A stretch of 60,349 nucleotides of DNA, the filler included, from Dugesia japonica (Eukaryota), in assembly GCA_001938525.1 (NCBI GenBank). It is 6 parts of 6 records of this genome, joined end to end, with 100 filler letters (N's around TTAATTAATTAA, not from the genome) between each part and the next. Parts side by side here need not be neighbours in the genome. Positions count along the whole stretch, not along the records: positions 1 to 9,515 come from MQRL01547338.1; 5 more parts are not named here. One strand, written 5' to 3'. Of this stretch, positions 1 through 60,349 are shown in pieces. The notes beneath the pieces are model-generated. The model made no database searches. It saw nothing but the letters and a program-made list of their open reading frames with translations, and was not told the origin of the DNA. A program made the translations under genes and the position numbers. Numbering within the stretch: position 1 is the stretch's first letter; every line of letters begins with the position of its first letter.

Positions 1-12
1 AAATCATCAATG

Positions 13-323
13 CCGAGGAAAAATTTGACCAAAACGCCAAAAAATTACCCAAACCAACCAATCCCGAGGAAATACGTAACCAAATTCATCTGAATCAATC
101 AAAAATTGATAAAATCGTCCAAAGATTGACCAATAGTGCCTAGACCGAGTAAATAACTGACCAAATCGTCCAAAGATTACCTAAACTGGCCAAAGCCGAA
201 GAAAAATTTAACCCAATCACCTAAAAATTACCCAATCTAACCAATCCTTAGAAAAAATTAGACCAAATTCACCTGGGCCAACGAAAAATCAACCTTATTC
301 CACCTCACCGAGAAAATTTTCGA
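13..323. repeat. Degenerate satellite-like tandem repeat (~180-bp period built from ~30-bp AAAAATT-ACC subunits)
   Basis: gccgaggaaaaatttgacc at 13 recurs as gccgaagaaaaatttaacc at ~194, and the following sequence also aligns; runs into an N gap. Confidence 0.6.
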
Positions 324-576
324 NNNNNNNNNNNNNNNNNNNNNNNNNNNNNNNNNNNNNNNNNNNNNNNNNNNNNNNNNNNNNNNNNNNNNNNNNNNNN
401 NNNNNNNNNNNNNNNNNNNNNNNNNNNNNNNNNNNNNNNNNNNNNNNNNNNNNNNNNNNNNNNNNNNNNNNNNNNNNNNNNNNNNNNNNNNNNNNNNNNN
501 NNNNNNNNNNNNNNNNNNNNNNNNNNNNNNNNNNNNNNNNNNNNNNNNNNNNNNNNNNNNNNNNNNNNNNNNNNAT

Positions 577-701
577 TAGAAAAATTTAAAAACAGTTATG
601 TAATAATCTCGCGACAAGATTAATTACATTATGTAACGCACACAAATGATCGCCGCCGTCTATTTACAATAGAAAAATTGAAAAACAGTTATGTCATAAT
701 C
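577..701. repeat. Pair of ~32-bp direct repeats
   Basis: tagaaaaatttaaaaacagttatgtaataatc (~577) and tagaaaaattgaaaaacagttatgtcataatc (~670). Confidence 0.7.
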
Positions 702-769
702 CGATTACGTATAGGGGCATGGGGGTTCTACTGAATGTGTGCTATTCTTTACCTCCACTATCTATCTAC

Positions 770-983
770 TTTGTAATCGAATGCTTTTAATATTATACTA
801 CAAATATTCTGTTTTTAAAGGTTCTTTACATCCCATTATTCTACAATTTCCTGATTTAAAAAATATAATAGTATATTTGCCGCTTTTATTAACAACTTGT
901 GATAGTTTTCCTGAAGGAAAGTTTATCTTTTTGGTGACTTCTTGAGATACTTTTCCCCTGTAATTATTATTAACAATTATCAT
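770..983 (-). pseudogene. TBP (TATA-binding protein)-fold gene, N-terminal repeat, truncated; part of a Polinton-like module
   Basis: MIIVNNNYRGKV...YTIIFFKSGNCRIMGCKEP resembles the TBP repeat motif LIFxSGKxVxTGAK; after a stop it continues YNIKSIRLQS (like TBP FKIQN); homologous to 46535-46662. Confidence 0.6.
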
Positions 984-1082
984 TAATAATTAATAGTTAT
1001 TATTGGTATATATATACTAGGGTTTTGTTGAAAGTACCTTTATTCATTTAAACATTATAAACATAATAGTAATTTATATAAA

Positions 1083-1716
1083 ATAAAAAAGGAATTGAGA
1101 AATGATGCCGTCTATCAAATTGTTGGTACAAGTGGTAGTAGGAAAAACCTTGTTTGTAAATAAATTATTGAAATCACATTTATTCAAATTAAAATTCAAC
1201 AAAATATACTGGCATAGAGGTGCGGATGAGGAACATGGTTTAACACAATCAGAATTCTGTAATATAAAAATGAAAATCATAAATGGATTCAATGAAAGTT
1301 GGAGAAAGAGATTAACCAGAGGTGATGTAATTATAATAGATGATCTATATCAAGAAGCCAACAAGGAAAATGACTTTAAAAATTTATTCACAAAGATATC
1401 CAGACATTGTAACATGGCTGTGATATTTATTTCTCAAAATATCTTTCATCAAGGAAGTAGTCATAGAACTCGAAACTTAAATGTGCAATACTTGGTTCTA
1501 TTTAAAAATCCACGAGATCAAACAGTAGTTGATTTTCTAGCAAGACAGGCCTATCCAAATAATAGAGAATTTCTTATTGATTCATTCAATGATGCAACAG
1601 TAAATTCGCATGGCTATATTTTTATAGACTTTACACAGCAATGTCCAGATGATCTTAGGGTACGAACTGATATTTTCAACTCAAAAGGAATCACTGTATA
1701 TAAACAATCAAGGTAA
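1083..1716 (+). pseudogene. A32/FtsK-like DNA packaging ATPase of Polinton/Maverick (adintovirus) type, with a +1 frameshift in Walker A
   Basis: Upstream frame (I)KKELRNDAVYQIVGTSGS, an extra A at 1140, then GKTLFV rebuilds Walker A GTSGSGKT; Walker B VIIIDDL; LFTKISRH, ISQNIFHQG, NVQYLVLFKNPRD, DAT..HGYIFIDF and RTDIF are typical Polinton ATPase motifs. Confidence 0.9.
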
Positions 1717-1734
1717 TTATATATATTTATAAAA

Positions 1735-1925
1735 ATGTCAAAATTTTAAAAAGTTATAGTTTATTAAGTAAAGCAATTGAAAACTAATGTTCTTCCAAAG
1801 GTCAAGAAGCAGATAAAGAAAAAACAAAAAAACAGATCAAAGATTTGAACAAGTTTAAAAAATTAGCAAAAAATTATGGAAAGAAAATATCAATGAAAAA
1901 TGGTAAATGGTTAAAGCTATAAAAA
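1735..1925 (+). pseudogene. Decayed small Lys-rich ORF downstream of the ATPase
   Basis: MSKF*KVIVY*VKQ...KNYGK; same position as, and similar to, ORF 44046-44240 (MTKLKKFVVDQV...KKYGKK). Confidence 0.45.
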
Positions 1926-1954
1926 AATGAAAGTAATTTATTGTTGTGAAAATG

Positions 1955-2190
1955 AAATGAAAACAAATTATTCCGTTTTTTACTGCATTGCTCAAGTCTC
2001 CAAAGAAATCGAGAAAGAATATTTTATAAGCATTTCCATCTTTTGTTATTAATGATTTGCTAGAGATTATTGTAAATGTAGTTCGTGGAAATGTAAATAT
2101 AAGCAAAACCAAAACACTAGTATTGAAAAACCACAAGAATTCTTTATTATCAATAGTAAAAACAAAAGATTAATAAGAAAAGTATTAGGG
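1955..2190 (+). pseudogene. Polinton-type small basic (virion core-like) protein remnant
   Basis: QIIPFFTALLKSPKKSRKNIL*AFPSFVINDLLEIIVNVVRGNVNISKTKTLVLKNHK resembles the EI..N.L.GN small protein that follows the ATPase in animal Polintons; contains an internal stop. Confidence 0.6.
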
Positions 2191-2619
2191 CAGCACTGGA
2201 ACATTTGGACTTTGTTTTAGAAATTTCTCAATCAATTTTTGTTAAAAAACAAAATTATCATTGGAATACCATTGCATAATAAAAGAAAGGGCAAATAATA
2301 AAATGATTTTTGTAAAAAAAACATGTCTCAAAGCTTACCTAGTTTTAAAGAATTATTTTTATTTTCACTTTGTTCTATNNNNNNNNNATTGTCACCTACA
2401 CTATGTTGAAACAAACTGTCAACTTGCAAACTAAAAACACCAATTGAATGCAATGCAGTGCCGCTAGTGGTAATTTTTGTACTACATATAATAGATAAAG
2501 TGCGTAGCTTAAACAGGTAAATTCGTAATATGACAATTTTTATGATATCGTTTAAAGTGTAATGACTTGGCCTATCTCTTTGTGCAATCAGCGACTCAAT
2601 CAAACGTGACGGCAAAAAG

Positions 2620-2790
2620 TTAATAAGTATTAATTCTTTGAAACTTTTATATATTCTTCTACAATTATTACAAAAAGAATTATCAGTTAATAAACATGTT
2701 TTTGAATAAACATGTGATGTTAAACCAGCTTTGTTTTTACATACACGATTACAATGTGTGTAAATAAATTCTGTTATTTTTATAAACAAG
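2620..2790 (-). mobile_element. Zinc-finger remnant, probably the C-terminus of an RTE-like non-LTR retrotransposon ORF
   Basis: HCNRVCKNKAGLTSHVYSKTC followed by CNNCRRIYKS. Confidence 0.4.
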
Positions 2791-3292
2791 AACTTTTAAT
2801 TGGATAGATATTTGATATTGAAGGTATTTATTAAATGGTGATTGCCAAAGCTTTGACATATGTTGATAGAAAATAAGTAACTTTTGGCTAACTATGTAGT
2901 AAATATGAGTACGTGTTGACTTTGCGCTTACTGCTTTTTATTAGAAAAGTAAGAATTTACACAATTAAATTTTTATTGGCGTACTTATAAATAAACAATT
3001 TTTGTTCTTATTTTCTGTAGCTTCTTGCACTTTATGAATTAACAAAACTAGCAGAAAAAGCCTTTAATAACGGAGATAATATTTGTCACAAAATTTATTT
3101 TCAATTTTAAAATGGAACCCATAATTATATTCGAAAAGCGTTAAAGTAGGCCAGTCAAAAAACAATCCCATGTCCGATTCAACAACATTCAAAAATACAA
3201 TGCTAACCAACTGCTTCAATCCAAAATATTTAAAACCAACAAAGAATATTTCTTTACTTTACTGTAAAATTATATTCTGTGGCAAAGTCAAT

Positions 3293-3620
3293 TACAGTCA
3301 ACCCTCATTAATCCGAAACATTAGAAATCGATTTCATTTGGATTGTGAATTAATTCGGATAATGAAGGAATTTAAATTCTATATGATCGCCAGATTAATG
3401 ATGAAATTATTAAGAAAATGACAATTATTTATTTAAAAAATCATCTAAAGATTTTTGTAGAGTTTTCTTTTGAATAAATTTCTGTAAATCAACTTTGACT
3501 TCTTTTAAATTTTTTACTGTATCATTGGTTATTTTTTGAGTAAAACTGTTTGAAGAAAAACTTGCTTTGATGACAATTTCAATTGCGTGGAATAAATTGC
3601 TTGGACAAATGTTGTAACGG
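3293..3620. mobile_element. Tigger/pogo-like element end
   Basis: TA|CAGTCAACCCTCATTAATCCGAA with an internal inverted copy ttcggataatgaagg, typical of pogo/Tigger termini. Confidence 0.5.
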
Positions 3621-3779
3621 TCATGTAATCTAGTATGATATGCTTTTATTTAAAATAATATAACTATTTCAGTATTTTTTAATCATCTGATTATCCTTCT
3701 GCTTTTTTGCTTTTTTTGTTTCTTTTTATTTAAATAAATTATATTCAAATCCATTGTTAAAGAATAATAATTCAGCATA

Positions 3780-3962
3780 GAATATACTGATCTTCTCATT
3801 AAAATATTAATCTCAATATTAAAAATATTGATCTAAACATTGAAAATATAGGTTTGATAGAAAATATGGGTATTATCTTGAAATTTTGGGTTTTTTCATG
3901 AAAATATTGGTTTTGCCAAGAAAATGAGTTTTATAATAAAAACTTTGGTTTTATCATTGAAT
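3780..3962. repeat. ~21-bp degenerate minisatellite
   Basis: Repeated aaaatattg(g/a)t(t/c)t..cattg units. Confidence 0.65.
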
Positions 3963-4019
3963 ATAAGGCCATTAAATTAGATATATTCAATAAACTACAT
4001 AAGGATTTATTAATATTTT

Positions 4020-7000
4020 TAACACTTAGACCAACACAGGGACAAGCAACTAATACTTTTTCAATTATTTCTTATTCAAACTAGATTTCGCTTCATTCTC
4101 ACTAAGTTTCTTTGCTTTAATTTAGAAAATTGATAGGTAAGAACAAGAGTGAGATTGATTAAATTTACTTTAACTAGTAAGATTTAATCTGAAATTTGAT
4201 AGTAGTCGATAAATATTGTCGGAAATTGCACAGTAGTCAATAAAAATTTCTGAAATTTTATAGTAGTCGATAAAAAGTTTATAAAATTGCACAGTAGTCG
4301 ATAATAATTTTATGAAATTGCATAGTAGTTCATAATATTTTGAAAATCCTATGTAAATGAATGAGAAAATAATTCAATTATTGCACAGAAGTCTCTAAAT
4401 TAATAAAAAATTAATTAAAAAACTAATAATTTCAAAAATTAATTAATTAAAAGTTAAAAACATTAATCGAACATTTATTAATAACAAAATAACTCTTCCA
4501 ATTTCTTCAACGATCTATCATAACCTANNNNNNNNNNNNNNNNNNNNNNNNNNNNNNNNNNNNNNNNNNNNNNNNNNNNNNNNNNNNNNNNNNNNNNNNN
4601 NNNNNNNNNNNNNNNNNNNNNNNNNNNNNNNNNNNNNNNNNNNNNNNNNNNNNNNNNNNNNNNNNNNNNNNNNNNNNNNNNNNNNNTTATTTTTTAACAT
4701 AGATAACTTGATGTTACGTTTAGAAAATAATTCCATATCAGTTCTTGATGATAAATCTGGTATTTTAATAGTAGAAATCTCATGAAACATTTCTCTTTGT
4801 AGAATTTCAGCTTTTTTAATCTGATGATTTACTTTGGAATTTGATAACGACTTTTGGATATTGAGAGGTTTTAATTCTTGCAAAACTTTCTAAAAGAAAA
4901 AATTCAAAACTTTTTATTATCATTTTTATTGTTAAGCATTACTTGGCATTTATCTGACTTTAATTTTGATAATTTATTGTTTAAATAATTGATAGTACCA
5001 TGAAAACAACTAATTTCTGATAAAACTTTATTATCAGACTCTTGAATATGATAACTGTTGTGGACTGGAAAATGTCAATTAAATGAAATGAGAGCTAGAA
5101 TGAAGAACAGACCTGATGTGGAGCCAAGATCAAATGAATCTTTATCTTTAGCGTCTGAAATGCGTTTAATATCGGTTTGCATCTGTGATAATTTTTTTAC
5201 TAATTCGGATACTTTTTCACTTTCAGTTCTAAATATAATCCTTTAAATATTTGTATAAGTTATGAAACATTTGGTAATACTATTTTATAATTATACTAGC
5301 CAAGTTATCAAGTTTATCAGGTATCCAAAATGAATTTAAAAAATGAAGTTAAATAAATTTAAGTTAGTGATAATATATTTCACCCACCTGTATTATCACT
5401 TTATCTAATTATAAAGTAAAATTTACTTATTGAACGAATAAAATTATTATTATTATTATAAAAAAATTTATTATTATTATAAAAATTATTATTATAATTT
5501 TTACTCCCCAACATTACATTCTACATATTTTCATTTTACATTAATAGCATTTCAAAAATTAAACTTTAAATGAAGTACTCTTGATATTTTGGATTGTTAT
5601 TGGTAAATTTTTTTATATTTGTAGCATAATTTCTCAACATTTTATTGTTTTACAATCTCCTCTTAATGAATTCAGTCACTCTACTATTGCCATATATTCT
5701 ATTTTTATTAATTATATAGTATACCTAATATAACAATAGAAAAATATATGTAAAAGATAAGAGAATTTTTCTTACTTCTTTTCAAGGTTCTCTAATTTAA
5801 TAATTTTGTCACTCAGTTGTCGTATTTTTATATCCCGACTTTTAATACCGTCCTCATATTTCTTCTTGATATGATTTACTTCTAGAATACTTTCTCCCAA
5901 AGAACTCGATTTCTTTTGTAACTCCATATTAAGTAATGACAATTTTTCATTTTGTTTCTTGATCTCCGAAGGTAAAGATGAAAGGAGGCCACATTTTTCT
6001 CGATAATTACTAGCAATCAAATCTATAGAAGAAGAAGACTGAAATATATTTTCATAAAATGAATAATTTCAAGATTTTAGTACTCGTGTAATTGTCTTGT
6101 CTGTATCATACACTCCGGACTTGAAATTTGCAACGATTTCTCCACTTGATTGCTCTATTGAGTTTAGTTTCCATATTATTTCAACTAAAGAAATTTCGGA
6201 TGAATGTAATTGGAATTTGCAAAGAAGTTCAATTATTCCATTGATTGCTTCATCTGGTATGATATTTTCCTTATATTCATTTATCTTTAACCAATATCAA
6301 AAGAAACTTTCTTACATCATTTAATTGCAACCCATAATCAGCAATCGGTAGCACAATATCGATCATATTTATCGCAATTTTATTCATAGATTGGCAAAGA
6401 ACAGAATCAAATGTAATTTTTTGATTTTGTCTTAAAAATACTAATGAACCTTTCATTTTTGAATAAAGGTTTGTCGAAATGGCTTGCATTTTGATAAGAA
6501 AATCTTTGAGTTGCTTGTCAACAGTCATCTAATATAATTTATAGTAAATTGTATTTTTGAAAATAAATGAGAGATGTAGCACTGATTATTATCTGAGAGC
6601 GTGAAATATCCAAAAACGATAAAGTTCGAATGAGAATTGACAGAATGACAGGGATTCTCTGTAATGGTGAAAGAATTGTTAAAAATTAGATAAAGGCAGA
6701 AAATGAAAAGTTTTTAATTGTTCGGTATAATCATATGATCATCTATTGAGAACGATTGTTCTTTTCTTCAAAATGAAGTAAACTTACTTAACAACTTAGA
6801 TTAAATGAAAATGGAAATATTAAAATATTAGAATCAGGAATTTATAGTTTACCATTTTTAAAGCTCTGCACGATCTAAGTTGAATCATAAATGGAGTTCT
6901 TAAAATATTGAGAAGTTTCTATTTCTCATTAATTTGTTATTTCTGTAAATATTTTCAGCATTTTATGATAAATTTTTCATGTGAAATTATTTTCTAATTT

Positions 7001-7708
7001 TATTCATTACAAATTTCTACTGTAGATAGTTGTTAAATTTTCCATTTTCTGCTTTCATTTAATTTAAATTAAATTAAAACAAAAATAACTATAAAAAGTT
7101 AAATAAAATCTCACATTTCCAATCATCTTTGTAATCCATCTGAGATCGTTAGAGAGACATTCAGAACCTTTCATTAAAACCTTGATAAAGTCATTCATTT
7201 TGATGTTACAATCAGCCGGTTTCGTATTAAATATTTCATCATAAATTTGTTTGAAATATGTTATTGATTGGATAATATTAGAGAAATCTCTGTTGCAATC
7301 GAGATTTTGGTTTTTGATCAAGCCAATTAGCGAATCCAAACTTGTTTCATGTTTTATTATCTCTTTATGGTAATTTGCAATTGTATAAAGAGATTCCGGA
7401 GAACAACACTCAAGATTTCTAATAAATCCATCAATAATTAAAACAAATGAAATTCTACTACATTTGTAATTGTTTTAAAAATCCTTTCCAAATTAATAAT
7501 AATAATTCAGTTTTATACTGAACACTGATATTTTCATGCTTTTCTTCTATGGAACCACCATGTCTAAATCTTCGTTTTTCAGATATCTGAAATCAATNNN
7601 NNNNNNNNNNNNNNNNNNNNNNNNNNNNNNNNNNNNNNNNNNNNNNNNNNNNNNNNNNNNNNNNNNNNNNNNNNNNNNNNNNNNNNNNNNNNNNNNNNNN
7701 NNNNNNNN

Positions 7709-7765
<57 letters not shown>

Positions 7766-8269
7766 TGAAGAAGAAGAAGAATCCTAACGATAATAGCATT
7801 AATGATAATGATAATACTAATAATAATAATAATAAATAGAAATATGAACAGTGATGTTAATAATGTTAATATTAATAGTATAAGTAAGAAATAGTATTAA
7901 TGATAGGAATTTTTGTATATTGACTCTTCCTAATGATAACAATGTTGAGGTAATCATTAAACTGAATAACTATGACATATTATCTAAGGAGTCGAAGCAT
8001 GGTTCGTAAAGTTTATCAACAACGAGGATAATAATGAATAAAACGATATTAAATCTCGATATTTAATATTATAATAATCAATAAATTAATTAATAATTTA
8101 TAAATAATAAATCTCTATATTAAATTATAATAATTATAATAATTATAATAATAATAATCAATAATCAATAATAATAATAATCAATAATAATAATATTATT
8201 AATAGTAATCAATAATAATAATAATAATCAATAAATATAATAATCAATAATAAATAATAATAAATAATA

Positions 8270-8319
<50 letters not shown>

Positions 8320-8369
8320 NNNNNNNNNNNNNNNNNNNNNNNNNNNNNNNNNNNNNNNNNNNNNNNNNN

Positions 8370-8430
<61 letters not shown>

Positions 8431-9515
8431 TTAATAGTAATCAATAATAATAATAATCAATAATAATAATATTATTAACAGTAATCAATAATAATAATAA
8501 TAATCAATAAATATAATAATCAATAATAAATAATAATAAATAATAATAATAATAATAATAATAATATTAATAGTAATCAATAATAATAATAATTAAAATA
8601 AAAACTTACATAATCCAAAATCAAAGATATTTTGTCCATAAATCGTTTTACCACTAAAACAATATTAATAACGTCATATTCACCACCAACTCTCGAGAAT
8701 GTTGTCGGCAAATATTGGGTTATCAACTTGATTTGTAAATATTTCTGTTCGAGATCTATTTTCATCAATTTACCGTCAATATCCTAAAGTTTCATAATAT
8801 AAAATGATAAACATGTATTACATATGTATTATTACTTGTTTTATATCAGCTTCTATTGATTTTTGTTTGGCATAATTGATAATTGAAAACCTACGATTTG
8901 ATTCTTGTGCTCTTTCTATGATTTCATTTTTTCGAGNNNNNNNNNNNNNNNNNNNNNNNNNNNNNNNNNNNNNNNNNNNNNNNNNNNNNNNNNNNNNNNN
9001 NNNNNNNNNNNNNNNNNNNACATTTTCTTGCTGTTTTTCATAGAATGAATTTTGGAGTTTAATAAATTGCTCATTAATACAATCGTATTCTTCGTGTAAA
9101 CTTCTCATTTCTTTGTTTTTAGTTTCTATTACTTCGAGATTCTTATCTTCTATACGATCCTAATTCACAAATAATAAATTTAAAACAAAAATACTAAATC
9201 TACTAATTCGATTAATTTTTTATTCTGTTTTCTCAATTCCTCTTCTAAATTGCCATTAACGAATGTTAACTTATCTACAATAGCTTGTGCATCTGCAGTG
9301 CTATCGACTAAATCTTTCATTTCTTTTAAATCTCGTTCATATTTTTCTAATTTTGTTTTCGACGTCTCCAATTCTGCTTCTTGATAAAATTTTATTTCTT
9401 TTAATATTTCCAACTAAAATAAATATTTCCTTATTTAAATGAGACTGATTACATTTCTAATATAACCTCTGCATCTTTCTTTTTACTAATTTCTTCTAAA
9501 CTCTTATTGTCTTGA
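4020..9515 (-). CDS. DCTN1: Dynactin subunit 1 (p150Glued), multi-exon, 5' part cut off by the scaffold end
   Basis: Exons encode QDNKSLEEISKKKDAE|LEILKEIK...LVDSTADAQAIVDKLTFVNGNLEEELR (cf. [26 protein letters not shown]), YLPTTFSRVGGEYDVINIVLVVKRFMDK (cf. [25 protein letters not shown]) and VANFKSGVYDTD (cf. MQEGEYDAE); GT-AG introns of ~30-60 nt; 3' end approximate. Confidence 0.88.
4172..4335. repeat. ~30-bp minisatellite, probably intronic in DCTN1
   Basis: Five to six copies of (ca/ta)gtagtcgataa..tt..gaaattg. Confidence 0.8.
7709..8592. repeat. (AAT)n microsatellite-rich intron of DCTN1
   Basis: Long AAT runs with internal duplications. Confidence 0.9.
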
Positions 9516-9615
9516 NNNNNNNNNNNNNNNNNNNNNNNNNNNNNNNNNNNNNNNNNNNNTTAATTAATTAANNNNNNNNNNNNNNNNNNNNNNNNNNNNN
9601 NNNNNNNNNNNNNNN
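9516..9615. other. Artificial scaffold spacer (44N-TTAATTAATTAA-44N)
   Basis: Identical 100-nt structure found five times; the core gives stops in all six frames. Confidence 0.95.
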
Positions 9616-11459
9616 AATAAAATTACTTGAAACATATATATTATTGAACTCTTGAGGAATTTCATTTTGATTCCATGAAATTCTGAAGGCTTTCCGTAAT
9701 CTACAGTGATGGTCATTATCTTTTGTTAAACTAAAAATTTGTTGCATGTTAAAAAAGTGATAATTTTATTAAATGTCTTTGCTTTTATAGTCTGCGTTGA
9801 AAAACATTAAATGAATAGTTTGCATGTATTGCTTTTTATTGGTTGAAATGTGTTACTATGATTATTATCATGTTTTGATTGGTTTTTCTTTGTTTAAACA
9901 ATATAAGTGCAATAAAAATGCAATTCCGTTGCCAGTTAAACAAAACAAGTATATATTGATGATTGGTTGAATTTATTTGGTTGTGTTACAACAAATTTGT
10001 ATATAAACAATTTATTTACCGTTTANNNNNNNNNNNNNNNNNNNNNNNNNNNNNNNNNNNNNNNNNNNNNNNNNNNNNNNNNNNNNNNNNNNNNNNNNNN
10101 NNNNNNNNNNNNNNNNNNNAGATCTTGCAAGAAGAATAATAAATGAAATGTATCCAGAATGCGAAAGAAAATCCAAACTGTTGGAAGAAGAAGAATGTTG
10201 GGACTACGTTCTGGAAAAAGAGTTGATTGATATAAAGAGAGTTTTATACCTTTTTGAAAGCGAATTTGAAATAGTGTTCGGGCGAAACAACCAGTCAAGG
10301 AGGAAATTAGATTATCACCACCAACAAGTACTCTAAAGAGAAAAAGGAATAATACGTTATTATCACAAAAGAAAACAAATACACAAAATGAAATCAGGTC
10401 GTAAATTAATGACAAAAGGAACAATCTAAGAAAAGCTGATAAATGCGTACTGAGATAATCAAATCAAGGAAATTACTGAATTATTATTTAAACAGCGGGA
10501 AAATGATTAACCGGAATAATTAATTATAAAGAAAAATATAAATTAATTAAAAACTAAAATAAATTAAAATTAAATCAAAATTCATTTGGGGAGAATATCT
10601 ATGCCCCAGAAGATCGGAGGAGCTCAGCACAAGAAAATTTCCGAAGAAATTAGGGCTAGTCATCGATTTTTTCTGGTCTACAAATTCCATCACGATCCGA
10701 AATGATGTTATAAGGTCCAAAAAACTAGACCAATGGGAGGTCAAAAATTAAACTTAAAACAAAAGCATCATTATCATGTGCCTTTACAAAAATAGGCACC
10801 AATAGAATGCAGAGAATTCCGTAGAAAAACTCTGAGACTTGGTACCAGCTCTAATGAAAAACCAAAATACGAAATTAAAAATAACCAGCCAGTGATGATC
10901 AAATCGGGGTGTATTCAGGAAGCTATTTAAACCCCCAGAAAAAGTAACGGAGATAATTAGAAAAAACGAAATCACCTGGTATCATTACGACTTAATTCGA
11001 AGATTATAAATTGCAAAGTCAACTACCTATTACGTTATCATAGTATTCATAGCCAGCCTAGTGAATAGGTGTGTTACATTGTTTTTGTTTTTTACGGTTT
11101 TACCGAATATTTTCCAGTGATATGTGTGTAGAAGATCCATCAAATTTAGTAATCATCCTGTTTTTGACACACAATATTCAACTCTGACTTCTATGCACAC
11201 ACGCACACGTTAAGTCATCGGCTTAATTATTATGGCTCACCAGGAGGATCGATGTCTTAGTAAATAATCAAAAACAAAAACAGCAAGTCACTAAGCAACC
11301 ACATGCGGCAACTATTTAAATTGACTAAATTAATATGATTTTGGGTTTTTCCCCAGTAAAGTTTCTGCTGGTTAAATTGTGAAATTATACCGGAAGATAT
11401 AGAGACTAATTATAATTACCCCCACTGATCTTTTAAATTGTATGGAACAATAAGGCGCA

Positions 11460-12146
11460 GGTCTATTCATGTTTTATGTCTACCCCTAATCCAAACCATT
11501 TCTAAGGATAGTTTAAGAAATTTTTGTCATTAAATCGAGATACTGATACTGTAATTGCGTGATTACTACTACTCATCGAGATCTCGCAGATTCCTACTAA
11601 TATTGCAGGATCATCGTTAGCATTATGATGGGTAGCTGGTATTATGTTGCTACGGATAATCTTGCCGCTGCTGGCTTTATCGGGAAGGTAATTTTTCAAT
11701 AGGTCCGGTCACCGCGTTACTAGTGTTAGGATTAACTGCCCCACGATTATAATAGTCACTGACATTCACCATGATCACCCTCAAACCTTTAGTATCAGTA
11801 TCCTAGTTGGAGATAGGGTAAATTTAAGCTCCTGCAGTTGGCCAGGGATTTTGGTTGCAATAAAGTCCCGATAAGAAATCGTTATTTCTTTTGTAATTAA
11901 AGCCCTAGCTGAGGCTGACGGATTAATAATTTTCCTTTTAGTTCATGACAGCAGAACTATACCACACCCTCCAATGGATAAAGAAGCGACGACAGATAAC
12001 TCGGATAAGGCAGTTAATAGCACATCTGTCAACCAAGGGTAAAGTGGAATACCCAGATGAAACTGACCTGTGTTATCTAGCAGAGATGTTCCCTTTAGGT
12101 GAGGAAATGGATAAAGAATGATTTTCTTGTCTTGTTGGCGACTCAA
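11460..12146 (-). pseudogene. Decayed ORF of unknown function in a GC-richer island
   Basis: Coding-like frames broken by stops and frameshifts (ORFs 11943-12146 and 11502-11699, with GLRVIMVNVSDYYNRGAVNPNTSNAVTGP between). Confidence 0.4.
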
Positions 12147-12249
12147 TGATTAAAATAAAATTCAGTCGAATCTTTCGGTGTTTTTCTCGCTATTTATATA
12201 AATCATTTCTTATAACCTAAGGCCATTTTATTAGAATTTTATTTAGAAA

Positions 12250-12498
12250 ATGGAATCTATATGGGAACGTATAGTCGATCGGCGGACTCGCCGTATAATT
12301 TTCCGTCGACATAACAATCCCCACGATCGAGACGCGGGAATTCTATCCAACAGATCGAATTTACCTCCAGTCGAAGCTGCTGTGGCCCGTATCCAGAGCT
12401 TCGGGGAGCGATTAAGTTTTCGGCAATGGAATGGGCCGGAGCGCAATCATGCTACCCAGTTCCGATATCAACCCCCAGCACCCCCGCCAGTAGTATAG
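12250..12498 (+). CDS. Hypothetical Arg/Pro-rich protein (element-associated)
   Basis: 82-aa ORF, much higher GC than flanks, AAAATGG start context downstream of tatttatataaa (~12191). Confidence 0.5.
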   Translation: MESIWERIVDRRTRRIIFRRHNNPHDRDAGILSNRSNLPPVEAAVARIQSFGERLSFRQWNGPERNHATQFRYQPPAPPPVV

Positions 12499-12790
12499 GC
12501 CTTTATTACCAATATGCTATGGGGAGTTAGGGAACCCTCCGGGTCGGAGGATGCCGAAAACTCAGCTCCAGCCGAAAACATTACTCCGGACCCTTAATGT
12601 ACAACGTGTTGTGAGCTGATTCGTTTAATAAATGAATGTTTAATTAGTCTAAATAGTTTTTCTTCAGTTATTAGTTTTAATGAACAAGTCACTTTAAAAT
12701 CATACTATTAAATTTTTATACCTTGAGTAAGGTTGATTAAATGTCAGTATTGATATTCTGAGGGAAAAGCTATTACCATATTTTATTTTA

Positions 12791-13150
12791 GTGCACTCCT
12801 CCTTAAATCGTCACACAGCTCCTACCAAAAAAATTCGAGACACTAGTGAGGACAACGAACTCACTTGGGACTTATATCGTCTAGCAAAACGACGCTGGGA
12901 GGCCGACGTGGCAGCTGCCAGTAGTAAAGTACTCCGTTATAAAAAGAAATGTGTTCTCAACAAAAAGGAAGCAAAGGCCTCCCACCTACAAGAGCGTTCT
13001 TGGAAGAAGCAGGTGGATTCTTTTTCGGAAATTATCCGGTCTAGCCATAACCGAGAAAATAATCTGGTCAGTGATATCCTGCGACTCCGGGAGAGAATTC
13101 CTCTCGAACCTTTAACGATCGACAAAGGCACCCAGACCCCGCGGAGCTAG
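12791..13150 (+). CDS. Hypothetical basic coiled-coil protein exon
   Basis: 119-codon open frame starting at a ttttag| acceptor; AATAAA ~20 nt after the stop. Confidence 0.55.
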   Translation: MHSSLNRHTAPTKKIRDTSEDNELTWDLYRLAKRRWEADVAAASSKVLRYKKKCVLNKKEAKASHLQERSWKKQVDSFSEIIRSSHNRENNLVSDILRLRERIPLEPLTIDKGTQTPRS

Positions 13151-13266
13151 TTACGTTCATGCTTTATAAATAAATTTATTATTCAATTTTTTCTTTGGTG
13201 TAATTTGTTAATATGTCCATATTCATTGAAAATTTTGTAAATTGGTATTAACATTGTTTATTTTAG

Positions 13267-13647
13267 TGCCTCACATCAACTTCCCTAATAGCATCCGTCG
13301 TTGTCACCGTATAATGCGCCGTCTGTTGGTGGAGCGACATTTAAAACGGAAGACAGATAAAGCTCTACTAAGACACCTAAGCCAACGGGATAGGCTAATA
13401 AAAACTCGACCATATAATAAAGAAACAGGGTGATCTAGCCATCCAAACTAAGGCCCTGGAAATCGAAACCAAACGGCTTTTGCAAAGGAAAATAGAGTTC
13501 CTAAAGCAATATATAGGGGACCTTTCCCGCCAGATTGGCAATCCAACTTGGGCGCAATGGGATGATAATGATGATGTCGTCGCCTTTGATGTAACCGAGA
13601 CCGATCCAACTCAATGGTTAGATCCAGGGGCTCTGGATTTAATATAA
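13267..13647 (+). pseudogene. Hypothetical basic + leucine-zipper-like + acidic-tail protein exon, one frameshift near 13403
   Basis: PHINF..RRCHRIMRRLLVERHLKRK..RDRLIK / LDHIIKKQGDLAIQTKALEIETKRLLQRKIEFLKQYIGDL..WDDNDDVVAFDVTETDPTQWLD; ttttag acceptor; AATAAA at ~13660. Confidence 0.5.
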
Positions 13648-13959
13648 ATGTTTTCGTAAAATAAAATGTGTATAATAGAGATCGTATTCTTTTTCAAGAG
13701 TTATTAATAATAGGGAAAATAATGAACCACCATTAATAGGGAAAATAATCAACCACCATAAGCTGAAAATCTGCCCTGGGGTGGCAGATATAAATTCTTA
13801 AGAGGGTTCCCCTGAGGGTTGTTTTTCCCCAGTTATCGGTTTCTTCATTCAACTCAGGTGGAATCCCAACAATTGTATCAATGTGTGTAACCAATCCATG
13901 TCCATACTGGGTAATGCGGGAAATTATTTTAGAAAGATTTCCATGAATTTGGTTTGTTC

Positions 13960-14116
13960 TAGAGAAACGATGACTCATCATTATGACTCATACTTACGAC
14001 TTATTTGCTTTTTTTCAGGCATCGATGAGTCATACTTATGACTCATTCTGACCTAGAAAACGATGACTCATAATTATGACTCATCGTCTTTGTTTCAGTC
14101 ATCGATGAGTCATACT
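13960..14116. promoter_or_regulatory. Array of seven perfect ATGA(C/G)TCAT AP-1/GCN4 palindromes in two tandem units
   Basis: TGA(C/G)TCA cores at 13971, 13984, 14026, 14039, 14064, 14077 and 14106. Confidence 0.75.
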
Positions 14117-14189
14117 TTGTTGTACATGTTCTTTGTCTAGGGGGGTGATCCAGTACGTCACTATCTACCTACTAACAAGGAAACAAATT

Positions 14190-15210
14190 TATGAAAACTC
14201 ATAAAAATGAAACAAATTTTAAAAAAGTATTGATTTGTGATGTTGAAAATGCATTATATACATGTTTTCTGAACGAAAGAATTTACAATTAAATTGTAAA
14301 TTATGAGGTTTTGAAAATCTAGTCTTCTGATTTCATAGAAAATGAACTTCAAAAGTTAAATTTCAAGTCAAGCGTCATGGAATTCGTCTATTGAAAATTA
14401 ATGGAGAGAAGCTTTTTTGCGAATCATTCAGCTGTTTTTGACTTTATTCAAAATTTTTGTGTGGAAGCAGTACTTCTAAACTTATAATCTGAATAAAGCT
14501 ATAACTCTAATGAGACCGAATTGATAAACAAAAATTTAAATGATAAAACTTTGATGCCTTACGTTAATGCAACTGATACTTACAAATTTTCCTTAATTGT
14601 GAAATAGAAGGCAAAGAATCCACTGCGTTTTAAAAATGCGACATTGCCGGATATTTATTATAAGTCATCCATAAATGCATGGTAAACGCAAGAATTATTT
14701 AAGGAGTGAATTTATGATGTTCTAATACCACTAGTAACTCAAAGTTTAGTTTAAAAAGGTTTATTAATAAAATCGTTTCTCCTTTGGGATAATGCAACGT
14801 GTCATGTTATCGATCATGAGTTAAAATCTGAAGATGGCAACTTTACAGTTAATTTCTTCCCACCCAATAATACATCAGTTCTGCGGCTTCTGGATCAGGG
14901 TATAATTAAATAAATAAAGACAAAATTTTGAAGAAAAGTTCTGTGCACCTTATTAGCAATGATTGGTGATGTAGCCACTAAATTAAAAAATATTTATCTG
15001 GAAAACGTACTCGTTTTATTATTGGAATCATGGACTGAGGTGCAGTAGTCCACTATATTAACTGATTATAAATATCTATTTCCAACAATATAAAAATTAT
15101 CTGTTGAAGATGTGGATAGTATCCTTTTGACTCATCTTTATCTATCTGCTGCACAGGAAACTACACATAATGATGAGGATATACAAGCTTGGAGACCAGA
15201 AGCAAATGAA
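14190..15210 (+). mobile_element. Tigger/pogo (DDE_1, CENP-B/jerky-like) transposase pseudogene
   Basis: LMPYVNATDTYK...KAKNPLRFKN..LP..YKSSINAW, LLWDNATCH and FFPPNNTSVLRLLDQGII; many stops. Confidence 0.9.
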
Positions 15211-15289
15211 TATATCCGTGTATACCTGCTTGAAAAGTTGTTTTTGAACTAGGTGCATCAACCATAACTGTTTTTAATCTGTGGCGAAA

Positions 15290-15745
15290 CATTGGGAAAT
15301 TAATGAAGCTCAATTGACAGAAATACAAAAAAATACTTCTTTTGCCCAACAAAAGCAAGTCATTCCTTGATCGGATTCATATATGCGACGAGAATTAAAA
15401 ATACTGTACATCAACCGTCAATGTTTTGATCAATAGTTGGATCAAAATGAAACTCCTAAATATTTTCCTAAGACAAAGCTGTTTCGATAAAAGTTTATAA
15501 TTAAGCTGTTTCATGATCTTCTCCAAATCTAATTCATTATAATCTTTTGAACATTAGTAAAACGATAACTGCAAAGTGTTTGGTGATGAAATCAATGAAA
15601 TAAAACAGAAACTAGAACCATAAGAACGAACGGCCGCACATCGCACAGTATACTTTCCAAAAATTAGACCATTAAAGCTATGAAATTCTGCCTCCCCACG
15701 CATACTCGCTAGATCTTTTAACTATTGATTATCATTTTTCCAAAT
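15290..15745 (+). mobile_element. Mariner transposase remnant
   Basis: LPPHAYSLDLLTIDYHFF (YSPDLAPxDY motif), with a PHIAQ motif upstream. Confidence 0.7.
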
Positions 15746-17141
15746 ACAATATTTACAGTTTGATACTTGCGATGGAAAAAATAGAATTAGGAAAATAACG
15801 AAAAAGAAAAAAAATCAACCGAACACAAGTAATATCGTACAGAAGTAGTACTATCTATTAAATAATAATAAATCATAGTTAACGTGTAAAAGAAACTGGC
15901 CAAAAAAGAATAGCCACTACAAAAAACATACCAATAAAAATAAAAAAGTAAAAAAACTTATGAAGAATAAATAAAAATAAATAATAGAATCAAGTAGAAA
16001 TGCTATATTAAAGACAAGGAATTAAATAATTAATAAAATCTAAATAAAGCGTTCAAGAGGAAGCAAAAATCATTCGACAATATAGTGAAAACTAGAAGTC
16101 AAAATCAATAACTACCTATAGCAAACCAAATAAATCAAATATTCCCTACAACTTGATAGATAACCGAGCATCATACGTCAATCTGAAGTCGCTATTTAAT
16201 TTTGTGTAAAGAATTCATGGAAATGGTATTTTTTTACTGTGAGGATTTGTATGAAGGATTATTTTTAACTTTTTAAAGACGGTTGTTAGTAAGTATTTAT
16301 TTAAAAATTTATAAGATAATTCAGCTAATTTAATTCAAAGGTAGATCGTTTAAATATTGATAATTTTGTGGAGCAGGGTTTTAATTTTAAGTTATAAAGA
16401 TAATTTCAAAAACGAAAATTCGATTTTAAAATTTAATTGTTGGATTTATATTTTTCAAGTTCGTATAAGAAAAGATTATCAATTTTAATAAATAAACTGG
16501 TCGAAATGAATGCGTTGTCTTATAGTGAAGTTGAACTTAACAGTTACAATTTCTTCAGAAGTATGTGAGTAATAAGGAGCAAAGTTGGAAAAGAATAAAA
16601 ACCTAATAAATGCTACAAAATATTTACAACTTGTTAAATTAGCATAACAAATGAAAAGGTATGAAAAGCTAATAGATGAAAAAACCCCCCCCAATCAGAA
16701 TTTGATAGTAAAAGAACTGTGATTTAAAAGAAAAATTAATTTTTTCTCAACACATTAAGTTGAGAGGGACTTTTCAGATTCTCAATTTAGTATGCGCACA
16801 ATAATGCGTAGGAAACAACCAGAATTTTGAATCAACTATTAATAAAGTATCAAATATCATAAATCTTATTATTATTATATTAAACTTATTTGTTAATTGC
16901 AATTGTTAACCTGTGGCGGAAATAGGTTTTATATATTATACCGGAAGTAAAAAGAATTCTAGGAACTCAAGGTCAGTTTTAGTCAACCTTTTGTTATCAA
17001 GAAAATTTATGCCATCGTGCATTTATAGTTATGTTTTTTGCTTTTTAAATTTTCTATGTAGCTATAGTAATTTAGTTTATTTATAAAATACTCAATTAAT
17101 TCTATCTAGATTAATCAGTATATTTTGGTTATGATTAATAT

Positions 17142-17765
17142 TATTAGGTTGTCTGTAAAGTTCTTTCTGTTTTTTATTAAGAAATAAAAAGCAATTTTTA
17201 AATACACAAAAATCAATTTAAAACCAATTGGCCATTATGATCCACAATTTTTGATTTACTGATTTTTGACATTTCTTCTGCAAAGAATTCTTTAATTTGT
17301 TTGATTACCGACAACAAATATTTGAGTCCATTGTAGTATTAATTGTAAAGAGTTTATAATATACAATTTTTTTATAATCAGGCCAGATTGACAACATGAT
17401 CTTTTCTGGAGAGTTGATGTTTGAGGTGGCTCACCGGACTTGAGCCATGATACATTATTAATATATCTCCGGTTATCAGTTTCTTCAAAAATGGATTGGT
17501 CTGAAGAGTATATGGTAGATATTGATTCTTTGCATTAAATGAATTTCCTTCAATTCATTTGGAATCCAAATATCAAACTTCATTATGTATCCAAGCATTC
17601 TTAATTGGTCAATAACAGTTATTTACGATACTTTTACCAATCCTGCTATGTCAAGAATCGTTGTGTCTATAAAATTCTTTGATAGTCTTTACTTGGTCTT
17701 CAAACGTTGCCAATGGCCTACTAAAATAGGCAGCATCTTTAAATGACAAATTTCCGGAAAAACAT
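17142..17765 (-). mobile_element. Mariner element remnant with terminal TATTAGGTTG
   Basis: LRMLGYIMKFDIWIPNELKEIHLMQRINI (WVPHEL motif); mariner-like terminus at ~17142. Confidence 0.75.
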
Positions 17766-18055
17766 TTTAATAACAAGCATTCACTTAAAATATTAAAACG
17801 TCATTGAGCTTTGTGCGGTAAGGAGGGTAAACAACGAAGAGAAAACGATGCAGCGGTGAAGATGTAACTAGTAGAAGCCAATATGCAGGTTTTACTTTTT
17901 AAGCTGAGGGACAGATACCAAAAAAATTTGCAGACGAGCAGCAGAACTGACCAAGGAAGAAATCATATTCCTGAGGTGACAGCAAGTGAACAAAAACGGC
18001 TAATACGTTATCAGCAATTAAAGTTTCTGAGGACTGTTGTTTTATAACTACAAAA

Positions 18056-18517
18056 CTACAGTTTTGTTGTTTTTCTTTCGTTTGTTGTCAAGGACTCCAT
18101 TTTTATGATGACGAGTTTCTGTGAAACTTCCTGCTCTATGGCACCATTGGGTGTCAATGCCAGTACCTGATCTTCCAGATGATCCAACTGCATCCGACTC
18201 GTCACTTCTTGCGTTACCAACTGGGCAACTATCCCCTTGATGATCTCTATTCCTTTCCTGAGCTTCTCATTGTCCTGCTGGTATAATTGCAGTTTATTCT
18301 GGGTATCGATCAACTATTGCTTTGCACTCCAAAATTTCACCACAAACTGTCCACCCTTATGCAGCAACTCGGTTTTCTCTTTTTCATATTTTGTGCGTTG
18401 CTCATTTAGCAGCTCCACAGTGTTTCTCCACGGAACCCAGAAGGTTCCCTCGTCTCCATCGTTTTTCATGANCAACGGAATGTGTGGCTGATAGTATTNG
18501 GTCATGATTTCTGGCAA
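18056..18517 (-). pseudogene. Coiled-coil ORF of unknown family with one in-frame stop
   Basis: ORFs 18314-18517 and 18056-18313 are in the same frame and separated only by TAG; GC-richer than flanks. Confidence 0.5.
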
Positions 18518-19179
18518 ATAAATTTATAAAAATTTGTTATGACAATATTAAATGAGATTCATAAATTAAAAAATGAATTTAATTAATAAAACGTTTCTTC
18601 GGCCTTTGGCCTATCTGCTCTTGTTCTTTGATCCTAACATGCGAACCAGAGAAGATGACCATCCAGAACCATCTTCTTTCCTCGTTCTCATGCTTCCAGA
18701 GCTCTCGAAAGATATGCTTAATGGCAAGTCCAACATGACGATGACCTTTAAAAAACGAATTAAAATGATACTTCTGGCAAAATAAATCAATTTTTATAAA
18801 AATAAAAATGTAAGAATCGGGAGGAAAATTCTCGATTGAAACTATCCTATTCAATTGCATGTATTAATCGTTAATCAAATAAACTTAACGGTCACTATTA
18901 ACTATTATGTTTATGCTGTTTTATAACTAAAAGAAACTAAATAGACAAAATATATTTTAAAAAACGGCCGATTACATATTATTTCGACTAAGCAACATCT
19001 ATTTCTACATCCCCTTCTCGAATTTATTGTTTGTATTTAGGATTTACTTTTCGCTCTCAAATTGATTAGCGCCTGTCTTTCCTTACGGTTTTCTGTAACT
19101 CTAATGTATTATGTCTCGTTGTTCCACTGATCATAGATTCAGAATTGTAATTAGTTTGACGCATCTTTCCCTTGAACCG

Positions 19180-19457
19180 TTTTACTTGGTGAATATTCCT
19201 TGTTATTCTTTTATTGTTCAGTAAAAGCTCTAAATTATTATTAGGTAAAATATTATTAACTTTTCATGGTCCTGAGAATCTCCTCGTAAGCATACTCCTC
19301 TCGTTCGATTTTACCCAAACCAAATCCCCTACTTTGGCTTTGTTTTGTTCTGTTCGTGGTTCTTCCGGTATTTTCCGCTGGTTTCTTTTCTACTTAATAT
19401 TGTTTTCTGCAAACTCTTTCTTTGCCTTTTTGTTGGTTTTCTGATTCCTTATTTCTC
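19180..19457 (-). mobile_element. Ty3/Gypsy integrase C-terminal (GPY/F) remnant
   Basis: KVGDLVWVKSNERSMLTRRFSGP*KVNKIL. Confidence 0.65.
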
Positions 19458-19557
19458 NNNNNNNNNNNNNNNNNNNNNNNNNNNNNNNNNNNNNNNNNNN
19501 NTTAATTAATTAANNNNNNNNNNNNNNNNNNNNNNNNNNNNNNNNNNNNNNNNNNNN
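19458..19557. other. Artificial scaffold spacer
   Basis: 44N-TTAATTAATTAA-44N. Confidence 0.95.
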
Positions 19558-22125
19558 AATATAGAGTATTCAAGAATAGGGCCAAATTGTTCTCCTATTA
19601 AGCGGTACTAACCTTTCAACTTAACAATATTATATAAAAGTATAAATTCTAGATATTTTACCAGCTTATATGTAGAACTAATAAACCACAATCTTATACC
19701 GACCCATCCTCCATTATTCACATCAATAAAAGATCTTCATATAATAACTGAGAAAGATTTAATAAACAAATCTCTTTTATAATACGACATATTGTTTATG
19801 GTTATTGTATATGGCTATCAGAGAAATAAAAGAATAATATTCGATCCTACAATTAATCAGGCTTAATATAACGAATAACCAAGATGAAATAATAAGTAAA
19901 CGATTAAAACAAGATAAAATAATGAAAGTTAAAGTCAAAGGAAATAATAATCCTACAAATAATCTTTTTCACTGTTAACTATATGATTTATCAAATTTCA
20001 TTTTGTCCAAAGCAGCTCTCATTCTTTCTGCGGTAAACAGAGGTGACTGATAATTCAAAAATGTTTCAATTTCTTCTTTTTTAGCAACGTCTTTCTTTCT
20101 TATTGTTTATAGCCGTCGGGAAATAGATCCGTCAAACAAATTACAGTACCGAGAATATGGCGACTGTATCAATAACTGAACATTTTTACCGTCCATTTTT
20201 AGGTTTACCAAAATAGCGTGTATCTTGTTGCATACGTAGTTTGATACAATATCACTAAAAAGTTAGCAAGTCTTTATACATACACACACAAAACAATAAT
20301 AGCTCAAATTAAAACAACACGTTTTTCCGCTATAGCCTATATTTAAGTTATAATTGTGTTTCTATTTATCTTCTGCCAGATTTCTAAGATCAGTTATATA
20401 CCTGTAATCTATGTCCAACTTTTGTATACAGGTAAAGGTTTGTCCTGTGGTTTATCGAATTTTATAATTTATCAAAACACAAAATAAACTCTTTAACTTT
20501 AACAAATATTTATTCACTGAGAATGGAACTATAGTGTAACTACACTGTTTCNNNNNNNNNNNNNNNNNNNNNNNNNNNNNNNNNNNNNNNNNNNNNNNNN
20601 NNNNNNACATAATAAGTAATAAAAGTGTTTATCAAATAGAATGTCAGCAAGGATAAAAATTACAAATTTAAAAACCCAATAAAAATAAGTTGGACACACT
20701 GATATGTAATTGGTTGCACACTAACTTTCTATTTTTTTCATTCTTAAATCCAGGTTGAGGTTTGAATCCATAAAATTTTATTGTAATCACTAATTACTCT
20801 TAAAATTGTCTTTAACCTTCATTAAGCTAACTTGATATTCTTTTATTATTTCATTTACGTTTAGTTGCTCAAATTCTATCTTATACACATTTAACCTTTA
20901 AATCCTTTATATCAACGACTTCTCGTTATTGTAAAGCAATTTATAGTTTAATTTTAATTTATTTCTGTTTGAATTTTTCTTTAAATTTTACTTAAATTTT
21001 ACCTTTATTTTACTTTGCCATAATACTAATGTCTTTATATTTGATAGATTTTTAAAATTGTATTTGCGTTAATATGAACATTACAATTGTAAGCAGATTT
21101 AATTTTTTGTATTTCGAAACGAAATTTATTAAAATCAGATTTGTTAAATTCTAAATTGAATCATAAAGATAGCGAATCTGAAATTTATAATTTGTGTTAA
21201 ATTAAAAATTTTTTAATTTGCAATATTATATTAAAATTTTATAATTTTTAATTTTTGTAATTTTATCGTAATTTGTAAAATTATCAAATTTCTGATTTTC
21301 AACAAAATATATTTTTTATTGAATTTTTAAATTTTAAGTTATTTATTAAAATTTTTTAATTTATTAAAACTAAAGGAATTAATGAAATATTTTTCACATT
21401 ACTGATATTTTTTCGTTTCCAATATAAATTTTTAAATTTGTTTGAAAAAAAAACAAATTTATATTTATAGTTTTTGTTTTGTGAATAAATCTTATATGGA
21501 AGCTAGTTGTGAATTCAATTCTCCGATGAGTTCTCNAAACTCATCTAGCAATAATAATACTTAAATTCTTGTTTGATATGTGTAATATTCATGTTGATCA
21601 TTATTTATTTTTAATGAATATTTAGGTTTTAATTGCTAGTTGGTATTTTCATAAAATTATTATTTTATTTACATTCTTATTACTTAACCTTTATTTTTTC
21701 TAAAATTTGATAATTTAGCTTTTCATTTGATCTATGAACATCTTTATGTTCAAAGTTATTGATATTATAAAATATTATATATAATTAAGATATTTAATTA
21801 ACTAAAACTTATTGTACTAATAACAATAAACTTATTAGATTTCAGTACTATTGTTCAAATATTTCAATATTACTTTTTGTTCTTTCCTTTTTGTTTGTCT
21901 TAAACTCTAAAAGGAATTTTTTGTTTACATCTGTTATTTTGAAATTTATGTCTGTCTCCTTCGTCTTTGATGTGTTTTCGTTAAAAGCCGATAAGAAAAA
22001 GAACTTTTATTTACTAATGTTAACCAGATTAACGATCTGTTGAATTCTTTAAGGGTATAAATAGTTTATTTTTTTTTATTCTCTTTGGCAAGTGCCACGA
22101 TCGCAAAATTTCAAGTAACTTTTAA

Positions 22126-22312
22126 TATTATTTTATATCTTTTATTATTACTATTANNNNNNNNNNNNNNNNNNNNNNNNNNNNNNNNNNNNNNNNNNNN
22201 NNNNNNNNNNNNNNNNNNNNNNNNNNNNNNNNNNNNNNNNNNNNNNNNNNNNNNNNNNNNNNNNNNNNNNNNNNNNNNNNNNNNNNNNNNNNNNNNNNNN
22301 NNNNNNNNNNNN

Positions 22313-22378
<66 letters not shown>
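22126..22378. repeat. (ATT)n microsatellite
   Basis: Direct reading, spanning an N gap. Confidence 0.9.
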
Positions 22379-23164
22379 GTTAATGTATTTTAAGTAATAT
22401 TATAAATCTTTATTAAGTTCTATTTATAGCTTTTAATATTCATTTAATTATGTACATCTTTACAATTTTCGATTTACACTCGTGTTTCTATTATTTTTCA
22501 TTCATCAAACTATTTAAATATTAATTAGGTAATTACAACATTCTTTACAACCATAATTTTATTCATTTTATTATTCTTTCATATTAAAATTCAATTATAA
22601 ATTTTGCTATTAGTTTCCTTATGATTCTTAATTATTATTTCACACCTTTTCTGGCTTTTCATATTATACTTATTTTTATTTTATTTAAGGTTTTATGTTG
22701 CTTATGCCATTATTATACTTATTTAAAATGAAAAACAACAGTTTAATCATAAACTTTTTTTCTTTTACCATAATCATAATCAAACGTTGCCTAATTAATT
22801 TCGTAATAGATTAGAATCTGAACAACTTGATGAAATGTTTACAATTAATAATACAAAAAGTTGCAATGAGCAAATTCGATTACAATTAAAATTTAAAATT
22901 ATTGGGTTGGAAACAAAGTTCCCGTACAAAATTTATTTACAACACAAATTTAATTGTTTTTTATATTTATTAGAGTATATAAGTATATCTTATGACATAT
23001 TTATATTTTGTTTAAACAATATATACATTTCAGCGCTCATTACAATAAATAAATTGCCAATAAATCAAGTCTTTAAATTTAATTTTAGTAATGTATGTTT
23101 ACAAATCCAATGTAAGTGCTGGTCAATCTCAACGCCGTATTAACAAAACCTTTGTAAACACACT

Positions 23165-23960
23165 ATTAATAGGTATACGACATTTGAAATTCAAGAGTAA
23201 TGATTTCGACTTTCAAGATAAGATAAGAAATGGTCTGCAGTAATTTATTGATAATGACTTACTATACGCCGGTATTGAAAGTAGTCCACTCTTCAAACCA
23301 CATGAACTAGCCTACAAGTTTTATGTTACACCTACCGTCATTTTTCATCATTTGAAGAAGATTGAGAAAGTCAGAAAACTGGATGTATGGGTTTCAAACT
23401 AACTGACTGTTTTGATTTGCAGTCATCTACACTCCATTACTATCTAAAGAGCGTCATTATAATTGGCTTAGCAAAGTAATCATTGCAGATAAAATATGGT
23501 GCATGTTCCGTAACATTACACGCAAAAGAAACTGATTAGACAAAGGAGGAACTCCGCAACCTTAACCAACGACCCAGCGGAATCAAAAATAGATAATAAT
23601 TTGTGAAATAAATGTGAAAAGTGTGATTTATTGAGAAATTTTGGGACGCAACTTGAATATCAATGCTGAATTTCACTTCAAAATACTACAACAGGTTGCT
23701 GATGTCATTGCACAAAAAACTCTTATAAGTGAATAATATAATGTTTTTTCATGATAATGTTCAACTGTAAGTTGCATACTCAACCCATGAAAAACTTCTG
23801 GAGTTGAGGTGGCGAAGTTCTTTCTCAGCTATTTTACTCACCAGATCTGTCACCAATAGATTACCATCTATTTTGGGCCTTGCAGAACTAGCTGAATTAT
23901 TAAACGTTTCAAACTGATGACGAATTGAAACCTGCAGTTAAACTAATAAGCTTTTACAGC
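23165..23960 (+). mobile_element. Mariner transposase pseudogene
   Basis: KFKSNDFDFQD..., HHLKKIEKVRKLDVWVSN and FYSPDLSPIDYHLFWALQN. Confidence 0.9.
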
Positions 23961-24334
23961 AAAAGCCTTCAAAATCCTGTCTGTTCTCATTTTCTTAATT
24001 ATCGCGAGTAACATTAATTCTTTTCAAGAGGGGAATTCTATGTTGAGATTCTGCACACAGCATACATAAATTCACACAAAATGTACAAAAATACGTAACA
24101 ACATTATCAAAAAAATCCACTAATACAATTCACTATGATGCTTCTTTCTAGCATTGAGTCAGACATTGATTGATCTGCTATGATCGACTTTATATGACAA
24201 CATTTAAATAAAATGTTCATCTAATATTGACAATTTTATTCTGTTATAATCAATTTCATTACAATTTTTATTTTATCTAGATTTTATTACCTTCTTTAAA
24301 TTCTGCAATTAATTCTAATAAATAGTAACTTTAT

Positions 24335-24918
24335 TCTGGCAGTGTCTCATAAGTTTGTGGACTAAGTGAATATTTTTATGAATTTAGTATTTCACCTTAT
24401 AATCATGCATTATTTTGCAAATAAATGCATGTTTTAGATTTTTTTGTCGTATATTTCGTGTTCATACTTACTTTTTATCGATTTAAATTATTTTTTAGGT
24501 TAAAGAAAATGGAAGAAAAATTGCTATTAGAACCTTAATTAGGTTCTATTAAAAATAGGACTTGAATATACGAGCAACCGCCGTCGAAATTTGTGCTGTA
24601 AAACGTCTACCCCATCTAGTTTACAGCACGAACTTATCACCTTCTAATTACTATCTGTTCAGATCCATGGCACGTTTCTTTCAAAGTTTGCAGTTCAAAA
24701 TTATTCAGCAAGCTGAAGCTGAAATAAGAGAATGTTTTGCTTCCAAAAACGCAGTATGATATCACTGCTGAATTTTAGAATTGAGTGAAAGATGGCAAAA
24801 TACCATAGACCATAATTAATTGCATTTTGAACATTATTACTGCTTGTATTTTTTAGCATGATTTTTTAAAATGTTGCGAATAAAGTGTATATATCAGTAT
24901 TTTGAACACTCCATTATA
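24335..24918 (+). mobile_element. Internally deleted mariner element
   Basis: N-terminal ATAVEICAV fused directly to LPHLVYSTNLSPSNYYLFRSMARF...LSERWQNTIDHN. Confidence 0.8.
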
Positions 24919-24995
24919 TTGGTTTCATTTGAAAACGACAATATTAAAAGATTTTGTGATTCTACAAATCTGTATTGATCGCTATTTTCAAGCTG

Positions 24996-24997
<2 letters not shown>

Positions 24998-25032
<35 letters not shown>
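24998..25032. repeat. (TA)n microsatellite
   Basis: Direct reading. Confidence 0.9.
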
Positions 25033-25036
<4 letters not shown>

Positions 25037-25133
25037 AAAGACTTCAACTTTCCATAATTATTTGCATAAACAAAAAGAATATTTGGTAATAATGTATTAT
25101 TTAAACAAATAATATAATTTAATATTAACAAAT

Positions 25134-25740
25134 TTAAAACTTTATATCATTTTTCAATGATATATAACTGTTCTCTCTCTCTTTCAAATTTTCATTTTCA
25201 ATTTTCTTCAGCCATTCAAGTCTTCTGGGTTTAAGCTGTTCTGCATAATCTATAAGCCTCTGATGTGGGCTTATAAATTTATTTATTTTATAAGGATCCT
25301 CATAACTAAAATCTTCTTTCTTTAACTTGTGTGGTTCTACTTTCACTAATACTTCCCCCTTCATCGAAATGTCTGGATGTTTGCTTTTCAAATTCGAATT
25401 TGCCTAATTTTTTAGCTGCTTTCTGTAAATTTTTACCTGCCAGATGTTTCATTTCATACTGTTTCGGATTTCTTTTTTGAAGTAATCCGTGTAAGACTAT
25501 TCTTCTTCCAAAGATAATTTCAAAAGGAGATAGACCAGTCAATTTTTCTTGTGTTGCATTTATTACAAACTAAATTCGTGGAAGTTGTTTGTACTAATCC
25601 GATTTCGTGTAGTCGCTCTTTAACGTTGTTATTATCATACCTCGAAGTGTTATAATAGACCTCGTTCGTCAAAATTACATCTCTTTTGCTTTTTTCCACC
25701 CATAATTCTTTTGCATCTCGTCTCATTAACATATCAAACG
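25134..25740 (-). mobile_element. Ty3/Gypsy integrase C-terminal remnant
   Basis: TGLSPFEIIFGR followed, after a frameshift, by GEVLVKVEPHKLKKEDFSYEDPYKI (GPY/F domain). Confidence 0.8.
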
Positions 25741-28129
25741 NNNNNNNNNNNNNNNNNNNNNNNNNNNNNNNNNNNNNNNNNNNNNNNNNAATCCATTCAT
25801 CAGCTGCTTCAGATAAACCCTCGAAAAAAACTTGGTTTTGGGATAAGCAATTCTTGTGTTGAAGATGGCAGCTTTGCAAAAATATTTTGGCGATCATCTT
25901 GTTCTTTTTTGTCAGTACGCTTATTTTGACGAGGTTGTCAGTTAAAAGACTTGAGCTTTCCATAGTTATTTATTTAAACAAAAAAAGTATTTATTTATAA
26001 TGAATTATTTAAACAAATAATATCATTTAATATTAACAAATTAAAAATTTTATATCATTTTTTAAATGATATATAACTTATATAATTGAAGTAATGAAAG
26101 ATCATTCAGAGCGCATGGAATTACTGCGTGCTTCGAGTTCATATTATCATAACAAAAATGGACAAATCTATAGATATTTTAAAACTAAACGCTCTATAAT
26201 AAACGTTACTCTTAAAAAAGGTACATTTCATATTGAGCAGACGTATTTCTAGATATTGAATCTACTTTGCGGAATTCATAATTCAGGAAACTACAGAATA
26301 GAGTCTAACCAAAATCGTATTCAAGAACAAGATCAGCAGAGAAAAAAGATACAAATCAGATACATCAAAACGATGTAAAGAACTAGATAAAGAGATAACA
26401 CCCAAAATCAGTTCAAGGATGCATATGAAGTCTGGATAACAGTTCAGACAAGGAACAAAAAATCTATTCCACATATTTTCTTAGAGATTTTGACATTTAA
26501 TAATTTTCCTGAATCACTTAAGAAAAATTGAGTTACATTATTAATATTTCTCAAAAGTATTTAAGCACCGTTCTACGAATAATTATTGAAATTATCTTAT
26601 CAAAGTAAACAATTTCTGCAGTCGTATTTTGAAAAGTATATGAGATGAGTTTTGAGAACTCATATGATTATCAACATCAAAATTCAACTCCATAAATTTG
26701 TAAAAATGAAAACTATAACAACACTAATTGTATTTTTAAACAAATTCAATTCCTGTTTTAAATTGGTTATCGTTTCTTAAAATCTTTTAAAATCTATTTA
26801 AAGTCATTTTATTTTTTATTCAGATTTTAAAATAAATTTTCAATTTATTTATTAAAACTTAATTTCAAAATTTAAAACAACTACTTTTTCGTCATTTAAT
26901 TTTTCATTTCAATTTAAATCTTTTTCAAAAAAGATTTCAAGAAGACGATCACCAAGAACACAAAAATTTCAACTCGCTTTTCAAAACAAACTCACAGTAT
27001 AATTTTCTCTTTTCTTGATCCCAAATCACGTGTGAGATCACAATAAAGACCCCAAGTAATATAAATTTTGTTAAATATTCATTTACATGATTTTTGTTNN
27101 NNNNNNNNNNNNNNNNNNNNNNNNNNNNNNNNNNNNNNNNNAACTACATTTTATTTAAAGCTCTGCAATAATCTCAAAACAATTTTCTTAGTTTCCATAC
27201 TGATATCAACTCTTACTAAATATAAATTATTAATAATATCAAATTATAATTATTATTAATTACATTGAAAAAGTTCTTCTAATTCATATGAAATATTATC
27301 AATAACATATTCAAATTGAAATTTCAAATCTTTTAAGGAAGGTACTTCTGTAAAGATTTTAACGATTTCAAATGGATATTTGGAAAAGATTGCTTGGCCA
27401 AGAGCATCCACAAAAATATTTTCTTTATACGGGCATTTAAACTTAAATATGGAAAATAGCTAATTAGAGATTTTTAAATCGAAATCTGAATCCAAAACTT
27501 GCACTTTCAAATTTACATTAACAATTGAAAATATAAATATATAAACAGGAATTATAAGTATAATATTGATAAGCCTAGTTATTGACATCTGAAATTAGCG
27601 AAAGAAATCTGAAGAAAATTTTGACAGTTTTGAAAGTCAATTATTATTATTATTTAGATATTACCAAATAATATGAGTCATACTATTTGAATAGTATGAC
27701 CAAAAAAATAAAAATTTAGATAATTAATCAGTTTCGTCAAACACATTCTATTTTTATAAGTTTTTCAAACATGAATGTAGATTGGAGCAAGTAATAAGTA
27801 CATATTTTACGGTCATAATATTTGGGGAGTCATATAATTTAAATAGTATGACCAAAAAGTTTTGATTATGGTCATATTATTTGATAATATTAATTAGTTG
27901 TTATTTTACAGGATTATTCACTATCATTAAACAGACATTTATTTATATTATGTGCATTTTTATTATGGCTTTCAGAGGTTCAGGAAGAATACATTTTAAC
28001 CCCGTATCAGCAACTCAATTTTTCTTATAAAATAACTAAAAACGTTTATTAATCATCTGTAATCTCGTATAAACATATTTGGGGATAAGTAAAGAAAAGA
28101 GGGGTTAATTTTTAAATATTAATAAAATT

Positions 28130-28948
28130 TAAAGAAGTGGCTCTTTTAATCATATTTTGTGGCTCTTAAGAAATATTGCAAAAATTTACATTTTTTATAT
28201 TTTTTGTAGTAATATTGTTTTTTTTACTGTGTTTCAAGCTGAAATTATTATTATAGTAAAATATACTAAATAAATGAAAATACGCTGTAATAAAAAGATT
28301 GTCTAATATTTTGTTTTAAAATTGTTATTTCTTGGCTATTTTTTAATAAAAGATATTAACAAAAAGAATTAATAAGAATTAATTAGAATTGTTGTGATAG
28401 TAAAGATTGCAATAATAAATAAAGTAAGATCCTTGTTATATTTTGATATATTCTGGTTGTAAATTCTGTACCAGAAAAATATCAACTAGAACTAATCGAC
28501 TTACAATGCAACACTGAACTTCGGAAAATATTTTTTGCAACTGAAGATATTACATACTTTTATAAGAAATTCCTAAAAGAAGATGCATATAAAAATTTAA
28601 GAGAGCATGTTTAGAAAGTAGTCAGCATTTCTGACAGTACATTTATCGATGTGAAGCATTCTTTTCAAAGTTAACTTTTGTTAAAGGTAAAATGAGGGCA
28701 AATTTGACCTATCATAATTTAGAAAACGAATTAAGAGTTGCTGTATCCAGTATTACGGTTGATTTAGAACATCTCAGTCACGAAGTTGAACAGCAGAAAT
28801 CTTATTAAATTTTCAAGTGTTATTCATTGTATTTAAGTATGTTTTTTTACTATTAATAAAATATTTCACATTTTAAATTAAAGTTTGGTTCTCGAAAAAA
28901 AATAATTTCATTATTGGCTCTTTAGTTTGTTAATGTTGCCCACCCCTG
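28130..28948 (+). mobile_element. hAT (Charlie/Buster, SPIN-like) transposon 3' half
   Basis: QLELIDLQCN, S.ST..., K.K.RANLT...LENELRV dimerisation region; 3' TIR gttgcccacccctg followed by gtttaaac; gtggctct subterminal repeats. Confidence 0.85.
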
Positions 28949-29109
28949 GTTTAAACTGTTAATTGTTAAAATTTTTAAATGAAATTATCTGAAATATTTG
29001 AATTATGGTTCAAACATGGAGTCTTTTTTCTAATAAAAAATTCCTTTGAAACAGACAAATGAAAATGGCATGGGATAATTCTGTAAAATATGAGTTCATT
29101 TACGAATGC

Positions 29110-29280
29110 AGAGAATTAGCATTCAATCGAAGGTTCTTGGGCTTTGTGTAAGGAAGAATTTAAATATATGTTTAGTAGATCAAATAAATTTTTACCATCA
29201 TATTTAGATGAATTTATGTGACGGAGAAGATTTTGCTGGGCAGAATTGGCATTTGATGTTTTAATAAGACATATTTAATG
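29110..29280 (+). mobile_element. Merlin (IS1016/ISXO2-like) transposase C-terminal remnant
   Basis: SIEGSWALCKEEFK...FLPSYLDEFM*RRRF...AFDVLIRHI. Confidence 0.8.
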
Positions 29281-29809
29281 AGAAAATTCTATAATTTAAT
29301 AAAATTTGTCTGTAATATTTATTTTTTAATTTTTTTAATATATATAATTAATTATTTAATAAAATTAATTAGTAAAATTTGACGCTCTTTACTTTAATTT
29401 TACCTTTATTTTGTTCATTGAGTTGAGACAAATCTGTTAATGAAAAATATTAATTAGATAAATAGTTTTATAATTGGATCTTTTTAATAGTTTAGTTTTG
29501 TTTATTAGAATTCTGTTGTTTTTGTTTATCTATGTCACGGTTTGTCTTAAAAAAATCTGAAACAGCTAACTTTTATTCATTGGTTTATATCAATACTTTT
29601 ATATCAAAATACTTTTGAATAAATGAAAAATAAATTTATGAATTTTTTATTTTGTCGATATTTTTTCATTTTTTTGTTTTAAAATATGTATAATTTTTAA
29701 AATTTGTTTGTAATAAAAACAAGAATCCTCGTAGAAATTTATAATTTCTTATGTTGGGTTTTGTAATTCCAATATTTTAAAAATTGATATTAGATTCTCT
29801 TTGTTATTT

Positions 29810-29940
29810 CATTAAAATAAGAAAAAGCTTCGATCAAAATAAAATTTATTTGTAAAAAGTTTCAATTTTTCGACAATAGTCTTCTTCAGGAACATGTTGA
29901 CTTCTTGATATATTCAATACAATAGATCTTTGTTACTCAA
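29810..29940 (-). mobile_element. Copy of the Penelope-associated 3' repeat with a hammerhead-like core
   Basis: Reverse complement closely matches 52123-52280; contains gttc-CTGAAGA-agac tatt gtc-GAAA. Confidence 0.7.
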
Positions 29941-30040
29941 NNNNNNNNNNNNNNNNNNNNNNNNNNNNNNNNNNNNNNNNNNNNTTAATTAATTAANNNN
30001 NNNNNNNNNNNNNNNNNNNNNNNNNNNNNNNNNNNNNNNN
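29941..30040. other. Artificial scaffold spacer
   Basis: 44N-TTAATTAATTAA-44N. Confidence 0.95.
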
Positions 30041-31374
30041 AAAAAAAGGATAATAATGATTTGTAATCACAATAACCCTAAAAGGTAACTAAACGGCGCG
30101 GCACCATATGGATGATGCATCGTGTAGTGCTTTTATTAAATATGAATAAAGTTCAGGTAATCCCGATATCAATTGTGTTAGCGACTGTGCATAATTAAAG
30201 CATATGTAACCTAATTCGTGAGTAGTTGATACTTAAAAGCGTTACTTTCGTAATAATTTAAAGTTATTTTCTTATTTGTTTTCCTTATTAAAATCGATTA
30301 AAATAAAAATCCATCTCTGTGCTTGAATACACGAGAAACTTGTTAATCAGTGTCAGAATCATAAATGATCATTTAAAGACCGCAAATTATCCCTGTTTCG
30401 TCTTATTTTTTAGGCACGTGTCTAATTAAGAATACTTAAAAAAATTAATATTAATCTATTTGTTTAAATCACTTGCTAGAAAAATGTATTTTAAACTGAA
30501 ATGTTTTAAATTTAAAATAAAGTGAAATCTTTGATTTGACTTCATTAATGTATTTGTCAGTGGTTGATGAGTTCGTTTGACTGATTTAAAACAAATACAA
30601 ACAATATACATAAGGGNNNNNNNNNNNNNNNNNNNNNNNNNNNNNNNNNNNNNNNNNNNNNNNNNNTTTAGATTGAACAAATTTTATAAATAACTCATTT
30701 TCTAATTACAATAAAACACTTCTTGTCCTGATCGAATCGTAAAAATTTCATTGTGTGAAAATTTATAAAATAATGAATTGAGAAAATTATAATAAATAAA
30801 AGAGTTAATAAAAATATAAAATTAAATTATTTTTAACGAAATGTAAATTTGAAAAAAATTATGCTGGAGAAAAATACGTTTCCGAAAATGTGAATGATAA
30901 ATAAAATTAAAAACATGAGCAAGGACATGGTAGGTCTGACAAGTGTGCTTGAAAAGAATGGAAAGCGATACTCTTATTATGAAATAATTAAAATAATCAA
31001 AAATTATGAAACTATTAAGTCAAAATTTACAAAATTTACAATTTGTGAAATCTGATGCTAAGAAGAAACTATATAGACAGACGATAAATGGGAAAAGATG
31101 ATACAGGTTAGGCATATAATTTAATTGAATAAATTCAATAAAAAAATTAATACGAAAGAATTAGAACTTGAAGTTAACATCAAAATTTAGATATAGAGAA
31201 ATGTAAATAAATATCTTCCACATGTAAANAAATAAATATCTTCCAAGTCAACACGTTATGTGAACAATATATTCACTATTTTTGTTGGCAACAATCAACC
31301 AGACTAGAAACTAGAAAAAATGTTTTTTGTTTTGAAACAGATATAATAGAAACATTCAATTGAGATATTTTTAC

Positions 31375-31449
31375 GTATTGCCTTTATATTTATTAACGCG
31401 GAACATCTATTACCTTGGTGTTCTGCGGAACATAGTTTGCAAAACCTTG
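31375..31449. mobile_element. hAT/Charlie-type element end
   Basis: gcggaaca..gttctgcggaacatagtttgcaaaaccttg resembles Charlie 3' termini. Confidence 0.45.
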
Positions 31450-31882
31450 ATATAGTACAATATAAAAATATTAGTTTTTAATTAAAAAATAGTTCATGTG
31501 TAATGTAAGAAAACAAGCCTTGAAAATTCATATATATTAGGTTCCAAAATTTGTTACACTTTGGATCCTTAGTAAAATAAATCCGTCATTAATTATAAAC
31601 GTTTTGCTTCAATCGACTCAAATATTCATATTTATTCTGGTTTAAAAAAATATGTAAATGTGTAGCAATACAAATCCTTAAGATTTATTCAATTTTTTTC
31701 ATTATTTTTTTTACCAAAATTATTTTATTCCAAATTTCTGTTACACTCAATCAGAATAACTAAAATACGAATTATGTGAACTAGGTTTAATGTTTACTTT
31801 CATTTTTTATTTAATTTCGAAAATATTTTTGTAAATTCCTTGATTTAATTTTTTAATAATTATCAATTATAAAACTGAATTA

Positions 31883-33746
31883 CATTTAAAAGATCGAATA
31901 TTTCTTGACCGAAATATTTATCAACGCTTGTATTGGCAGCAGCTATTTGAATTAAATATTCATTTCGACTTTGGAGGCTTTGAATATTTTGTCTTGAATT
32001 AAAATCGCATTTCTTTATAGAAATTTTCGTTATTTATATGAATTATTAAGAATCTATTACTTGATTAAAGTCTTCTTTTAATTTTCTAATTTTTTGACTT
32101 TTATCTAGATCTTTATTTTTATCGTGTGCCCTCTTGCGTTCTCTATCAAATTTTTCCTTACTTTTATCCATAACTTTTTTCGAATCCTCTGCTAATTGAT
32201 ACGAACTACAATAATCCCTATAACTAGTTGTCAATTTTGATGTGGTGAGTAATACTGTTGTTTGACACAATTGGGCTAATTCCCTTGTCTAAAAGTATGT
32301 TCAACATTGAATGATTTTAGTTTTAGATTACTTGTTTATGTGCTCTAGTGCAATCTTCTTGTAGATCTTGTAAACGTTGAGTCATTTGTCGGGAATATAT
32401 GTCTGATAAAATTTGATGTGCAGCTGCAGTTTGGCTTGTACTTTCTAAAAGCACATTTAACAATGAATGATAAGAATATTTAGGCCAATTTTGACGTCTA
32501 AAAATAAAATAGAATTATAATAATGATATTCTAATGTTAAATATTAAAATATTTCAAGAAAAATTTAAAGGTCTAAAAAATTGTTTATTCATTAGTTAAA
32601 TTGAATACTAATAAATTTCTAAAAAAAATTTAATTCATCAATTCATTGATATTAAATATTGATCCAAATTATTTAACAATCGGTACAATATCGTGGAAAA
32701 TCTAAAAAATACTAATTGGAATGGAAAATTAATATGATAAAAACCCAGTGTGTTTGCTTGTGTNTGATGCCAAAATTTTTGAATTTCAAACCTCGAAACT
32801 AATGATACAAATTTATAAAAACTCTGAAACGTCATTTCAATAAATATTTTTGTACTACATTTCAGAGTTTTTTTTTAAAAAATTACAGTTTTTCTTTGAT
32901 TTATATTATATTTATATTTATTTTATTGAACATTTATTAAAGATTAAAAATTTGAAAGATTTAATGAAAATAATTTAGAAAATNNNNNNNNNNNNNNNNN
33001 NNNNNNNNNNNNNNNNNNNNNNNNNNNNNNNNNNNNNNNNNNNNNNNNNNNNNNNNNNNNNNNNNAAAGTTATTAAAAATAACAAGAAAAATTTATAAAA
33101 GCAGATAATTTTAAAAATGAGAATAAAATTCTACAAATTTTGAAAACAATAAAAGAAATTAAAAAAGAAATATTGTTTGTAACCTCCAAACCGTGGGTAA
33201 CGCTGATTGCACGACCCACTTACTTTGTACAATTCCGTGAGTTACGCTATTTCATGTTACTTATAGCCTTTTTCTGATATTTCAGTACCGATGGGCTCAA
33301 TTTCTATAACATGTAACTATTATAAATATTCAATAAAAATATCAAAAGATTTTTTTTACAAAAAAAAATGAAAAATCGCCGCGGCAGGATGGTTAAACTT
33401 GAAACTAATTTTAAAATAATTTAGAAATTTTACCAGAAATTTTATAATCACTGTTAAAAATTAGAATCATTAAAACTCAGTTGAATATTTTTAAAATTTT
33501 CCAAAAACTATAATCAAATTATTCAAATCATTCAAGAATTATTTTATTTATTATAAACTTGCTTTGTTGATTCTGTATTAAGTTTCTGTTTACTGCTTTG
33601 AACCAATTTATTCAAGGCATCAGCGTATTCTTGTTCGAGTACTGCCCGTTTTTTATAGAATTCCAATAAATCATTAAGATAATTGTAATCCATTTCCCAT
33701 TTACTATCCATACATTTAAGCTGTTCGGCAAGTTGAGTTCTCAATA
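31883..33746 (-). CDS. SRGAP: SLIT-ROBO Rho GTPase-activating protein (srGAP family), F-BAR exons; downstream exons not found on this scaffold
   Basis: LRTQLAEQLKCMD..LNDLLEFYKKRAVLEQEYADALNKL, RQNWPKYS..HQILSDIYS..RLQDLQED and SRNEYLIQIAAANTSVDKYFGQEIFDLL match srGAP F-BAR motifs; four exons at ~33563-33746, 32332-32497, 32062-32288 and 31883-32016. Confidence 0.85.
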
Positions 33747-35364
33747 CTAAAAAGAATAATTTTAATTATTTTTTAATTGAATTGTTAAGAAATGTTAACC
33801 CAAGAGATTTTGAATTAAGAAAAAAAATTCTATCACTTATCTAATGTAAGTGGGGTTATAAATAGAAAACAGAGATTAAATTTTCATTTATTTGAAAATA
33901 TTACAGAAATTGTTTTGAATAGTTTTTGAATAAATAAATTTGAACTAAAGCAATTCACAGATTTAATTGAATTACTCCAGAAAACCTTTTCAAGTCATTA
34001 GAAAAGTGAATATGGTTTATTATTAAAATTTGACCACATAAACATTTCTTTCATTTAATGATAAATAATGTTTTCTTTTATTTCTTAGTTATTTTTTGCA
34101 ATCCGAATTTTCGACGATATTCTTCAGAGATTTACTTTTTTTTAAAAAAAGTACACATTTTGATGTATGATTTTTAATTTATTGAAACTTTAGTAATACG
34201 ACCAATAGTTAAGTCCAACAATTATTCTCGCAATAATTGCAATTGTAATTAATATTGCATTAATAGAAATCTAAATAAAAATTTTCGATAATGTTGAATT
34301 AAAAATAGAATTGTTAAAGCAATTCAATCTGTGAATAAAAAACATTAATATTAATGNNNNNNNNNNNNNNNNNNNNNNNNNNNNNNNNNNNNNNNNNNNN
34401 NNNNNNNNNNAATTCTATCGTTCGAAAATATAAATAGTTTCATTGAGAAGTTTATATTTATCTCGAATACTTTGGCGTCATATTGGTAAACTTTAAATCG
34501 AAATATAGTTGTCAGCAGTTATTCTAAAACAAGTACTACTTTGTAATAAACTTAAATTTATTAGAAATATTTATTTAAAATATGGTCTTATTTTTTTTGT
34601 TTTTTCCCTGTTAGGAATTTATGAAAACGAATTTATGGAATGCAGGTGAAGCAGGCCCAATTACATACAGGGTTTCATATTGCATTTTGAAATGTCCACA
34701 AACAATTTTCAAACTTTAATTTATAGATTTGTAAGGTTTTGAGTGTTTCATAAAAACCAGAATTATTATTTTAGAATTCTTTGAATATATTTATCAAGAA
34801 TATATTATTAGTTATTAAAAAATTCGATATCAAGAAATCTAAAACTTGTTTAAGAAAATTCGATAAACTCTATTTAAATAATATATTATACTATAATTGG
34901 CGTAATGATTATATCATAATCTACATCAATAATTTCTTTTAAAATATTATGTATGGTATTCAGTTAAGCTTAGTCTTCCTATACCACCTTTAAGCTTACG
35001 TTCTACTCTACTTTCATTTATAAAAAGGTTAATAATAACATACATAATAGTGTCTGAAATTATCTTTTTAAATNNNNNNNNNNNNNNNNNNNNNNNNNNN
35101 NNNNNNNNNNNNNNNNNNNNNNNNNNNNNNNNNNNNNNNNNNNNNNNNNNNNNNNNNNNNTTTTTTTTATTTATTAAATTTTGATATTTTATTATGGTAA
35201 ATTAGTTTTTAAAAATTTTTAGTTTCTTTTAATATTGTTGAGTTGGAATTTTTTGAAAAATTGTAATTGCTTATTTAAAGTTATCTTAATTAACGTAATT
35301 TGGAAATCATTTGATTTTTATATCAAAAATTTTGCGTTGGAATTAATTCAAACATTACAAATTT

Positions 35365-35480
35365 TTTTAATATAAAACCTCTGATCAAAATTTTTGTTTT
35401 TTATTGATTCAATTGTTATTGTTATCCAATATCAATAAAAAACCAAAATTTTGATCAAAGCTTTTATATTAAATGAATTC
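35365..35480. repeat. Long AT-rich hairpin (fold-back) element, same family as 58290-58420
   Basis: taatataaaa..tgatcaaaattttt..ttattgat / atcaataaaaaaccaaaattttgatcaaagcttttatatta. Confidence 0.7.
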
Positions 35481-36896
35481 TATAAAANNNNNNNNNNNNN
35501 NNNNNNNNNNNNNNNNNNNNNNNNNNNNNNNNNNNNNCAACAATTATTCCCGCAATAATTGCAATTGTATTGCAAATTTTGGTTATATTACAAATTTAAT
35601 AGATTTAATAAATTTGTGAATATATATTATCTTGGGTACGTAAGATTTTTGCATTGTTAAATTTGTATCTGTGTAATTGTATCAAGTAATTGTAATTGTC
35701 GAAGCAGAGTTGGAAAAAGTTCATTTCTTTTTTGACCGCACCCCTTCTGAGGATTGGCGTCAACTTTATCACAAATGAAAGGATAGAAGGTGTTTTTGAG
35801 TTTTGCCAGATTACTTTTAGGAATTTTGGGAAACTTTTGTAAAAAGTTTTTAAAAATTTTGTAATATTTAAATAAAGTTTTTGTCTTATTATTTATGCTA
35901 AAGACTTCAATTATAATCTTACATAACAACCTGTTTACACATTTTCCAATTTAAGCTTTTGGTGATTTTTAAAATTTATTTACAAATTTATAAAATGTGA
36001 TATGAAACTTTGTAAATATGTAGCTAATATAAATTAATGTAACCAAGGAGTACATTTTATACATTGTTAATATTTTGATTATAAAAATTTCAACAAAATA
36101 TAGATATTTTTTAAAATAATTTAAAAAATAGATTTAAAATATAGATTATTGAAAATATTTCTCTTTTTTATTTCTTATTTTTATGCCCATACTTGATTAA
36201 GGTGTGAAGAAAGACAGTTAATGTTAAAGAGATTATAATCTCAGTCAATATAAAATTCAATGAACACATTTAACCTAGGACAACAGACAAGTGTATACCA
36301 AATCACTTCAAGAATTGCATTTTACCTAACATGCAACAAATAATATCATGAAAGATTATATTTTGTTTTGATTTGAAATAAATATTAATTTTCTTTTACA
36401 CCAGTTAATCGTACTTATTCCACTGAAATCATTTTATTTTTTATATCTAAAAAAATATATATTCAGTNNNNNNNNNNNNNNNNNNNNNNNNNNNNNNNNN
36501 NNNNNNNNNNNNNNNNNNNNNNNNNNNNNNNNNNNNNNNNNNNNNNNNNNNNNNNNNNNNNNNNNNNNNNNTTTCAAAAATTTATTCAACAGTGTTAACA
36601 AGAGAAATTCTGTATTTTTTCATCAAAGAAATATATAATATTCTTACTAACATTTCGATATTTTCTTGAATATTCTATCATATATCAAACATTTTTTGTC
36701 TAACAATTACAATTTCATGTACTGAATTCTCTAAAATATTATCTTATTTATATAACTCATGTAATTAAAAGACCCTGGAACTATTTCTGCTTAAAAATTA
36801 AGCGAAACTAACTATGAATTTAAAAAACTTTAATTGATAGACGGGATAAAAATGTTGAAAATAATAATAATAATGAAAAATAATAATACTGAAATA

Positions 36897-37085
36897 CAGT
36901 TATCTATCGTATAATGCGGTACGTATTTACCACGTTAGAGGAAAACGCTATAAGAGTACTCCCATATAACGCGCACCTAGAATCCCGTGTAACGCGCTGT
37001 TTATACAGAATTAACTTAACTAAGCTTTATTTATAATTATTTCGAAATTTGACATTTTCGATACGCGTTATACGAGGGATAACTG
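36897..37085. mobile_element. Tigger/pogo-derived MITE with TA target-site duplication
   Basis: TA|cagttatctatcgtataatgcg ... cgcgttatacgagggataactg|TA. Confidence 0.85.
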
Positions 37086-38006
37086 TAATAAAAAATGTAT
37101 GATTANNNNNNNNNNNNNNNNNNNNGTATTATACAGATATAGAATAAATCTGTAAATTATTTATTCTATAACTCATATTTACAATGCAAACAAAAGATAT
37201 TTACAAGTGGGTAAATAGCCTCGAATTAGTTAGATGAAAAGAAAATTATATCTAAGCGGATTGATAAAATTTATCAAAAATTTAACAGTGAAATTACGAA
37301 CCGGTAAATAAATGTAAACATAAATAACAATAAACTGTTATAAGATTAGTTGGATAAATTAAGTTAAGTATTAAGTATAATAAATAGGAATAAAGCAACA
37401 CTATTTAAATTATTTGATTTCGTATATTTTTCTAGAGTAAATTAACAATTTTGTAATTTAGTTACATTATTTATAAAATACTGTTTTATTCTATGACTAA
37501 GAATTTAGCAAGTTGAAAAGTACAATCATGACTTCAAAATTTTAGTTGAACACAAATAATTTGCATGTATTAGTTCAACAGAAAACAATTTATACAATAT
37601 TTGTTTTAAACAAAATCATGTTTATTTCCTACATTATAGTTTTAATAAACTTTGATCATTCGGGTTTTTCTATTTACATTAAAAAAAAATAATTGAAAAA
37701 ATGCATTAATAATCACGTTTTCAATAGTTTTTTTTAAATTGCATAATATTAATAATCTGTTGTCATGAAAGTGTGCAATAAATAAATAGAATGTAAAAAC
37801 ATTAGTAATACATTTCTTCTACATAAATGATTACTAATTTTTACGAAAAATCAAAATACCAATAATTTATAAAAAATAATAACATTAAAAAATTGATAAA
37901 TATCAAACCTGATTCTTCATTAATTACAATTAATTTATAGAATAAATTTAATTCTCCATTCTTTCATTTCCAATCGTAATACAAATTGAAATCAAATTAT
38001 AATAAT

Positions 38007-38719
38007 CAGGCATGTGCAACTTAGTCATGAACGAGGACTGGGAAATAAATATTACATCAAATAGTGGGGCCTGACTTAGTGGCCGCCCATATGGCATGTC
38101 ACGCAATTAATAGGGGTAGTCTAAGAAAGTGTGACAGGGAAGAGTAAAGATTCTATGTGACGTCACAAAAAGCATATTTTCTTATCAAAAATATGAAACC
38201 TGAAATTAATACTGATGTTTAACTTTCTGTTATGATGGGTGTATTCTAGCAGAATATACACTAATAATGTATGGTAATTATAAAGTTATAATACAACATT
38301 GAATTTAAATCTTAAGTAACTTTTGTCATCATTGCCTCAACATTTAATATTTCTATGTAGCCCACTGCTTAAAAGTGTGACGTACTTTATGGGGAGGTGT
38401 TTAAGATTTGTGAAGGTTGGAAGGGGAGGAAGTAAAAATTGTCAAAAATAGCGTGATATGCTTTATGGATGGTCCCTTATAACTCGAATTTAAAAACAGT
38501 ATTAAGAGAAATTTCCGTAACTATTTTAAGAAATATTAGTAGAAGCGTATCAAAATTTTGGAGAGGAATAGATTCAATAAATTGATTTCAAATATTTGTA
38601 TTTAGTTATAAACGTAACATTATCCTTTTAAGTTTTCATGGCATTAAGTTAATAAATTTTTGAAATTATTATGAGGGTCGGATAAAATCAATTTGTGAGC
38701 CGCACGTGGCACATATCTG
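38007..38719. mobile_element. hAT/Charlie-type MITE
   Basis: TIRs caggcatgtgcaac / gtggcacatatctg (11/14 match); target-site duplication not clear. Confidence 0.55.
38079..38476. mobile_element. PIF/Harbinger MITE nested in the hAT MITE, TTA target-site duplication
   Basis: TTA|gtggccgcccatatggcatgtcacgc ... gcgtgatatgctttatggatggtccc|TTA (19/26 TIR match). Confidence 0.75.
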
Positions 38720-39439
38720 ATATCACAAATAATAAATAATGAATAAATGTATGCAAATTCAAATAACTACCACAATCGATATATTGCCTTAAAGTTGCAT
38801 AATATCCAAAAATCACCCGATTATTATATGCATAATTTTTTTATATAATTTCAAAATTACATAGAAAAATAATTAAATCCCCACCACACAGTAAAACCTT
38901 TGTAAAATCAAAATTCCGAGAAAACAAATTATTATTTTACATCTTAAAAAAGAACATGCTCTAATTACCATACGTGAAAATTTAGAAAATTAATGTCAAT
39001 ATTTAAGGACCAAATAAATGTTCATATAATATGAAGAATATATTCTGATCACTGGATATTTAAACAATAAACCTAAAAATAAACAAACCAAATAATACTG
39101 AAACTTATATTATTTAAAAAAAGAAAAACTAAGTAATAATAATAATGAATTATTTAACATCATTGAATATAATAAAAAAATATTCTTAATTTATTATTAC
39201 CATATTACTTTTATTAACCGAGCTAATAGATATTCTAGGATAATATTGAATTAGCATAATTAATATATAATGATTATATTAATATATAATTTATATTTAA
39301 TTATAAATAATATATAATTAATTATAATTATATTATTTAATTCACAATTCTCTAGTCATAGTGCTTAGTTAATTGGAATATTAATTTTAAAATATGTAAC
39401 CAGTTTTTTTTACAATATAATATAATATTTTGATTATAC

Positions 39440-39835
39440 AAATCCCGAAATACTCATAATACCCGCCTATCAATCGAATCAGAAAAGTATCATAGTCAAT
39501 CAAGCTCAAGTTGCCTTAAACCCAATCAATAACAGCTCAATTACATTCCAATCGACTTCTTTTATAAAGTCCACCATGCCCGATCCCTAGAGTCAATCCT
39601 TATACCGAAGGTACGGATCTAATTTGTCGACTTCCCTTACCTACATTGTTCTAAGACTATAGGCTGCTCANNNNNNNNNNNNNNNNNNNNNNNNNNNNNN
39701 NNNNNNNNNNNNNNNNNNNNNNNNNNNNNNNNNNNNNNNNNNNNNNNNNNNNNNNNNNNNNNNNNNACATGAAACGTGATGCTTTTAATATTTCACATCC
39801 ATTTCACCAGATAACCTGATTCTAGGGACATGTTT
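39440..39835 (-). pseudogene. 28S (LSU) rRNA fragment
   Basis: Reverse complement reads AACAATGTAGGTAAGGGAAGTCGACAAATTAGATCCGTACCTTCGGTATAAGGATTGACTCTAGGG, the conserved eukaryotic LSU block with substitutions; isolated, no other rDNA nearby. Confidence 0.85.
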
Positions 39836-40908
39836 ACGTATTAATTATGTATTTATGTATATTTAATTCACAATTCTCAAGTCATAATGCTTGGTTAATT
39901 GGAATATTAATTTTAAAATATGTAACCAGTATTTTTTAATCAAAATTTTTTTTTACAATATAATATTTTGATTGATCTATTAGTAATAAAAATTTAATAC
40001 CCATATGGAATTCAACATAGAATTTCAAATAAATTTCAAAGCTCTATCAAAAAGAAATTGCATGAATTTTTAGACAAAACATATTTAGACTAAACTGGAA
40101 TTCCAAATTTAGATTTAGCCACTTTATTGGCATAAATCAAATATTTGTGAATACAAACAACTGAATCTTTGAAATATTATTCTCATTAATTATCATAGAT
40201 TTTGTAGCTGCATATTTGCGTAATATGTTTAAATTAATATTTATAATTAAAGTAAAACATTTTCGTTTGAGTATTGAATAAAAATTCTCAGAAAATTTAT
40301 CAATAAATTACAATTTTCGTAATTATGGAATGTGCGGAATAATAAAATATAACAATTTTATCAATTGAAAAATCTATCATTAGTAGTTTCAATCAAATTT
40401 CGAGATGACATTTCATTAACTATCAACATATTTAAACTAATACTTTAAAAGATTCTGCACAGGAATTAACAACTATGATATTTAACTACTTATATGGCAT
40501 ACGCACTTTAAGGTAAAATTTGTGCAATTAGATATAATGCGTAATCTTTATTCATTAATGAATCAACGGAAATTTATAGTTAATATGTACTTGGAATAAA
40601 TACAATTTTTGATTCAGTTCTGTAAATCTTCCCATTTCTCGTATTTAATGAGTAATCATTTCATTTACTAATTGTTAATATTGTTTTTTTGGCAATAAAC
40701 GACCAACGTTTAAAAATACATAAAAGTCAATAATATATTTCCTAATTCAATCCCATATACTTTTAATAAATTTCTTATTTTAGTTTAATTTTGATTGAAA
40801 AATTAAAATGATTAATAAATCATTAATCTAGTGACTAATAATTTATCAGTAGACATCGATAAAAATTTTGCTTTACATATAACTCATGAAAATATTATAT
40901 ATTCTTAC

Positions 40909-41020
40909 CATAATCAACACCACCAATATACTTTGAAGAAACTGACAATGATTTTCTGATGTGGCCACCTCTGCGAAGAGATCCACCAAACCCAGGGCCA
41001 AATCCACATGAATAATCCAT
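40909..41020 (-). CDS. Candidate first coding exon (possibly of SRGAP)
   Basis: MDYSCGFGPGFGGSLRRGGHIRKSLSVSSKYIGGVDY + G|GTAAGA phase-1 donor, compatible with the SRGAP acceptor at 33746. Confidence 0.5.
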
Positions 41021-42203
41021 TTAAGAAAAGTTCCGGAAATAAGAAAGTATCTAATTTGTATTTTTATGAAAATAAGCTATTGTAACAATTGAAAAAATTA
41101 TGAAAGCAAATACTAATTTCTTAAATTATAAATTAAAATTTTTAAATATTATTTAACATTTTTTTCACAAACATGATTCATTTATACTTCATTTTTATCA
41201 TAATAGTTTTAAAATAACAATTAAAGTTATAAAAATCATAAATTCAATGTGATCTTACTTTCAAAGATGAAAAAATCCACAAAATGAAATAACAACTGAA
41301 GTTAGAAATAATTCATAAATTCGATGTCATTCGTTATTATTGATTTGTGTCACACTGCTTGGGACACACCATTATATTTACTCTAAATATATATGACGTC
41401 ATTATTCAAGGGAAGAAACTCTACCTATTTTATTTCTGCTTCAGCGAATCAGATTTTAATATTTGTTTTGATTAAGAGAGACTATCATAAACTTACTGTT
41501 AAGCAATTTATCATTCTACACTGCCATTACAAAGGCTACGAGTCTATTAAAATGAAAAAAATCTGAAAAAACTTATTTTGTATCTAAATTACCTAAGTAT
41601 GATAATACCATTCTATAATTAAAAATTAAGTAGTTTTTAGTAGTAGAAAATGCATGTATTACTGAAAAAAATTGTGTAGACAATAAGAAATCCAGTGAGC
41701 TCATTTATTTTCTTAGAAAGCACTTAAGCTTAGGGAATTATGCAGTTGTAATGTCAAATTAGTGTTCAGTGAATTCTGCTGAAATCTTTAAAATTTTTAA
41801 GGTTACTGATAATTTTTTAAGTCTATTGTAAGATTAAAAAGTAAATATTGAACAAAGTTATTTACCCAGTACTTCAGCATAATAACTTCGAATAATGTTA
41901 TTTGGGAGTTAAATAATTATCTTATTTCAAGAGTTAATAAATTATGTTTAATGAATGCACGAACATCGGGTCTAAAGTTTNNNNNNNNNNNNNNNNNNNN
42001 NNNNNNNNNNNNNNNNNNNNNNNTATATTTTTTAAACTTGAAATTTTCGATCATCTGAAAAAATTAAAATTTTTTGTCAGTCTGGAAATTCCGTTCTGTT
42101 AATTATATTTGTTTAAAAGGGTTAATTAAAATTCAAATATACATACATTAATGAAATTATTAACATTACTTAAAATGAAATTGTTGGACTATAACACCCA
42201 AGA

Positions 42204-42303
42204 NNNNNNNNNNNNNNNNNNNNNNNNNNNNNNNNNNNNNNNNNNNNTTAATTAATTAANNNNNNNNNNNNNNNNNNNNNNNNNNNNNNNNNNNNNNNNN
42301 NNN
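42204..42303. other. Artificial scaffold spacer
   Basis: 44N-TTAATTAATTAA-44N. Confidence 0.95.
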
Positions 42304-42389
42304 CGCAACTTTAGGTTTTCGATTCCATATCAAATATTCATGAACAAATGTTAAACTATAATACGTCTTGTACCAGAACTAGATAATTA

Positions 42390-43011
42390 TTTTTATGCAC
42401 ATGAGGAACGATCTGACGAAAACCATCAGAACTTTAAATGCTACATCAATACAAAAAATAGTATGACGGTTAAATCTTTAAATCATCAATTAGATCTACA
42501 TCATTCCCGTGGTGTTAATGCTCAAGATTTGGAACGAGAAGTGAACTATTTTAGAAAAAAAGATAGTCTTGTCGATTGTGAAGAAAATATAGCTATTGGT
42601 TGTCCTCCAACTAAATTACCTATATTTAAAGATCTTCATCGTAAACTAATTAATTTTGATGGTANNNNNNNNNNTATGAACTTTTTAAAAGAAAAGGATC
42701 TGCTGAAGTATGCAATGAATCGTCCCACGACTGAATCTTGCTTATCAAGAGAACATAGTTAAATAGAAACTGATGTATCTGGAATTCAATCTCTAATACA
42801 ACCTTATAAGATATCGGATAGTACAGCTATGACATCTAATTTCTATAAAGATAGTTTAAATGATTATACTAAAGGATTACCTTATGTTCCAGTTGATCTC
42901 AATTCCATTGATAAATCCAAATACAACACCAGAAGATTTTTTTATTGGACAAATTGGAAAAGCTTAATGTTTTTTATGTATATTGTTGTTTTTTTTGTTG
43001 GCTTTAAGTAA
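42390..43011 (+). pseudogene. Decayed intronless ORF of unknown function
   Basis: ORFs 42463-42762 and 42829-43011 are in frame, separated by a single TAA. Confidence 0.4.
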
Positions 43012-43169
43012 TAATACATGGTTTTTTGAATTGTCTTTTAAATTAATTTACTTTCAAATTTGATATTTGCGAAACACACACAAGGTAAATTATTACTTAT
43101 AAGTTATATATAAGTACGTTCCACACTCAAACCCTATATTACAATTTTCCTATTTAAATAATATAAGTC

Positions 43170-43819
43170 AACTATTCAAATAATGCATTCATAAACCAGA
43201 TTTTACACAGTTAATATGTAAATAATATACTCATAAACCCTATAATACAGGGTTACTATGTAAATAATACACACAAAAACTATATATTAAACGGTTGTTT
43301 TGTAAATAATATACTCGTAAACCTTTTATTACACGGTTAATATGTAAATTATGCACTAATAAACCTTATAATACATGGTTACTATGTAAATAATACAAGT
43401 TAACTATGCAACTAATACACACAAAAACCATATATTAAATGGTTGTTATGTAAATATTACATGATACCTAAGCAAATAATATACCCGTAAACAATATATT
43501 ACATGGTTAATATATATAAAAACACTCATAAACCTTATAATACATGGTTGATATGTAAATAATACAAGGTAACTATGTAAATAACAAACTCATAAACCCT
43601 ATAATACACGGTTACTTTGTAAATTTTACACAGAAAAATCATATATTAAACGGTTGTTATGAAAATATACATCGTACCTAAGCAAATAATATACTCGTAA
43701 ACAATATATTACAGCGTTACTATGCATTTAAACACTCATAAAATTTATAATACATGGTTGCTATGTAAATAATGTACTCATAAACCTTAAATTTTATGGT
43801 TGCTATGTAAATAATACAA
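43170..43819. repeat. ~42-bp tandem minisatellite with higher-order structure
   Basis: Repeated ggtt(a/g)ctatgtaaataatac.c.taaacc.tata.tacac units. Confidence 0.85.
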
Positions 43820-44045
43820 NNNNNNNNNNNNNNNNNNNNNNNNNNNNNNNNNNNNNNNNNNNNNNNNNNNNNNNNNNNNNNNNNNNNNNNNNNNNNNNNN
43901 NNNNNNNNNNNNNNNNNNNNNNNNNNNNNNNNNNNNNNNNNNNNNNNNNNNNNNNNNNNNNNNNNNNNNNNNNNNNNTTCATCTTTATTTATTAAAATAA
44001 TACATACCATTTATTTGTTTATAATCTTTTTTCTGTTCATCATTC

Positions 44046-44240
44046 TCAGCTTCTTTCCGCTTCATTTGGCAAGTTTTTAAACATATTCCTTTTATTTACT
44101 TGTTGCTTCTTATTTACATGAGGTTTCTTATGCGATTGTTTCATCTTTTTTCCATACTTTTTCTTCTCAAAAGATATTTTTTGACGTTTAACAACACCAT
44201 CAGTTACTTGATCAACTACAAATTTCTTTAATTTGGTCAT
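44046..44240 (-). CDS. Small Lys-rich ORF following the Polinton ATPase C-terminus
   Basis: Open 64-aa basic ORF 20 nt after the ATPase stop; same position as 1735-1925. Confidence 0.55.
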   Translation of the reverse strand: MTKLKKFVVDQVTDGVVKRQKISFEKKKYGKKMKQSHKKPHVNKKQQVNKRNMFKNLPNEAERS

Positions 44241-44260
44241 TTTTGAAATATTATGAAAAA

Positions 44261-44314
44261 TTATCTATTTTGTTAATATATTGTGATACCATTTGGATTG
44301 AATATATCTGTTCT
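44261..44314 (-). pseudogene. C-terminal fragment of a further Polinton-type ATPase copy
   Basis: RTDIFNPNGITIY*QNR* versus RTDIFNSKGITVYKQSR* at the end of 1083-1716. Confidence 0.8.
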
Positions 44315-45839
44315 TTTTTAAAATAAATGCAATAGGTATGCCACTTAAATACAACTCAGAGTCAACACACATACACTGAAAATCACATGCCTAGGATATT
44401 TTGACTGCCCCATACCATACAAAATATCAAGACTGTCCCATCTCATACATAAATATAAAGTCTTCTTAAAAAAATTTAATTAAATTTAATTAAATTAAAA
44501 AAAAATCCCCCCCCCATTTGAAAATAAAATTTTAAATTCCCCGCTAAAAAATATTTTTTCAAAATTTCCCGCAAAAAATTCAAAAATAATCAAGACTCCT
44601 CTCTTCCCTATTCAAAATATATTAAAAACAACCCTTCCCATCCAAAAATACTCAAAAATATCATTATTTTCAACTAATTCATCATTTTAAGCAAAATACA
44701 GCATTTTTACCGAAAATAAAGATTTCAAACATTATTACGTCTTAAACTCGGGCAGAAAAATTTCAAATAAAGCTTATAAAATCCGATAATTTATTCTCTT
44801 TTCACACATACCTTTTTCCCCCTCTCGAAAAATTCTTTTAACACACTTATATTACTTACAAATATCAACCAATCAATTTCGGCCACAACCAATCAGAAAT
44901 TAAAGCACTATTGACATCCCAATAATTTACCATCACATTAACTTTCCAATAACCCATCAACCCCTACAAAGATACACTCTCCCAAAGAACACCAACAAAT
45001 ATATTCTGATTATTTAAAAAATATTNNNNNNNNNNNNNNNNNNNNNNNNNNNNNNNNNNNNNNNNNNNNNNNNNNNNNNNNNNNNNNNNNNNNNNAATTC
45101 TTATTAGTAGAATAAATTAGAAAATTTTAAATTTAAAAAACTTGACTAACTCGAGACTTTCAACGGGAGATACGTTGCCAACTGTGGTACTCTCTTCTCA
45201 CCTGTTATTATTTCTATTAAAGTTTCGCTTTATGCACCAGTTAAATTTTTATGTTTCTCGCTAGTTGATGCGAAGTACGATTTTACAAAGTATAATGATT
45301 TAGAATAAGTATAAAATATCCTTACAAATTACATTAAATGAAAATTAAAATTGAAAAAATACAAATCTAATTTTTTTAATAATAAAACACTCAGTGAGCC
45401 ACCAAACTTCTAGAGAAAACCATCCATCCAACCTCATAAGTCCTTTAGACAGTATATAGACCACATTTTTGTCCAACAACAACCAAATCATAAAAACTAC
45501 AAAAAAATTATTTCCAAGATCTCCAGCAATCACTCGAGTCCAAATTCATTCTTACATACACACAAACTCAACTTGACCTACTTTAAATTAACTCACTTAG
45601 CAACCCAAACACACAAATTTTAAAATTTAAACACATACACACACTCTAAGATCAAAAAGACTGACCTGATCAGAAAAAATGATCCGATCAAAAAATCTTT
45701 GATCCCAAAATCTTAGAAAAAAAACAAGCACAATCGTATTCAGTTTCCGAGCCCCCCTCAGGGGTGGGGAGGGGGGTTGTAAATTGTGCTTGTATGCTAC
45801 TATCTACCTACTATTTTAAGAAAATTACCTATTTACCTA

Positions 45840-46449
45840 AGAAAATTATCATTTTGATTGAATATGTCTATTATCACTCCATAGTCATTTGGACATTGTT
45901 GTGTAAAGTCAAGAAATAAATATCCATGAGGTGTTTCTGTTGCATCTTGAAATGATTCAATCAGAAATTGTATGTTATTTGGATATGCTTGCTTTGCTAG
46001 AAAATCAAAAGCAGTTTAAACTCTAGAATCTTTGAATAACACCAAATATTGCACATTTAAATTGCGGGTTCTATGACTACCTCCTTGATGAAATAGTTTT
46101 TGAGTAATAAATATCGCAGTCACATTAAGATGCCTCGATATCTTTGTGAATAAATTATTGAAATCCTTTTTCTTATTTTTCTCCTGATAAAGATAGTCAA
46201 CAACAATAACATCACCTGGTTTCAATCTTTTACTTTAACTTTTATCGAAATTCTTTATAATTTTCATTTTAATCTTATAAACCTCAGATTTAGTCTTTCC
46301 ATTCTCTTCATCTGCTCCCTATGCCAGTATATGTTTTTAAATTTCGAATTGAATAAATTTGATTTCAATAATTTACTAACAAACAAAGTTTTCTCGCTAC
46401 CACTAGGCCCAAACATTTGATATACTGCTTCATTTCTTAATTTTTTCAT
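45840..46449 (-). pseudogene. Second A32/FtsK-like Polinton packaging ATPase, decayed
   Basis: MKKLRNEAVYQMFGPSGSEKT, GDVIVVDYLYQE, FNNLFTKISRH, HRTRNLNVQYLVLFK and DATETPHGYLFLDFTQQCPND; frameshifts and stops. Confidence 0.9.
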
Positions 46450-46534
46450 CTTATTTTTTGAATTTATTAATAATGCAGTACATATTTTATATTTGTTTTA
46501 ACGTATCAATTAAATTAATTCAATCAAAACTCCA

Positions 46535-46945
46535 ATGTTCCTTATTAATATATTTTTTGTCATTAATCATAGAGATGAAGTGACGCAAGAAGTAACAAAA
46601 ATATGAGCTTTCGAATAGGTAAATATTGACATTTCAAAGTTAAAAGTGGCAAGTATACAATTACTATACAAATTTGAATGTCTAAAATTTAGGATGGTTG
46701 ATATATTATTAAATAATTATATTCTTTTAGAACCCTATAATATTATTCATATGCAAATCGTAATAAATTAGTAGAAATTAGCAAAAATATCAAACTGATG
46801 GTTTGAATCAGAGTTATTTTCTTCTTTAAAATATGGTCTTTTATGTATAAATATGTTTTCATCAGGAAAACTAGTAATACTAGGACTTAAATATTTGAAT
46901 TTCCAAGGTTATTTGGATAACATTATTTCAGATTTATTCATTTGA
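46535..46945 (+). pseudogene. TBP-fold gene (both repeats represented), decayed, head-to-head with the ATPase
   Basis: N-part INHRDEVTQEVTK/NMSFRIGK..KSGKYTI matches 798-983; C-part IN**KLAKISN*WFESELFSSLKYGLLCINMFSSGKLVILGLK matches TBP repeat 2 (YEPELFPGL...IFVSGKVVLTGAK). Confidence 0.7.
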
Positions 46946-47386
46946 TTGAAAGAATTTAGAAACTTTGCAGCACATATGCAATACAAGTACAACTTAATTA
47001 CAAATTATATCAATTTAAATTTAGATATTTAATTATCAAATAATTAAATATATTACGTTGTGGTTTTTTTATTATGTATACAGAGTGTTAGTTAAACATG
47101 GGGCAATCATATATTGCAATTCGTTATTAATTTTCTTCTGAAATATGAATATTAAATTGTCAAGTTTTAAAGAAGAATATATATAAATATATATATATAT
47201 ATCAATTTTACCTGGTCTACTAACATCAGACAAAGAAAAAATAAATTTTGCTCATTTTTTAAAATTTTAGCTTTTTATCTATGATCAAGTGTAAGAACTA
47301 TTCTTCTCTTTAAAAGGTCAGATATTCAAACGTGTTACGCTGCACGAAAATCTATCAGATCAGAAGTGACGGAGAACCGATTCAAA

Positions 47387-49280
47387 ATGGAAAACACTAA
47401 TCAAAATCAGTATATCTCAAAAGGCGACGTCAAGGAAGTTTCGATTTTATTGGAAATAATCATACAAAAATTGGCCTTACTTCAACGGATTGAGCCAAGC
47501 TCAGAGNNNNNNNNNNNNNNNNNNNNNNNNNNNNNNNNNNNNNNNNNNNNNNNNNNNNNNNNNNNNNNNNNNNNNNNNNNNNNNNNNNNNNNAGACACAC
47601 TGGATGGCGCCGCCAAAATACCGAATACAAGTAAAATGTTTTCGTGCACTTTGCACAAAATTGGTAAAAATTTGAGTAAAAATTTTAGTAATGTTTTATC
47701 TAATATTACTCATAATTACCTTTTCGTAAACAACTTTGGTAACATTTTATTTAAGAATCATGTTAAGTTTTCAAAATTTATTGAATGTTTGTCATTATTT
47801 CTCTCAGAATGTTCCTCTCGTGACAATTGTAATTAAAGAATGCATGTACTTATTTGTAGATGTTAACGTTTTAGAAAATTATTGTTGGAGTAACTTTGGT
47901 CTTGTGAATGACTTGTATACTGATAAATCAAATATTAATACTGTATCAGAGTCTCCTGGTGCCCCTTATACTGTACCCTTTATTTGTCGTAACCATCGTA
48001 AGTTTAAAGAGGAAACCAGAAATTGCAGTAACCTTAAATTTTAAACAAAAGACTTATTCTTCGAGCAATGAAATAAACAATTCTTTCGTTAAAGATAGGG
48101 AAATTTTACTTAACTTATCTGCTAATCATCAAACCGTTATTCCCAGTACTGTGGTTGAAACTCCTACAAATTCTGCGATTAAAATAAAAAAAGCCTTTGA
48201 GAAATTCTGTCACCATCACAGTTAAAACTCCAAATGCTGGAAACATTGAGGAAAGTGCTCCAATCTCCAAAATAAATGCAGTTTTAACTAAAGGAAATAC
48301 TCAGAAAACAATGGGAAATTTTCCATACATCAGGCAAATATCTTTCTCAATCATATAACTGATCAAGATATTCCGCTCGACTCAGTTCTTATCTCCAATC
48401 ACAAGAACTTCTTAAATCACATTAAAAATAGCAAAATGGTTAAAGAAAACATTCTGAATTCCACAATTCATAATTATATGAAGAATCCTGAACTTCTATC
48501 TCAAGATATCAGAAAATGCGATTCGTTTTCAATAAATTTCTGAAAAAAGATCATAAGCTGCCTTAAAATTCTCAATATCATAAAATCTATTACTCTTCGG
48601 ATTTATTCCTAATCAGGAAAACTCTACAAATTCGAATACTCGGGCTTCTAATACTTTTACTATAGAACACCTTAACTTAATTGGTAATGAAATTGAAAGC
48701 AGAATATCTTCTCTATGCTATGGTCTAGGTAAAGTGGCCAAAATTAAAATTAACTCATTTATTGAAGACTTTACCAAACTGGTAGCAATTTCCAAATCTG
48801 AGAACTTGCATCTTGACACTATGAATTTACTCCATAAAATGAACTCATGGGAAAAGCTTTCCAGTCTTAAAACTCTTTCTCTAAACGAAATTACTGAAAT
48901 CAGAAAAATCTGTCGCATGAACAGAATCAAATTTGGAAAAGTCTCAGTTCACAACATTCTCTTCCCTTAAATCGACTTATTTTTAAAGTTAATCCTACAG
49001 AAACTGTCTTCACTGACAAATCTGTTACGACTGAGGGAAATATATCCTCAACAAATATTCCTGCTACTTCTAGTCCTCTAGATCTATCTATCAATATTAT
49101 CAGTGACTCGAATACTGATATTTTTCAGAATCTCAAGAATCCATACTGAACTCTAGCACTATTGCCTCTTGAATTGTGAAGGCTAGAGAAACTAAAGTCA
49201 AACATTCTGAACCTTTCAAAGACGATTCTTCAAAAAACGCTCCTAAATCAGATTGGCAAAATATTCGTTACTTTTAATAA
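47387..49280 (+). pseudogene. Long decayed intronless ORF of unknown family
   Basis: Overlapping same-strand ORFs (47366, 47736, 47908, 48734) with coding-like composition across frameshifts. Confidence 0.45.
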
Positions 49281-51304
49281 ATGTATTATTTTGTATTTAG
49301 TTTCCTTTCTTTTAATTTAATTTTTTTGAATTTTATTTGAGTTTTAATTTTGTATGTTTCTGAATTTTTAATTTTTATTAAAATTTACTTGTTAAAACAT
49401 ATTTACTTAAAAATGTTTATAGAGTTTTATATATGATTTATTAGATATTATGCTTTTTCAATGGATGTTTATTTATTCTTATAAGGTTTTTATATAGTAT
49501 TATAAAGATTATAAGAAATTTAATGGGTTTCATACTGTTTTTATGGAGATTTATTGAATCATATAAAGTAGTTATACATTAGTTATAGGTTTATATAATC
49601 TAATAAACCTGTTAAACTCCACACATGATAAACTAATGTACATAATAACTCAATCCAATAAAACAGATAATATATAATATATAATACAGATAATATATCG
49701 TAACTATGTAAATATTACACGGTTAAGGTAAACAAATACTTAAAAATTTTTAAATGTCTGAAATCTAGGATGGTTGATATATTTTTATAGAAATTTAATA
49801 AAGGTTTTTCTTTTTAGTTTTATATAGGGTTTTTTAGATATCATACTCTTTCTATAGATGTTTACGTATTCTTTTAAGTTTTTTTATATAGTCTTATAAG
49901 AATTCATACGGTTTGTATGGAGATTTATTAATTTTTATAAGGTATTTATACAGTAATTTTAAGTTATGCAGGGTTTTTAATGGACTTATAATCTAATAAG
50001 CAAAAAATCTAATAAAGAAAAAATAAGAAAACATTAATTGATAAAAGAAATAGTTTTCAAAAATTTAGAAAACGAATATCAAAAAATAATTTAGTTAATC
50101 NNNNNNNNNNNNNNNNNNNNNNNNNNNNNNNNNNNNNNNNNNNNNNNNNNNNNNNNNNNNNNNNNNNNNNNNNNNNNNNNNNNNNNNNNNNNNNNNNNNN
50201 NNNNNNNNNTTTGTAAATCGAAAATCAAATTTCATAAAAACATTTATTCATTACAGCATTATCAAATTAGAGTAATCTGACCAAATTCTCTCCACAATTA
50301 TTACTGAGATTATCCATATTTCTCTACAAAGCAATTTTTTGTCAATCCTAAATTGTCATCGTGTAAATACCAAATCTCCTCACTAAAATTAAATCAGATC
50401 AGATAGATAATTGTCAGCCAACATTTAATTGTGTTCTGGAAATCAAACAACTACTGAGCCGTCTCTCAATCAGAAAACTTAATCCTCGAACAATTATCTC
50501 ATAACGAACAATCATCCTCAGCTAATTTCCAGTCCATTTATCTGACAGTTTAATCAACAACAATTTTGACAATAAGAAGCTCCAATTATTTCTATTAAGG
50601 ATACTATATAAAGCAGTGCAAGCAGGTTACAAGACACTCGTCTATCCGAAGAAGAAAAACTTATCCCCATTATTATTCTTTTAAAAAAGAAAATCAGTCA
50701 TAGAATCGTTTCCAACCCAATGTCCATCTATTCCAAGAAAAGATCCATCAAGTTTAGTTTCGTCAATCAAATCAACAATCAATTCTCCACTATCATTACA
50801 TCGTCCATGACAGTATGTACCTTTTTATTTTATTATATCATTAAATCTTAACAATATAAATGTCTTAGTTTTGCAATAATTTTGATAGATTTTCGTCTTT
50901 AATATGCCTAGAATAAAATTTATTATCACATTAATATGTATAACCTGTTATGCTTATATTATTCCACACCAAAATTTGTTGTTATCGTTATTATAATTAG
51001 TATTAGGACGATCAATGTTTAATTCTATTTCGTTTAATACTGTTTTCGTAGATCTCTCCGAAGGCAATTAGTTAACAAAACATTAAACCTATTGTACATT
51101 TTTGTGAAAAATATTATAATTACAACTATGAATTTTCTCTTTTTTGTATGTATCTATCTTATTTGATACATACGATAGTAAGTTTCGTAAAATTTGCTTA
51201 ATTTTAATTACTTTAATTCCATTTAAATCAATTTATTTTAAATGATTTGTTAATATTTTTATTGGTTTTTTATTAAATTATAATAAAATGTATTTTATAT
51301 TTTT

Positions 51305-51404
51305 NNNNNNNNNNNNNNNNNNNNNNNNNNNNNNNNNNNNNNNNNNNNTTAATTAATTAANNNNNNNNNNNNNNNNNNNNNNNNNNNNNNNNNNNNNNNN
51401 NNNN
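51305..51404. other. Artificial scaffold spacer
   Basis: 44N-TTAATTAATTAA-44N. Confidence 0.95.
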
Positions 51405-51885
51405 AGTAATTAAATTACCTTTTATTAATGAGAAATGTAGCCAAATCATGCAAAATATAATTAAAAAATCTAAACTAACACACGATCCAAGGATTATATT
51501 TAAAACACAAGCACCTTTGGGCATACAATTACAGAAACCAAGACAGAATTTTTGTGGTCCCAAATGCATTTGTGATGGTAAAAATATATGCNATAAAAAA
51601 GATATCACTTACAAAATAACATGCATCTTATGTAAGGATACATATATAGGAGAATCATTCAGAGCCATCCGTACAAGAATTAAAGAACATATCAAACAGA
51701 AAGAAAGTAAAGTCTTCAAACAATTTCAAAACAAACATAATGTTTTACCAGAAAATCATCATATTACATGGAAAACATTAGGAACAGGCTACATTTCTAC
51801 ACTTCCCAGAAAGAAACATGAACAAATATTAATTAAAGAGGCTAAGCTCCAGATCAATGTGGTGTTCAACATATATAATAATTAA
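51405..51885 (+). mobile_element. Penelope-like retroelement, C-terminal GIY-YIG endonuclease
   Basis: IKLPFI..., CGPKCIC..C.KKDITYKITCILCKDTYIGESFRAIRTRIKEH ... RKKHEQILIK...IN. Confidence 0.9.
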
Positions 51886-52170
51886 AAAAATTTGAAATAA
51901 TAAAAGGTTTTATCAATATCAATAAATAATCTTTAAAATAAATATATTTATATAAAAAACTAAATAATATGAATTAAAAAAATATTTAATATGAATTTGA
52001 AAGAAACTATTAAAAATAAATTAATTAATAAATCGAATAAAAAGTTTTATAAAGCTAATTTAAAAAACAAAGTTAAAATTCATAATTAAATAAACCAAAA
52101 AAATGTCTATAAAATCTAAAGAATTGAGTAACAAAGATCTATTGCATTGAATATATCAAGAAGCCAATAT

Positions 52171-52204
52171 GTTCCTGAAGAAGACTATTGTAGAAAATTT
52201 GAAC
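52171..52204 (+). ncRNA. Minimal type I hammerhead ribozyme-like motif (degenerate) in the Penelope 3' repeat
   Basis: gttc CTGAAGA agac tatt gta GAAA attt gaac; stem I gttc/gaac; stem II is intact in the copy at 29859-29893. Confidence 0.5.
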
Positions 52205-52544
52205 TTTTTGAATACTTGGACGACTTTTTTGAAAATTTGAACAAAAACATTTTATTTTGATCGAAGCTTTTTCTTTATTCAAATGAGATTACAAATATGA
52301 GTTCATGAAAAATTTAAAGCGTTTCGCATTGAGATTTTCTATGTAAAATCATATTATCAAAATATTTTTTTTACGACATGGACTTTCAAATCTTTAGATA
52401 AACTGTCAAAATTCCCACCTATTGCGTAAACTTTCACACCCTAACCTTTACTATTTGTTAATGAAAAATAATGAGTATCAAAAATTATTTGTAAACCTCA
52501 GAATTCAACAACTTAATATTGACCTTTTAAACATCATTCATTTA

Positions 52545-52550
52545 ATTATA

Positions 52551-52613
<63 letters not shown>

Positions 52614-52829
52614 NNNNNNNNNNNNNNNNNNNNNNNNNNNNNNNNNNNNNNNNNNNNNNNNNNNNNNNNNNNNNNNNNNNNNNNNNNNNNNNNNNNNNNN
52701 NNNNNNNNNNNNNNNNNNNNNNNNNNNNNNNNNNNNNNNNNNNNNNNNNNNNNNNNNNNNNNNNNNNNNNNNNNNNNNNNNNNNNNNNNNNNNNNNNNNN
52801 NNNNNNNNNNNNNNNNNNNNNNNNNNNNN

Positions 52830-52888
<59 letters not shown>

Positions 52889-52912
52889 ATTATTATTAGT
52901 GTTATTATTAAT
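52545..52912. repeat. (ATT)n microsatellite
   Basis: Direct reading, spanning an N gap. Confidence 0.9.
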
Positions 52913-53099
52913 ATTCAAAAAGCAAAATAAAATTTTTAATAGCCAGATGACAGAAAATGTACACAAAGTTTTAAAAATTCTTTGTATTTTAATCTCCATG
53001 ATTATAATATGGACAAAAATTATTATCCGGTATACTTAATTGTACATGGTTATTTTAGTTATAATTGACAATTCGAAGATTCAGAAAAAATGTTTTAAA

Positions 53100-54470
53100 T
53101 TTAGCGATATCGGTCACATCAGATTAAATAGCAAGACGGCATTAAATGACAAGAAAGAATAAGCGATCGATTTCGTCTATTCGCCACCAATTTGAATCGG
53201 TTGCAAATTGTTGAGTACGCGTTAATGGGAGTTTAGACAAGACTCATGTCTATAAAATGCGGCATGAGGCCAATAAAACGAGTTGCTTGATGGCCAAAGA
53301 AAACAGCGATAGTTTTCCTCAACCCATATCATGTTTTTGCATTATCCACAGACTGGCTGATAGTTTCGAAACGTATGTATGAAAAGTGCATTGTTTGAGA
53401 AAAGTAGTAACGTAAAGAAGTGGGATAAGAAGACATACGAATTTTAACAGAATGTGTTGTAAGCGTTTAGAGTCTGTGGACAGGAGTGCACTGGATATAC
53501 TAGGAAAGTGGGATATCTTATCTATGGTGATAGATGAGATGGACGAATCCCAATTGAGTTTTATGTGTTGGATAAGCTGCCGTTTGACATCGAGGTTATA
53601 ACTATTAAATTTTCTAACTGTAAATCACAAGTAGTTGTTAAAAACAAGTATTCAAGAGTCTGTATAATGAACAGCATACCAAGAAAGAGAAAACCTTTAG
53701 ATGCATTCGTGGCAATACCTGAGAATGATCAGAACTTACATATTGATGACAATGATTTTACAGCATAGTTTGGAAATGGTTAATGAACTCTTGGATGGAC
53801 GTTTGCTGTGGGAAACCTATTGGTCAAAAATACAGTCATAATTATTCGTTGGCTTTTGATGACTTACAGTTATTTAATGTTGCAATACAGAGTTACTGGT
53901 TGATTAGGGTTCAGAGAAATATGTTAAAGTCAGGAACATGATTTTGAGAAAATTCGAATGAGGTAAAACAAAGGTGCGGTGTGTAATTGATTGCAGGTTT
54001 GTAAATGATCAAATTGATAGTTTTCCAGGTTTGTCACTTCCTAACGACCACGAAAGACTCGGATAAAAACGTATGTTAGAGTCTGATTGAGCTGATATGG
54101 AACTCAACAGTGCTTACTTACAATGCTTACTTATCAAGTTTTAAAGTTTGCCGAGAAACTTATATGTTATGAGTAGGCTTCACTTCATGTTGATTATATC
54201 GCCGTAAGTAGGGAACTAGTGAAAACTTTAGAGTTTTAAGTCTTAGCATGGATAATGACTACGAATGACATAAAGACAAGGAGTTACCTCAGCACAAAAA
54301 TGGCACGCTGACACGGATAACGGTGCATGGGATCTTGGGTGATTGGATTTCTGTTGGCGGATGGTTAAGAGTAGCATGTGCGTATATACAATGATTAATG
54401 GCAAAGGAGAAAATTATATGGGATAAAATTATGTTTTATAATGTTTAAATATTATTGAGGAGACTGTGAA
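53100..54470 (+). pseudogene. Heavily decayed coding-like segment, possibly a viral/LTR-element envelope glycoprotein
   Basis: GC-richer and intronless, with Cys/Trp-containing frame fragments and a hydrophobic C-terminal stretch; no diagnostic motif recognised. Confidence 0.25.
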
Positions 54471-55775
54471 AACGATTTGAACCTGAAAAAGGTAGACGGT
54501 TGGTGAACTCTAATAGAGAAGCAACTGTATTATTATTAATTTTCAGAAAACAATTAAAAAAAAATTTTTGTAAATTAACAGAGGATAGAAACGAAATGAT
54601 ACGTTTTTAAAAAATTATTTTATTAGAAACAACATTAGACATTAAATTATTACATCGCTAGTAGTGCAATTTATGGCAAAAATGTTTGTATATTACCTAT
54701 AAGAAAGTTGCATTTAATTTTCCCAGAGTAAAAAAACTTTCAAAAGATTATAAAAGACAATTTTATGAAAGTAGGAATATAGTTCAACACGGGAAAACTA
54801 TCCCTCTCCGCAACCCACTAAGTGTATAAAAATTTTTGTTTTGGTTTTTGGACAGCTTGATTGAATAAAAATATATGTATGTCTGTTTCAGTAGCACTAA
54901 TGAAAATGCAGAGAAATTTCACAAGTGTTTTAGTATCAACTAATCAAAATGGAGGAATAAATGCACTCTTCTCATCATGTATATGTGGTATATGTGGTGT
55001 ATGTATGTTGGCTTTTAATCGGAAGATGAGTTATTTATTGTCTCTCTCTCAATGTATGTGTTTGTCATCTGACTGGTTACTTTATAACGTATAAATTATT
55101 TACCGTTAAGAAGAAGTAAATTTAATTATTTTAATTTCGTAAGTTAATTTATTTTAATAAAGGAGAGTTTGTAAATTACCCTACGGCTAAGGGGGAAGGA
55201 TGTGTGAGATAAATTGTTATGGAATATTAATGGTGGAAAGATATGTGTCAACAAATCTTTCGCGTAACGCAAACTTGTTCTAAAGAAGTAACAAATTATT
55301 TGTAACTGATAAAATTTTGACAAAAATAATGAAAACAAAAAGGTTTACTTTGGAAATTTCAATAGAAATTATTTTTCCATTAATTAAATTTCTTGTGAGT
55401 TTTATTGATCAGGTCATTTAAGTTTTGCATAAAATTAATCTAAAGTCGTAGTACAAGAAATAAAAACCATAAATTCAAATAAAGAAAAATGTGTTTTTAC
55501 ATTTTCCCAGTTCACAAGAATTCCTGATGTCATGGTAGAATGTTTTGTCAAAAAACATAGTATTATATATGAATTTTATCTTATTTATGAAAATTCTTTA
55601 TATTGGGTATTTTTCAAATAAATTATAACATAAACCAAAGAAAATTTAAAAACACAGTTTTTTCTATTTTTTGAATGTAGAACAGCTTTTAATATTTGTC
55701 ACTATTGTGTAAATATAATTTTATGGTTATATAATATGACTCATTTTACTTTTTTCAAATATATTTATATCTTCT

Positions 55776-55832
55776 ATAGTGACCTAGCGAGGGTATTTGG
55801 CACCTGAGGCGGTCCCTAAATTTTGCCGCCTA
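55776..55832. mobile_element. hAT-like transposon terminus
   Basis: tagtgacctagcgagggtatttggcacctgaggcgg resembles CAGTGGCSTAGC...GGCGCCCGGGGC hAT ends. Confidence 0.45.
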
Positions 55833-56968
55833 GTTCACAACAATCATTTTGATGGACTAGGACGCAAGATCCTGTGAACGAAAGCAAATTATAGACATTA
55901 AAAAATAAATAAAAAAATAAAGATGGAGCGCGACAGATTACGAATGGAAAACTCGTTAAGCATGGTATAAAGGTGGCGGTGTGTGTGGCAAGTCGAAACT
56001 TTCTGAACAGTTGTGATTTGGTGAATGTCAATACGATAATCAAGACAGCGTCATACAGTAGTTGACAGACAATATGATTTATTGATGAGTGAAACAAATT
56101 AATTGCCGGCTCAATTGGTATATAAACAAATATGGAATGTGAAGCAATTACCTTATTATTTTGAAATTATACACTGACCAATTTTGATCATTATTACTAA
56201 CAGTTTTATTTGGTTAGAATTACTCTAAGTTTCAAAAGGTTTACAATTTCTTGGTTAGTACTAATTCAGTGCAATGGAAAAAGTAAATTTATGTTATTGT
56301 TTTGATTGATTTTTAAATATTTGTTATGATGATCCGGGTGACATAAATCAAACTGATGATTTTGCTCCGCAAGAGATAAATATCGAATTGAATTTATTCT
56401 AAAAGAGATTAAATTCGAAGAAAATTTATTTCTGCTGAGGAAAGTCCAGTTAATAGATGAACAGAAATCATTGTGTTGAAAGAGAAATATAAATTCAAAT
56501 CGGAGATATTTTACTGAAAGAAAGTCAAGTTGCCCGACGAATTGAATTTAGTTTTGAGAAATTGTAAAATTAGTTTGAAATTATATTGTCAAAAAAGAGT
56601 CGATAAAAGCCAAATCGAGCTTATTTTATCAAAAGAAAGCAAAATTCGGACTGAAATTCGTTTATCGAAAGAGAACAGATGAAGACCAACTTGAGTATAA
56701 TTCATCAAAAGATAGCAAAACTTAGGCTAAGATTATAGTATTGAGAGATCGAGAAGAATTAAATTAAACATTTGTGATCAAGGAAAAGTCAAGATGTCAG
56801 ATGAGTTGAATTTATCTTGTTTAAAGGACATTGAAATAAGACACGCAAGCTGAATTTTTTTCATGAAGCTAAAACCATTGAGAACCAAACTGCAACTATG
56901 TTATCGAAATAAAGACGGATTAACAGTCTAATTAAATTAATCTGGACGAAATGAAGTGTGGTTGGAAC

Positions 56969-59103
56969 TATGGAATGCAAAACTGAAAGGAATTTCGAAA
57001 ATCGTTATCCTGGTTTTGAATACCGAAAAATTTGATTCTTCAAAGAAGAATTCAGAGGATTAAATTATTGAACTTTATTTCATATTTTATTTGAATATAA
57101 CAAATTTATTTCATTTTTGTAATAATTCATTAGCAAATAATATCTTGTAATAGAAAATTACAAAAACTATATAGCACTACAAGTTAAATAAGTGTTTTAC
57201 TTCTATACATTTTTAATTGTTTTAAAAGAAACTAGTAGAAAACGTAAAGCATCAATTGACTCATTGTTCAAGTTTGTTTGAATTTTCGTTCAGATATGAC
57301 CTGCAGCCGAAAATGTCCTTTCAACCTCAATACTTGTAGGCCGGATTGTCAATAAAACATCAAAAATTTGCTCGATATATTTTCCCCGTGTTTCTACCTC
57401 TTTAAACAACGAAATTCTTATTCAAAAGATAAGAATTATCTTGGGTTTTCTTTGTTTTCTATCCAGAAATCACTTAATTTACTTCTTTTGATATAGCCTG
57501 ATCAAGTAGTTCCTTCATACTAAGTTTTCCAAATTGGTTCTGCTGTTCCTTAATTACTTGAACTTTAAAATCATTATTTTCTTCAATATTTTCGTTACAA
57601 AAGTTATGTTTTGCAATAAATAAATCGTATTTTTGTGTTAAATTCAACACAGACTTAACTATTAAATTTTGGTGAGTTTTGAAAATGAAAACCTTTTTTG
57701 GTCATCGGCTGTGCATGTTTCTTTATTTACTTCAAATGCATGATGTATATATTATGTAATGCCCAAAATTTTGGTACGACGCTCTCAAATTTGTTTCTTT
57801 ATTGCATTTAATAATTAAGTACCTAGTAGTGTATTTATCTTTTGAATTTCCTGGAATAAGAATTTGAATGTTGCATCATTTATAATAAAATTTGTATCAT
57901 TGTGANACAATGTCTCAACCACTAATTTAACAGGAACTAAAGAAAAAATAGCCGATGAAACTATTTTATATTCATATTCAAAGAAATTGATTGTCCATTT
58001 CAAATCTATAATTGATTTTTGAGTACAGCTTCTTAGTAAAACAATTTTTTCCGTCATAGTAAGCAGACTATTTCATCTAATTTTACAATCTAATATTTAA
58101 ATCCACTCTTTTACAAACTCTGCTTTTACATATTTTTTAAAATTTCATCGTTTTGATACTTGATTTACGAAAGATTTTGATGATTTTTCTCATTTTAATA
58201 ATTAAATGACCGAGCTCTTTATAATTAATTACTGATTTTTCCACCGTTTCTTTTTCGATTGAGAAAATACTGTTTACATTAATAACATCATATTCATTTA
58301 AAATAAAGCTTTGATCAAAATTTTTTATTTTTTTTATTTATTGATATATCGAATTGTTATCAAATATCAATAAAAAAACCAAAAGAATTTTGATCGAAGC
58401 TTTTATTTTAAATGAATTTTGTAAAACGATCAATATATCATATTCATCTTCAGATTTGTCCTCGAATATTATGGGTCTTCATAATATTTACCTATAGAAT
58501 GTTTTCATATAGAATATATGTTCGAGATACTATTAACTATTTTCTTTCATTAGACCAAGATATGTGTAGAATAATAAATCTTAAAATAGTTCTTCTTCAG
58601 TCTAACTCATTTGCTTTGTTGCAGAAAAAATGTACAACTACCAACACATAATACATAGTAGGTGAAAGAAAAGAATCTATTACTTTAACTGTATATAATT
58701 AACAGTTTATTATATACATAGTTTATTACATACATATAGTATATATAAATATATTATATATGTATAAATAATAATGTTTAATATGTATCTTCATAAAATT
58801 GAATATTATTTTTAAATTAATAGTAACTTCAAGGACATTAAGTATTCTGTAAAAATTGAATCAAACCATCATATAAAACAGAACTAAACAATTTAACTAG
58901 AAAAAATTAGTCGGATTAGGTCTGGCTTATGTTTTGGCCAATCTTTTTGTCTGATTTAGTGTATCGCCAGAATAAACGTTCGATAAATTGTAATTAAATT
59001 GATACGGACATTGTCTGTAACAAAAAGCGGTATTGAAAACCGGCTCAAAATGGTCTGGGATCCCGGTTTTAGGAATTCTGGAATCACAGTTTTGCAATCC
59101 TTA
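56969..59103 (-). mobile_element. hAT transposon with both TIRs and a decayed transposase
   Basis: TIRs tatggaatgcaaaactg / cagttttgcaatcctta; minus strand LLTIRPTSIEVERTFSAAG..TKIQTNLNNESIDALRFL (hATC dimerisation domain) at ~57225-57400. Confidence 0.8.
58290..58420. repeat. Fold-back hairpin element inserted in the hAT transposon
   Basis: attcatttaaaataaagctttgatcaaaatt... / ...aattttgatcgaagcttttattttaaatgaat. Confidence 0.75.
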
Positions 59104-60276
59104 ATTAAAACCCAGACTAAACAAAGTAATTGACAAGTTATGTTGACTAAGGTCTTATGAAATAAGTGGCTAGTTGAGACGAGCCGTGAAAGAAGTGAAC
59201 GAAAATGCTACTGATTGGTGCATTAGATGCCAATGTTAGTAGAGGGATAGGTCCGCACGGGCACAGTGCATAACATTAATCATCCCATTTCCTTGAGTAT
59301 TAGAAATAACAGTCCCGCCTCAAAAAGATGCGCAAATGCAGACTGTCCCTATCACTACACTCTTCATAAGCAACTGATCTTCCGCATTACGTCAAACTAA
59401 ATTTATTAATCGATATTTATTTAATTTATGATAACTATAAAAAACATTTTTTTAATTATATTTACAATGAAATTGTATTAATCTCAAATACAGTTATTAA
59501 AAAACATAAATTTCATGTTAAAAAAATTGAATAATAAAAAAGGAATTTTTTTAAAATTAAGCTATTGCATTTTTGCAGTCGATTGTGAGATTTCATTCTG
59601 TCACTGTTTTCTTCACATTTATTTGCAGAATATGCAGAGCGTTTCTCGTCTGAAATATAATAAATTAATATTTTACCGCATGATTTAATAACTATATTTA
59701 CAAATGTAGATATGTTACGTTATTGGTTTTAGTAAACAAATAGATTGAGATATGCAAACATAAATAAAGGAAAAGATTTATGAAATTCACATTAAGAATT
59801 TTAAAATGAAATGTATGCATAAGCAAAACGTAATAATAAATGATTGTAAATGAATGTATATGTAAATGAAATGCCAGAGTCTTGAGAAATTAAAAATGTA
59901 GAAAGGAATAAATTATTTATGTAAGAATAAAGAAATATTAATTAAAATGTAAAAAATATCAGGATATCAGAGACATTATCGAAGAATGAAAAATAGCGAT
60001 TCGGAAAGCTATTGAGCTTTTTAAAAAATAATGAAAGAAAAAGAAAGCCAAGTAGAATACTGCATGGATTATACAAAAATCAATGAAAATTATTTAGTAT
60101 TTTCTGCATATAAAATCTTGTTTAATATGATGAATGATTTCTATATTTTTTCAGTTAATATAATTGGTGTGTCGTTTATTTGAACGGAAAACTCTTCATT
60201 TCCACGTAAATAAGATTTTGTCTCTGCCACTAATTTATTTTCTTTTTAAGAAATAAAGTAAAATTTTAGTTTTTGT

Positions 60277-60285
60277 GTTATTATT

Positions 60286-60349
<64 letters not shown>
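60277..60349. repeat. (ATT)n microsatellite
   Basis: Direct reading. Confidence 0.9.

Follow-up and report, generated by a model that had tools for sequence, protein, structure and literature searches.

Whether Mavericks (Polintons) are viruses with a regulated productive cycle has long been an open question. The sections of PMC8097293 used here state that particles have not been observed for vertebrate Mavericks, list eight core genes for these elements without a TATA-binding protein (TBP), and describe terminal inverted repeats that end in (AGT)2 or (AG)3, flanked by a 6-bp target duplication. A TBP label on a Polinton-related genome map is already in print: in Starrett et al. 2021 (PMC8502044) the legend to Fig. 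5 marks a gene of MELD viruses with an adintovirus-like PolB as 'similar to TATA binding proteins', and the same label stands in the Fig. 5 and 6 legends of the preprint 10.1101/697771. In the portions of the article used here the label is confined to the legend, with no accompanying text, family analysis or promoter, section 3.2 does not count TBP among its accessory genes, and we compare it with our proteins by label alone. Our own literature search, conducted mostly outside subscription papers, turned up no account of a TBP family in Polintons or of a promoter belonging to it. In large dsDNA viruses, TBP-like proteins share with the proteins described below a viral TBP fold and the loss of the first-lobe regulatory signature; they mostly occur together with a viral TFIIB, and their TFIIB-contacting glutamates are variable, the first being conserved in about 40% (Ravarani et al. 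2020, PMC7221094, in the text used here). The words polinton, maverick, adintovirus and virophage are absent from four supplementary files of that paper. The herpesvirus viral TBP, KSHV ORF24, is a TBP mimic whose DNA face is polar; it selects late promoters and works with host RNA polymerase II (Pol II). It carries additional domains, forms a complex with Pol II and ORF34 in advance, and according to the published model is incompatible with TFIIB binding (PMC12529657, in the parts used here).

The locus described here is a decayed fragment of an integrated Polinton, and we lean towards the reading that the TBP-family protein of about 150 residues encoded by its intact relatives, which we call mini-TBP, serves as the element's own late-gene switch. 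The window, by which we mean the whole 60,349-nt stretch of Dugesia japonica DNA that we analysed, consists of AT-rich scaffolds of about 10 kb each with 100-nt spacers at the joins. The features around the first copy are as follows.

575-770, minus strand: end of a different repeat element, AGTAGATAGATAGT first, then a C-run and two 32-nt repeats; it adjoins and truncates the copy 1 TBP gene
771-983, minus strand: copy 1 mini-TBP pseudogene, reduced to the first lobe (roughly residues 1-71 in intact relatives), 67% identity to P0007
1007-1016, minus strand: TATA-like run some 25-30 nt ahead of the TBP start codon, seen in the sequence
1056-1063, plus strand: TATAAACA box before the ATPase, at the position where 18/18 related ATPase genes have ATAAAC
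1083-1716, plus strand: copy 1 A32/FtsK-type packaging ATPase pseudogene (Pox_A32 17.5 bits, E 0.003, sub-threshold)
1699-1706, plus strand: second TATAAACA box, seen in the sequence within the last ATPase codons, ahead of the Lys-rich ORF
about 1735-1922, plus strand: broken Lys-rich ORF, in the same place and with similar ends (by eye) as L029:2351-2632
1952-2260 (end approximate), plus strand: broken small basic ORF, placed by tblastn and gene order in cluster C17 of related loci
2323-2378, plus strand: probably the beginning of the short ORF that in relatives overlaps the start of the integrase (by eye, no score), stopping at an assembly gap

The first-pass annotation had described a minus-strand ORF with a TBP motif about 100 bp from a plus-strand ATPase, followed by a Lys-rich ORF and a small basic ORF, and all of these are present. 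The IIFFKSGNCRIMGCK motif lies in the minus-strand frame starting at 983, divergent from the ATPase with about 100 nt between the two genes. This TBP-like gene has an in-frame stop at 798-800 and is severed at 770/771, and its remaining piece scores 12.7 bits against PF00352, below the cut-off of 22.9; it is nevertheless 67% identical to the intact protein P0007 over 75 residues (E 2e-36). The initiator-like TCAYW found before the TBP genes of relatives is absent before this copy. The ATPase has an open frame at 1102-1716, comparison with intact relatives puts the homologous start near 1083, and a frameshift spreads the Walker A region over two frames near 1130-1145, the remainder being open. 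It is 59-73% identical to the 12 best intact ATPases, one of which (from L013) passes Pox_A32. The small basic ORF matches a conserved ORF of related loci by tblastn (48% identity, E 3e-16 over 1952-2170), which in relatives (L029, L054) stands after the ATPase and before the integrase; the Lys-rich ORF gave no tblastn match at E 1e-3. At the start of the same scaffold (window 1-323) there is a repeat of coding-like composition whose period is about 183 nt, and dynactin exons (PF12455) lie at about 6000-8800 on the minus strand.

That the divergent pair recurs on a second scaffold, as had been reported before, is borne out at about 45857-46945, where the ATPase DNA is 76.6% identical to that of copy 1 over 577 nt. 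A third scrap of the same element family lies nearby.

43978-44345, minus strand: third scrap, with ATPase tail, Lys-rich ORF, TATAAACA at 44016-44023 and the beginning of the following ORF (74.8% identity to 1664-1771 across 111 nt)
45096-45812, minus strand: second AGTAG-type element end, adjoining copy 2 directly behind the ATPase stop
45857-46454, minus strand: copy 2 ATPase pseudogene, frameshifted, from sequence comparison
46535-46945, plus strand: mini-TBP pseudogene of copy 2, in which both lobes can still be traced (P0003 residues 75-143 matched at 54% identity, E 2e-19)

The copy 2 TBP gene has several stops and frame changes and a degraded middle, and keeps E-S-E-L-F at the TFIIB stirrup. 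The IIFFKSGNCRIMGCK motif is recognisable in copy 1 only and the second TBP lobe in copy 2 only, the YATAAACR box is lost from copy 2, and its TBP piece, at 13.7 bits, is like that of copy 1 below the PF00352 cut-off. Both copies in the window are pseudogenes, dead fossils of the element, a point absent from the earlier description. The middle of the copy 2 TBP gene (46653-46711) resembles a nearby AT-rich repeat at 49728-49787 (83.6% over 61 nt). A six-frame Pfam search of 575-9515 and 45096-50100, a search of 97 ORFs elsewhere and tblastn with 425 ORFs of related loci found no polymerase, integrase, capsid or protease in the window.

Ends of the form AGTAG(A/G)TAGATAGT plus a C-run occur three times in the window (at 770, 14173 and 45812, all minus strand) against 0.0004 expected, and two of the three adjoin Polinton genes. 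They resemble the published Maverick end motifs and equal neither (AGT)2 nor (AG)3 exactly; possibly they belong to another Polinton family that nests into old copies. We considered the end at 770 as the terminus of the TBP-bearing element itself and rejected this, as it has the opposite orientation and cuts the gene in its middle. No terminus of the TBP-bearing element was found in the window nor, by eye, at the ends of eight long contigs.

Intact relatives make clear what kind of protein these fossils encoded. A search that used the window pieces as queries gave 26 candidates with 6 proteins among them; five of these are intact, at 149-152 aa. All five full-length relatives pass PF00352 at 49-56 bits (P0007 at 55.7; cut-off 22.9), and a 101-aa fragment relative scores 21.1 bits. 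A wider search yielded 294 proteins with E of at most 1e-5 and, at the stricter limit of E 1e-10, 172 cluster representatives, with details taken from the best 120 of the 294 proteins and the best 150 of the 172 representatives. An AlphaFold2 model of P0007 built from 107 sequences (pLDDT 96) predicts a two-lobed saddle with a TM-score of about 0.7 and 17-24% identity to cellular TBPs; all 39 matches to PDB listed by Foldseek with E <0.001 are TBP entries (best E 2e-9), the next non-TBP fold follows at E 0.013, and the matches in the BFVD viral library are large-virus TBPs. The TBP fold proposed from the window alone is thus supported in the intact relatives by profile and predicted structure, and we assign the family, which we delimit by profile score, to this fold on the strength of the model. 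The gene had been taken for the trait of a single lineage; with 172 representatives under 70% identity, its distribution is wider.

In a quick tree of 65 rows (40 of the 172 representatives, 6 locus proteins, copy 1 and a thin outgroup of 18 rows without TRF2), all 47 family rows are set apart from the others by a branch about 1.5 changes per column long with SH-aLRT 100, copy 1 lies deep inside the family, and the family is separate from the sampled large-virus TBPs. As far as these sequences go, the tree rules out a recent host retrocopy and names no donor. The retrocopy check suggested by the first-pass annotation came out accordingly, given both this long branch and the low identity to solved cellular TBPs.

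We then read the family column by column, reducing 266 proteins to 215 full-length family members and these to 172 representatives under 70% identity, with yeast numbering obtained through a plant TBP anchor (yeast number = anchor number + 41) and equivalences from MAFFT and HMMER alignments. Several columns that we take to face DNA are changed in a near-invariant manner: V122 to Arg in 165 of the 172, T124 to Met in 168 and L205 to Asn in 169, with further changes of V71 to Asn (128), N159 to Ser/Thr (169) and V161 to Thr/Ser (168). Three of the four wedging phenylalanines are kept, F116 in 167/172, F190 in 170/172 and F207 in 171/172, whereas in the F99 column, where the alignment is uncertain, Phe is outside the four commonest residues; we presume that F99, F190 and F207 wedge DNA alongside F116. 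The first-lobe helix-2 columns are gapped (R137 in 167/172, K138 in 168/172, K145 in 135/172), and the P0007 model likewise lacks a helix at about residues 51-65, where first-lobe helix 2 would be. At the second stirrup, E186 is acidic in 168/172 and E188 in 171/172, conservation that is partly selected for, as the EPELF stretch was scored by our searches. F116 is the wedging residue named in PMC7221094, and that paper, in the text used here, describes E186 and E188 as contacting TFIIB and also Brf1/Brf2, and the basic helix-2 patch of the first lobe as the surface for Mot1/BTAF1, TAF1, TFIIA and Brf. Sequence and model together suggest that partner surfaces have been lost on the first lobe and retained on the second.

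Set beside cellular TBP (PF00352; yeast 1ytb, human 1cdw, archaeal 1mp9), mini-TBP shares the saddle, three of the four wedging phenylalanines and both TFIIB glutamates, but it is about 30 residues shorter, lacks first-lobe helix 2 with its basic patch, does not keep the first phenylalanine and has polar residues fixed on its DNA face. By its model it is a TBP-fold protein, and it lacks two features of canonical TBP, the full set of four wedging phenylalanines and the basic helix 2. Unlike KSHV ORF24, it consists of the core alone and retains the TFIIB stirrup; by analogy it may work like the herpesvirus late TBP mimics, yet it is not one of them. Unlike most large dsDNA virus TBPs it keeps the glutamates and stands apart in the quick tree, and no TFIIB Pfam match was found among 95 ORFs of related loci, including four near-complete modules of 12-18 kb, although these contigs are partial and a divergent TFIIB could escape such a search.

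The related loci place the gene in a Polinton context. A metagenome scan gave 84 relatives, of which 80 were kept, and one locus from viral contigs (L001) brings the set to 81. At least one Polinton hallmark is present in 34 of the 80 metagenome loci and in 18 of the 21 that are 4 kb or longer, and four loci (L004, L013, L055, L062) each combine the TBP, ATPase, integrase, capsid and a member of the polymerase cluster. Pfam matches in related loci include rve, PF03175 and Peptidase_C5 (adenain protease); PF03175 is matched in L057 and L062, and ORFs of L004 and L013 were placed in the same cluster by BLAST. The capsid model (pLDDT 74) matches double-jelly-roll capsids at E 1e-13, a prediction consistent with a Polinton-type virion. 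Among adintoviruses the Alpha virion module is marked by PLA2X and the Beta module by GasderminX or cupiennin-like genes. PLA2 occurs in 10 loci of a more distant lineage and was not found in the covered parts of the loci closest to the window. With Polintons, Mavericks and adintoviruses (PMC8097293, PMC8502044, in the portions used here) the related loci share the ATPase, integrase, pPolB, capsids, adenain protease and PLA2, and the Polinton-type affiliation first proposed for the window is upheld by loci in which integrase, polymerase, ATPase and double-jelly-roll capsid accompany the TBP. Searches of viral contigs, including those with ATPase and capsid queries, found no locus of the mini-TBP family; the one locus that they returned, L001, is a large-virus contig with a near-canonical TBP outside the family. 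At 44.7 kb, L001 also carries heliorhodopsin, PolB and ribonucleotide reductase, a combination that recalls mirusviruses.

Gene order tells a different story from the one suggested by the window, where the head-to-head arrangement had been presented as a property of the system. An ATPase is present in 24 of the 81 related loci: in 20 it lies downstream on the same strand, in one upstream on the same strand, in one (a weak match) downstream on the other strand, and in two it is divergent with other ORFs between, the gaps being 436 and 1748 nt. A further 35 related loci have at least 600 nt upstream of the TBP gene without an ATPase. No locus (0/81) has the two genes directly divergent, and we reject a conserved head-to-head order. 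These 81 loci leave out the closest relatives of the window copies (67-80% identity), and because the loci of that sub-lineage are outside the gene-order set, divergent order may be one of its marks. From the sequences at hand, the head-to-head order in the window looks like a local, probably incidental arrangement.

A further signal lies in the DNA upstream of the genes. We compared de-duplicated 120-nt upstream windows from related loci, all of them chosen for the presence of TBP, and the most enriched 5-7-mer was ATAAAC, present in 64/68 virion-module windows vs 18/94 others. It stands before the ATPase in 18/18, the major capsid in 9/9, the minor capsid classes in 6/7 and 5/5, the protease in 4/5, PLA2 in 8/9, the small basic gene in 9/10 and the integrase in 10/12, before exonuclease-like genes in 7/10 and the polymerase in 1/3, and before TBP genes in 5/47 only. 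The 18 ATPase windows form 6 groups at 80% identity and 3 at 70%; controls gave 0/18 for the ATPase antisense strand, 5.9% for random windows and 1.4/18 for shuffles (maximum 7). The base preceding ATAAAC (n=67) is T in 41, C in 24, G in 2 and never A, and the base following it is A in 54, G in 12 and T in one, which we write as YATAAACR. The box ends 25-31 nt before the ATPase start in 13/18 and 10-11 nt before it in 3/18; the latter spacing is a bad fit to the geometry of a TATA box at minus 30, and the box may have an initiator-like role.

The box can lie up to 110 nt inside the preceding coding sequence, and there it fixes synonymous codons (27/37 Ile-Asn pairs vs 46/371 elsewhere; also 26/26 vs 14/32). 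TBP genes have upstream motifs of another kind, a TATA plus TCAYW pair in 19/47 windows vs 2/68, TCAYW being what we liken to the animal initiator; both this test and the codon test were framed after the motif had been seen, and the loci are related. Virion-module genes and the TBP gene have different upstream motif classes, which speaks indirectly for the putative late-gene role suggested in the first-pass annotation. The window still has the box at 1056, 1699 and 44016, each time before a gene that has the box in relatives or at the same position, and YATAAACR shows no enrichment across the window as a whole (18 vs 21.4 expected). We rejected a polyadenylation signal as the identity of the box: A precedes 0/67 boxes compared with 96/402 ATAAAC overall, the box may lie far inside coding sequence, and the one at 1056 is not preceded by the end of any gene on its strand.

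We propose that the TBP gene would be made early from an ordinary host-type promoter with TATA and the initiator-like TCAYW, and that mini-TBP would then bind, through its altered DNA face, the YATAAACR boxes that precede the genes for ATPase, capsid, protease, PLA2 and integrase. There the two retained glutamates of its stirrup would let it recruit host TFIIB and Pol II, and it may escape Mot1/BTAF1, TAF1 and similar regulators because the basic helix of its first lobe is gone. In the window, the head-to-head order would have an early and a late promoter share 100 nt. The connection between protein and motif that we draw here is one of co-occurrence, as seen in the sequences. For the broader claim, that a large branch of animal Polintons runs an early-to-late programme with one 150-residue TBP that keeps the host-TFIIB handle and reads YATAAACR, we consider the chances about even.

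Another model is that the box is read by host TBP or some other factor, and that the viral TBP acts as a decoy, soaking up TFIIB or occupying host promoters and so damping host transcription. TATAAAC, the form of 41 of the 67 boxes, is a TATA variant close to the host TATA box that host TBP could read, and kept TFIIB glutamates beside a heavily changed DNA face would suit a decoy. Nonetheless, 24 of the boxes start with C, the TBP gene itself avoids the box, and the changes on the DNA face are near-invariant rather than scattered, as expected of a new specificity; on balance we regard a decoy as unlikely. Mini-TBP might instead run the late genes with a TFIIB or other partner encoded by the element rather than with host TFIIB, in the manner of giant viruses or herpesviruses. 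Most TBP-bearing viruses do encode TFIIB (PMC7221094, in the text used here), and several conserved neighbours of the gene are without a Pfam match, but the 95 ORFs, four near-complete modules among them, gave no TFIIB match and the cellular-type glutamates are almost invariant, which makes such a partner rather improbable.

There is a slim chance that the protein has no part in reading the late box and is a DNA-bending factor in replication, integration or packaging, for example at the termini, or a recruiter of the Pol III adaptor Brf. The glutamates do contact Brf1/Brf2 as well, and the TBP gene is often found among replication-type neighbours (exonuclease-like and beta-rich ORFs); against this, the late box would be left without a reader, and without helix 2 the protein lacks part of the surface that the same pages of PMC7221094 assign to Brf. 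That the ORF is a recent host TBP retrocopy or a chance motif beside an ATPase we hold to be barely conceivable: the window pieces alone do fall below the Pfam cut-off, but 67% identity to intact element proteins compares with 17-24% between family and cellular TBPs, and 47/47 family rows lie beyond the long branch of the quick tree described above, with its 18 outgroup rows and no TRF2.

If the late-switch reading is correct, mini-TBP would be a one-protein viral late-transcription system, unlike both the herpesvirus complex that bypasses TFIIB and the TBP-TFIIB pairs of giant viruses, with its YATAAACR box written, even into coding sequence, before nearly every virion gene. On present sequences it would be a variant of viral TBP-driven late transcription. 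A promoter factor with a matching box before virion genes would be a concrete, assayable switch, and the box would offer a sequence marker for late genes without an assigned function. The protein is also a natural experiment on which surfaces of TBP are dispensable as long as the TFIIB handle is retained. It is the family that matters, the window copies being only fossils.

Other features of the related loci are worth recording. In 8 of 15 integrase loci (L004, L054, L047, L002, L049, L009, L013, L029) a short ORF in a different frame overlaps the start of the integrase; this ORF starts with Met-Gly, has a Cys pair near residue 15-30 and is preceded by ATAAAC at 14-41 nt, and it could be a lipid-anchored virion peptide. 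Beside the TBP gene there are conserved beta-rich ORFs without a Pfam match in clusters C1, C11, C15 and C24 (for example L029:641-1015, L053:943-1713 and L030:1296-1865) that by eye are like single-strand DNA-binding proteins, and C5 and C1 have the appearance of two exons belonging to a single gene. Accessory genes in TBP loci include a ubiquitin-conjugating enzyme (L013:225-719), a leucine-rich-repeat protein (L030:1918-3327), a KilA-N protein (L062:7145-8002) and a dual-specificity phosphatase (L012:4008-4316). Elsewhere in the window we noted an F-BAR exon at 33547-33765 on the minus strand and a piece of a GIY-YIG nuclease at 51595-51882 on the plus strand, perhaps from a Penelope-type element.

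Follow-up and report, generated by a model that had tools for sequence, protein, structure and literature searches.

The consensus site of AP-1 is TGA(C/G)TCA. Arrays of such sites are carried by viral and LTR enhancers, and the ends (ITRs) of adenoviruses carry sites for host factors. DNA transposons commonly have repeated subterminal binding sites, non-autonomous Helitrons combine high copy number with variable internal tandem repeats and with ends that are shared by different interiors, and Ginger elements have the same TGT...ACA-type ends as LTRs. Among described elements, Mavericks (Polintons) appear closest to the locus reported here. In PMC8097293, vertebrate Mavericks have terminal inverted repeats (TIRs) of 46–1,447 bp, 6-bp target duplications, and accessory ORFs flanking the core, and their end repeats serve jumping-back priming; they end in 5'-(AGT)2//(ACT)2-3' or (AG)3//(CT)3. 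Polinton remnants and TIR-only insertions are described for C. elegans in PMC11414722, and DNA/Maverick expansions in Dugesia planarians in bioRxiv 10.64898/2025.12.11.693146. PMC8969392 describes solo LTRs as starting with TGT, with a 4–6-bp target-site duplication and an end printed 'CAC', and canonical Helitrons as having a CTRR 3' end after a hairpin, which can be small or imperfect.

We analyzed a 60,349-nt stretch of Dugesia japonica DNA (the window), which consists of AT-rich eukaryotic sequence; exons of dynactin and F-BAR genes are scattered in it, together with numerous remnants of transposons. It is made of pieces of ~9–12 kb that are joined by five N44-TTAATTAATTAA-N44 linkers (9516–9615, 19458–19557, 29941–30040, 42204–42303, and 51305–51404), so neighbors across a linker need not be neighbors in the genome. 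The subject of this work is an array of AP-1 motifs in the piece 9616–19457.

A tandem array of AP-1 motifs

A pattern search of the whole window for ATGASTCAT gave nine matches where 0.67 were expected, a count that none of 100 shuffles reached. Seven of the nine form the array (13970–14113, no strand assigned), with starts at 13970, 13983, 14025, 14038, 14063, 14076, and 14105. For comparison, 150 bp would by chance hold 0.0019 copies of one such 9-mer, and the shorter TGA(C/G)TCA heptamer occurs 13 times in the window, seven of them inside these 144 bp. Starts are 13 bp apart in each of three pairs (13970/13983, 14025/14038, and 14063/14076). A preliminary description of this DNA had reported seven ATGA(C/G)TCAT palindromes, three pairs with 13-bp spacing, and a match to the Jun/Fos-type AP-1 consensus, and it was accurate in the positions, the pairing, and the agreement with the consensus alike. 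The central C/G is the sole position that varies among the seven sites, and the AP-1 consensus permits both bases.

The array is built hierarchically. Its monomer is 13 bp long, a 9-bp palindrome followed by a 4-bp linker; monomers are paired in ~40-bp sub-units, which in turn make up two larger units. These larger units, at 13983–14037 and 14063–14117, are 85% identical over 55 bp, and TRF assigned the array a period of 42 with 3.3 copies and 69% matches, which bears out the two diverged tandem units described earlier. A degenerate monomer with seven of the nine motif bases lies one 13-bp step on at 13996, and one of the eight AP-1 sites expected is absent from the copy at 13970–14113. Because the seven sites go back to tandem amplification of the 13-bp monomer, they are not independent and the shuffle test overstates the surprise; judging by the repeat structure, the site count reflects one amplified motif and not seven separate events. 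We propose that a 13-bp monomer with one AP-1 site would have been duplicated into a pair, then into ~40-bp units, and then into units of 80–90 bp. The array pattern had 0 matches in viral contigs, and an Rfam scan returned 0 matches.

The array belongs to a high-copy element

We found 24 public runs, of which eight, from three studies, hold part of 10130–14200. Four of the 24, namely two sets of contigs and two RNA runs primed with oligo-dT, were aligned to 10130–18400 at 85% likeness. Contigs match the flank right of 14180 with 0 differences; the alignments indicate that both contig sets come from the window's species, and one of them may be the source of the window. Summed contig depth was 29,099–47,609 in the pair of bins that contain the array (13718–14269) and 35,638 and 44,640 in bin 10130–10405, against 7–32 (median 13–15) in the seven bins of the flank from 14270. 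The raw depth ratio between the array bins and the flank median is ~2,000–3,500; summed contig depth does not equal copy number, and the element nonetheless ranks among very abundant repeats.

The two regions of high depth are halves of one high-copy element (10120–10274 and 13872–14173), split by an island. The left visible half (plus strand) holds the 5' part of a small, continuous, intronless ORF, which enters from an N gap at 10026–10119. The right part of the ORF (13872–13946, plus strand) closes with a stop at 13944–13946, just upstream of the array and ~230 bp from the element's terminus at 14173. A joint from 10273 to 13875/13876, which skips 3601/3602 bases, was present in both DNA contig sets and in eight RNA reads with five different starts. 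A phmmer search with the left ORF half alone retrieved P0001 (E = 5.5e-13), which is 65 aa long and comes from a contig in ENA. The left half is identical to P0001 at 34 of 42 positions (residues 1–42), and the right half at 16 of 25 (residues 41–65). A second phmmer match to the left half, the repetitive butterfly protein P0002, was rejected as spurious.

P0001 is the sole known relative of the ORF product, for which no known family was found. P0001 had no loci in metagenome and viral contigs, with all Atlas matches under 0.9, and a search of longer proteins for homologs of the ORF's left half was empty. The probable promoter side of the ORF is 9616–10025 (plus strand), with three ATTGG boxes and a TATA-like word at ~10002. 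We infer that this stretch, which lies beyond the N gap and outside the aligned read region, is part of the same element.

First mates over the ORF were mostly on the minus strand (28.7 vs. 3.4; X10), which suggests that the RNA reads there are sense transcripts. Only five of 367 RNA reads in X10 and one of 47 in X13 had ≥95% identity to the locus; with nearly all of them below this level, the reads come from other copies. The copy at 10120–14173 is dead.

Three nested insertions

Immediately to the right of the element lies a dead Tigger/pogo transposase remnant (14176–14910, plus strand), into whose coding region the element was inserted. With stops read as X, a single frame of the remnant, starting at 14176, matches DDE_1 (E = 5.4e-14). 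Contigs over it have a depth of ~4–6 and 0 differences, and one of them spans 14088–14617. Since the Tigger frame starts just outside 14173 and is single-copy, the element is an insertion into a dead Tigger, as opposed to a repeat that belongs to that transposon. The candidate origin of the array as a Tigger/pogo subterminal repeat was accordingly rejected: the likeness is one of adjacency only, whereas the transposase frame lies outside 14173 and the array is thousands-fold deeper. The preliminary description had weighed its reading against a plain subterminal repeat of a DNA transposon, such as the adjacent Tigger, that shows no motif-specific conservation. In its general form that alternative applies: the array is a mobile element's subterminal repeat, though not Tigger's, and some motif-specific retention remains.

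The island that splits the element (10275–13871, no strand assigned; 3,597 bp) has TGT...ACA ends with a short imperfect terminal inverted repeat. It is flanked by ATAG (10271–10274) and ATTG (13872–13875), a 4-bp target duplication with one mismatch. These junctions, the joint from 10273 to 13875/6, and the match of P0001 across both ORF halves identify the island as a separate, later insertion that interrupted the ORF which the array's element carries. The nesting order is Tigger, then the array's element, then the 3.6-kb island. Summed contig depth over the island bins (10406–13717) was 46–3,378, which is 10- to 1,000-fold below that of the array's element, and most copies of the element appear to be without the island. 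Almost no RNA reads covered it in the two runs aligned. The island has plus-strand ORFs at 12250–12498, 12788–13150, and 13313–13647, together with TATA-like words, AATAAA words, and splice-acceptor-like TTTTAG sites; Pfam, PHROG, and homolog searches of the ORFs tested gave no convincing match.

The island could be a solo LTR or a Ginger-like element. Its TGT...ACA ends and the ATAG/ATTG pair with one mismatch fit the end features of solo LTRs, and these features together with moderate repetition make it resemble a Gypsy solo LTR and a Ginger element; because both have the same ends, end features do not separate the two. It differs from either in being unusually long and in having several small ORFs that match no known family. 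No integrase was found in the island, nor any internal gene of a retroelement.

The preliminary description had placed the array at the edge of this island, with the suggestion of an enhancer or origin. In favor of this, only ~100 bp separate the array from the right end of the island, whose small ORFs come with TATA-like and AATAAA words. Against this, the island's own ends and target duplication leave the array outside, the array's element exists without the island, and island depth is far lower. The placement therefore has to be corrected: the island is a separate insertion ~100 bp upstream of the array, with no TGA(C/G)TCA anywhere within 10275–13871, and the reading of the array as an island enhancer is largely refuted as to origin. 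A locus-specific host enhancer meets a different obstacle, since dynactin, the nearest host gene, lies beyond an artificial linker, and a link between array and dynactin gene was rejected for that reason. We consider an island enhancer or origin, or a locus-specific host enhancer, extremely unlikely.

The element's terminus and its sister ends

The terminus of the element (14140–14173, minus strand) reads 5'-AGTAGGTAGATAGT, with a C-run ~30 bp inside, and its last 34 bp are common to other families. Contig depth drops to the flank level past the bin that holds 14173. Among the loose ends listed, 24 RNA reads lie behind 14173, where the continuing sequence is heterogeneous (agreement 0.47), and 22 lie before 14140; the last 34 bp are thus common to copies with differing interiors. 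The array is 60–204 bp inside this end, in agreement with the element-edge location proposed for it earlier, and it is very probably a terminal repeat of a mobile element.

Two further copies of this 14-bp end lie at 757–770 and 45799–45812. The window holds four matches at ≤2 mismatches where 0.29 are expected, the fourth of which, at 54770, is doubtful. When aligned and read inward from the terminal AGT, the three ends are invariant at 13 of 14 positions, whereas the bases outside differ. All three read AGTAG(G/A)TAGATAGT, with the terminal AGT exact in 3/3. Neither of the other two same-ended elements has an AP-1 site. The 21-bp end pattern had 0 matches in metagenome contigs. The 14-bp pattern had at least 120 matches in viral sequences, which were rejected as they look like chance: one of 120 had an AP-1 site within 250 bp, one of 120 had a C-run, and one of 120 was near a contig start, inside a phage-like ORF.

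The second same-ended element, at 575–770, has a subterminal 32-bp repeat region with four PAR/CEBP-like bZIP words (596, 629, 689, and 705). The third, at 44330–45812, is C-rich on the plus strand and has four CCAAT words and an E2F-like word at 44565–44950. It sits between two pieces of an ATPase-gene region, with C-terminal codons on both sides.

A32-like ATPase remnants are present at 1102–1716 (plus strand), 45857–46454 (minus strand), and 44204–44314 (minus strand), the first two being 77% identical in DNA. We take them to be the A32-like packaging ATPase of Maverick type; the Pox_A32 match (E = 0.003) is below the Pfam cut-off, a fold search was uninformative, and no homologs were found in viral contigs or PDB sequences. 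The two single-sequence folds made in this work, the ATPase among them, had pLDDT 38.5 and 59.2, and searches with them gave no match at E ≤ 0.001. The ends at 770 and 45812 lie 332 bp and <75 bp from ATPase remnants, and the chance of such proximity for two of two ends is 0.0005–0.001. The remnants are outside the element ends, which shows nesting into Maverick-like DNA and does not tie the ends to those genes.

Classification of the element

The terminus looks like that of a Maverick, and the element is somewhat more likely than not Maverick-type, though not a proven member. Shared with Maverick/Polinton elements are a 5'-AGT terminus with repeats of short period, the extent of the terminal region (a few hundred base pairs), and a small intronless ORF near the end, and A32-like ATPase remnants occur in the same window. 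The end matches the Maverick (AGT)2 motif at five of six bases, AGTAG(G/A) compared with AGTAGT, the reference motif coming from PMC8097293, which covers vertebrate elements only. The assembled piece differs from a complete Maverick in that a second end, a target duplication, and a core gene were not found in it. A search of 9616–19457 for the left end gave no credible match at ≤4 mismatches, the piece having a gap at 10026–10119. The 6 bp that follow 14173 recur at 9944, 10323, and 12683, and at none of these places are they then followed by the end motif. Polymerase B, integrase, protease, and capsid were absent from Pfam scans of 17, 99, and 136 ORFs, with at most ~1 kb of the element present. 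The apparent copy number, too, is far above that of lizard Polintons, for which under 10 copies are given in PMC3014272.

We read the array as the subterminal repeat of a high-copy element, most likely as the TIR of a Maverick/Polinton-type element or of a non-autonomous one derived from it, and we hold this reading of element and class together to be slightly more likely than not. In the titles and abstract openings of the literature searched, there were no AP-1 arrays in Maverick ends and no description of this element; Repbase, Dfam, and supplementary repeat libraries may name the family.

The element might instead be Helitron-type, or some other unclassified one-ended element, in which case the conserved final T would be a target base. 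The ends seen in the window are right ends in 3/3, each with a G-rich run 30–45 bp inside, and the copy number, varying tandem repeats, and common ends suit non-autonomous Helitrons. The ends read CTAC(T) in 3/3, however, and not CTRR, and no end folds better than its shuffles (z = 0.21, 0.38, and −0.67); we regard this alternative as unlikely.

Variation among copies and motif retention

Unit number differs in other copies of the element. Among the joints listed, contigs or reads connect 14046/7 to 14115, 14035 to 14074, 14102 to 14061, and 14109 to 13988, and these joints are copies with fewer and copies with more units. Among the loose ends listed, 30 contigs and 30 reads extend past 14117 into an eighth site, which keeps the 13-bp spacing. 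Loose ends before 14076 (48 and 39 contigs) mark the last ~100 bp, AP-1 sites included, as common to copies with other interiors, and those behind 13951/13958 mark copies that have the ORF and other downstream sequence.

The motifs had been described as better preserved than the spacers. This holds for three of six sub-unit comparisons, in which 17–18 of 18 motif positions but 9–10 of 20 spacer positions are kept (one-sided Fisher p = 0.0001–0.003). It does not hold for the other three, all of which involve the fourth sub-unit, where the second site is missing. The test is also partly circular, because the sub-units were anchored on the motifs themselves.

These observations bear on whether the array has any function. 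A chance palindrome could have been amplified by slippage and unequal exchange in a subterminal region that is prone to repeats, helped by its self-complementarity, and the free variation of unit number among copies, the absent eighth site and degenerate monomer at 13996, the strong fold-back of the array (z = −4.96 vs. shuffles), and the circularity of the retention test are all in keeping with this. Neutral amplification sits less well with sub-units 1–3, in which spacers differ at about half of the positions and motifs at 0–1 of 18, and with the sharing of the last ~100 bp, including AP-1 sites, by copies that have other interiors. We think a functionless array rather unlikely.

Possible binders of the array

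We suggest that the sites may have been retained because host Jun/Fos-type bZIP dimers, bound near the end, would help the element to be transcribed or replicated while stress or wound signaling is active. AP-1 sites are palindromic and so would work at either end and in either orientation, as a TIR requires. Hints of a host bZIP protein are the restriction of site variation to C/G, the persistence of motifs where spacers diverge, and the PAR/CEBP-like words in the element that ends at 770. Host AP-1 as the selected binder is, from such sequence features, quite possible, if short of probable. The array is like adenovirus ITRs and viral or LTR enhancers in having several bZIP sites within ~200 bp of an element end, tandem duplication, and variable number; it differs in being the end of a DNA element in an invertebrate genome.

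The palindromes could also be sites for a protein of the element itself (an integrase, transposase, terminal protein, or the small ORF product), in which case the likeness to AP-1 would be coincidental. Repeated subterminal binding sites are, as noted, common in DNA transposons, and the array is close to the end and follows the ORF instead of preceding a visible promoter. Yet the other same-ended families have different subterminal repeats, 0/2 with an AP-1 site and one with other bZIP-like words. Differing subterminal repeats behind the same 14-bp end are easier to reconcile with sites for host factors that are specific to each family than with one enzyme site common to all. The seven sites, moreover, vary in just the way that the AP-1 consensus allows. 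An element-encoded binder therefore has a low probability in our estimation. The likelihoods attached to the alternatives in this work address separate questions and do not add up to one.

As it stands, the array is an ordinary transposon subterminal repeat in a clear three-layer nesting. If its sites are bound, one high-copy element would supply thousands of clustered AP-1 sites and would offer a testable handle on the triggers of Maverick activity, a subject on which a full-text literature search found no direct paper. The AP-1 motif class is tied to zebrafish regeneration-response enhancers in bioRxiv 10.1101/2022.05.06.490982. A much bolder reading, which we hold to be quite improbable, is that a Maverick-like family spread thousands of multi-site AP-1 cassettes that link its activation to JNK/wound signaling, and that some of these now act as host injury-response enhancers. 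It would be equally speculative to see the bZIP arrays of the same-ended sister families each as if tuned to a different host state, as that reading would have it. Irrespective of function, the repeat, if unmasked, could inflate AP-1 motif enrichment in Dugesia japonica chromatin data.

Other features of the window

Exons of dynactin p150 are found at 5775–9515 (minus strand), with two matches to PF12455 (E = 1.2e-12 and 1.3e-8) and short introns; a homolog search with a dynactin exon was empty. An F-BAR (FCH) exon lies at 33547–33765. Further transposon remnants include a mariner-type Transposase_1 remnant at 17308–17430 (minus strand) and a GIY-YIG endonuclease remnant at 51448–51885 (plus strand), the latter presumably Penelope-like. 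The stretch 39480–39670 (minus strand), below the Rfam gathering score, resembles by eye what we take to be a short fragment of large-subunit rRNA. A diverged tandem array of 21–22-bp units occupies 43122–43819, with periods of 42, 64, 105, and 210 bp. Finally, a repeated stretch at 18048–18870, with a summed depth of 865–1,528 in the last bin, has short coiled-coil-like ORFs on the minus strand.

Follow-up and report, generated by a model that had tools for sequence, protein, structure and literature searches.

TBPs encoded by viruses are already known, and a TBP label for one midsize virus is already in print. In the sections available to us of a survey of large dsDNA viruses, viral TBPs usually lose the TFIIB-binding glutamates and bring their own TFIIB, the first glutamate being kept in ~40%; the same sections assign TFIIB contact to two glutamates of the C-lobe and, for the most part, the basic patch used by TFIIA, TAF1, Brf1/2, and Mot1 to helix H2 of lobe 1 (Ravarani 2020; PMC7221094). 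According to the available parts of the respective reports, changes at I194, V203, and L205 in yeast TBPm3 alter TATA specificity (PMC1636458), and late factors of beta- and gammaherpesviruses (UL87) read a variant TATA box of late genes and bring host Pol II (PMC8360532, PMC6541308).

For the virus named above, a figure in Starrett 2021 carries the TBP label, and the accessible portions of that work give no structure, spread, or promoter analysis for it (PMC8502044; preprint 10.1101/697771); one supplement of the work mentions neither TBP nor TATA. A term search of other Polinton papers returned neither 'TBP' nor 'TATA', and a literature search, with subscription papers and bioRxiv supplements outside its scope, found no analysis of a Polinton TBP or of the box described below, and nothing on TBP recognition of TATAAAC or on V122R. 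To our knowledge, there are few if any observations of Polinton particles.

Here, we analyzed a stretch of 60,349 nucleotides of Dugesia japonica DNA (GCA_001938525.1; six joined parts, filler included), which as a whole is called the window. The window is AT-rich (GC mostly 17–30%) and holds two pairs of a small TBP-like gene, which we call mini-TBP, and a packaging ATPase gene. Both pairs are fragments of a multi-copy Polinton/Maverick (adintovirus)-like element, and each has decayed independently of the other.

Two decayed gene pairs in the window

The copy 2 pair occupies positions 45851–46956. Its TBP-like gene at 46562–46956 (+) is decayed, as the preliminary description had observed from the sequence, and is full-length, covering family residues ~5–150. 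Frameshift-aware alignment placed frameshifts near 46596, 46663, and 46940 and stops at 46627, 46769, 46772, and 46796, the last three belonging to the reading frame quoted earlier (IN, two stops, KLAKISN, and a stop), the 'IN' of which lies at 46763 on the + strand. With an X at each break, 62/127 aligned residues (49%) were identical to P0152; the middle, about residues 40–75, is hardly recognizable, and ~3 codons have been lost after the ELF motif. The N-terminal half, from 46562, gave a frameshift-aware score of 74, against 23 ± 3 (maximum 31) in 60 shuffles, and the N-terminal part is alignable to copy 1 at the DNA level, which upholds the resemblance proposed for this part of the two copies. 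Head-to-head with this gene lies an A32/FtsK-type packaging ATPase pseudogene (45851–46449, −; 149/200 identical to P0004) with a frameshift near 46320 and stops at 46237 and 46018. The divergent intergenic stretch between the two (46450–46561) has no TATAAACA on the ATPase strand.

The copy 1 pair lies at 768–1716. Its mini-TBP fragment (768–983, −) contains residues 1–71 only, with one stop at 800, and 47 of these 71 residues (66%) are identical to P0152 and P0146. The packaging ATPase pseudogene beside it (1092–1716, +) carries one frameshift near 1137, within Walker A; its best relative is 83% identical, and Pox_A32 was found in most relatives. Further downstream is the remnant of a core-protein-like small basic gene (1952–2170, +; tblastn E 6e-16 to 4e-18). 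What is likely a separate high-copy repeat, with an internal 32-nt repeat, abuts the cut end of the TBP gene (575–770); summed depth over 575–757 was very high, and behind 770–771 the reads continue unlike the window.

Copy 2 by itself covers the gene in full, and copy 1 just breaks off at 768, so the reconstruction of a TBP core from both copies, as put forward earlier, is unnecessary. The similar spacing reported for the two pairs stood in part: ~100 bp separate the homologous first codons in both copies, and the value of ~85 bp given for it fits only an ATG at 46536.

We scanned all six frames of the window with a profile of 49 intact relatives. It matched 46745–46939 (+) in copy 2 (E 1.2e-15, profile positions 77–146) and 977–756 (−) in copy 1 (E 9e-23, profile positions 2–76); no third TBP-family place in the window was significant, the next best having an E of 1.9. 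By themselves, the window fragments did not reach the Pfam TBP cut-off of 22.9 bits (12.5 and 12.8 bits) and matched solved TBPs only at E 0.25, so their identity as TBPs rests on the intact relatives. The copy 1 fragment as a PDB query retrieved ribosomal proteins and not TBP, and these matches were rejected.

Elsewhere in the window, a host dynactin exon was found at 7067–7474 (−; Pfam PF12455, E 1e-12), and other minus-strand ORFs at 4500–9200 may be further dynactin exons. An ORF with a GIY-YIG domain at 51406–51882 (+; E 3.7e-5) may mark the end of a Penelope-like retroelement.

Separate lineages of a large family

The ATPases of the two pairs are 76.6% identical over 577 nt and are broken at different places, consistent with the divergence and differing lesions noted previously. 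Between copies 1 and 2, dN was 0.18 and dS 1.58 over 152 codons (dN/dS about 0.11). When placed in a tree together with 42 relatives, copy 1 grouped with database proteins and not with copy 2, and the window's two ATPases formed one group in 0% of 200 bootstrap trees. By the dN/dS and the tree, the copies diverged while functional and then decayed separately, in line with the independent decay originally proposed. The window's pairs are two separate lineages and not the product of a local duplication.

In one run from the same organism, 5805 contig pieces were found on copy 1 at a likeness of at least 80%, with 2899 of them <90% alike, and at one position within the copy 1 TBP part 69 contigs differ. 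The family is thus large, and the multi-copy nature claimed for it was borne out; the 5805 pieces and the summed contig depth give no copy number. The window's own mini-TBP and ATPase copies are, by their sequence, dead.

The mini-TBP protein family

We used the mini-TBP exon of a related metagenome locus (L001) as a query, which retrieved 67 proteins among 69 candidates; a profile of these relatives retrieved 499 proteins among 1458, most of those listed being unbroken and 145–160 aa in length. The preliminary description had made its case depend on finding the two TBP halves together in an intact ORF elsewhere, and both were present within one such ORF in >100 database proteins, mostly of 145–160 aa; the N-terminal extension is indeed absent from the intact relatives. 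A wider search returned 3025 matches at E ≤ 0.001, including longer relatives that apparently retain helix H2, so that the family appears from its sequences to be graded. P0259, P0272, P0280, and similar proteins have 160–185 aa, the fixed groove residues common to the family, and a longer linker, in which H2 may be kept.

All 49 members of the alignment matched Pfam TBP (PF00352) at E ≤ 0.001, P0141 reaching 55.7 bits against the cut-off of 22.9, and this match covers repeat 2 only. The family profile also matched solved TBPs (E ~1e-18) through repeat 2 only, and profile-based comparison to a TBP-like protein with two repeats aligned both of them (98%). An AlphaFold model of the intact relative P0141 (pLDDT 94.6, pTM 0.84) had 44 Foldseek matches in the PDB at E ≤ 0.001, every match listed being a TBP, and 148 of its residues aligned with yeast TBP 66–240 (Z 12.1, rmsd 2.9; VIA). 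The predicted fold is a two-lobed TBP saddle lacking helix H2 of lobe 1; between strands 45–51 and 65–77, the model has no helix of at least four residues. The linker in this region has 18–24 residues in 125/128 relatives, and that of yeast TBP has 33. The claim of true TBP homology is therefore sustained by the matches of intact relatives to Pfam TBP and solved TBPs, and the mini-TBP belongs to the TBP superfamily without being a canonical TBP.

Conservation was assessed in 128 relatives of 135–200 aa with no motif filter; these had been retrieved by their likeness to the family, which inflates the following counts. Three of the four intercalating Phe residues are kept (in 128, 127, and 128 of 128), and the fourth is Pro in 126/128, so that conservation of these residues holds for three positions and fails for one. 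The TFIIB-binding glutamates in the loop of repeat 2 are retained, the first as Glu in 123 and Asp in 5 relatives and the second as Glu in 128/128. At the equivalents of yeast I194, V203, and L205, the relatives carry Arg (127/128), Cys (128/128), and Asn (128/128). The yeast labels and numbering used for mini-TBP positions (I194, V203, L205, F99, V122, T124, V71, and N159) are anchored by alignment.

The mini-TBP resembles cellular TBPs, eukaryotic and archaeal (PF00352), in the predicted two-lobed saddle, in both TFIIB glutamates, and in three of the four Phe residues. Unlike these, it is about 25–30 residues shorter, shares ~20% identity with them, is predicted to be without H2 of lobe 1, has Pro at the F99 equivalent, and shows fixed changes at the equivalents of I194/V203/L205, V122, T124, V71, and N159. 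With repeat 1 remodelled in this way, it is not the ordinary compact TBP core that had been envisaged. In a fast tree made without the linker (103/150 proteins after length and motif filters), short-linker forms clustered, with 8 changes versus 23 in shuffled data; the labels are regex-derived and tree support is low, and a single loss of H2 is therefore not shown by this clustering.

Compared with the TBPs of large dsDNA viruses, as far as described in the available sections (Ravarani 2020), the mini-TBP is likewise a virus-encoded two-lobe TBP in which the regulator signature of lobe 1 is lost, and it has structural matches in BFVD; it differs in retaining both glutamates, in the loss of the helix itself, and in belonging to a small element whose partial contigs showed no TFIIB (none among 14 ORFs of L001 and L003). 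The herpesvirus late factors offer an analogue in functional logic for the role proposed below, but in the parts of the reports available they are large proteins of a six-member viral complex, whereas the mini-TBP is a single protein of 150 aa predicted to use host TFIIB. The fold match between the mini-TBP and BcRF1 was weak (E 0.014); BcRF1 and ORF24 are names of such late factors.

Gene content and organization of the element

A packaging ATPase of the A32/FtsK type is present in both copies. A search for its family gave 178 relatives among 249 candidates, with Pox_A32 in most of those listed, and PF04665 was found on most of 120 relatives listed; the window ATPase ORF itself scored 17.5 bits, below the PF04665 cut-off of 22.8. 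Related loci were recovered as six partial metagenome contigs (L001–L006), which represent about three independent elements. In 6/6 loci the ATPase is followed by a small basic, pX-like core gene; as far as each contig extends, there are also an rve integrase with chromodomain and two likely capsid genes, one minor and one major (jelly-roll). The retroviral-type integrase of L001 had an rve match of E 2.6e-15, and matches below cut-off were obtained for the L001 homologue of the core gene (Adeno_PX, E 0.011), for the double jelly-roll (DJR-like) domain of L001 (E 0.039), and for the adenain-like gene of L003 (Peptidase_C5, E 0.024). With an A32/FtsK ATPase, an rve integrase, and a pX-like core gene, and with a likely jelly-roll capsid and a putative adenain-like protease, the related loci resemble Polintons and adintoviruses as presented in the accessible portions of the published account (PMC8502044).

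The window copies are internal pieces flanked by assembly gaps, with no element end located, and contain no integrase, jelly-roll capsid, or adenain protease. DNA polymerase B was not found among the ORFs of L001, L002, L003, and L005 (partial contigs of 2.6–8.4 kb), and the window and the six partial loci showed neither its gene nor a terminal repeat. Searches of IMG/VR viral contigs with the ATPase, alone or as an alignment, and with the TBP alignment, the L001 capsid, or a box-plus-capsid pattern returned no relative. A 25-residue bacterial match from a prokaryote genome scan (L007) was dismissed as chance.

The linkage of TBP and ATPase proposed for the family was recovered on the same contigs in related elements, directly so in L001. 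In this locus, the TBP-like gene lies on the same strand as the ATPase, about 1.5 kb upstream, so the head-to-head arrangement of the window is not universal; in the other five of the six loci (L002–L006, partial contigs), no TBP gene was detected. As a proxy for linkage across 120 ATPases and 142 TBPs, we counted pairs with equal contig size and source, the contigs themselves not being read out, and obtained 18 pairs versus 1.55 expected (maximum 6). Several paired contigs are <2.2 kb, which suggests that adjacency of the two genes is common. Across the 18 pairs, identity to the window copy was not significantly correlated between ATPases and TBPs (rho 0.37, p 0.13).

Several further features of these loci were observed. 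A putative 40-nt GT..AG intron (L001:376–415) splits the mini-TBP gene of L001, most relatives being unbroken, and points to nuclear transcription and splicing of the mini-TBP. In L001, the TBP gene and the ATPase flank a RING-finger gene (L001:1671–2171; zf-C3HC4_3, E 1.7e-6) that is preceded by a box variant. L003 carries a dual-specificity phosphatase (L003:952–1263; Pfam DSPc, E 1e-20), and the start of its contig (L003:1–514) reads by eye like a bacterial membrane transferase and is likely a chimeric join.

A box upstream of element genes

The coding strand of L001, L003, and L005 contains TATAAACA 6, 8, and 6 times, respectively (expected, 1.07, 1.07, and 0.54), and the opposite strand 0 times in each; these counts were reached in 0/300 Markov shuffles for each locus. 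Canonical TATA variants were not enriched in the same three loci. For the wider pattern [T/G]ATAAAC[A/G], 21/25 sites lie 33–44 nt before an ORF start, versus 11–14% of random positions; this pattern was picked after inspection of the data and comes from three independent elements only (L001, L003, and L005). The genes preceded by the box include the ATPase and both likely capsids; the TBP genes of L001 and copy 1 have none upstream. In the window, copy 1 has TATAAACA in the divergent spacer upstream of its ATPase (1056–1063, +) and again in the last codons of the ATPase (1699–1706, +), the next ATG being 37 nt on, as likewise in L001, L003, and L005. Across the whole AT-rich window, TATAAACA occurs at chance level (11 found versus 11.0 expected), and it is absent from copy 2.

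In many cases, the box coincides with conserved codons of the preceding gene (L001:2816 and 5889; L003:3116 and 6186; L005:790 and 3977; window 1699), namely the end of the ATPase and a place near the end of the gene preceding the major capsid, so that promoter and protein would share letters there. RNA reads on copy 1 came mostly from other copies, 924/1095 being <90% alike (X14). They formed no start cluster behind the box and ran in both directions, the strand of the libraries not being established; some run upstream through the box (41 reads loose before 1086). The box is also present in L002–L006, five partial loci with no detected TBP gene, so the link between box and TBP is putative.

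Discussion

In our judgment, the intact mini-TBP is probably the element's own late-promoter factor, reading the box, recruiting host TFIIB and Pol II, and avoiding the regulators of host TBP, as argued from conserved residues and the structural model. Under this proposal, the mini-TBP would be produced first, its own promoter having no box; it would then bind the [T/G]ATAAACA box ~35–40 nt upstream of the packaging and virion genes, and its two conserved glutamates would recruit host TFIIB and hence Pol II. Because the docking helix is gone, it may escape Mot1/BTAF1, TAF1, and competition at the TFIIA site. The loss of one Phe and the many polar substitutions in the groove could make DNA binding weak.

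We consider it unlikely, while still a serious possibility, that a host factor, either host TBP or a Forkhead protein, reads the box and that the mini-TBP gene is accessory, its product having a different target. ATAAACA fits the Forkhead consensus RYAAAYA, the first base of the box may be T or G, and both the boxes in loci with no detected TBP gene and the RNA with no start cluster behind the box agree with such a reader. Yet the fixed strand and the distance of 33–44 nt point more to a core promoter than to an enhancer site, canonical TATA variants show no enrichment, the TBP gene itself has no box, and the DNA-facing substitutions of the mini-TBP are nearly invariant.

It is rather improbable that the mini-TBP is a decoy that damps host transcription, by tying up host TFIIB or Brf1/2 or by blocking promoters, while starting none itself. 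The TFIIB-contact loop is among its best-kept surfaces, lobe 1 has lost H2 and one Phe, and only repeat 2 is seen by Pfam, all of which a decoy would accommodate; however, three Phe and several further residues of the groove hardly vary in either lobe, and the element has a dedicated box. A reading of the box as a polyadenylation or termination signal of the upstream gene, and not as a promoter, has very little probability: TATAAA is a poly(A) signal variant, and several boxes of the tandem loci are located within or right behind the end of the gene before them, but the copy 1 box is in a divergent spacer that contains no + strand gene end, and the spacing is fixed relative to the next ATG. 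That the window pieces are decayed retrocopies of host TBP or chance look-alikes beside a transposon, as the sub-threshold Pfam scores of the fragments might suggest, is refuted by the intact relatives and profile matches, by the 66% (copy 1) and 49% (copy 2) identity to element-type mini-TBPs that are themselves ~20% identical to cellular TBPs, and by the recurrence of the same arrangement twice in the window and again in a metagenome contig.

Returning to the mini-TBP as a late-promoter factor, we tentatively extend the proposal, with somewhat less confidence than doubt, to widespread Polinton viruses: these might carry the smallest working TBP, helix-less and re-specified, which alone would direct host TFIIB and Pol II to a private ATAAACA late promoter beyond the reach of Mot1/BTAF1 and TAF1. 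In keeping both glutamates in an element whose partial contigs showed no TFIIB, the mini-TBP departs from the published pattern of viral TBPs accompanied by their own TFIIB.

The interest of these findings is carried by the mini-TBP family rather than by the window's dead copies, the contribution of which is that a TBP–ATPase pair is carried by two separate lineages within one host genome. Hundreds of natural TBPs without H2 and one Phe, and with new specificity residues, provide a test of the minimum that a TBP requires and of how it is re-tuned. An element-encoded TBP together with a matching box is a concrete candidate for the switch of Polinton virion genes. If the proposal is true, a single gene would act as an early-to-late switch, 'transposons' would be running a timed virion program, and the mini-TBP and its box would constitute a natural orthogonal TBP–promoter pair.
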